From the NCBI GenBank assembly GCA_002269645.1, contig NIVC01000859.1, positions 363,561-427,560 on the forward strand: a stretch of DNA of 64,000 bases, given 5' to 3'. The notes under the pieces were generated by a model that made no database searches, had not been told where the DNA came from, and saw nothing but the letters and a program-made list of their open reading frames with translations. Source of the stretch: Macrostomum lignano. Lineage: Eukaryota. This document shows, piece after piece, positions 1 to 64,000 of the stretch (positions are counted from its first letter, which is position 1; every line of letters starts with the position of its first letter). The translations under genes were made by a program, and so were the position numbers.

Positions 1-611
1 AGATACGTAGATAGATCTTCTTCCTCAGGTCTCCTTGGCCTGCTTGTAGGTTGGTGAGAACTTGGTCGGAAATTATTGCAATGCTTGCCTTGTTGTCTTG
101 GAGAAATAAAAAGCGCTGCTGGGAAAAAGCAGAGACACAGAGAGATAGCAATCTTGTAGTTTTACGACGCCGGCACTGTCTCAGCAGGTTTGAAAATGAG
201 CTCTGCTCATCGGTGTGACAAGCCCACCCAGACATGCTTTCTCCCTCACCCTTGTCAACGTCGCCCACCCTCGGCTGCCTCTGTTGCATTATCCATTCAT
301 TTAGTGACAGCGAGACAGAGAGAAAAGCAAAGTGCTCTTTCTGCCGCCCAGGAGGGTCGTTTTTTTTCTTTTCATTCTTATTTCTGCTTCTGCGCACCAT
401 TTTCTAGCGAAAACTCTGAGAGAATTGATGGTCTTTATTTCATAGCTTGTTTTTACTGCAAGTAAGTGTGTATACGCCCGGCTCACTCTCCCTCTCACTC
501 TCTCCCCCAAGCTTCTCATTTCTATTGCTCAGTCGGATGTCTCTAAGGCGCAGGCTGGGAGCGGAGTGGCCCACAATCCGTTCTCCATCAGGCTCTGTCA
601 ATCTTACTTGA

Positions 612-677
612 CCAATATGGTCGCGGGTGAGCCAGTCAGCATTAAGCGTGATGAATGGCGTCTCCATCTATAAAAAG
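612..677 (+). promoter_or_regulatory. Putative Pol II promoter (CCAAT box and TATA box)
   Basis: CCAAT at 612-616 and TATAAAAAG at 669-677, about 85 nt upstream of an ATG (761) that opens a short exon ending in AG|GTAGGT. Confidence 0.45.
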
Positions 678-760
678 ACCCGTCGCATTTAACTGTAATT
701 GAAAGAAAACTATAAGTTATCGACTAGAAGTACGTTTTCGACAGTGCAGCAACAAGCGAC

Positions 761-3700
761 ATGGATTTTGACTACTCCGAGCAAATTGAAATTCGACCAT
801 CAAAAAGGTAGGTTTGCTATTTCAAGCGTTAGTAACTTGAGTCATTGTTACCAGGCATCTTAGTCTCCCTCAGCTCGAAAATTCCCCATGAGTCTTGACA
901 ACTCAAGCGATTCCTTATGAGTCTTGACAGCTCAGCGATTCTCCATGAGTCTTGACAACTCAAGCGATTCCCCATGAGTCTTGACAACTCAGCGATTCCC
1001 CATGAGTCTTGACAGCTCAGCGATTTCCCATGATTCTTGACAACTCAGCGATTCCTTATGAGTCTTGACAGCTCTGCGATTCCCCATGATTCTTGACAAC
1101 TCAGCGATTCCTTATGAGTCTTGACAACTCAGCGATTCCTTATGAGTCCTGACAACTCAGCGATTCCTTATGAGTCTTGACAACTCCAGCGATTCCTTAT
1201 GAGTCTTGACAACTCCAGCGATTCCTTATGAGTCTTGACAACTTAAGCGATTCCCCATGATTCTTGACAACTCAGCGATTCCTTATGAGTCTTGACAGCT
1301 CAGCGATTTCCCATGATTCTTGACAACTCAGCGATTCCTTATGAGTCTTGACAGCTCAGCGATTTTCCATGATTCTTGACAACTCAGCGATTCCTTATGA
1401 GTCTTGACAGCTCAGCGATTCCTTATGAGTCTTGACAGCTCAGCGATTCCTTATGAGTCTTGACAACTCAGCGATTCCTTATGAGTCTTGACAACTCCAG
1501 CGATTCCTTATGAGTCTTGACAACTCCAGCGATTCCTTATGAGTCTTGACAACTTAAGCGATTCCCCATGAGTCTTGACAGCTCAGCGATTTCCCATGAT
1601 TCTTGACAACTCAGCGATTCCCCATGAGTCTTGACAGCTCAGCGATTTCCCATGATTCTTGACAACTCAGCGATTCCTTATGAGTCTTGACAGCTCTGCG
1701 ATTCCCCATGATTCTTGACAACTCAGCGATTCCTTATGAGTCTTGACAACTCCAGCGATTCCTTATGAGTCTTGACAACTCAGCGATTCCTTATGAGTCT
1801 TGACAACTTAAGCGATTCCCCATGATTCTTGACAACTCAGCGATTCCTTATGAGTCTTGACAGCTCAGCGATTTCCCATGATTCTTGACAACTCAGCGAT
1901 TCCTTATGAGTCTTGACAACTTAAGCGATTCCCCATGATTCTTGACAACTCAGCGATTCCCCATGAGTCTTGACAGCTCAGCGATTCCTTATGAGTCTTG
2001 ACAACTCAGCGATTCTTTATGAGTCTTGACAGCTCAGCGATTCCTTATGAGTCTTGACAGCTCAGCGATTCCTTATGAGTCTTGACAGCTCAGCGATTCC
2101 TTATGAGTCTTGACAGCTCAGCGATTCCTTATGAGTCTTGACAACTCAGCGATTCCTTATGAGTCTTGACAGCTCAGCGATTCCTTATGAGTCTTGACAA
2201 CTCAGCGATTCCTTATAAGTCTTGACAACTCAGCGATTCCTTATGAGTCTTGACAACTTAAGCGATTCCTTATGATTCTTGACAACTCAGCGATTCCTTA
2301 TGAGTCTTGACAACTTAAGCGATTCCCCATGATTCTTGACAACTCAGCGATTCCTTATGAGTCTTGACAAACCAACAATTCCCTACGACACTTAAAAACT
2401 CAACAATTCCCCATAATAAGTTTGAACACAGCTTGACATTATTGCCTAATGATTGCCTAATTAGTGCTTCGTCATAACTGAAAATCAATATCTTGACTAT
2501 TAAATCCCAATTACACCCGTTAGCAAAGGCTGCCCCTAAATTAACGACGCCAGAGAATACCCCATAGGTTGCAGGCAACATGAATCAGCTGCGTGAGGCT
2601 ACAGGGATGCAACGCCAGGGGGGGCGTTGCCACCCATACCCAAAACCCCTGGCGACCACGGACCCTCCGAAGAGTCCCGGAAGTGGATTGGGTCTTCCGG
2701 AGAGCCCTCAGTTAGCTTACAAGCTGGTGAAACTTTCCGGGTCCTAAAACGTTGGAGAGGTCCGTGTTTGGGCCGATGTATGTGAAGCCTCTCCTGTGTA
2801 AAGGCGGGGCATTCACAGATGAAGTAGTGGTACATAACAGAACAGGTCACCGCATTGATGTCCCTGCGGTTGAGTCCAAGCAGGGCCCTGCAGAAAGCGA
2901 CGGGACAGGCAACGGTAGTGCAGGGCTTCTGGCATTTTTGTGTTGGGAAAATTTCCATAACTTAATCATCAATACTACTTACTGAAAGTAGCTCATAAGC
3001 CGGACTGATAGGTTCTATTGCTAGACATATCACTATAGCTGTTAGAAGCTAAAAAATACATATTATAGTTTTATTTAGAATTTCGATTAAAACTATTATA
3101 AAACGAACGTTTTCGTTTGTGGTACTTTGAGTAGTGCTATTATTGAACCCAAAACTTTAGATTAAGTGGGCATGCTTGCAACATATCTTAAGCCATGCCC
3201 CCCGGGGTTTGGCCTGAATGTTTGCACAACAATCTACAAGCTGAGAGCATTGGAGGCTGAGGCTATTCAAGTAGTCAAACGGAAATAATTGATGGCCTAC
3301 TGCTCACTTCCTTGTGAGCTACATTGGGTCTCTCTGTGTTGACACTGCTGCAGGGTGGCCTTGTTATGGCTTGTTGGCCATGTCCTCTCTTCTTCAAGGA
3401 GCCTGCAGGAGTCAGAAACCCCCAGTGCCCCTTGTCCCCAAACTATTGGTCGCTATAAAATTGGACGACAAGCCAGTCTGCACCCGCCCTCTGACAGCAG
3501 ACTGATCCCCGTCTAGAGCCGGAATTCTCCTCACGGACCAGCTGCTTAGCAACTGCAGGCAGATGCACAATAAGCCAGACTGCCAGGCAGAACGCTTTGA
3601 ATAGCATCACCAACCCCGGTTACTTTTTGCGTATTTCATCCAAGCATTGTGCTTCTGCGATGCTGCACCTTTTGTAGCTCGCACTTCTATTCTGTTCTTC

Positions 3701-4811
3701 CTGGATCCCCGGTCTTGAGAAACTGAATAGGCTGGGCTTAGTGCAGAGAGCCCAGCTTACAACGCAGCTTACAACTCTGAGCAGAGTCGCATTGGACAGA
3801 TCGGAAGTTGACGGGGAATTTTCTTGTACAGTTAAAATAAGTAGAAGTTTTTGAAGAGTTAAAAAGGCCGAGAGGATCAGCTCCGTATAAATCAGGCAAA
3901 ATCCCTCTACACCATTGAAATCATGTCGCAGAGATGAGGAGGCATTCAAGATGGAGGATCAAGGCTCCGCTCTGCTGCACTACTCCGAGGCCGAGCTCAC
4001 GGCCAGTCGAATCAATCTGAAGGAGCGCCGGCTTCTGTCGCGCAGCTGGGCCCGCCTGGAGGCCGATCGGAGCTACCGGATGCGCTGCCTGCAGACGGAC
4101 CTGCGCCTGGCCGAGCTGGGCCGCGCACGCTTGGAGACGCGCAGCGCTCGGGTGCGCAGCAATCTGACGCAGGACGAGCGCAGCGGCTACCGTCGATTGG
4201 ACGCCGCTGGTATGCTTCGCCTGCCGTCGGGTTGTAGCTATTACCGACGTCCGGCACACCTGGAGCCGGCCCAGCTCATCCAGTCGGCTCAGAGACGCTT
4301 AGAGGCCGGCGGCACGTGCAGTCGTCTCACTCGGAGGCAACACTCGCCGCAGCGCCTGCTGCGACCGAGCACCAGCAAAACCGCCAGCTCCAGCGCGGTG
4401 CGCTTTGTCCGCTCCGACACCGCATTCGACGCGCCAGACGTGGACGACATCAGTGACGCTTCATCGACGACATCGACTTCTTCAGCGTCGACAACGGAGA
4501 GTCTGCGTCAATTGCGCACTGCTGCGGCCGCGTCCTTGGCGCGTCAGAGGCCGCAGACGACAACAGCAACAGCCAGGAGTTCCTACAGCGCCCTTCAACA
4601 GCAGCAGCAGCAGCAGCAACAAAGGCTTCGGCTAACCAGCCAGTCCTGCCATTCCGCATTTTACACCGGCGGCGAGCAGCGGCAGAGCCACTCGATGGAC
4701 GCCGCTAGCAGGCGTCGGGCTTGGGCGGAGGCTGAACGGCAGAAGCAGCGCAACTTGGACAGACCAGTGAAGGAGTTTCTGCGCTCCCTGGAGCAGCTGC
4801 GGGTCGCTTGA
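761..4811 (+). CDS. Two-exon gene of unknown function (about 308 aa, coiled-coil N-half, Ser/Thr/Gln-rich C-half); exons 761-807 and 3932-4811
   Basis: Exon 1 [15 protein letters not shown] ends phase 2 at AG|GTAGGT. Acceptor tcgcag|A at 3931/3932 is phase-compatible with the GC-rich 298-aa ORF 3915-4811. Exon 2 is well supported; the link to exon 1 is inferred. Alternative start is ATG 3951. Confidence 0.6.
884..2370. repeat. 28-bp minisatellite (CTCAGCGATTCCTTATGAGTCTTGACAA), about 52 copies with 29-bp variants
   Basis: Tandem units read directly; recurring variant units ctccagcg and cttaagcg. Confidence 0.95.
2700..2950 (-). mobile_element. Degenerate non-LTR retrotransposon ORF2 C-terminal fragment
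   Basis: Minus ORF 2599-2958 contains [14 protein letters not shown]...[14 protein letters not shown], resembling the C-terminal H-x3-C-x-C zinc-knuckle region of LINE ORF2 proteins, apparently with an internal deletion. Confidence 0.4.
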
Positions 4812-5040
4812 AAATGAGCTTATTTTTTCAAAGGCATTATTCTACATTTACTACTGCACATAATATGCAAATAATTTTTCATAGCTAATGGTTTCTGATC
4901 GTGTGTATGGCTTTGAAGAATTTTGACTCTCTAAAATAAAGAATTTTATTCGTAATTTTTGCAGTGACAGGTAGATCCGCCTGAGAAAATTTGATAAATA
5001 GCAGTCGATTTTCTCTTTCTGAAGCGTACTTTCAAAAGAA

Positions 5041-5590
5041 ATGAAATGAAAAAAATGAGAATTGAGAAATGAGGAATGAGAATTGAGAAATGAGAATTGA
5101 GAAATGAGAAATGAGAATTAGGAAATTACAATTGAGAAATGAGAAATGAGAATTGAGAAATGAGAATTGAGAATTGAGAAATGAGAAATGAGAATTGAGA
5201 AATGAGAATTCAGAAATGAGGAATGAGAATTGAGAAATGAGAATTGAAAAATGAGAAATGAGAATTAAGAAATTACAATTGAGAAATGAGAAATGAGAAT
5301 TGAGAAATGAGAAATGAGAATCGAGAAATGAGAATTCAGAAATGAGAATTCAGAAATGAGGAATGAGAAATGAGAAATGAGAATTGAAAAATGAGAAATG
5401 AGAATTAAGAAATTACAATTGAGAAATGAGAAATGAGAATTAAGAAATTACAATTGAGAAATGAGAAATGAGAATTGAGAAATGAGAAATGAGAATCGAG
5501 AAATGAGAATTGAAAAATGAGAATTGAGAAATGAGAAATGAGAATCGAGAAATGATAAATGAGAAATTAGAAATTAGAATTGAGAAATGA
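5041..5590. repeat. 7-bp tandem repeat (GAGAAAT/GAGAATT)
   Basis: Read directly; it generates the spurious ISHFSIL ORF on the minus strand. Confidence 0.95.
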
Positions 5591-6029
5591 AATTTTGCGC
5601 AAATGTGAGAATAGTGTTCCAAGTTTTACCGGCTAGAGGCAAAGATTATCACCGGCATTAACGAAATGAGACATTTTTATGCAAATAAGCCAAATACTAC
5701 AAGTATATTACGTTTTGGAGACAAAAGTCTATTATAAAAATCGAAAACCTCTCAAACGCTTTCGCCAAGTACGTCATCGTCTTTTGCATATTGGCCCAGA
5801 CATGCTTGGGTTGCTAGTGGACAAGTTTTAACGCTGTAAAAAGTTCGCACCAATTTAAACATCCCGCAAAGATTTTAAAGAGAATTCGGCTCCGCAAGTA
5901 GCACGATCACTTTCCATATTCCTTTTGACCACCTATATCGACCTGGAAATCTCAGAAATCTCGAAAGCCGCTCAACTCCATCGGGTCTCTTTATTTTTAT
6001 ATAATTAGAGGCAGTGAGGTTGTGTGCAA

Positions 6030-6290
6030 CCTTACGCACATTGTCACACAATTAACCGGCGAGAGGCATTACTCCGACTCCCCTGAGCAGGCACACAGGC
6101 TCGCAGATACGTATAGATACGCAATCATACGCACAGGCACACACTCACACAGGAGTGTACAGCGGCCCTAACTTTATTTATCCTTAAACATGTACACCTC
6201 ACTGTTTCTAGGGGTTGGCTCTCAATGGCGTTAATTGCTCGAGCTGAGCCAAGCCGAGATTCCAGTTTCTTCAAATGTAGCGAAAAAGTT
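6030..6290 (+). repeat. Interspersed repeat, copy 1 (copy 2 at about 55900-56160)
   Basis: Shares ggcgagaggcattact, ccgactcccctgagcaggcacaca, catacgcacaggcacacactcacacaggagtgta and gagccaagccgagatt with 55900-56160, same orientation. Confidence 0.85.
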
Positions 6291-6827
6291 TCCGGTAGGA
6301 TTTCTGAGCAGATCTCTTACAATTCAGAGCAACATGGATTCGACTGGTTGCATAAAACGCTTGACGAAAGCAAGCCTGAGAAAGGTCCTGGAGCTGGAGG
6401 AGATCTCTCAAACTGTGCTCAGTGGCAGGCTACTACTCAGAACTGAGGAAAAGGTATGCGGCTGCTGGCTAAGTCACATTAGAGGCACCTAAGCTAAAAT
6501 TCACAGCTCAAAGCGAGGGGCACTTGCTCATCAACTTTGAGCCCCCATTCCGTGCAGTGCCTGCTGAGCAGTCCTCAGAGAAACATGCACGTGAGATTGA
6601 AATTGTTGAAAAATCAACTCTGATTATGCTAAAATTGAATTCTAAAATGCATGGGGTGATGACGTGAGAAGTGAATCGTGGCAAGAAAATCACCAAAAAA
6701 AGATAAAAATCTGTGGTAAAGTTGTGCGTCTGAGAAAAAGTAGAATTAAGAAGGTGAGTGCTATCATTTTTTATGCGACATGTTTCGCCTCGCGTCAGGC
6801 ATCGTCAGGCTCTTAAAATTAGTAACG

Positions 6828-6855
6828 ACTAGCAATCTTTGCCCCCCGATGGGGG
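6828..6855 (-). mobile_element. Helitron-like 3' end (GC hairpin, spacer, CTAG|T)
   Basis: Minus strand reads CCCCC-atcg-GGGGG, then about 10 nt, then CTAG followed by T. Similar motifs at 19731-19758 and 58231-58260. Confidence 0.4.
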
Positions 6856-6949
6856 ACATCTGGATAGAATCCTTGTTCTTTACAAATAACAAATAGACAG
6901 CGAAATAAAGCCTTCATAAAAAAAAGGGACATTCCCTCTAAAAACAAAA

Positions 6950-7470
6950 CATCCCAAGACAGCAAGCATCCTCAGACAGCATTCAAGCATCGATCCCCAA
7001 ATAGCGAAATCCTCCAGACTGCAAGCATCCCCCAGATAGCAAGCATCCCCCCCCGATAGCAAGCAACCCCAGATAGCAAGCATCCCCCAGATAGCAAGCA
7101 TCCCCCAGACCTCAGATAGTAAGCATCCCCCAGACCTCAGATAGTAAGCATCCCCCAGACTGCAAGCAACCCCTGATAGCAAGCATCCCCCAGATAGTAA
7201 GCATCCCCCAGACTGCAAGCAACCCCTGATAGCAAGCATCCCCCAGATAGCAAGCATCCCCCAGATAGCAAGCATCACCCAGACCGCAAGCAACCCCAGA
7301 TAGCAAGCATTAACCTGGATACAAAGAGACCTTATATATATCTAGCAACCCCCTCTTAGATAGCAAGTACCCTCCACCCCCCAAGAGCAAGCATCTCCCA
7401 ATAGCAAGTTACCCCAGTAGCAAGCATCCTTCCGATAGCAAGTATCCATCCTTAAATAGCAAGCATCCAC
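6950..7470. repeat. About 18-20-bp minisatellite block A (CCCCAGATAGCAAGCATC)
   Basis: Read directly; source of the WGMLAI / GGCLLS ORFs. Confidence 0.9.
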
Positions 7471-7579
7471 CAGAGAAAGTAGCTAGTGCAACAATTTCCT
7501 TAGATTTATAGTGGCTCCATTTTGTTTGGCATGACACTTCTTTTATGTTTTAAACGGTGTCTTTTTTATGTTTAAAAAG

Positions 7580-8830
7580 GTGGCTCTTTAATGTTGACAT
7601 AGTGGCTTCTATGTTTACCATGGCGGCCCTTTTACGTTTGAAATGTTGTCTCTGTTATGTTTGACATGGTGGCTCTTCTATGTTTGACATGGGTCTCTTC
7701 TTTGTTTGACATGGTGGCTTAGTTGTTTGACATGGTGGCTCTTTTCTGTTTGACATGCAGTCACATATATGTTTGACATGATGGCGCTTTAATGTTTGAC
7801 ATGGAGTCACGTATATGTTTGACATGGTGGCTCTTTTATGTTTAACATAGTGGCTCTTTAATGTTCGACATGGTGGCTCTTTAATGTTTGACATTGAGTC
7901 ACGTAAAAGTTTGACATGATGGCTCTTTTATATTTTACATGGTGGCTCTTTATGTTTGACATGGTGTCTCTTCTATGTTTCACATGGTGGCTTTTTAATG
8001 TTCGCCATGGTGGCTCTTCTATGTTTGACATGCAGTCACATATATGTTTGACATGATGGCGCTTTAATGTTTGACATGGAGTCACGTATATGTTTAAAAT
8101 GGTGGCTCTTTTATGTTTGATATGGTGGCTCTTTTATGTTTGGCATGGTGACTCTTTTATGTTTGACATGGTGGCTCTTTAATGTTCGACATGGTGGCTC
8201 TTTAATGTTTGACATTGAGTCACGTATACGTTTGACATGATGGCTCTTTTATATTTTACATGGTAGCTCTTTTATATTTTACATGGTGGTTCTTTAATGT
8301 TCGACATGGTGGCTCTTTAATGTTTGACGTAGTGGCTCTTTAATGTTTGAGATGGAGTCACGTGTATGTTTCACATGGTGGCTCTTTAATATTTGACATG
8401 AAGTCACGTGTTTGTTTGACATAGTGGCTCTTTTATGTTCGACATGGTGGCTCTTTAATGTTTGACGTGGTGGCTCTTTAATGTTTGACATGATGGCTCT
8501 TTAATGTTTGACATAGTGGCTCTTTAATGTTCGACATGGTGGCTCTTTAATGTTTTACGTGGTGGCTGTTTAATGTTTGACATGGTGGCTCTTTAATGTT
8601 TGTCATGGTGGCTCTTTAATGTTTGACATGGTGGCTCTTTAATGTTCGGCATGGTGGCTCTTTTATGTTTGACATGGTGTCTCTTTTATGTTTGACATGT
8701 AGTCACGTATATGTTCGACATGGTGGCTCTTTTATGTTTGACATGTTGTCTCTTTTATGTTTGACATGTAGTCACGTATATGTTTGACATGGTGGCTCTT
8801 TTATGTTTGACATGGTGGCTGTTTAATATT
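7580..8830. repeat. 23-bp minisatellite block B (GTTTGACATGGTGGCTCTTTAAT)
   Basis: Read directly. Confidence 0.9.
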
Positions 8831-8899
8831 CGACATACAAAAAAGCCTATAAAAAGAAAACCGACAAACTGCTCAGATGAAGTGCAATGCAAAAAGAAA

Positions 8900-9320
8900 T
8901 CATCCCAAGACAGCAAGCATCACCCAGAGAGAAAGCATCCCCCAGATAGCAAGTACCCCCCAGATAGCAAGCATCACCCAGATAGCAAGCACCCCCCAGA
9001 TAGCAAGCATCCCCCAGATAACAAGCACCCCCCCCCCCAGATAGCAAGCATCCCCCAGATAGCAAGCATCCCCCAGATAGCAAGCATCCCCCAGATATGA
9101 ATAGCAAGTACCCCCCCAGATAGCAAGCATCCCCCAGATAGCAAGCATCCCCCAGATAGCAAGTACCCCCCCCCCCAGATAGCAAGCATCCCCCAGATAG
9201 CAAGCACCCCCCAGATAGCAAGCATCCCCCAGATAGCAAGCATCCCCCAGAAAGCAAGCACCCCCAGTTAGCAAGCATTCCCCAGATAGCAAGCATCCCC
9301 CACATAGCAAGCATCCACCA
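8900..9320. repeat. Second copy of minisatellite block A
   Basis: Same unit as 6950-7470 with the same lead-in catcccaagacagcaagcatc. Confidence 0.9.
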
Positions 9321-9429
9321 TACAATAAGTAGCTAGTGCGAAAATTTCCTTAGCTTTATAGTGGCTCCTTTAAAATTGGCATGATTTAAAATTGGCATTG
9401 GCTGGCAATACTTTTACGTTTGAAATTGT

Positions 9430-10190
9430 GTATATTTTATGCTTGACATGGTGGCTCTCTTATGTCTGACATGGTGGCTCTATTATGTTAACATGGTGCC
9501 TCTTTTATGTTTAACATGGTGGCTCATTTATGTTTGACATGGTGGCTCTTTATTGTTTGACATGGTGGCTCTTTAATGTTCGAAATGGTGGTTCTTTAAT
9601 GTTCGAAATGGTGGTTCTTTAATGTTTGACATAAAGTCACTTTTACGTTGGACATAGTGGCTCTTTAATGTTTGACATGGTGGCTTTTTAATGTTTGACA
9701 TGGTGGCTCTTTAATGTTTGACATGGTGGCTCTTTAATATTCTACATGGTGGCTCTTTAATGTTCGACATGGTGGCTTTTTAATGTTCGACATGGTGGCT
9801 CTTTTATGTTTGACATGGTGGCTCTTTAATGTTCGAAATAGTTGGTTCTTTAGTGTTTGACACGGTGGCTTTTTAATGTTCGACATAGTGGCTCTTTAAT
9901 ATTCTACATTGTGGCTCTTTTATGTTCGATATGGTGATTCTTTGATTTTATTCACGGTGGCTCTTTAATATTCGAAATGGTGGCTCTTTAATGTTTGACA
10001 TTCTAGCTCTTTAATGTTCGACATAGTGGCTCTTTTATGTTTGCCATGGTGGCTCTTTAATGTTCTTCACGGTGGCTCTTTTATGTTTTACATGGTGGCT
10101 CTTTAATGTTTGACATAGAGTCACGTAGATGTTTTACATGGTGCCCATGTAATGTTTGACATGGAGCCTCTTTTATGTTTGACATTGTGC
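9430..10190. repeat. Second copy of 23-bp minisatellite block B
   Basis: Same unit as 7580-8830. Confidence 0.9.
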
Positions 10191-11082
10191 TTTTTTATGT
10201 TTAGCAGTTTCGTGTTTTCAAGGTGTTTGAATAAAAAAAATTATTTTGCACTTCTAAGATTCGAACCGAGGTCGCTACGTTGGCAGTCCAGTCTGTTCGT
10301 ATCTAGGCTATCTCTTTTCAATTGGTGTACATGAATTGTGGCCCTTATAATTAAATTCTTACAGCAAGTCAATTAAAGTAAAAAGTTATGACATAATCAA
10401 TTTCTCAGTCAGCCAGTATCAGTCTCAGTTCAAGTTAGCAATATTGGTTACGCAATTTAAATCAAGTCGTGTGTGCATTTCTTCGACACTGTTTTCAACT
10501 TGTTGTGATTTATTTGTTCATTTATATTTAACAATTAAGACTAAGAACGGGTCGATAAAAGTCAGAAATGTATATAAATTAACAGTAGATTGTACAGTCC
10601 GACGGAGCGCTCACAGAGTTGCAATGAGGGGAGAGAGGGGGGGGAGAGAGAGAGAGAGATGAGCACAAGTGTACACCTAGAATACTCTAAGGAGGGCACT
10701 GGCACCGTGATTAGCAAGTTGCTTATTTAGGATTGGTTTACGCGATTTTATATACAGGGCTTCAAGCACTCTTAGTCTGTACTCATTTGAGCTCGTATGG
10801 ATGGTGGAAAAGTTTCAGTTATGGAAAAATACAGATAAAAATCTGCATCGCTTTTGCTATCGAAAGCATCAGAAAAAGCAGACAGTTGAGCCTGAAAGAA
10901 GACACTGACAATGAGACGCTCACAGATAAAAACAAATTTAAAAATCGCAAAATTCACGCAAAAATGCATTCGAACAATCCGAACGCTGCACTGAGATTCT
11001 ACGCGTGGAGGAGCAGCCGCTGGCAGCAACCCAGCCTCCCCAAGCCATCGCACAGCAAACAGTTTTGTCTTATCTCTACCAG

Positions 11083-11257
11083 CGGCCCGTTCTACCGCAC
11101 CGAGCAGCCCGTCAGGAGTCTGACTGAGTGCGTATATCGCTGCGAAGCTGACTGCCAGGCCGTGCTTTTCCACCTGGACGCCTGCCACCTGCTGAGATTC
11201 CCCATTCTGCCGCACGAGCTGAAGGACGTGGCTGGGATGTTCACCACCCGCGTGTGA
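11083..11257 (+). CDS. Terminal exon encoding a PAN/apple-like Cys module
   Basis: Strong acceptor ttttgtcttatctctaccag at 11082, GC-rich codons, peptide GPFYRTEQPVRSLTECVYRCEADCQAVLFHLDACHLL with the SLxEC-x3-C-x3-C...C spacing of PAN domains. Upstream exon not identified. Confidence 0.55.
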
Positions 11258-11284
11258 GGGACCGCCTGATTTGGAGCAAGGAGT

Positions 11285-11625
11285 CTCGGTTGCTGAAGCC
11301 TTCTGGTTGCTGAACTCTGATTTCTGACACCATCTGATTGCTGAACTCTGTGATTTCTGACACCATCTGGTTGCTGAACTCTGTGATTTCTGACACCATC
11401 TGGTTGCTGAACTCTCTGATTTCTGACACCATCTGGTTGCTGAACTCTGTGATTTCTGACACCCTCTGATTGCTGAACTCTGTGATTTCTGACACCATCT
11501 GATTGCTGAACTCTGTGATTTCTGACACCCTCTGATTGCTAAACTCTGTGATTTCTGACACTCTCTGGTTGCTGAACTCTGTGATTTCTGACACCCTCTG
11601 AGTGCTGAACTCTGTGATTTCTGCA
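11285..11625. repeat. 33-bp minisatellite (about 10 copies) just after the PAN-exon stop
   Basis: Unit CTGAACTCTGTGATTTCTGACACCATCTGGTTG; being a multiple of 3, it produces the 11-aa repeat ORFs on the minus strand. Confidence 0.92.
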
Positions 11626-26980: not shown

Positions 26981-28810
26981 TTAACCTGTAAATTCTAAAT
27001 TTGCAGATCGCTCTCGTACTGTATGGACTACTAGCAGTAGGCTGCCAGCGTTTTTTGTGTGTTCGTCCTCCAAATCTTACGATTATCAATATTTGACATA
27101 CATGTAGTTTTGCTTATTAATAACATATTTTTAGGTCACATATTGTACTCTCTGAGGGATTACTTGCTCGCATTAAGATATTTTAGTTTTTGGTCTTCAT
27201 GATGATGAAGTTGCCAATCATTTTTACAACGGATTTTATAAGTTTTGGCCCAGAAAGTCTCATGTGATTTTTTAAGTTAGTTCTTATTATTCTTCGTTGA
27301 TATGGAATCAAAGATCAATATTCTGGTCTCACCAGACACTCGACCTCCGCGGTAACTGAAATTATTGATCCAGTCAATAATGAGAAGCAACATTGTTTAT
27401 ATTGACTTAGATCGGTAGATGTACTCGAAAAAATACTTGAGTGCAAGATTACAAACTCAATGATAAAAAACAAACATCGTTCAACAAAGTAATTTAAGCA
27501 AGACTATTTAATTAAAAATTCGATACCTGCTTATTTCATTCAATCATAGTTTGATTTGTTCTTCCAAAAACAAAAAAGCCATCGGCCTACGCGAAAGTCC
27601 TTCATCGCTAGAGTTATATTTCCAGTTCGTGATCATCATTTCCTATGTCCCACGCACTCAAATCCCAGTTCCTATTTAGGACTTACTTATCACAGCTCTA
27701 TATCGACCAAGTAATTACCGGAACTCTAATCCTACTCATTTTTTTCGCACCTATCTTACCATCCTCATCTACTTTCCAATCCTCCTCTCCCTCTCTGTCA
27801 TTCGCGTGCAGAGTCCCACAGTTCTTCCCTCAGCCCTTAGCAACAGCAATTTTCCACGAATCCTATTCCCGATCACCCGATAGGCCTCCCAGCGTCCTCG
27901 CTTAGTGCTGTACCATGCTTATATGGAGTATTTTTCCATAAAAGTATCTGGCCACTTCAGGCTCTTCCGCGCAGCTCACTTCCCTCATCCTCTCTCTCTC
28001 TCTGTTCCTCATTCGCTCTCCCCTCCTACTTAAGCTACCTTCAGTCTCTGCTTGCGCATGATCCCGCAGCAAAAAAGTGTCTATAAGCCCTTAGGCGCTA
28101 TTTCTGCTCCCCCTCTTAGCCTTCGTCCTCCGGAATATCCTCCGGTCGGGTCTCCCCATCTCTTCCTCTTGATCGCCCCGGCCCGTCCCCTCTTCACATC
28201 GCTCCCAAGCCCTCCATTCTTCAATTTTGCGGCCCCAGCCAGCGGCTATAAAGTCAGAAAGCGTCCAACAAACCTAATTTACTGCAGGCCCCGTTCAGGA
28301 GAGAGAATTAAAAAAAGAGCAGCATATACAACGGCTGCAACCGCGTCCTCGGCTCTTTTCCAGCAGAGCGCGGAGCCACCTGGACTTTGGCGAGTAAAAA
28401 GCTCCGTCAGAGTGTTCAGGTGGGTCCAGCAACGGTGAAGCTGTAACGTTTTAACCTCCCCCTTCCCCAATTCGACTTTTTACCCCCCCCCCCTCCCTGC
28501 CTGGCCGGTGGGCCATCCAGTTGTGTCCCAGCACGGCATCGAAGCTTCTCTATTTGTTCCTTTTCTTCCAGACTGAACGGTTGCACGAAATTTAAACCTT
28601 TTTTGATTACTGGATGCCCCACACAGCCTATATTTAGAGATTGCAACATGCCATGTAGCAGCAGTACGTCTAACCTTCGCTTCGCATGTAAACATTGATA
28701 TATTCATCGCTAACGTACTAAGGTAAGTGTAATCATAATTTTTTCTAATTGCTAATGGGCTAGTTAGGTTATTAAGTACTGTTTCCTAAAAAAATATGTA
28801 GATGACAATG

Positions 28811-29036
<226 letters not shown>

Positions 29037-29124
29037 ACACTATGACAGACAGTTGACCAAAAGCTATCAGCTATCAGCTAATCGCGTCAACTCACTTCCA
29101 GAACGTCAGCCGTGTATTTTGAGC

Positions 29125-29527
29125 ATGTCGAGTTCGTGTCTTCCCGAACCACCGAGTGACTGCGATAACAACACGGGTGGCGGCGACGACTTCAATGCAG
29201 CAGCTTCGAGAGGTTCACCCGTGACAGGCCTGTCCGTGCTCAACAGTCAGGACTCAGAGATGCAGATGCAGCTTGCCAGGCTATCCCGTCTGATGGCTCC
29301 AGCCGGTGGAAGCTCCACTGCGCTGCCACTAGAGTGCGACGCTGGATTCGAGAGCTCTTCTCTCTGCGGCAATTTCAACAATGTCGACCCGGAGTCCGAT
29401 GATCGACCGACAGCCAAACAGAAGCGAGTAGCTCGCGTGGTGATGGCTGTCGCCTTCATTCTGCTGTCAATGTGCTTCGTGCTGATTGTTGTCACGCTGT
29501 CAATGTCTGATCACATTGACAGAATGG
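29125..29527 (+). CDS. Exon of a small single-pass membrane protein of unknown family
   Basis: GC-rich codons; MSSSCLPEPP...KQKRVARVVMAVAFILLSMCFVLIVVTLSMSDHIDRM, then G|GTGAGT donor. The rest of ORF 29053-29868 is intron and a 21-bp repeat. Downstream exon not established. Confidence 0.7.
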
Positions 29528-29611
29528 GTGAGTTTCCGGGAAGTGTGTTGAAATTAAAAAAGCGCATCTTTTTCTTCTGTCTACAGCATTGGAAAACGAC
29601 TATTAGCACAC

Positions 29612-29860
29612 TTCTCTCTTTACTCACCGTACTCTACTCTCTACTCACTGTACTCTACTCTCTAATCACTGTACTCTACTCTCTAATCACTGTACTCTAC
29701 TCTCTAATCACTGTACTCTACTCTCTACTCATTGTACTCTACTCTCTAATCAATGTACTCTACTCTCTAATCACTGTACTCTACTCTCTAATCACTGTAC
29801 TCTACTCTCTAATCACTGTACTCTACTCTCTACTCATTGTACTCTATTTTATACTCACTA
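29612..29860. repeat. 21-bp minisatellite (TCTCTAATCACTGTACTCTAC), about 11 copies
   Basis: Read directly; gives the false TVLYSLI tail. Confidence 0.92.
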
Positions 29861-31036
29861 AACTCTAATCTCTGCTTTCGATCCAAAGATGAGACGGGAT
29901 TGAAGGGTTGAGGTCTCTCTGCCCTAGACGCTTACGGAAAGGTTATTAATAGGCTTTTAGGCCATGCATTGGTTTCCATGCCTTGTTTCTATTCTACTCG
30001 TAGAGCATTGTTATAATTGTTATAATGACCAAGGAAGAAGCATTGCCAAAGAATGTTATTTCTTCGGTGAAAAGTACCAACTAACAGAATGCAAATCGGA
30101 ATGAAGGCTAAATGCTGATTACCTTATCAACTGAAGACTTATAAACGTAGACTTCTGGAAGACTCGACACTGAAGCTTAGGAATATTGGCTATAATGCTT
30201 TTAAAATCTTGAAAAAAATACTCTGGTATATTTAGCTTCTCAATCTTCTTACTAAGAAGTAGCAAGAAAAGAATATAGTTTTTCTCCTTTAGTTTCCTCA
30301 AGAAACTATTCAATCTGCATTTTATCTCTTTACTATAATTAGAGATAAATTACAAGCATTGATTGTTCATTTCAGTTCGAAAAGCTCTAATGCACAGTCT
30401 GAGCAAGGCCAGGTCGCAGTCAAGCTCAAAGTTGTCATCGGAGTTTCGACAGACTTGGAATTTGGCTACCACTGCAGCATCAGCAACCGATAACTGATTG
30501 ATGCAATGCAGATTCGTTTTAGTATATTTAAGAATACCGAAACCAAAAAACGCTGTGGGCTGCAAATGACAACATTGCTTGTTTATTTGTATCTGTGTAA
30601 CGTACATGTACTGCTCGATTTAAACTAAATTAAGTGATTCCTGTTTTGCGGTTCATGGCTTAAAAATCATTATGAAGGTAAATAAAAAAGCTAAAGGTAA
30701 TATTACTCGTAGATCGCGGCTCATTTCCCACGGTGAACTAGTAAAAGTAGGTTAAGTGTAGGCAGAAGTGTAGCTTCTGGTGTCAAGTGGTTAAAATGAA
30801 TAAAAAGGTTTCTTGAGAGGCGTCTGAAGAGTAGTCTAAGTGCCACGCATTAAAGGAAAAGTAAAACTCAATTAAACGGATACTATACTCGTATGGAATC
30901 AGCTTTGAATTTTGTTAACAAACGTAATTATTGGTTAGAGGTTACGTTTATAATTATAGAAAACGCCTGCTAGAAAAAGAACACAGCAAATTCTATAGAG
31001 TCTTGTAAGAAAGTAAACTCTGCAAAACCACAGGAG

Positions 31037-32155
31037 CTACTGACGCTGCACCATGCACGCCTCCAGCCAGTCGTCGCGCACCCTCGCTTCGTTCACTTGG
31101 CTAATACCATTGCGCAACTCGATAAGATCTACGTCATCCGGCAGTTGGCCAAGTATGAAGATGCAAATTCGAGCAAGAGGCCGGTAGATAATTCCATAGT
31201 TGTCCTGCTGAAGGAATTCTTGCTGATTAAAGTCGATCCTGGCCACCTTTTGGGGAGATTCGTCCAGCCGCTGCCAGCCCGGGTTGTCATCCCAGTGCGG
31301 GAAGGTGACAAAAAACCAAAACTTGCCTGGCTCCGCATCTTCCAGAGTTTCTAAGACTCTCTCGGCAGTGGCGTTCAGCACAGGCTCCACAAAGGGCGGG
31401 CCGAGACTCCAGCCGCCCGGATATCCGGACAGGTCGAGGCGGAAGAAGTTTCCCAGACTGCCAAACGCGGCGTCAGTGTCATTGAACAGGCTGCAGAACT
31501 TGACGCCATCTCGTCCCAGAAGGCGGCAGTTCAGAGGCGACGAGAAGCCCTCATAGGTGACGTGGCCAACGTCGTACAGAGCGTCGAGTCCCGACACGCA
31601 CATGCCAGACTCACCGCCGTAGAACTTGCACAGATGAGCGTAGCGGAGGCACATCAGCGCAGTCGCGTCAGTTCCGTATGTTTGCGCCAGGTAGCGAATT
31701 CGAAGACAATTCCGGGTTTGGAAATCACCCACGAATAATTTTCCACTGGTTCCGCTCTCGGTGTATCGAACAGCAACATCAGGCAGTGGTTCATCCTCGA
31801 GATCAGTGCCCAGAAATTCTTCGATACTGTCGAACACCTGGTTGGATATTCTCTTTGCCGTATCTTCATTCGCGCGTAAATTCTGTTGCAGCATCCTCTC
31901 CAGTTCCGTCCTGAGGTTTTCATTAAACGGTTGCTGTGGCAACAACGGATAGGCAGCTTCTTGATCCGCTGTGTTGAAGAGTTGCACGATTTGCAGAAAC
32001 CTACCAAACACGTTTAATGCGGCATTCTTGTGCTTATTCTCGGGACCCCATTTAGGAAGGGCTGTTCGAAAGTCTTGAAAAAGTGTTTCGATAAAATTGT
32101 ATTGTCGCATCTCTTTGGCGATTTTTTCCGGTTCTATTCCAGCGAATTCGGCCAT
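31037..32155 (-). CDS. Stand-alone PCIF1/CAPAM-type adenine-N6 methyltransferase-fold protein, copy 1 (372 aa, intronless)
   Basis: EGFSSPLN...FCSLFNDTDAAFGSLG...SLGPPFVEPVL...FFVTFPHW aligns with PCIF1 ECFASPLN...YCSAFPDTDGYFGSRG...EANPPFCEELM...FIVFIPEW (recalled). No WW domain. Start taken at MAEF (32155), giving the same length as copy 2. Confidence 0.85.
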   Translation of the reverse strand: MAEFAGIEPEKIAKEMRQYNFIETLFQDFRTALPKWGPENKHKNAALNVFGRFLQIVQLFNTADQEAAYPLLPQQPFNENLRTELERMLQQNLRANEDTAKRISNQVFDSIEEFLGTDLEDEPLPDVAVRYTESGTSGKLFVGDFQTRNCLRIRYLAQTYGTDATALMCLRYAHLCKFYGGESGMCVSGLDALYDVGHVTYEGFSSPLNCRLLGRDGVKFCSLFNDTDAAFGSLGNFFRLDLSGYPGGWSLGPPFVEPVLNATAERVLETLEDAEPGKFWFFVTFPHWDDNPGWQRLDESPQKVARIDFNQQEFLQQDNYGIIYRPLARICIFILGQLPDDVDLIELRNGISQVNEARVRDDWLEACMVQRQ

Positions 32156-33899
32156 TATTTTCACACGGCTTGATTGTCTCAGTAATCGTTAGGGTAGTTT
32201 AGAGTGCAGATATTTGCAGCTCGGTGTTTTTTCAATGGCCTGTATTTATGTCGTTGCTCTCCAGCCGGTAGAGATTTTCATCGTTTATATTTCCAAGAAA
32301 TGAAACAAAATCTACGACAATAAAAATTCTCGCTGACGCGAGCGAGGGCAGGGAAATGTACAGTTTTGCAACTGAGGCAAAATTCCAGGAAATGGCTACT
32401 GTACATAACTCAGATCCAAATAACTGGATGTATAGTCTCTTCGGCCCTGAAAATTGTTTTTTTTAACTAGAAACAATAGCCCAAGTGGCGCGCGCCGCCA
32501 CTCGCTCATTGTAGGCAGCGCTAGAGCAGCTTATGTCCAGACAAAAAGTGCGCACAGTTATGTTCTTACCCCAAAAAGTCTGACCCCCGGCCTCAGTTCG
32601 TCTTTATGCAAAAGAGAGAGGCATACGAAGCTGCCGTGAAATGCGCAAGTACCTGCCGCAAAGTTTTGCTAGATTAATTTTCAAAATATATGATGAGACC
32701 ATCTTCAATTCGAGCACAAGAACGACGACTTAACTGGACAAGCTTTTTATCTTCGAGTACTATTAGTAGCATTTAAAGCTCGACACTTCGAATGATGGAA
32801 ACTTAAAGCTTAATCAAAGTGGTATTTTCTGGAATTTTGCAGATACAAGCATCTGATAACTGGTCATTTCGGACATTGATTTTAAACTAGGATGACTGTA
32901 GGAAATTATTTTGAAGACAATTTCACTTCTAGGATTATAAACTCAAAGCTGAAGTTTCTAATCGGTGTCATATCTTAACTGCAACAGGTACAAACAAGAT
33001 TAATAATTATATTTGCAGGAGGGTTGTGGGCACCCTTGCATAGCATCTTCCCTGAAATAGCTCTACAAACAGCACTGAGACAATTCTGCCTCAGTCTTTT
33101 TGTCTTTTTGTTTTCAGTCTTTTCTGTCTCACTCCGGAGCACATTAGCACGCTTCAAACAAAAGTGTACATCGTCTCTGACTTTCAAATCGTCAGGAATG
33201 TAACACTATGTGCTTTGGAGGTTGGCATACATGTTTGTAAATCGCATCGGCCAATTTTCGTTTACAAGCCCTAGATGAATCAAACCAGAGGTTACGCTCG
33301 TAGTGGTGCGAGAGTCAAATTCGTTTACTACTGGCTTACCATCTGGAGACAATGGCGCAACATTTATGAGTGCGACTTAATGACTTGCTGTAGGTTTAGT
33401 TTTTTATCGGAGTCCAGATTTCAGGGTGACAGATCAGGACGTGCTCAACTTAATTCAATCAAAATCAATTGATGAAATCTATGGCATCGTCTTCGCCATC
33501 CCAGTATGATCAGCAGCATCTCGAACGGAGATAGATTAGAGACTAAGACGATGAAAAGATGCAACAGATTACCATGTCTCTTTCTACTTTAAAAAAGGTC
33601 TTTACGCTCAAACCAAGCCACTGGTAACTTTTGAGCATTCTACTTTTGCCAAACAACTTTCCAAACATGATATTTAATAGCAATTAGTTGCAAAACCTCC
33701 AAAGCACAGTTATAGACTTTTTATGCGTAAAATAGTTGCTGAGGATCTCACGAAATATAGAGGGTATTCAGAGAAATTCAGTACATCAGAGAAATTGTCC
33801 TTGGCTATCTGGTGCCACATGTTGAAGGCCAAGACACTCTGCTTGGGCCAAGACACTCTGCTTGGGCCGAGACACTCTGCTTGCTCCCGATGAGGCATC

Positions 33900-35050
33900 T
33901 GCGGTGTCAGCATGGGAAGCGCAATCTGCTAATTTCAACATTTCTACGGTGCCAAAAACACCACTCCAAGACCTAGAAAAAAAGTCCAGGTGACAACTTT
34001 CGAAGCGATAGACTCGTGGGAAGAGTATATCCGCTTCATTGAAAACCCCGAGGTCTTGCACGAGAATTTGGTGAGTGTATAATACGCTTTTTGTAAAAAG
34101 TGTTTGTTTTGTAAAAAGATGTAAAAAGATTTACATCTTTTGAGATTGAGGCTGAGCGAATTGATGTATTAACTACTGTGTATATATACATAAAATACAA
34201 AAACTGAAGTAAAGTTTAAATATCCCAGCTAATTAAAAATCGCTTTAAACTCTTCCCTTTGACAGAGAAATCATTTGCGACTCTTCGCGCGTGCCAAGTG
34301 GGAAGATTCGGTACGCGACATGCTCGACTTCGCCCCAAGTCTGAAGATGCAGGCCGTGGTCAACTACAAGGGAGTCGACATACAGCAGCGAGCCACACAG
34401 GCTGGTGTACCTACCCATTTAAGTGACGATGATCTTGGACTTAAAAAAGTATTTTTGCCATTTGTTCAAGGTTAGTGCTATTTTTCAGTATAACATTTAT
34501 GAGCAGATATTTAGCTCCTATGATTCAATACAAGTTAGACCGCATGCACTGCTTAAAAAGATTTCAAGAATAAGCCAAATTATATTATCTCCAATCTACT
34601 ACTGCCCAACCATGAGTAGCAATGCAAAAATGTTTTTTCCAAGAAATTTTAATTCAGATCTAATTGTTGCTGCTCATTTCTTCAACAGAAGCGGCCGCGA
34701 AGATCTTCGGCAAAATCGGAGATGACAAAAGGCCTCCGATCGGAGCGGTCGCAAACGCTTGCGATCGTTTCAGACAGCGAATTCATCGCAAGGCCAGTGA
34801 AAAACCTCGGTCTACTAATAAACCTCAGCGGCTGGTTTGCAAGTATCGACCTCAGCAACCCCAGGAGCTTTCAAAGACTGCAGCCGCTTCTGGAGCAGCT
34901 TGTGCCGTGCAGCAAAGACAGACCCAGAAGAAAGCTGCCGCCTCTTCAAAGGCGGCTTCACGCAAGCGCCGAAGATCTAGCGACTCTGATTCCTCTGATG
35001 CTAGTTCTATCGTGGACGTGTACTCGAATTCTAGCGATTTTGAAATCTAG
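33900..35050 (+). CDS. Three-exon gene, tentatively DUF4806/BEN-like; exons about 33900-34070, 34266-34470, 34689-35050
   Basis: Phases fit: TTG|GTGAGT (0), gacag|AGA AAT CAT; CAA G|GTTAGT (1), caacag|AA GCG. Joined peptide ...WEEYIRFIENPEVLHENL-RNHLRLFARAKWEDSVRDMLDF...VNYKGVD...PFVQ-EAAAKIFGK...AVANACDRFRQR, with a basic/Ser tail. 5' end unclear (possible missing A in the A7 run at 33977-33983). Family call is tentative. Confidence 0.65.
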
Positions 35051-36539
35051 TAAAGTATGAACACTTGACGTCATCTCATTGTAGTTAACAATTATTTTTG
35101 TGTAATTTTATCGAGCTAAATTAGCTAAACAGTGAGTTTAATGTATGATTATGAGTGCATGCAAATTTGAAGGATCTCGTAAACCAGTGCTAACGGATAC
35201 GATTATCAATAGTCGCTGAACTCAGAATTGTCTATTCAGCTTGAGTGCTCACATTATGTATTTTCTATTTTTTCTAAACTTCATTAGTTACTGGTAGTTA
35301 GAAACAAAATTATTTTGTTTAATTTCTTGCTAATGCAAATTTTCCTTACGCTTATGTTAGTTTTTTTTCAGAAATTCAATGATTAATTACTAGCATATTT
35401 TAAACATAAAGTTTTTTTATAAATATTAATAAGCCTTTCGTACTATGAAAAGTGTTTGTCTGCTCATGTACTCGCTCATGGGCTAAGCTCATGTACTCGT
35501 AGTTACTAAAGAAGTCAGCTGATGCAGACACATGTCGTCGACGTGCTGATGGCTTGGCAAGGCGCATAGAGGCTTATTAAATATTCTAGCGCTCATGAAA
35601 AAAATCCGACCTTCTGGCAGAATCGTTGAATATATCGACGATCCTGAGGGCTGCTGACTTGATTCTTGCTTGAGATGGTGCGCAAAAAAATCATCTCGGT
35701 TTCTTGAACTTCTTGTTTCTGCGTTGCTCCAGTAACGACGCAGCGAAAACGCGTTCACATAAAAACATTTAATTTTTAGCTCAACTCGAGATCATAGCAC
35801 TATATTCAGCTTTCAGCATCTTTCTCTTTGCTTTTATTTGATAATCGAGCCAACCGGTGCTGGAAAATTAAATCAGTTTGAGGAGGACGAGAGGTGAGCG
35901 GGTGGGGTTGCGCTGAGCTTGCACAGCAAAATGCCTACTGAGCACTAGAGCTTAACCCAGCCCAAATGAACAAGCTCTAGGCCAGTGTGGTTGACACTCG
36001 AACAACCCCGGAATCTGGAGTGAGCTTCCACAGCCAGCCTCTCCAAGTTCTCCAAGATTTGCTCTCGCGATTTGTATTTCCCCATGACTTTATTAAAGCA
36101 TCAGCGGATACCAACGTCACACGCAAAGAGAAGCGAGTCGCTATCAAGGAGGTGTCTGAAGCTTGAAGCGGTTCCATTCATTTTCCCAAATGCTCCCATC
36201 TACTTATGATCTCACAAGAAGGCACAGCGAGCAACCTCAGTGACCTCAGGAGAAAGAGCTGGAATTGGAGTCTTTCTGGAAGCCGACTTCAATGCTGAGA
36301 CGAACCTTCAGGAGATTTAGCTGCAAGCTGGAGCAGGAAGCAGCCAAGCCAGCTGGATTCCAGACGGCTACCCAAGGCAAGCTCTGCATCTATATGCTAC
36401 AGACAGCTTCTGAATTCGTAACCTTGTTTTTTCTTGCGCTTAATGTGTTACAGAGGCATTGCCATAGAATGCTATTTTCGGGTGAAAAGTGCTAATGAAC
36501 AGGAGGAAAACCGACATTCATACGAGCGTATTGGCTGAA

Positions 36540-39500
36540 GGCTGATTCTCTTATCAACTGGACTTATAAACGGAGGGCTTCTGGAAGACGTGACATTGAA
36601 GCTTAAGAATGTTGACTTTCATACTTTGAAAATCTTGAAAAAAAACTCTATCTGAGCGTGTGAATCAGTAAAAAATGACACTTGTATGGGGAATTGTCGT
36701 GCGGAATTGTCTACTAAGAAGTAGCAAGAACAGAATATAAACTTCTTTTTCTGTATATTTTTCAATAAAATTTGAAGTCTGCATTCTTCAAACGTATGCA
36801 AGAACTCAGAAATAGATGCTGGGATTTCTTGGTCTTGAATCTCTTTACTTGAATTGAAAATAAATCGCCAACACTGACCGGTCATTTCAGTTCGACAAGC
36901 TCTTATGCGCATCATGAGCAAGGCAAGGTCGCAGTCAAACTCGAAGTTGTCGTTGGAGTTTCGGCAGACTTTTAATTTTGCTACCTCAACAATTCGGCAA
37001 CTGATAACTGATTGATGCAATGCAGATTGGCTTAATATATCTATATTTAAAAACACCGAGTAACCCTTTGGGCTTTAAATTAAAATATTTTTTGTTAATT
37101 TGCACTTGTGTAACATACTGCTCGATTTAAACTGAACTGAGTGAAAAAATTACTATGAAAGTAAATAAACAAAGCTTATTACGTAATATAGATCGCGCCT
37201 CATTACATACGGTAAACTAGAAAGTGTAAGCTAAAGTGAACGCATGCCCGAATTTTAAAGAAAAAGTTGTTTTATTCAACAGGTTTTTAAGCTACGCTCA
37301 TAGCTTCCGGTATTACATGTGAGAGGTTAAACTGAATAAAAAATTATTTCTGTGGTGTCTGAAGATTTTTCAAATGGCTGCTGTTAGCTAGTTGTCAGAG
37401 GTTTTTAACTATAGGAAACTCCTGGTAGAAATATATTATATAACACAGAAAATTATATAGAGTAGAGTCTTTTAAGAAGTTAACTCTGCCAAACCACAGG
37501 AACTACTGAGGCTGCACCCTGCACGCCTCCAGCCAGTCGTCGTGCACCTTCGCTTCGTCCAATTGGCTAATACGATTGCGCAACTCGATTAAATCTACGT
37601 CGTCAGGCAGTTGGCCGAGTATGAAGATGCAAATTCGAGCAAGAGGCCGGTAGATAATTCCATAGTTGTCCTGCTGAAGGAATTCTTGCTGATCAAAGTC
37701 GATCCTGGCCACCTTTTGGGTAGATTCATCCAGCCTCTGCCAGCCGGTGTTGTCATCCCAGTGCGGGAAGGTGACAAAAAACCAAAACTTGCCCGGCTCC
37801 GCATCGTCCAGAGTTTCTAAGACTCTCTCGGCAGTGGCGTTTAGAACGGGCTCCACAAAGGGCGGGCCGAGACTCCAGCCACCCGGATATCCGGACAGGT
37901 CGAGGCGGAAGAAGTTTCCCAGACTGCCAAACGCGGCGTCAGTGTCCTTGAACAGGCTGCAGAACTTGACGCCATCTCGTCCCAGAAGGCGGCAGTTCAG
38001 AGGCGACGAGAAGCCCTCATAGGTGACGTGGCCAACGTCGTACAGAGCGTCGAGTCCCGACACGCACATGCCAGACTCACCGCCGTAGAACTTGCACAGA
38101 TGAGCGTAGCGGAGGCACATCAGCGCAGTCGCGTCAGTTCCGTATGTTTGCGCCAGGTAGCGAATTCGAATACAGTTCCGGGTTTGGAAATCACCCACGA
38201 GTATATTTCCACTGGTTCCGCTCTCGGTGTATCGAACAGCAACATCAGGCAGCGGTTCACCCTCGAGATCAATGCCTAGAAATTCTTCGATACTGTCGAA
38301 CACCTGGTTGGATATTCTCTCTGCCGTATCTGCATTCGCGCGTAAATTCTGTTGAAGCATCCTCTCCAGTTCCGTCCTGACGTTTTCATCCAATGGTTGC
38401 TGTGGCAACAACTGATAGGCAGCTTCTTGATCCGCTGTGTTGAAGAATTGCACGATTTGCAGAAACCTGCCAAACACAGCAAAAGTCGCATCCCTGTGCC
38501 TTTCCTCGGGACCCCATTGAGGAAGAGCGGTTCGATAGTCTTGAAAAAGCCTTTCGATAAAATTGTATTGTCGCATCTCCCTGGTGAGTTGGTCCGGTTC
38601 TATTCCAGCGAATTCGGCCATTACTAACAGAAGGCTTGATTATCTTAGTAATTGTGAGAATAGATGTTGAATGTTGAGGTTTTCAGCCCAGGATTTTTTC
38701 ATAACCTGCATTTATATCGTTGCTTCCCAGCCCATAGAGATGTCATTGTTTAAATTTCCAAGAAATAAAAAAATCCACGAAGTACGAGGGCAGGGAACTG
38801 TACGGTTTTACAGATAGAGCGAAGGTCTCCAGGAAATGTCTACCGTACATAACTCAGGTTCAGGAGCGTAGAGTAGGGTTGGAGCGCCTGGGGGGAGCTC
38901 AGTGCTGCGTTTGTTTCCTGTCCTCCTGTGCGGGCCGGCCCACGCATCCACCCCTCCGTTGCCATGTCAGGTCGGGGTTGGGCGTCGGTCCCGGGCCTGC
39001 CCGCGGCTCCTCCCCAGGAGCGGCCTCCGCGCCGGGCTCATTTAGAGTTCTCCGGCCGGCCGTCCCGGCCTGTCAACCGTCCAGGTCAAATTGCTGTCTC
39101 GCCTTTGATGTCTGCCTGAAATCGATGGAAGCTGCTGTAGCTTTGCTATGCGCTGCATGTACTATTTGAAGGCTGAGCCTATTTGCCCATTTCTATTATT
39201 CTAGCTTAATTTCTAAGACATATTTACATTTTAACCGCAGCAAAGTTCTGACCACCAACTATTTATAAGCAAGAGAGAGAGGCCTACGGAGCTATCGTGA
39301 AATGCATAAGCACTTGCTGCAAAGTTTTCCTCGACTACTTTTTAAAAGATGAGACCAACTTCAATTCCAGTATCAGATTTCTATTTTCTGCATCTATGTT
39401 CTGCAGTCTACTTTTAGTAGCATCGACACTTAAAGTGATAACCACAAACATCTTGATCGAAGTCGTATTTTAGGCAAAAAGTATCGGTTTTTTATTGGCA

Positions 39501-40810
39501 TTACATTAATTTTAAACTAAGAGAAAATAAAAAGCTAAGAATCAACATTAGTAAAAGAGTATATCAGTATTAGTATTAGTATATTAGTATATTTCAATTA
39601 CTACGTGTTTCGCACGCCAAGGTGCATCTTCAGGTTTTTTGGTAGCAAAAGAAACGAACGATGTTTTGATATTAAAAAAATGAATTCAATGAGGGTATGA
39701 AAATCAATAGCATTTGTTAAGATGGCCAGGTTTAGGCGGGTTAAGACGGTTCTTGAATTAATTCAAACAAAACTAATAAAATCTATGGCATCATCATCGC
39801 CATCCCAGCATGATTAGTACCGTCTTGAACAGAGATAGATTAGAGACAAAGACGCGATGAGAAGATGGAACAGATGACCAGTCTCTTCCTACGTCCGAAA
39901 AAAGCCCTTACGCTCAAACCAAGCCACTGACAATTTTTTTGCAGCGCCGGACGGAGCAACGCAGACACAAGAAGTTCAAGAACGCGAGCTAACTTTTTGT
40001 TGTTGCACTCCTTCTCAAACAAGAATCAAGTTGCCAGCTCTCCGGACCGTCGAGATATTCAACAATTCTGCCATTTTCCATAAGCGCCAGTCAGGGCCAT
40101 AACTGCCCCTCAGTGCCGTCTTACCAAGCTAACAAAGTTCATCAGCACTTCGATGACATGTGTCTGCATCAGCTCTGACTCTGTTGGTCACTACATGGGC
40201 TGAACCCAGACCGAGTTTCTGGGCTTTCTAGGAAACTATTTCAAATTTCCCTGATGTCGCTGACCAAGATTCAATAATGGACAAAGTTAAACTGCTGGAC
40301 ATCCTCAGCTATATATAGCCTTTCAAGCATTCTATCATCACCCCGAGACCGTCGCCAACTTCAGTGTCCCCCGAACGTGATTTTTCATCACAACCTTTAC
40401 ATTTCTTAAGGTCTTAAAAAACTCTTTTACTCATAAAGAAGGCTACAAGTATGCTTTTAAAAGTAATTGCTACCTATTTCTATTAATAAAATTAGTGGAA
40501 AGTTGTTTTCATAGGGAGAATCTTCAAATCTTCAAACGCGTTCACTTACAAAGATTTAATTTTTAGCTCAACACGAGCTCATAGCACTTTTTCGGCTTTC
40601 AGCATTTTTCTCTTTGTTTTACTTTGATAATTGAGCCAGCCGGCGCTGGACAAACAAAACAGTTTGAGAAGGACGATCGAGAGAGGTGAGCGAGTTGGGG
40701 TGAAGCGTTTTAAATGAGCCGACTGACTCAGCATGCACAGCAAAATTCCCAGTGAGCACTAGAGCTCGACCCAGTCCGACCGAGCTATCCATAGGCCAGT
40801 GTAGTTGACC
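36540..40810. repeat. Segmental duplication unit 2
   Basis: See unit 1; carries an internal inversion and lacks the 3-exon gene. Confidence 0.85.
37503..38621 (-). CDS. Stand-alone PCIF1/CAPAM-type methyltransferase-fold protein, copy 2 (372 aa, intronless)
   Basis: Colinear with copy 1 without indels; same EGFSSPLN, DTDAAFGSLG and GPPF motifs. Confidence 0.85.
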   Translation of the reverse strand: MAEFAGIEPDQLTREMRQYNFIERLFQDYRTALPQWGPEERHRDATFAVFGRFLQIVQFFNTADQEAAYQLLPQQPLDENVRTELERMLQQNLRANADTAERISNQVFDSIEEFLGIDLEGEPLPDVAVRYTESGTSGNILVGDFQTRNCIRIRYLAQTYGTDATALMCLRYAHLCKFYGGESGMCVSGLDALYDVGHVTYEGFSSPLNCRLLGRDGVKFCSLFKDTDAAFGSLGNFFRLDLSGYPGGWSLGPPFVEPVLNATAERVLETLDDAEPGKFWFFVTFPHWDDNTGWQRLDESTQKVARIDFDQQEFLQQDNYGIIYRPLARICIFILGQLPDDVDLIELRNRISQLDEAKVHDDWLEACRVQPQ

Positions 40811-41025
40811 TGTCTAACATCACGTGCTGTGTGGATGGACGCTGGCCTCACTTGAGCTCTGACCGAGCTGCTTAGCCAGTGCATTTCTATTATTCTTCGT
40901 TTTCGCTATATTAGCTCTGAGCAATTTTACAATGCTTCACCTCTCTGAGCACAAAGGCTAGTGGCTAATTGCTTCAAAACTTGCTTGTGTGCTACAACGC
41001 AGCAAGGTGCAGAAGCGGCTTCATC

Positions 41026-42360
41026 ATGCAGCTTCACTTACCGCCTATGCCAAGTAACTATTTTGATAAGCAGTTTCTGCCTACCCAAGGATACCACCTG
41101 GGCGACGATGTCAAACTAATCAGCTGCGACATGAAGCCAGATATGGTTGAGCAAGTTGTCGGATCGGCCAGAGAGATTCTCAGTCGCAGAATTGTTAACG
41201 AACAGGTGAGTATTGAGGACGGGAAATTAGTTAGCTTTAATCAAGAGTGAATTAAGAGTTAGAAAGATGTATTAGAAAGGATTCGAATTAAATCTTTAGG
41301 TGGTCCGATTAATTCTATGTGTAGTGTTTTGTGTGTGATGATTTTTATACAGCTACATGGCTACATGTGCATGTACAATTGTACACCTGTAAATCCATAT
41401 TTTTCTATAGCGGATCAATCTAAATGTAGCACAGATAGTTTTCAATACTGTTATTACATGTCACTCAGCATGAGAGTGTTAAAAGATCAATAGCACTAAT
41501 GTTGCCCCATGACTACAAAGAGGATCAAAAGGGGAATGGAAGTGAAAGAGGGCAAAGTTAGAAGATGAAAGGAGAACAAGACAAAGGAAAAGGGAGGCCA
41601 AAAAACTGATTAAGGTGATCTTTGAGATGCCTGGCTCTAGAAAACGGATGGCTTGATACCAGGATTAGCTAGTGCTGCAGGTAGAGCATTCCATAATTTA
41701 CTGTAATTGGTAATAAATCACTGCTTCTGTTCTAGAAGAAGGAACTTGAAGGAGTAGCTTTGCTGTATGTTGTTATCTCCGTTCTGGAGACCATAGTATG
41801 ACTTCATAGTGTGAGTTCAAATTTTCTCTTCTTGTCTGAATAGGCTTTGAACGGCAGGGTGGTAACTGTCGAAATGCTTGCGATAGTCCAGGGCGGGTTT
41901 ACTGAGCATTCTACCAGCTCAAACGGGCCTGGCTCTTGCGTCACCAGACCAGACGATTATAAAGTCAGGGCAGCTGTACACCCTGTGTGAGCGTGTGTAT
42001 GAGTACAGCATCAGTGCGCTTGCATGTGCTCAGGGGACAGCTGGTTGTGAGGCGATGTCTCAAAAGGCGTCGGGACAGGGTGCCCGCAGACCGACAGATA
42101 ATAATAGTTTTTTTCTGTCTGCGGAACTTTTCTAGAGTCTCAACAATTATTTCGTGCACCCAACTCAATTCAAGATTCTTCCTCGCGAGCTCAAGGAGGA
42201 GCTGGACGAGAAATTTGGCCACAACTGGCAAGTAGTGGTCACTTCAGGCCAGTTCTGGGCCTGGTTCACCCACCTCGCTGGCTACTGCGTGGTGTTCAAG
42301 CTGCAGAGGTATTGCTTTCTGGTGTGGCGTACCAAGACTTGTTATTACAGAAAAAGTTGA
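41026..42360 (+). CDS. Dynein light chain type 1 (LC8/DNAL4-like) family protein, 121 aa; exons 41026-41205 and 42175-42360
   Basis: CAG|GTGAGT donor and aattcaag|ATT acceptor, both phase 0. DMKPDMVEQVV...ILPRELKEELDEKFGHNWQVVV...FTH...FLVWRT matches the LC8 pattern IAxxIKxxFDxxYGxxWHCIVG...VTH...LLFK. Confidence 0.88.
41560..41880 (-). mobile_element. Degenerate CR1/L2-like LINE 3' fragment in the dynein light chain intron
   Basis: Minus strand, with frameshifts, encodes LLLQVPSSRTE...KLWNALPAALA, typical of CR1/L2 ORF2 C-termini, followed by a pyrimidine-rich tail. Confidence 0.5.
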
Positions 42361-42382
42361 AAAATCACCTCACTGTGCTATG

Positions 42383-43404
42383 CAGGGGCGTCGCCATGGA
42401 TTTTATGGTGGGGGACAAAACCAACAACTCTACATGTACATGTACATAATTTTCAGAATCCGTGTTGTCAGCGCTCAATTGACGCCATAGGCACTCATTT
42501 TAGCGCCGCAGGCACTCATTTAAGCGCTGCAGGCACTCATTTTAGCGCCGCAGGCACTCATTTTAGCGCTGCAGGCACTCATTTTAGCGCCGCAGGCACT
42601 CATTTTAGCGCAGCAGGCACTCATTTAAGCGCCGCAGGCACTCATTTTAGCGCCGCAGGCACTCATTTTAGCGCCGCAGGCACTCATTTTAGCGCCGCAG
42701 GCACTCATTTAAGCGCCGCAGGCACTCATTTTAGCGCCGCAGGCACTCATTTTAGCGCCGCAGGCACTCATTTTAGCGCCGCAGGCACTCATTTTAGCGC
42801 CGCAGGCACTCATTTAAGCGCCGCAGGCACTCATTTTAGCGCCGCAGGCACTCATTTTAGCGCCGCAGGCACTCATTTTAGCGCCGCAGGCACTCATTTA
42901 AGCGCCGCAGGCACTCATTTTAGCGCCGCAGGCACTCATTTTAGCGCCGCAGGCACTCATTTTAGCGCCGCAGGCACTCATTTTAGCGCCGCAGGCACTC
43001 ATTTTAGCGCCGCAGGCACTCATTTTAGCGCCGCAGGCACTCATTTTAGCGCCGCAGGCACTCATTTTAGCGCCGCAGGCACTCATTTTAGCGCCGCAGG
43101 CACTCATTTTAGCGCCGCAGGCACTCATTTTAGCGCCGCAGGCACTCATTTTAGCGCCGCAGGCACTCATTTTAGCGCCGCAGGCACTCATTTAAGCGCC
43201 GCAGGCACTCATTTAAGCGCCACAGGCACTCATCTAAGCGCCGCAGGCACTATTTTCTGTCACCCTGAAACAAAATTATTGATTTTCAAAACGGGTGATG
43301 AGGTTGGGTGGGGGAGGGGGACAAAGCATTGGCATGTCCCCAGCTTTTACTAGGGGGGGGGGAGGACATGTCTCCCCTGTCCCCTCCCGGTGGCGACGCC
43401 CCTG
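42383..43404. mobile_element. Non-autonomous hAT element with 14-bp perfect TIRs and internal 21-bp minisatellite
   Basis: CAGGGGCGTCGCCA (42383-42396) and TGGCGACGCCCCTG (43391-43404); 8-bp flanks gtgctatg / atgctatg (7 of 8). Confidence 0.88.
42490..43250. repeat. 21-bp minisatellite (GCGCCGCAGGCACTCATTTTA), about 36 copies
   Basis: Read directly; source of the (MSACGAK)n ORF. Confidence 0.95.
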
Positions 43405-44562
43405 ATGCTATGCTTTTAATAATTTTTGCCTCAGTTATTTTTAAAATTTTATGTAAACTGAATATGCTCCTGTAAAATGCTGCAGTTAAGCTAGCTTTTC
43501 TTGTTTTTGACCTTTGCACGATGTTCTAAGTACGCTCTTACTACTATTGGTATTGATCTATTAAATTAAGTCGAAATAATTACGACAGTAGAAACTGTTT
43601 ACCAGTCTTCATGACTTTCAGTTTTATATTTCTTTGCGTACATTTCGGAATTAAGAAACTGAAAAGTGCTGTATTAGAACGGGAGCTCCAAAGCTTTTCT
43701 TGCTAAGTTTTGTATGCCGGTGCCAAAAAGTACTGTTGACAGATATTTTGATGTTTATCAACATCTATAAACTGTGTTTTGGTTTTTTGTAACTTGAAAT
43801 TCTCAAAAACACATTTTAATGCATATGATCGAATGCTAATTTGATTCAAAGTTCGTAAAAATCGTTCGTTATATATTTTTATTTCTGTGAGGAGCCAAAC
43901 ATCATTTATTAAACAAATCACAGCACTGCAAACAAGGTTAGTCAGAATGATGTTTAAAATTTTGTGGACAGAATCTCGCTAGCCACGGTGAATTCGAGTC
44001 GAAAATTCCGCACATCGTCATCATAAAAATGTAGCAAAAGAGGGAACAAAAAAATTCATGGATAAATAAATCTGCCATAAAGCTGTTTTTGATTTTGTAA
44101 TAAATCGAAAGTTGAAAAAGTTAAAAAAATTAAAAAGAATACAGTTATGATAGCTATACTATTGTTACAATTCAAAAATAGGAAGAGAACGTGTCTTATA
44201 TATTCGAAGTAAACCACAGCCAAAACAAATGAGAAACCAAAAATTACAAAATGACCAAGGCTACACCGTAAAATTCCTTCAGAGTTTCAACTGCGAGTCG
44301 TAACATTCTAGAATCTTTGCAATTTAACTTGAAAAAATTGCTGGAAAAATTCTGGTTAATATTATTCTGAAACTCGTTAGTAAACGTATTGACTAATGTT
44401 TTTTATAGATTTTCTTTATGCCCTTGCTCTGTATATATATAAAATGATTTTCTACCGAAGGGAGCCACACAATCTGAGTTTTCTAAATTCCGAATAACTT
44501 TACCAGAAACTACAGATATTTTTGGATCCGAAAGTTCAACTAGAAAATTAATTAATGTAAAT

Positions 44563-47500
44563 TTAGGATTTCAATTTTACGCCGGAACCGGAAGCTTCTA
44601 AGCGCTGCAGGATTGCAAGCATCTCCTGAGTCTGAATCTCCAGAGCTTCAAAGCGCTGTTCGGTTTGCCTGGCGAAATCATCCTGACTCTTAGATAACAG
44701 ACGAGGTCGTAACTCGCGAAATTGTTCGGCTTGAAACTTTAGAAACGCCATGTAGTCTTCTGGGTACTTCTTCTGGTCATTCCACCAGAGTTGATTCTGA
44801 GAATTGTAGTAGGCAATAGTGGATATTTAAGTCGGTTTATGCTGCAAACGCATTTGCTAAGATTTAGCGTTATAATTTTATACTTACTGTGTCATCTGGT
44901 CCAGGCGCAACCGAGTTATGGCAACAATTGCAAAAATTTCTTATAAAATTGTAGATATAGTAAATGAAGGAGAACGGAGGCGGCACAGGACTAATGTTCT
45001 CGTACTCCCGCACTAGATAATAGTATTCCTTGCGCCAAATACCAACTGCTTCATTGGCCATTCGGTTGACTCGAAGGCTAAACAATGCAATCAGCAGGTT
45101 CAGCATCACGATGTTCACCAGCCCCATGAATATAAATAGCATAAGATTCTCAAAAAATCCAAGACCTTCAGAATGGGCCTGCTTTCCAATGGTAACGTTC
45201 TGGTTTGTGATTTCAGATTTGAATTCCATTTTGTCGAAGTTAGTAAACAAAATATTGAAAGGCAGAGTAATTCCTTGTACAAATGTGTGCCAACGATACC
45301 ATGTGCTGTTGCGGTAAACTGGATCGGCACCTGTTACTGTAAACAGTAGGTTGAAGAAAAATACTCCAAAAGCAGCAATAATGACGCCGACAATGGCTAG
45401 AAACGGTATCAGATCGTTAAAAATAAGCTTCCAGAGCATTGTGGCCACAGGTCCAATGAGGTCCGACAAAATGAGAAAGCGCATCGACCGAATGATCAGC
45501 AGACCGGTTGCGCAGCTGAAAACCATTTGGCATGCGTAGATTTCGTGTTGAAGCCGAAAGTCAGATAGAAGAATCCACTTAAAAACAAGACCGATAAACA
45601 GTAATAAAAGTGAAACTAAGTCGAGGTAATTTAGTGCTTCCTGGAAGTATAGAACTATACGGCAAAAGCAACCACAAGCGAGGACTCTGCGTCGCTTTTT
45701 GAGTCTGCAGAGGTCAGTAACTTCTTGAAGCACAAGTGACAAAAGGTAACAAACCAAAGGAATGTCGGGCCAGGCACCGTAAGAAAAAGAGTAATCAAAC
45801 TCGATTGTAAACCATATTAAGTAGACAATCTGCGCTACGAATGATACAAAGTGAATCCAGAATTTGGTCCTTGGTGCGTAGGCGCACTCACAACAGCAAT
45901 CTTTTTTACATTGTGTGTGATTTCCGACAAAATTGCCTGCTTCAGCGCTTTCCTGGGTGATTTCGGACGGATTGCTATGATTTTGTTCGTTGGTTTTTGG
46001 CTGAAGACTTGAATCGCTGTAATCAGCAGTGGAACCGCATTTGCAAGGCCGTCGTCCCGTCTTCCAATCCTTTTGTGTCAGGCTGTAGATGCAGTCAGTT
46101 GCAAAGAGCTCATTGCAGTCAGCCTCTTCGATCATTTCCAGTATAGTGTACCAATCTATTTGAGAATTTTCGTTTTCGTTTCGGCAAGGAAACTTTGGGC
46201 CCGTTTGTTTCTCGTCGTCTCTAAATTTTCCTCGCACGTAGTTGAAAAGCAACTCCTGCGTCTGAGGCGTCTCTTCTCTGTCTCCGTCCTCCTGTTGATT
46301 CTTGAACTTTGTGCTTGCAAACAGTCCATCCAATGCATTGACAGAAATTTCAACTACTTTACACTGAAGCTTCAATAGTTTTTCATGCTTTCCGGAAGCT
46401 TCAGAACGCAGTTCAGCAATTTTCAGGCGCAGTCGGCTAAGAATTCCTATGCTGGCGGGAATCAATTCGAACTGTCGAGTGAGAATCAAGTCAGGCAGAA
46501 GTTCGATGTTGTTGTAATAATCCGATATGTCAATCACGGACAGTTCAGATGGAGGCTCAATAAAAGTCTCGCTTTTTTCTGTGATGACATTAAAAACATT
46601 GAAGACATTTCGTTTTGGCTTCTGAGGACGATTTTTTTCTAGAACTATTTGTACATGCATGTCTAGAAGTCTACTCTCCGTCATCAAGTTAGCAAAGTTT
46701 AATTGCAAGGCGCTTCGATATAATGTTGTTGAGTTCCCTTGTGCACTTACTGCTTCATACAATATGTATGCGCTTCTTTCTCTTCGTGAAATAGTCTCAG
46801 CTGCTTTTTTAGAATCAAAGAAAGATTGTAAAGCTGGTATGAGGTTCTTCTGAGCTGTCACCTGATCGGGCAGCTGAAGTGCTCTGCTCGGTGGGTCAAT
46901 CAGGCGAAAAATTGACAAGCGAACTTCGTTTCTTATAAACTGATTCTGTAAGTTCTGTTGAAATTTTTCGTAAGCATTACTAACTTTAGATACGTATAGC
47001 GAACCTCTTTTGAAAGCAAAGTCAATGCATGACTCTCCGGATTCTGTGCGCTTTTTAAGCCTCTGATTCTTGTTCAACAAATACAGAATGTTTTCTTCGT
47101 GGCCTCCCTCGCAGGCAAAGTGCAGGCAGGTAGCTTCCTTATACACACCTTTGGAAACAGTCAATTTTAGCAGTTCATCTTCCTCCATACCGGAAAGCTT
47201 TGACAGCGGAGCGATTAGTTTTTCCAACTCAAAATGTCTAGAGAAGGAATGTATCAAGTGAAGTCCATCCGTACCAAACTCAACTTGCTTATATAGGTCC
47301 TTGAAGTCAATATCTTTTTCCTCATGAGTGTAGAATTCAGTGAGAAGAAGTCTGAGTAATTCAGGCTCTAGCTGAGCATGGTGCAGAAAATTTTGCCCTG
47401 CTTGATTATCCCTTTTCAGATCTATGCCGTGTTTGAAAAGAACCTTGATCTTGGCTAGAATTTCTTTCGCAAGAGTAGTTAAGTCTTCTTCAGAAGCAGG

Positions 47501-49192
47501 CAACCTCATGTCCTGGAGCAGATAGTGCAGTAGAGTGTTTCCGAATACGTCGGGAGAACTATTAATTTCTACTGTATCTTCCAGCTCTTTTAATGTCACA
47601 GATCCTATTGCATAGGACAAAACAGATTGTTGTCTGTTGTTTTTCCAGTTAAGAAATTCAGTTGAACCGTACTTTTCCCGGGCCGCTTTTAATACCCCTT
47701 GTCTATTCCTACTGGCCGCTATATGAAGACAGGTATTTCCGTAAATATCCTTCTTTTCCAAGGCTTGCTTATCGGCGTCACGAACTAAATTGGCTAGAAC
47801 TGCCTCTGCCTCGTCGGATCTATCATCCCAATATTCAAAGGCGATATGCAGAACCGAGTAGCCTGAACCATTTTTCCAATTATTATTTTTCTCGCGATCC
47901 AATGCTGTCGCTAGTAGCGTCTCCATGTCTTTTTCAGTACTGTTGTTAGAGTTCTGAAGAGCAACTTGCAAAACCGTTTCTTTATGACGATTTGGCCATT
48001 GGAGACAATTCTCGGTCTTTTTAAGTTCGTAAACACGCTTGTCAACAGCAATTAGAATTTTAGGATTCTCTGCCGCATAGTGAGCAAGTGTCTCTCCGGA
48101 ATTATCGAAACATTTTATCTGCTTAAGATTTACATATTTGCAGAGTTTTTCAACGGTACTACCAGAACTGCATTTCATTGCAATTTTCAGAGGCGTTTCG
48201 CCCCATTTGTTATATTCATGCAGGCATTCGCGTCCAGCAACTACTATTATGCGAAGAATTACTCCTTCGTTGTCCTCATTTTCCTCTGCTGCAATGTGAG
48301 CGCAAGTGTTTCCCTTTTTGTCTTTAATATTGACGTTTCTTTTGGTTAGGAAGGGTTTGATTCGATTGTCCCAGACGTCTATCGGCATGCACTTTGCCGC
48401 CAAGTGTAGCGGCGTCTGTCCTGTGTCATCTTTTACCTCCAGACAGTTTCTATCAAACTTAGCTAGCGCTTCGAGTAGCTCAGCTCCATCTTTGCTTGAT
48501 GCAGCATGATGAGCAGCCGTTTTACGCCGCTCATCCGAAATAAGAGCACAAGGCGTAGCGGGCAAGGCAGGCACAGTAGCTACTGCCTCTGAGAAATTTT
48601 CCGACTTTGCCAACTCAAGCAGTTTGCGCCTGTCACTAATTTTCCGACTCAACTGTGAATTGGGCGAAGCTGGCGATGGCGGCGGGATTGTACGAGGCGA
48701 CGGATTTGGAGGAGGCGTCGGATTTGCAAGAGGCGTCGGATTTGGAGGAGGCGTCGGATTTGCAAGAGGCGTCGGATTTGGAGGAGGCGTCGGATTTGGA
48801 GGAGGCGTCGGATTTGCAAGAGGCGTCGGATTTGGAGGAGGCGTCGGATTTGGAGGAGGCGTCGGATTTGCAAGAGGCGTCGGATTTGGAGGAGGCGTCG
48901 GATTTGGAGGAGGCGTCGGATTTGGAGGAGGCGTCGGATTTGCAGGAGGCGTCGGATTTGCAGGAGGCGTCGGATTTGCAGGAGGCGTCGGATTTGGAGG
49001 AGGTGTCGAAGTCTCAGGTTGAATTTCTTTGGACTGAACTTCGACTTCGCCTTCCGTCCTGGAGCCTTCCTCCATAGTGTGCTGTTCGCGGCCTAATTCT
49101 CTTTGCCGATCAACTATCTGCTTGTAGTTTGGCGGATCCTCTGAGTCTCCATCTGCACCCACTGCAGCACCGTGCACGTCATCGGCATCCAT
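44563..49192 (-). CDS. Ankyrin-repeat TRP cation channel, paralog 2, intact (about 1512 aa); exons 44888-49192 and 44563-44796
   Basis: 1440-codon ORF with a Pro-rich N-terminus, about 14 ankyrin repeats, S1-S6, LNLLIALFSLRV, GIWRKEYY...PVPPPF. 91-nt intron ACA|GTAAGT...tctcag|AAT joins the NQLWWNDQKKYPEDYMAFL coiled-coil exon, at the same position as in paralog 1. Acceptor tttctcacag lies 20 nt upstream of the ATG. Confidence 0.93.
48705..49005 (-). repeat. Coding 18-bp minisatellite encoding (PPPNPT/PPANPT/PLANPT), about 17 copies
   Basis: Read directly within the TRP paralog 2 ORF. Confidence 0.92.
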
Positions 49193-49499
49193 AAGCGATT
49201 ATGGATGTTCCTCTGTGAGAAAGAAACTGACAGAGACCGGCTGCGGGAATAAGCGACATTTTCAAGGGTTTAAGAGTTTTATATCCCGAAATAATTATGT
49301 TAAGACAATGGATATCCTAAGTCATTGGATTACAATATCAACAACCAAAAGTATCCGCCACTCGACTTATTTGCTGAATTGGATAAATGAGTAGCTAATT
49401 AGGTTTGATGTATAGTGATAATATGTCTTGATATGGGAGAGAGTCGGAGAGGGAAGATAGTAGAAGAGAGTAAGGAAGGGTGGAGGACAGAGTGGGGAA

Positions 49500-49950
49500 G
49501 AGTACGGGAGAGTAAGAGAGTGGGAGAGAGTGGGAGAGAGTGGGAGAGAGTCGGAGAGAGTGGGGGAGAGTGGGAGAGAGTAGGAGAGAGTGGGAGAGAG
49601 TAGGAGAGAGTGGGAGAGAGTAGGAGAGAGTAGGGAGAGAGTGGGAGAGAGTAGGAGAGAGTAGGGGAGAGTGGGAGAGAGTGGGAGAGAGTAGGAGAGA
49701 GTAGGGGAGAGTGGGAGAGAGTGGGAGAGAGTGGGGGAGAGTGGGGGAGAGTGGGGGAGAGTGGGAGAAAGTGGGGGAGAGTGGGGGAGAGTGGGGGAGA
49801 GTAGGGGAGAGTGGGGGAGAGTGGGGGAGAGTGGGGGAGAGTAGAGAGAAATAGGGAGAGTGGGGGAGAGTGGGGGAGAGTGGGGGAGAGTAGAGAGAAA
49901 TAGGGAGAGTGGGGGAGAGTGGGGGTGAGTGGGGAAGAGTGGGGAAGAAT
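49500..49950. repeat. Purine-rich 10-bp repeat (GTGGGAGAGA / GTGGGGGAGA)
   Basis: Read directly; about 300 nt upstream of the TRP paralog 2 ATG. Confidence 0.92.
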
Positions 49951-50149
49951 GGATCCGGATTTAAGAATGGGATAATGGAATTGATTTATTTGTGATCGCA
50001 AAAAATGATAAAACAGCATATCAAAGTATTGAAATGATTTTTTTTTAAAGTAGAAAAGAAAAATTGGCAGAAGATTATGTGACAAATGAAAAGTTGATCA
50101 CCTTAAAAACCATTGCTGTGCTAAGCGAGCCTCAATATATGTGTACAAC

Positions 50150-50560
50150 CTGGTACATCCACCTTGCTAACAGCATGTCCAACCATAACACCTTGGTTTG
50201 CGATCAAGTCGAAATATAAACAAATCAATGAGCTGGCACTTACCCAGTCGCGTTCACTCTTGCAGCTCAGTAACCAGGAGTTATTTTGTTTTGTAATTCT
50301 TGGATTTTGTCCGAACAATCCCGACTTGCAGCTGCAAGTCCTAGAAAGCTGCTGTATATTTATCTTCATCAAAGGATAGTCAGGTCTCACCGATACAAAC
50401 CAAATATGGCAATGGCGGTCCACTGTAAAACGGTCTCAAGTCCATCTTTGGCGATGGATGAGCACAAAAGCTTGGCTTCTTGAAGTCCAATTATGGAAAT
50501 TTGTCTCCGATGGAGTGTTTTCAGTCTAGAATATTTCTATGTACAATGAGAAGAATGGAA
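50150..50560 (-). mobile_element. Possible degenerate LINE AP-endonuclease fragment
   Basis: Minus strand HRRQISIIGLQEAK resembles the DIIGLQET motif, preceded by a disrupted TWN-like motif; the rest is frameshifted. Confidence 0.3.
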
Positions 50561-51923
50561 TTCTATTTTAAAAACTGAAACTCAGACTTAGACTTAGGCC
50601 AGCTGCCTGTAAGCAACAACACTTATCTTAGACTTAGGTGAGAAAATGAACTAGCCTTATTTTTTTCAATGACAGTGTACTGAACCTGTGCACCTTTTTA
50701 CTGTCAGAAATTGTAAACTAGAAAACAGACTCGAGAAGTACTTCTAAGTAGATATACTGTGTAGGCATAATTTGTCCTGTGAATTCCAAAAACTTATCTG
50801 TATTAATCTTAGCAACAAATCGACCATTAAGAAGGAAACTAATGAAAAAAACTGTCAAACTCGACTCGGTTTAGTAACTCGATGAGAGGCAGCCTAGCTG
50901 ATAACTAAAATATTATTTATAGTGTAATATTTTGAATTTTTCACCATTATCATGTTGATAGTTTATCGTAATTTTCATGTAATAATGAATTAATTTCTAT
51001 CAACGCCGAGTGCTTTTTGAGTTCGCATTGATTGGTCGACTTTTGTCTATGGTCGAAACCGACGAGCCCGAGCTTTCTTAGAAATTTACCCCCACGTAGT
51101 GGGTTGGTCGGCCGTTTAATTTGGCTCTTCTTTTTCAGTGGAACTCCAAGTCTATGGTAATAGTTGGGACTTTTGCTGGGCGTCGTAAGAAGACACGATG
51201 GCTAAACCGACTATATGATGCTGTTGAAGCAATCGTCGGAGTTCGAGTAAGAAGTAAAATCGAATTTTTATCAAGCCCCAGTGAAAAAGAAAGTCCTTAG
51301 GATACCTTTCTTACGCCGAGCTTGAGAATAGCGTTCATGGACTCTCGACCATAGGCGCCGATGTGACACTTAATTAGTTACTATATATACCTATAGAAAG
51401 TAAGCTAAAAACACAACCATTTGAATTTGTAAACACTTATCGCCGATTAGAACTAATCGAGTGTTTTAAAGATCAGATCGTCAAACTCTGTAGTCTAAAA
51501 ATAGCTGCAAATGAAAACCGAAACTGCGCAATGCAAATGTACTCAAACAGCTGTGTACAGTCTGTTTGGTAGCGAACGCAGAATAGTTTTATTTTTAGCT
51601 TCGAAGAAAAGAGAGATAGAACTCAAGAACTCAACTCAAGTGAACTTAAATTCGACAGGACAGCCATAATGGCACTCACAACTATGATCATTACGCATAT
51701 ATCCATAGTTTTAAAATCTTATATAATGCATGCTGTCAACTATACTTGATTTGACGAACAAAATAAGTAATTTATTTTGCCTTCCTGTATAATAATTTTA
51801 CGGTTTTCTGTTGCATAGTTAAGAACTTGAATTCCGATTTGAAGGCCGATGAGCAGTGCTCGGCAGAAAGGAGCCAAAGAGCCTTGGCTGTAGTAGTAGT
51901 AGTAGTACTAGTAGTACGAGTAA

Positions 51924-53044
51924 AGGCTCAATCACACTGCAATCAAATGAAAGACCAAGTCACACGACTAGTTTGACTACACAGCATTTCCTCATTTTTC
52001 TGTGATCACTTGAAATCTCAGCTAACATAGAAAATTTTCAAATTCAGCGACAAAAGTTAATAACGCGAGGGCCAGTTGATTAACTAAAACGCTGTAAATT
52101 GGTCGCTTGCCTCTTACACAGCACTCGAAGTTGCGCAACACACAAAACTCAACTCAAGCCACTCTATTTCAACAACTCTCCATCTAGTTTGACTGTCGCT
52201 TCACAATTGATTGGTCATCACACCAGTCAGGTTATTAACTATTTTATTTTCACATGAGCCAGGGGTCGGCAAACTCCGGCCGGCAGGACACATGCGGCTT
52301 GCAAAGCCTCTCTGTCCAACCTTAGCGGTCCTTTGAAGCTCCACACTAGCAATCCGGCCCTTAATGTTGGTCTCTTCTCAGTTTTCTTCTCTCTTCTCCT
52401 CTCTTCTTCTCCTCCTCTCTCCTCTCTTCTTCCTCCTCTCCCTCTCTCTCCTCTTTTCTACTCCCCTAACCTAATTCTCATCTCTCCTCTCCTCTCGTCT
52501 CCTCTTTGCTCCATTCCCTCGCCTCTCCTTTCTCCTATCTCCATTATTTCTTTTTTATTCCCTCTCATCTTCTCCTTCCTCCGGACCGCAGTTATGCTCT
52601 ATAGGATCTCTATCTAGCCCTTGAGATAAAAATGTTTGCCGAACCCAGACATAAGCGAAAATGAGCAAGCGTGAAAAACAGGGCGCCCGTTGATTGCCGC
52701 TGGAACCCCTGGTACACAAGTTGCAAGAAAATCCTGTTCTATACGACCTTCGGCACCCTGACAATCGAAATACCAGGAAAAAGAACCAACAGGAAAGTGT
52801 AATATGCTTGCTAGGTTGTTCGTTAGCTCGCGCCAGTTATATCAATAAGAGCGCTGGCCTTTGTACTCTGATACAGACTGTACACTGGTACAATGTACAA
52901 AATAGCTTTCTCAAACTTGCTCAAAATATATATGTACAATTTAGGCTCGACTGAAGTCATTGTCAAAGATTCGTTATTCATCAACTCAAATTTAGTGTGA
53001 TCACTCGAAAATTGGCCTCATTTGATGGCGGTGTGAACGAGCCT
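51924..53044. mobile_element. PIF/Harbinger-type non-autonomous element with MADF (Myb/SANT-like) remnant
   Basis: TAA|AGGCTCAATCACACTGC ... GCGGTGTGAACGAGCCT|TAA: imperfect 17-bp TIR (14 of 17) and 3-bp TAA TSD. ORF 52694 contains LVHKLQENPVLYDLRHPDNRNTRKK, resembling the MADF consensus. Confidence 0.75.
52260..52648. mobile_element. hAT (Charlie-like) MITE nested in the Harbinger element
   Basis: CAGGGGTCGGCAAACT ... TGTTTGCCGAACCCAG (13 of 16 TIR match); flanks acatgagc / acataagc (7 of 8); CT-rich interior. Confidence 0.8.
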
Positions 53045-54047
53045 TAATGGTTGTGCTACTCCCGACTCGGGGTGTGCTAGATAAGTTTCTAGAAGTTCCC
53101 AGAATACGTTAGGACAAAATTAGTAAACTCTATGTATAAATATGTTATTAAGGTCAGCCAGGTTTGGAACTATATTTAGTTGAAATGAAGAATTTGTATT
53201 TAATTTGCATATTTGTTTGTTTTTATGACTTTAGGCATATGACGTGTACGTAAGATATCAAATTACCGGAATTTTAATTTTACAAACGAAAAGCTCTATG
53301 AATGTCTCAAGAATTATAAGCAAGGCAAGACATTAATATATGAATATTGGATTTGCCTCCTATCAAAAGTAATAACAATTTTTGCTTTGAAAAAATTAAA
53401 ACCTTCTATCTCCTTATGTCATTTTTGGGTAAAATCCACAGAACATAGACAGAATGCCCGATCGGCTGTCGCGGGATGTTTAGAAATTAATATGCAAACA
53501 AACTACTTTTGTGGTGAAGCGGAGCAGTAGTTATGAAAATTCGATATGCATATATATATATATTTATAATATATGTAGACTTTGCGTATGATTCTATAAA
53601 CTTACAGTGTAGATATTGCTTCAGAATTTAAAATTAACAGGTTTGGCAGTGCCCAAATTGGAATAAAACCGTAGACGTTGTCCCCAATCATTTATTTGAA
53701 ACAAAAAACATATTTGAAACATTTTAATTATTATTATTAACAATACAATTCACCAATTTACTCCAATTTGTATTCGCTGCTCCAGTTCAAATTACATTGT
53801 AAACTTTCCCCAATCAATTGCATTCCTCAATCAGCGTTCAGTCGCCTCAGCTTTCTCTGCACTGGTACAAGTGCCGTCCCTCTTCCGCTTTTCCTCTTTT
53901 GCGCCAGAATTCGCTGACTGTTGCACCAATGGTGGAGCCTCAGATTGGTGTACAGCGTTGCTAAACCAATAGTTACAGTTACAGTGTTACAGTTGTCTCT
54001 GTTTAATGCCTTCGTTGCTGCTAATCACTGCCTTATTCATGTCAGTT

Positions 54048-54100
54048 GCAGCAGCCGCTGCCACAGAATATACTGTATATTCTGTGGCAGCGGCTGCTGC
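54048..54100. repeat. Perfect 53-bp palindrome (26-bp arms, 1-nt centre)
   Basis: GCAGCAGCCGCTGCCACAGAATATAC-T-GTATATTCTGTGGCAGCGGCTGCTGC. Confidence 0.95.
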
Positions 54101-54715
54101 TACTCGCAGTCTCAGTCGTCTATGGCAGAACCTTTCCAAGCCGCATACGCGTAAGTATAAGTGGCTACTATCTTTCTTCACCACAAAAGTAGCTAAATAT
54201 GCAAATACTTTTTGTAACAGATTTTTCTGCGAGAGGGCTGATCGGGCATTCTGTCTATATTCTGTGGTAAAATCTGCCCTTGAAAAATTTCCAAGAAACG
54301 TGATACTACTATGAGTAGCTTGAAGCTGCCACCACAGCATTTATAATGTCTACGTACCGGAAATTTCTCAGAGAGTCTTCGAAGAGTTGAGGTAAATTTT
54401 CCAGCTCATGTTACCTGTCGGGGTAAAGTTACTTTAAGAAAAACTGCTTTGTTTTTTGGAACCAGATTTTGATTATTAATATGATACGTCCCTTCGACTT
54501 CCCGATAAAATTGGCAGAGGTAGCCTCTGATACGAGAAAGCCATCTTCGAATAGATATTATAGACACAGAAGAAAACTGGAATTGTAAACAGATGAAACA
54601 TTTATTACATCCTTGATAACACATTTAAGTACGATATTTGAGTATACTCGTATTGTCACAGTTATATGATTTAACAATTTGGCAATTAGTAAGACTTAAT
54701 TAAAAGCGCATTAAT

Positions 54716-57776
<3,061 letters not shown>

Positions 57777-58230
57777 TTCAGTTGCTACGAGAAGTGTACA
57801 GACAGACAGTTTTATTTTAATTATTCTGTCTGAAAGGAGTTGATATACTCGTACACGTATGCGACGCTCACGCTAGGGCTTTTTTGTGCACCATTCAAAC
57901 AACTGAAGGCAGACTAATTGTGTTGCAGACCGCACAAAATATTTTAGCTCTGCCTTGTACAAGCGTACTTGTACATTAATTTAAGTTAATGGTAAAGTCA
58001 GTGTAAAGTAAAAAATCAATAATTTGAACCGTTGGGTTTGCTCACGGTCACGACAGCTGTTGTAGCAAAGAATGTATGGATAGAAAACTTAGTGTTTCTC
58101 TCGCTCTATTGTACATTGTCTTTTGGTTTTCCTAGAAAGGACTTTTTATTTAGTTTTGCCTACTCAATTGCGTGCCAGTTCACCTTAACCTCATTAGATC
58201 TATCTAAAAATGCAATTTTAACTATATTGG

Positions 58231-58260
58231 ACTAGCAATTTTAGCCCCCCATTTGGGGAA
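58231..58260 (-). mobile_element. Helitron-like 3' end
   Basis: Minus strand CCCC-aaat-GGGGG ctaaaattg CTAG|T. Confidence 0.4.
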
Positions 58261-59038
58261 AGGGCTGAAAAATCAAGCATTAGCTACTATGATACTATGA
58301 TGGAAAATCCCCAGGATGACATCCGTTCATTACTTGGAACAAGTTCCTAAAAGTAGCACATCCCCTCATAGTGAAAAAGCACTTAGAATAATAAGGAATT
58401 CTTTCAAACGTATAAAAAATTAACGTTTTATTGAGTTTTCATGGTAACGAAATAAAAAATTTGCTTTAATTTTTCTAACTCGCGTTACCTTCCGTTACTC
58501 TCTTTTTTAGCTTCTTCTTGTGACGGGGGACTTGTGGAAAACTTCATTGTTTTACTATCATTTTTACTATCAGTAGACTACTACGTACCTGGTAAGTGTA
58601 TCATATTTTGTATGAATTCTGTGTACGAGTACATTCATTGAATCGGCTTTTATATGTCGGCAAGTGATGAATTTTTAACAAATCAATAATTTGCCCAGCG
58701 CCCATCGTAACTCTCAGCCAATTACAATTCGCTGTATCATCTATCGTTTTATATTAACTGTTCGTTTTTCGTCGCTACTCAAAAACAAATAAAAAACTTG
58801 GCCAACTAAGCAAGCAAAATATATATAAATTCAATTGAATATTGGACTGCGCTATACTTGCATTTTTCTTCGGTCTTGTTCGGTCTTGTTCTGCCAAGGA
58901 CTGCCAGATTAAATTCGTCACATTCTTACAGATTTTCTTCCGGTTTTTTCGCCATTTTTCCTGGCACTGACGACAATCGTTTTACACCTAAAACTTACCT
59001 TTTTTAAAAGGTTTATTATTAAATTTAGATCTTTTTGG

Positions 59039-59638
59039 TCAACTTATACTATTTGAATGAAAAATGAAAAGAAACAAGCAAATACACGCGAAATTATTGT
59101 TGCAGATTCTTGGAAACACAAACTGATATAATTGTACAGGTGTGTCAGGTGAGAACCTAAGACACGACGTATACATGATTTTCTCCCGATTAATTAAACT
59201 CTCTGACAAAGCAGCTCGATGCTTGTCTTCAATTAGGAACGTCATTTGTTTTATTCTGCTGATGTTGTTCAAATTTTCAACCACAATTACCAACTAATCA
59301 ACAGAACAGAGTTTTGAAACACGTCTGCGATTGATGGACTTGATGGCATTAAGAGTTTTACTATCAATTCAAGTCTTCTTGTCTTCTTCGATGCGGATTC
59401 GAGTTCTGGGACTATCATTAAGTTGCTCTTCACCAAGTACTACTAATCCTCCGAAGCTACCTTTTTTGCAAAAGCTGTCAAAAATCTTTGCAGTGGAATT
59501 AGTAGAATTCTTGCTATGTTTATTCATTGTAGCAACTGCCATTTGTCCCATCCATCTAATATACAGAAAAAAAACTATTTTTGGACAGAGAAATAAGCAA
59601 ACCATTTCATTAAATTGGAGAGAGTGATGGGTGCACAT
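59039..59638 (-). pseudogene. Degenerate reading frame with two in-frame stops, product unknown
   Basis: ORFs 59369-59638 and 59039-59293 share a frame, and the gap reads IDSKTLNAIKSINRRRVSKLCSVD between two stops. Confidence 0.3.
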
Positions 59639-60382
59639 GGATAAACACAGGCTCTCAGTTCTCAGTCCCTAATGGTCGGCCAATAGAGACAGCACAACCC
59701 TCCTGAAAATGAGGGAGGTTGTAGGAACGAGGAACGAGCTTACCTTTAAAACTGACTCAGTCGCCTTAGTTATCTAAGCTCATTGCATGGGTTCCTTAAT
59801 AAAGTTCATTTAACATAGTCTTTATTTAACATTTGAAACTCAGAAGACAAAAAAAATTATTCAAATATAGGCCAACCCTACCGCTCCGACCCGAGTTTGC
59901 TGTCCAATTTCTATTTATTAGTAATTCTGACTGCTCAGACGGTTGAGCTTAGATCTTATCTGATCTTATCTGGCTAAAGTATCTGAATCTGAATAGCTTT
60001 GCTAACAAATTTTCTTTCTTGAACGCAAGCATTTCTATTCCTAAATAATTTAGACTGGCCTGTTCTTTATGGGGGTTAGGGGCTAAGTATGAGTATGTAC
60101 CCATTAGATTTTTCTGTCTGGCTCTTAAAATCTTAAATAGCTCACAGATTGCACAGCTGCACAATAGAGACAACATTACGAAGCTAGCACAGGGTAATTT
60201 CAATTCTCAAGCATTTCAAGGGCGATTTCTAAGAAAGATGTGCGCAGACTACAGAGATGTCGAGGTAAGAAAGTTTAATATTTCAATTGTGCAAAATTGA
60301 TCCCCAAATCTACATGTATGTCTAACATTAAATTCAATAATGCTTTCTTGTTGATAGTACGTAGTACATGTATTGTCGTAGT

Positions 60383-60500
60383 TAGCTAAATTATAGTTGA
60401 TAACTGCGATAGTTTGCTAAATTATAGTTGATAACTGCGATAGTTTGCTAAATTATAGTTGATAACTGCGATAGTTAGCTAAATTATAGTTGATAACTGC
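60383..60500. repeat. 31-bp tandem repeat, about 4 copies (GCTAAATTATAGTTGATAACTGCGATAGTTT)
   Basis: Read directly. Confidence 0.9.
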
Positions 60501-61007
60501 GAGCGTAGAAATCAGCGCCCCCGTTGGGGAGCTAACAAAGAATGGAATACAAATTTTTGAATAAATTACATGTAGCTTCTCCTTGCAATAACCTCTGAAA
60601 TTCCCCTTGTAAGTGGCTACGGGCTTCGGGTTGGATTTAATGGCTGTGAATAACGAGACAATCACAAGTCCCAAATGACGCTTTTGTTGTTGAACTGCCC
60701 TAAAAATCTGCTCCTCCCTACTCAACTGCCAGGAATTTTCTTTTCCTCCCTTTGAGTTCCCACTTTTCCCAGCTCTTTTGCACTCCTGATCACCATCCCT
60801 TCACTAAAGTCGTACATATTAGATCGCGAGTTTGCAACTCCAAAATCCATCGGCTTGACAGCTTTTTGCGGGTTACAATTGATTTTCAAATTTTTACCCG
60901 CGATATTTTGTTACATTAAAATTTTTTTAGGGCTAACGCTTCTCGAGATTTATGGACTTGGAGGTGTGCCTGGTTGCTAGCGAGCTGTCTGAAGGCTGAT
61001 TCTCGGG

Positions 61008-61275
61008 GCGTGCCATCTATAGGGGGTGCCATCTATAGGGGGTGCCATCTATAGGGGGTGCCATCTATAGGAGTGCCATCTATAGGGGTGCCATCTATAG
61101 GGGGTGCCATCTATAGGGGGTGCCATCTATAGGGGTGCCATCTATAGGGGTGCCATCTATAGGGGGTGCCATCTATAGGGGTGCCATCTATAGGATCTAT
61201 AGTGCCATCTATAGGGGTGCCATCTATAGGGGGTGCCATCTATAGGGGGTGCCATCTATAGGGGGTGCCATCTAG
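61008..61275. repeat. 16-17-bp minisatellite (GTGCCATCTATAGGGG), about 16 copies
   Basis: Read directly. Confidence 0.93.
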
Positions 61276-61390
61276 AAGTTTGGAAACCCGACCTTGTTTG
61301 TTTGCAACTCAACTGCGATTTTGCAGCTTAAAAAATTACAATCTTATATTTCCTGCCAAGGTTTAAACTGTCTATTTCTACCAGACAAAC

Positions 61391-63536
61391 ATGAAGCATG
61401 ACCAAAAACCATACTGGAACTTTCAGTTACAAAAGCTCTGCAGGCTCGTCATCCGCGGTGACTACCCTCTGCTACGTCAGCAGGCTACAGAGCAGCTGGT
61501 AGCTGCGGCTGATGGGGCAGGTAGGACTGTCCTCATGCTGGTGGCTGGCACTCGTTCGACAATCGTACAGTCTGAAAAGTGCATACGGTACTTAATCCAG
61601 CTGGGCGCGGATCCCATGGCAGCTGATCAAACTGGAAACACGGCTGCTCACCTTGCGGCCCAGCGGGACCATCTGCGGCTGCTGGAGCTGCTGCCGTTCA
61701 ATGCGAAGTGGCTGTCGAACCAGCAGGGCGCCACTCCGCTGATGGAGGCGTCGCGGACCGGCAGCTGGAGATGCGCCAAGCACCTGTTGCACCTGTTGCG
61801 GCAGAAGGCCTGGAACAACAGTAGGAGGTTTGGAAACGAAACAAGAGAAGAGCTGCTTGGTCAGACAGATGCCGACGGGCAAACAGCGTTGGATCTTGCT
61901 CGGCGCAGTGGCTACAAAGATATGGCTGCGGAAATTGAGCTGTGAGTTCTTGCTAACTCTGACTCTGAAACGTTATTTACCGTAATTTACAGGTTTCTCC
62001 ATAGCAAAGTAGGCAGGCATATCCCGGATCTGTTTAGTTACAAATAAAATTACATTTAAAACTATTTTTAGAGAGCTGCGACTATCGGTGGATAGATCGG
62101 GGTTTATTCACGGCCTCACAGAATCCGTAAGTTTGCACATTTTTCTGTGGTGTTGCACTCAGATGGATTTGCCCATGACCCGTCACGTTTTTACTCCAAA
62201 AAGTTTTTTACCCTCAGCTTGGCTCCTCTCTCAACTACGTTCTTTATAACTTGAATGATGATTCATGGTCTCAAAATTGGCACTTTTGGCTCGGCTCCTG
62301 CAAAGTCCCCTGGAGTCTGAGAGGTCTCCCAGTAGAGTAGCTAGTTTGTGGGTCTGGATGTCAGAGCCATCCCGGTCTCGTCCAGTGAGAAAACTTGACG
62401 ATTTAACTAGTTTCGCCGAGACTTAAGTCATCATCCCCTTCATCATCAAGTTAGCGATGAAGCCTGAGATCATTTGAGATCAGCACAGCATGTTGGTTCT
62501 GCATGTAGTGTAGTTTTACATATGTAGTTCCGCATATTTTCCGCTAAATCATACATATTATTTGCTAAGTCGGGGCATTTCAGGCCAAGACCGTACATAT
62601 GCATGTACATTATGGTTATTCGATAATGTATTTATATGTTCAGCTGTTCAGTGTATATATTCATATGTTCAGTGTATTTATAGGTTCAATTCAAGTTACC
62701 TCCTACAAAAGTTCTCTCTGTCCCTGTATGGTCAACGGAATGTAGTCCAGCAGTGTCCCTTGATATCAAATATAATTTGGGGATGGACAGCAAAAAGTTT
62801 ACAGGTAAGTCCAGTGCCCCATCTAGTCGTATATCTGATTGTAAAGGAGAAGCTGATTTCGTGAGTTACATGTAGTTGGAACGGATTTGGTGCACGGTGG
62901 GTTAGTTCAATCTCAGGGTAAGTAACAGCATACAATGGTAGCTTCTAGTATTCCCTGGCTTGTCTCTCGCTGCCTGCTCCTAGCTCATAAATGGCAAGTC
63001 TTTTGTATGCTTTTAGAATTTGTAAAATTCTTGCAAAAATATTTAGGAAGAGGCGATCAGAGCTGAGCTGGAGCAGCTGGCAAGATCCGGTGACGCGATG
63101 GAGCTGCGACGAGTTGTGACTCGAAGCAACTGCGACCTGCCTGACGCCCGCGGCTTCACCCTGCCAATGTGGGCAGCTGCCAACAAGGAACTGAATGATC
63201 CGGAATTGTGGGCTCGCCTGCTGCAACTGCTGATGCCACCTGCGCAGCGGTGTCAGGAGAGAGCTGTCTGCATCGGGCAGCTGGCAGCGGTAGCCCCATC
63301 GCAGCTAATGCGCTAATGGATGCTGGAGCGTCATCAAACAGCACAGCCCAGTTCGGACTCACACCCTTGATGGTGGCGGCCAGTGCGGAGAGACTCAGCA
63401 ATGCTGACGCGGTGGGCTGGGTTCTGCTGTCTGCCGGATCTGACTGGACGGCCATCGAACGAAAGGGCAGGACTGCCTTGAACTTGGCTACTAAGAATCC
63501 GTATAGATCTGACGGATTAGTTGAGCTGCTGAGTGG
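61391..63536 (+). CDS. Ankyrin-repeat gene paralogous to the N-half of the ankyrin-kinase gene; exons 61391-61941 and about 63047-63536 (1-nt deletion near 63230), middle exon(s) unresolved; probably continues beyond the window
   Basis: LVIRGDY...EKC..YL..LGADP...G.TAAHLAA.RDH.RLL.LLPF.AKWL.NQQGATPLMEA is shared with 56959-57464, and ELEQLA..GD......VTR..CDLPD with 56223-56707. Donors GAG CT|GTGAGT and AGT GG|GTAAGC are at the homologous phase-2 positions. Confidence 0.8.
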
Positions 63537-64000
63537 GTAAGCTGCCAATTTACTCATTTGAAAACGTAATCTAAAAAATGAAAGCCGCTAGAAGTTACGG
63601 TTGTATCGATGCACATTTTTCGGAAGTCCACGTTTGCTCAAAATTGCATGAACAGTGTTGGCCGGGTCATAGCATTTATCTCGACGGAATCAAGATTCAA
63701 ATCTGATGGTGGTTCCGTTGATGCAGAGTATTACAGGTCACAACTCTTGCAACATGAAGGGTGGCGCATACCAGTACAGTAACCCGACTTCGGCGATGTT
63801 GCATTTTGGCCGACGTTTTCGAAGTCCATCTACGACGCTAGAAAATAAAAATTTTTACATTGCGTCGACATTTGACCGACATATTTCAGGATGTACGCCC
63901 CACGTTTCAGCAGAGTTAGTCAAAATAATCTGGTGTAAGGATTCTTCGGCCATAATCTCAGATGAATTCGTTCGTTTCGATGCAACCAAATACCAAAACA

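What the first reader, a model, noticed from the sequence alone, without database searches (positions are those of the whole stretch)
31037..38621. Tandem pair of intronless, WW-less PCIF1-like methyltransferases with catalytic NPPF changed to GPPF in both copies
Seen: two intact, equal-length 372-aa ORFs carrying the PCIF1 MTase motifs (EGFSSPLN, DTDAAFGSLG, xPPF, FxxW), with Gly at the catalytic Asn position in both, no WW domain and an unrelated N-terminal half. Established: PCIF1/CAPAM makes cap-adjacent m6Am using NPPF; Asn-to-Ala loss abolishes activity in the human enzyme; its WW domain docks on the Pol II CTD. Inference: these are not ordinary PCIF1 orthologs but either SAM/cap-binding pseudoenzymes or enzymes with altered chemistry or substrate. 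The compact intronless form resembles stand-alone PCIF1-like domains I recall from large DNA viruses and protists, so horizontal origin is possible. A link to spliced-leader caps is speculative.
Basis: partly seen in the sequence, partly recalled or inferred. Interest (0 to 1): 0.82.

Follow-up and report, generated by a model that had tools for sequence, protein, structure and literature searches.

The report
Dead-motif PCIF1-like gene pair in flatworm
Two neighbouring genes of the flatworm Macrostomum lignano encode compact, giant-virus-like relatives of the mRNA-cap methyltransferase PCIF1 that have lost the key catalytic asparagine yet still look selectively maintained, so they are probably non-catalytic cap/SAM-binding proteins rather than ordinary enzymes.

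Summary
Two intact 372-aa ORFs lie on the minus strand (31037-32155 and 37503-38621). They are 89% identical, match Pfam PF12237 (the PCIF1 methyltransferase domain, E~1e-25) and solved PCIF1 structures, and carry GPPF where PCIF1 has NPPF. No WW domain is present. The window is Macrostomum lignano.

New context:
- The genes belong to a flatworm-expanded family of compact, apparently intronless PCIF1-like genes. The other M. lignano paralogues keep NPPF.
- All seven copies of this gene on three contigs have GGC. One haplotype has three units, one of them a recombinant mosaic.
- N252G is the only radical, lineage-specific change among 32 strongly conserved columns.
- dN/dS is 0.48 overall and 0.29 in the core. 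The lineage has not evolved faster than its NPPF sister paralogue.
- Fold and HMM affinity are closer to giant-virus compact PCIF1-like proteins than to canonical cellular PCIF1.
- Relatives of this compact type are fused to RNA polymerase subunits, XRN, FtsJ and capping-enzyme domains.

Most likely these are transcribed, constrained, catalytically dead or crippled cap-adenosine methyltransferase paralogues that still bind SAM and capped RNA. Activity, binding partners and the direction of any gene transfer remain untested. I rate this a new variant of a known kind, of moderate interest.

The parts
31037..32155 (-). Copy 1 CDS (372 aa plus stop) of the compact PCIF1-like protein, GPPF variant. 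It differs by 1 aa from GenBank PAA51302.1, BOX15_Mlig015920g3.
37503..38621 (-). Copy 2 CDS (372 aa plus stop), 89% aa and 93.9% nt identical to copy 1.
31391..31402 (-). Motif IV of copy 1: GPPF (GGC CCG CCC TTT), residues 252-255, aligned to the catalytic NPPF of PCIF1.
37857..37868 (-). Motif IV of copy 2: GPPF, with the same codons as copy 1.
31223..31660 (-). PF12237 (PCIF1 methyltransferase domain) match of copy 1, residues 166-311.
37689..38126 (-). PF12237 match of copy 2, residues 166-311.
30106..33623 (.). Duplicated unit A of the tandem segmental duplication (period about 6.3-6.5 kb). The CDS plus about 160 bp 5' and about 40 bp 3' are 91.5% identical to unit B; the outer flanks are 77-83% identical, with indels.
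36533..39929 (.). Duplicated unit B of the tandem segmental duplication.
32156..32413 (-). Conserved 5' flank of copy 1 (putative 5'UTR/promoter), alignable with 38622-38857.
38622..38857 (-). Conserved 5' flank of copy 2.

Best explanation
Both genes are members of a Macrostomum lignano-expanded family of compact PCIF1/CAPAM-like N6-adenine methyltransferase-fold proteins. Each protein is about 370 aa, has no WW domain, appears intronless, and consists of a short helical N-domain followed by a Rossmann methyltransferase domain. The architecture and sequence profile are those found in giant viruses (NCLDV) and many protist or metagenomic sequences, not those of canonical cellular PCIF1.

In this one subfamily (Mlig015920) the catalytic Asn of motif IV became Gly. 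That takes two nucleotide changes, AAY to GGC. Every other family-invariant residue, including the SAM-pocket motifs E-G-F-x-S-P-L-N, D-T-D and F-G-S-x-G, was kept.

Shown here: homology, fold, the substitution in all copies, the tandem copy-number-variable array, and purifying selection.

Inferred: without the Asn side chain that positions and activates the adenine N6 amino group, the proteins cannot methylate, or do so only very poorly. They are probably retained because they still bind SAM/SAH and 5'-capped RNA. In that role they would act as non-catalytic regulators, either as partners of the NPPF paralogues encoded elsewhere in the genome or as competitors that shield the substrate from them. 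Precedents are METTL14 beside METTL3, and the catalytically dead Drosophila Pcif1.
For: Identity:
- PF12237 at E~1e-25 and PDB PCIF1 at E 7e-10 with GPPF aligned to NPPF.
- AF2 model with pLDDT 87 and pTM 0.87. The top Foldseek PDB hits are the six PCIF1 structures, E 1e-13 to 1e-10, and nothing else falls below 1e-3.

Subfamily:
- Full-length structural matches to NCLDV proteins of 315-390 aa, TM 0.52-0.69.
- The nearest non-flatworm homologue with a readable context (P0030) sits on a dense contig with Rpb5, RNase III, Skp1 and OTU genes.
- 40 IMG/VR giant-virus loci encode relatives.
- The giant-virus HMM beats the canonical HMM by 50-65 bits for the window proteins and for every clade member except the closest paralogue P0024, whose margin is about 29 bits.
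- The 9-residue SPLN-to-FCS spacing is shared with the compact group, against 4 residues in most canonical PCIF1.

Link to caps and transcription: compact-type domains are fused to Rpb1, Rpb2, XRN, FtsJ and capping-enzyme/MTase domains.

Family in the same genome: NPPF paralogues Mlig000263 (3 tandem units), Mlig030305 and A0A1I8HAP9. The window pair groups with Mlig030305 at bootstrap 88, and a clade of 10 sequences has bootstrap 91.

The substitution is real and specific:
- GGC is present in all 7 copies on 3 contigs. Relatives use AAY.
- 169 of 200 aligned domains have N.
- Among 32 columns conserved at >=75%, the window proteins differ at 5. Only N252G is both radical and absent from the sister paralogue.

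Constraint:
- dN/dS is 0.48 overall (p=0.005) and 0.29 in the core, residues 131-320 (p=0.011).
- The CDS is 94% identical between copies against 77-83% for the outer flanks.
- Tajima relative-rate tests show no acceleration relative to the NPPF sister (p 0.2-0.7).

Expression: the GenBank gene models of this assembly derive only from RNA-seq transcript assemblies (PMC5730564).

Loss of function is expected: human PCIF1 N553A is inactive (PMC9178792). Mutating the equivalent Asn inactivates METTL16, and mutating the first and last motif residues together abolishes METTL5 activity (PMC8287941).
Against: - No biochemical data exist; activity with Gly at this position has not been excluded.
- The two copies differ by only 68 nt, so dN/dS rests on few events. 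Gene conversion between copies is evident (mosaic copy, and a 223-nt identical central tract) and complicates the interpretation.
- ORF intactness alone is weak evidence: P of no stop by chance is about 0.06.
- Two copies on contig NIVC01002998.1 carry a +1 A in an A-run near codon 11. If this is real rather than a PacBio error, it disrupts the first 15 codons.
- No orthologue from another species was found, so long-term conservation of Gly cannot be shown.
- Cap binding, SAM binding and interaction with the NPPF paralogues are all inference.
- Expression is inferred from how the annotation was built, not from reads I examined.
Confidence: 0.55

Rival explanations
1. The proteins are still active methyltransferases. 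Gly at motif IV is tolerated or redirects chemistry, for example to a different acceptor atom, a different substrate such as TMG-capped spliced-leader RNA or DNA, or a different rate regime.
For: All SAM-pocket and fold-defining residues other than Asn are intact. Purifying selection is strongest on the methyltransferase core. Gly at the same position recurs independently and is conserved in a protist clade (GPPY in P0014, P0016, P0018, P0019) and in a virus-like protein (P0125, GPPF). In amino-methyltransferases the backbone carbonyl of the first Pro also contacts the target amino group (own knowledge, M.TaqI-type mechanism).
Against: Removal of the Asn/Asp side chain has inactivated PCIF1 (N553A) and METTL16, and a double change of the first and last motif residues abolishes METTL5 activity. 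No characterised N6-adenine methyltransferase with GPP[FY] is known to me. 85% of aligned homologous domains keep Asn.
Confidence: 0.2
2. These are young redundant duplicates of a dead gene on their way to becoming pseudogenes. The apparent constraint would be an artefact of recent duplication and gene conversion.
For: Divergence between copies is low (6% nt). There is clear conversion or unequal crossing-over. Two copies may carry a frameshift. ORF intactness is only marginally improbable under neutrality (P about 0.06). No orthologues were found in other species.
Against: dN/dS is significantly below 1 (p=0.005 overall, 0.011 in the core). Since splitting from the NPPF sister at 39% identity, the lineage accumulated no more unique changes than that sister and kept 27 of 32 highly conserved residues. 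The flanks diverged 3-4 times more than the CDS. The locus is in an RNA-seq-derived annotation.
Confidence: 0.17
3. The pair is part of a recently integrated giant-virus or mobile-element fragment and has no host function.
For: The genes have a viral-type architecture and profile affinity. The CDS is intronless in a genome averaging 4.9 introns per gene. The genes are tandemly amplified.
Against: The flanking genes are host-type ankyrin-repeat genes, and no viral hallmark or transposase ORFs were found nearby. The closest relatives are other M. lignano paralogues and eukaryote-like transcripts carrying a poly(A) signal. Identity to any viral sequence is only about 30-40%. GC content matches the surroundings.
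Confidence: 0.05
4. GGC is a sequencing or assembly error, and the true codon is AAC.
For: The assemblies are PacBio-based and contain homopolymer indels.
Against: This would need two substitutions, not an indel. GGC is seen identically in seven copies on three independently assembled contigs that differ elsewhere.
Confidence: 0.01

Closest known systems
Human/zebrafish PCIF1 (CAPAM), the cap-specific m6Am methyltransferase (PDB 6IRV-6IS0)
   Same: It has the same Pfam family (PF12237) and Rossmann methyltransferase fold, and is the top and only significant PDB structural match. The SAM-pocket motifs are conserved. A helical region precedes the methyltransferase domain.
   Different: The window proteins have no WW domain and no long linker, and at about 370 aa are much shorter than the 704 aa of human PCIF1 (length from own knowledge). 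The N-terminal 140 aa are not alignable by profile, and TM is only 0.51. There is a 5-residue insertion after SPLN. The catalytic Asn is replaced by Gly.
Compact PCIF1-like proteins of giant viruses (e.g. Cafeteria roenbergensis virus E3T4I2, Hokovirus A0A1V0SFI2, Tetraselmis virus 1 A0A2P0VNQ5, pithovirus-like, Bodo saltans virus, salmon gill poxvirus)
   Same: They are of similar size and show full-length structural alignment (TM up to 0.66-0.69). They share the 9-residue spacing, score higher by HMM, and have no WW domain.
   Different: The viral proteins mostly keep NPP[FY] and lie in viral genomes. The window genes lie between host ankyrin-repeat genes, have GPPF, and have ES in place of the QW motif. 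None of the viral proteins is functionally characterised as far as I could find.
M. lignano NPPF paralogues (Mlig030305/PAA48317.1; Mlig000263/PAA56815.1; A0A1I8HAP9)
   Same: They have the same compact architecture, including the N-terminal domain, an intronless CDS and tandem arrays, and form a well-supported common clade.
   Different: They retain the catalytic Asn, and identity to the window proteins is only 32-39%.
Drosophila Pcif1 (catalytically dead PCIF1 orthologue)
   Same: It is a precedent for a PCIF1-family protein kept without methyltransferase activity (PMC9916840).
   Different: The fly protein is a canonical WW-containing orthologue that still binds Ser5-phosphorylated Pol II CTD. 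The flatworm proteins lack the WW domain, so they cannot work that way.
METTL14 (non-catalytic partner of METTL3; motif EPPL, own knowledge)
   Same: It has a degenerate motif IV in an otherwise intact methyltransferase fold and coexists with an active paralogue. This is a possible functional analogy.
   Different: It belongs to a different methyltransferase family. No evidence of heterodimerisation was obtained here. The only hint is that some metagenomic proteins carry two PCIF1-like domains, one with N and one degenerate.

Membership tests
PCIF1/CAPAM methyltransferase family (Pfam PF12237) | Significant match to the PF12237 profile | tested here: met
   E 3e-25 and 1e-25, at 89-90 bits against a 31.1-bit cut-off.
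PCIF1/CAPAM methyltransferase family (Pfam PF12237) | Rossmann methyltransferase fold superposable on solved PCIF1 | tested here: met
   The AF2 model has pLDDT 87. Foldseek's top six hits are PCIF1 entries, E 9e-14 to 1e-10, TM 0.47-0.51.
PCIF1/CAPAM methyltransferase family (Pfam PF12237) | Catalytic NPPF motif (Asn essential) | tested here: not met
   GPPF is present in both window copies and in all seven copies on three contigs.
PCIF1/CAPAM methyltransferase family (Pfam PF12237) | Conserved SAM-pocket motifs (ExFxSPLN, DTD, FGSxG) | tested here: met
   All are invariant in the window proteins. Actual SAM binding was not tested.
PCIF1/CAPAM methyltransferase family (Pfam PF12237) | N-terminal WW domain binding Pol II Ser5P-CTD (canonical metazoan PCIF1) | tested here: not met
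   No WW hit appears at E<=1. The ORFs are closed just upstream of the ATG.
PCIF1/CAPAM methyltransferase family (Pfam PF12237) | PCIF1-specific helical domain forming the m7G pocket with the methyltransferase domain | tested here: inconclusive
   Residues 9-116 are predicted helical and the Foldseek alignment spans about 400 columns. However, profile-profile alignment covers only residues 144-349. The ERW...PLLP similarity of the N-terminus is not significant (E 0.04, probability 1.3%).
PCIF1/CAPAM methyltransferase family (Pfam PF12237) | m7G-cap-dependent N6-methylation of cap-adjacent Am | not testable with these tools
   This needs an in vitro assay or LC-MS.
Compact NCLDV-type PCIF1-like subfamily | Protein of about 315-415 aa with a short helical N-domain plus methyltransferase domain, and full-length structural similarity | tested here: met
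   TMq/TMt are 0.66/0.68 to CroV E3T4I2, 0.59/0.57 to Hokovirus and 0.58/0.66 to a pithovirus-like protein.
Compact NCLDV-type PCIF1-like subfamily | Higher profile score against giant-virus sequences than against canonical cellular PCIF1; 9-residue SPLN-to-FCS spacing | tested here: met
   The scores are 147 against 96 bits. The spacing is 9 residues in all M. lignano members.
Compact NCLDV-type PCIF1-like subfamily | QWG motif upstream of motif I | tested here: not met
   W183 is Ser and P186 is Cys in the window proteins. Both changes are shared with the NPPF sister P0024.
Compact NCLDV-type PCIF1-like subfamily | Monophyly with viral sequences in a supported phylogeny | tested here: inconclusive
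   The NJ bootstrap is 0 for all nodes deeper than the 10-member flatworm-like clade.
Pseudoenzyme (dead methyltransferase retained for a non-catalytic role) | Loss of an essential catalytic residue with the fold and cofactor pocket retained | tested here: met
   The essentiality of the Asn comes from PMC9178792 and PMC8287941.
Pseudoenzyme (dead methyltransferase retained for a non-catalytic role) | Purifying selection after the loss | tested here: met
   dN/dS is 0.48 (p 0.005) overall and 0.29 (p 0.011) in the core. There is no rate acceleration relative to the NPPF sister. This rests on few substitutions and a single species.
Pseudoenzyme (dead methyltransferase retained for a non-catalytic role) | Demonstrated absence of activity, and a defined non-catalytic function or partner | not testable with these tools
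   Active-motif paralogues do exist in the same genome. Any interaction with them is untested.

The most novel reading that the evidence does not exclude
An animal lineage (Macrostomum, perhaps flatworms more widely) acquired a giant-virus-type compact cap-adenosine methyltransferase and amplified it into several tandem arrays. One array then evolved into a dead-enzyme paralogue. That paralogue would work as a SAM-sensing cap 'reader', or as a METTL14-like obligate partner or antagonist of the active paralogues. This could add a lineage-specific layer of 5'-cap regulation in an organism where a large share of mRNAs are spliced-leader trans-spliced.
Probability: 0.15. Interest if true: 0.7.

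Novelty: new variant of a known kind. Interest (0 to 1): 0.45.

Why it matters
PCIF1/m6Am biology is known almost only from vertebrates. [quoted passage not shown] This locus shows that a genetically tractable flatworm, which supports transgenesis (PMC5730564) and RNAi (own knowledge), carries a whole family of WW-less, virus-like PCIF1 relatives, including a naturally 'catalytic-dead' branch that still looks constrained. This offers three things:
- a natural experiment separating catalytic from non-catalytic roles of the PCIF1 fold;
- a handle on the uncharacterised compact PCIF1-like proteins that are widespread in giant viruses, where they are even fused to RNA polymerase subunits, XRN and capping enzymes;
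- a candidate case of virus-animal gene exchange.

If the genes turn out to be drifting duplicates, the finding reduces to an ordinary lineage-specific expansion with one decaying branch.

Tried and rejected
- Profile-profile comparison of the N-terminal 148 residues with the helical domain of canonical PCIF1. Only the ERW...P-LP stretch aligned, and not significantly, so I do not claim homology of the N-domain to the PCIF1 helical domain.
- NJ phylogeny of 186 domains with 100 bootstraps. The shallow clades are well supported but every deep node has bootstrap 0, so neither the direction nor the fact of horizontal transfer can be concluded. No ML tree software was available.
- Word-indexed profile searches. 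They missed even the known M. lignano paralogues and returned no M. lignano canonical PCIF1. This is uninformative about whether a canonical WW-containing PCIF1 exists in this genome.
- Literature and supplement searches for Mlig015920/Mlig030305/Mlig000263, and for PCIF1 in flatworms or giant viruses. Nothing was found, so tissue- or stage-specific expression is unknown.
- Source organisms of the nearest non-M. lignano relatives (P0025, P0027, P0028) could not be identified. Their contigs look like eukaryotic transcripts.
- A 177-aa ORF repeated in each unit of the three-copy haplotype is represented in the window only by a deletion derivative. I rejected it as a second gene of the unit.
- An Rfam scan of the window found no RNA family.
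- Assembly error as the source of Gly was rejected: seven concordant copies, and two substitutions would be required.


Full report
**1. Observation**

The minus strand carries two intact ORFs, at 31037-32155 and 37503-38621. Each encodes 372 aa from its ATG. The proteins are 89% identical without gaps, and the CDS are 93.9% identical.

Both match Pfam PF12237 at E about 1e-25 over residues 166-311. Despite its name 'PCIF1_WW', this family is the PCIF1 methyltransferase domain. No WW domain is detected. phmmer against PDB sequences returns only human and zebrafish PCIF1/CAPAM (E 7e-10 and 2e-8). In those alignments the query's GPPF lies exactly on the enzymes' NPPF. The motif is encoded by GGC CCG CCC TTT at 31391-31402 and 37857-37868.

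**2. Source and locus structure**

The proteins belong to the cluster of GenBank PAA51302.1 / PAA53933.1 (BOX15_Mlig015920g3/g2) of Macrostomum lignano. The window is 98% identical to contig NIVC01003467.1.

The two genes are the core of a tandem segmental duplication, 30106-33623 against 36533-39929. The CDS, about 160 bp of 5' flank and about 40 bp of 3' flank are 91.5% identical. The outer flanks are 77-83% identical and full of indels.

A third contig, NIVC01002998.1, carries three units. Its middle copy is a type-1/type-2 mosaic, which shows unequal crossing-over or gene conversion. Two copies there have an extra A in an A-run near codon 11. This could be a PacBio homopolymer error or a real frameshift.

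All seven copies have GGC at the motif. Relatives use AAY, so two substitutions separate Asn from Gly. Several database gene models for this family are artefacts:
- P0183 splices unit 1 to unit 3.
- P0023 and P0029 are frameshifted.
- P0022 fuses three tandem genes.

The neighbouring genes are host-type ankyrin-repeat genes on both sides. No viral or transposon ORFs were seen.

**3.

An exhaustive HMMER search found 1,639 relatives at E<=1e-3. The best hits are other M. lignano proteins of the same compact design:
- Mlig030305 (361 aa);
- A0A1I8HAP9 (359 aa);
- Mlig000263, which is three tandem units of about 400 aa.

There are also three sequences of unknown origin from metagenomes, SRA assemblies or MetaClust. 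All of these keep NPPF. The N-terminal half of the window proteins aligns along its length with these sequences, so it is a conserved domain of the subfamily and not an unrelated addition.

In an NJ tree the window pair groups with Mlig030305 (bootstrap 88), and ten sequences form a clade (bootstrap 91). Deeper nodes are unresolved.

**4. Fold and subfamily**

An AlphaFold2 model built on this alignment is confident (pLDDT 87, pTM 0.87). It shows four long helices (residues 9-116), a beta-hairpin, and then an alpha/beta methyltransferase domain.

Against the PDB, the only significant Foldseek matches are the six PCIF1/CAPAM entries (E 9e-14 to 1e-10, TM about 0.5). Against predicted viral structures, the best matches are giant-virus proteins of similar size, aligned over the full length: CroV E3T4I2 (TM 0.66/0.68), Hokovirus, Tetraselmis virus 1, pithovirus-like viruses, Bodo saltans virus and salmon gill poxvirus.

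Other evidence points the same way:
- A close homologue, P0030, lies on a gene-dense contig with Rpb5, RNase III, Skp1 and OTU genes.
- 40 IMG/VR giant-virus loci encode relatives.
- An HMM built from those viral sequences scores the window proteins and most other members of the M. lignano clade 50-65 bits higher than an HMM built from 59 canonical cellular PCIF1 domains. For the closest paralogue, P0024, the margin is about 29 bits.
- The clade shares the 9-residue spacing between SPLN and FCS with the compact group, against 4 residues in most canonical PCIF1.
- Sequence-profile similarity to canonical PCIF1 covers only residues 144-349. Similarity of the N-domain to the PCIF1 helical domain is suggestive but not significant.

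The genes therefore belong to the compact, NCLDV-type branch of the PCIF1 superfamily. M. lignano genes average 4.9 introns (PMC5730564), so an intronless family of this type is compatible with horizontal or retro-origin. The direction of any transfer is not established.

**5. What the compact subfamily probably does**

Metagenomic members carry the domain fused to RNA polymerase Rpb1 or Rpb2, XRN 5'-3' exonuclease, an FtsJ-type methyltransferase, a capping-enzyme/MTase module, or a helicase. These fusions tie the subfamily to transcription and the mRNA 5' end. In effect they replace the WW-CTD tether of metazoan PCIF1. I infer that the NPPF members are cap-proximal adenosine N6-methyltransferases.

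**6. The Gly substitution**

Of 200 aligned domains, 169 have Asn at this position. Among 32 columns conserved at >=75%, the window proteins differ at five:
- W183S and P186C, both shared with the NPPF sister paralogue;
- A205S and S210C, both conservative;
- N252G, the only radical change and the only lineage-specific one.

Every SAM-pocket motif is intact. A single N553A change inactivates human PCIF1 (PMC9178792). Mutating the equivalent Asn inactivates METTL16, and a double change of the first and last motif residues abolishes METTL5 activity (PMC8287941).

Non-Asn variants recur elsewhere in the superfamily. There is a protist clade with GPPY (P0014/16/18/19) and a virus-like GPPF protein (P0125). 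Several two-domain proteins have one or both motifs degenerate, and in some (P0039, P0069, P0073) one domain keeps Asn while the other has lost it. Loss of the catalytic residue with retention of the fold is thus a repeated theme.

**7. Selection**

The Nei-Gojobori dN/dS between the copies is 0.48 (25 synonymous and 43 non-synonymous changes; one-sided p=0.005). It is 0.29 in the core, residues 131-320 (p=0.011). The CDS is much more similar between copies than the flanks are.

Tajima relative-rate tests with five outgroups show that the GPPF lineage has not evolved faster than its NPPF sister (p 0.2-0.7).

There are caveats. Few substitutions are involved. Gene conversion is evident. ORF intactness alone is weak evidence (P about 0.06). 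No orthologue from another species was available.

The GenBank annotation of this assembly consists solely of RNA-seq-derived transcripts, so the locus is transcribed. I did not examine reads myself.

**8. Conclusion**

The most likely reading (confidence about 0.55) is as follows. These are transcribed, selectively maintained, catalytically dead or crippled members of a flatworm-expanded, virus-type PCIF1-like family. They retain SAM and capped-RNA binding and act non-catalytically, perhaps with or against the NPPF paralogues.

The rivals are:
- an active enzyme with altered chemistry or substrate (0.2);
- drifting young duplicates (0.17);
- a passenger of an integrated viral or mobile element (0.05);
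- a sequencing artefact (0.01).

Compared with known systems:
- The fold and family are those of PCIF1, but the genes fail the defining NPPF and WW features.
- The architecture resembles the uncharacterised NCLDV compact proteins.
- In concept they resemble Drosophila's dead Pcif1 (PMC9916840) and METTL14.

I rate this a new variant of a known kind, with interest 0.45.

Noticed in passing
L043 (NIVC01002998.1) 7570-8688, 14372-15491, 21175-22294: A second haplotype or homeologue carries three tandem units instead of two. The middle copy is a recombinant, type-1 at the 5' end and type-2 at the 3' end. Copies 2 and 3 have a +1 A in an A-run (A7 against A6) near codon 11. The GenBank model PAA53933.1 evades this by 'splicing' unit 1 to unit 3.
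   Followed up: yes
L046 (NIVC01002568.1) 8001-14499: Paralogue Mlig000263 is annotated as one 1283-aa protein. It actually consists of three tandem NPPF units about 2.5 kb apart, each with its own ORF. Either the annotation fused them or the transcript is a read-through polycistronic precursor.
   Followed up: partly
proteins P0041, P0051, P0071, P0091, P0128, P0136 (metagenomic): Compact-type PCIF1-like domains occur fused to an FtsJ methyltransferase, RNA polymerase Rpb1 domain 5, XRN exonuclease, a helicase C-terminal domain, a capping-enzyme C-terminal domain plus a methyltransferase, and a complete Rpb2. GT8 glycosyltransferase fusions also occur (P0036).
   Followed up: partly
proteins P0039, P0050, P0069, P0073, P0101, P0124, P0152, P0161: These proteins carry two PCIF1-like domains in tandem. 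In several, one domain keeps NPP[FY] and the other has K, V, H, F, A or I at the Asn position. This is reminiscent of active/inactive methyltransferase pairs.
   Followed up: no
proteins P0014, P0016, P0018, P0019 (MMETSP/Logan) and P0125: Gly occurs independently at the catalytic position. GPPY is conserved across a protist clade of canonical-length PCIF1-like proteins, and GPPF occurs in an AT-rich virus-like 332-aa protein that also has FKSQG in place of FGSLG.
   Followed up: partly
window 13503-15234 and 28811-29039: There are very long (AGAC)n microsatellites, 433 and 57 copies. The first creates spurious ORFs of 500-644 aa on the minus strand (13413-15347) with no Pfam hit.
   Followed up: partly
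window 29053-29868 (+), repeat 29616-29873: This ORF's C-terminus is a 21-nt tandem repeat encoding (LYSLITV)n after a hydrophobic segment. Repeat number differs between contigs: 271 aa here against 341 aa in L043.
   Followed up: no
window 881-2370, 7539-8836, 9435-10202, 25264-25554, 42489-43256, 48694-49008, 49489-49952: There are numerous minisatellite arrays with periods of 28, 23, 29, 21, 18 and 10 nt. The 29-nt array at 25264-25554 is greatly expanded in NIVC01003467.1 (L001 15215-17290).
   Followed up: no
window 20272-24211 (+) and 44870-49192 (-): Large ankyrin-repeat ORFs flank the PCIF1-like array on both sides in opposite orientation. In L043 the corresponding genes continue into what looked by eye like an ion-channel (TRP-type) transmembrane region; no domain search was run on that part.
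   Followed up: partly
window 33862-34079 against L043 12134-12667 and 18937-19470: A 177-aa ORF present in each inter-gene spacer of the three-unit haplotype is reduced in the window to a deletion derivative that keeps only residues 1-41 and 144-177.
   Followed up: partly
protein P0265: A 658-aa PF12237 protein is annotated in Leishmania sp. This is a PCIF1-like gene in a kinetoplastid, whose mRNAs carry the hypermethylated cap-4 with m6,6Am (own knowledge).
   Followed up: no
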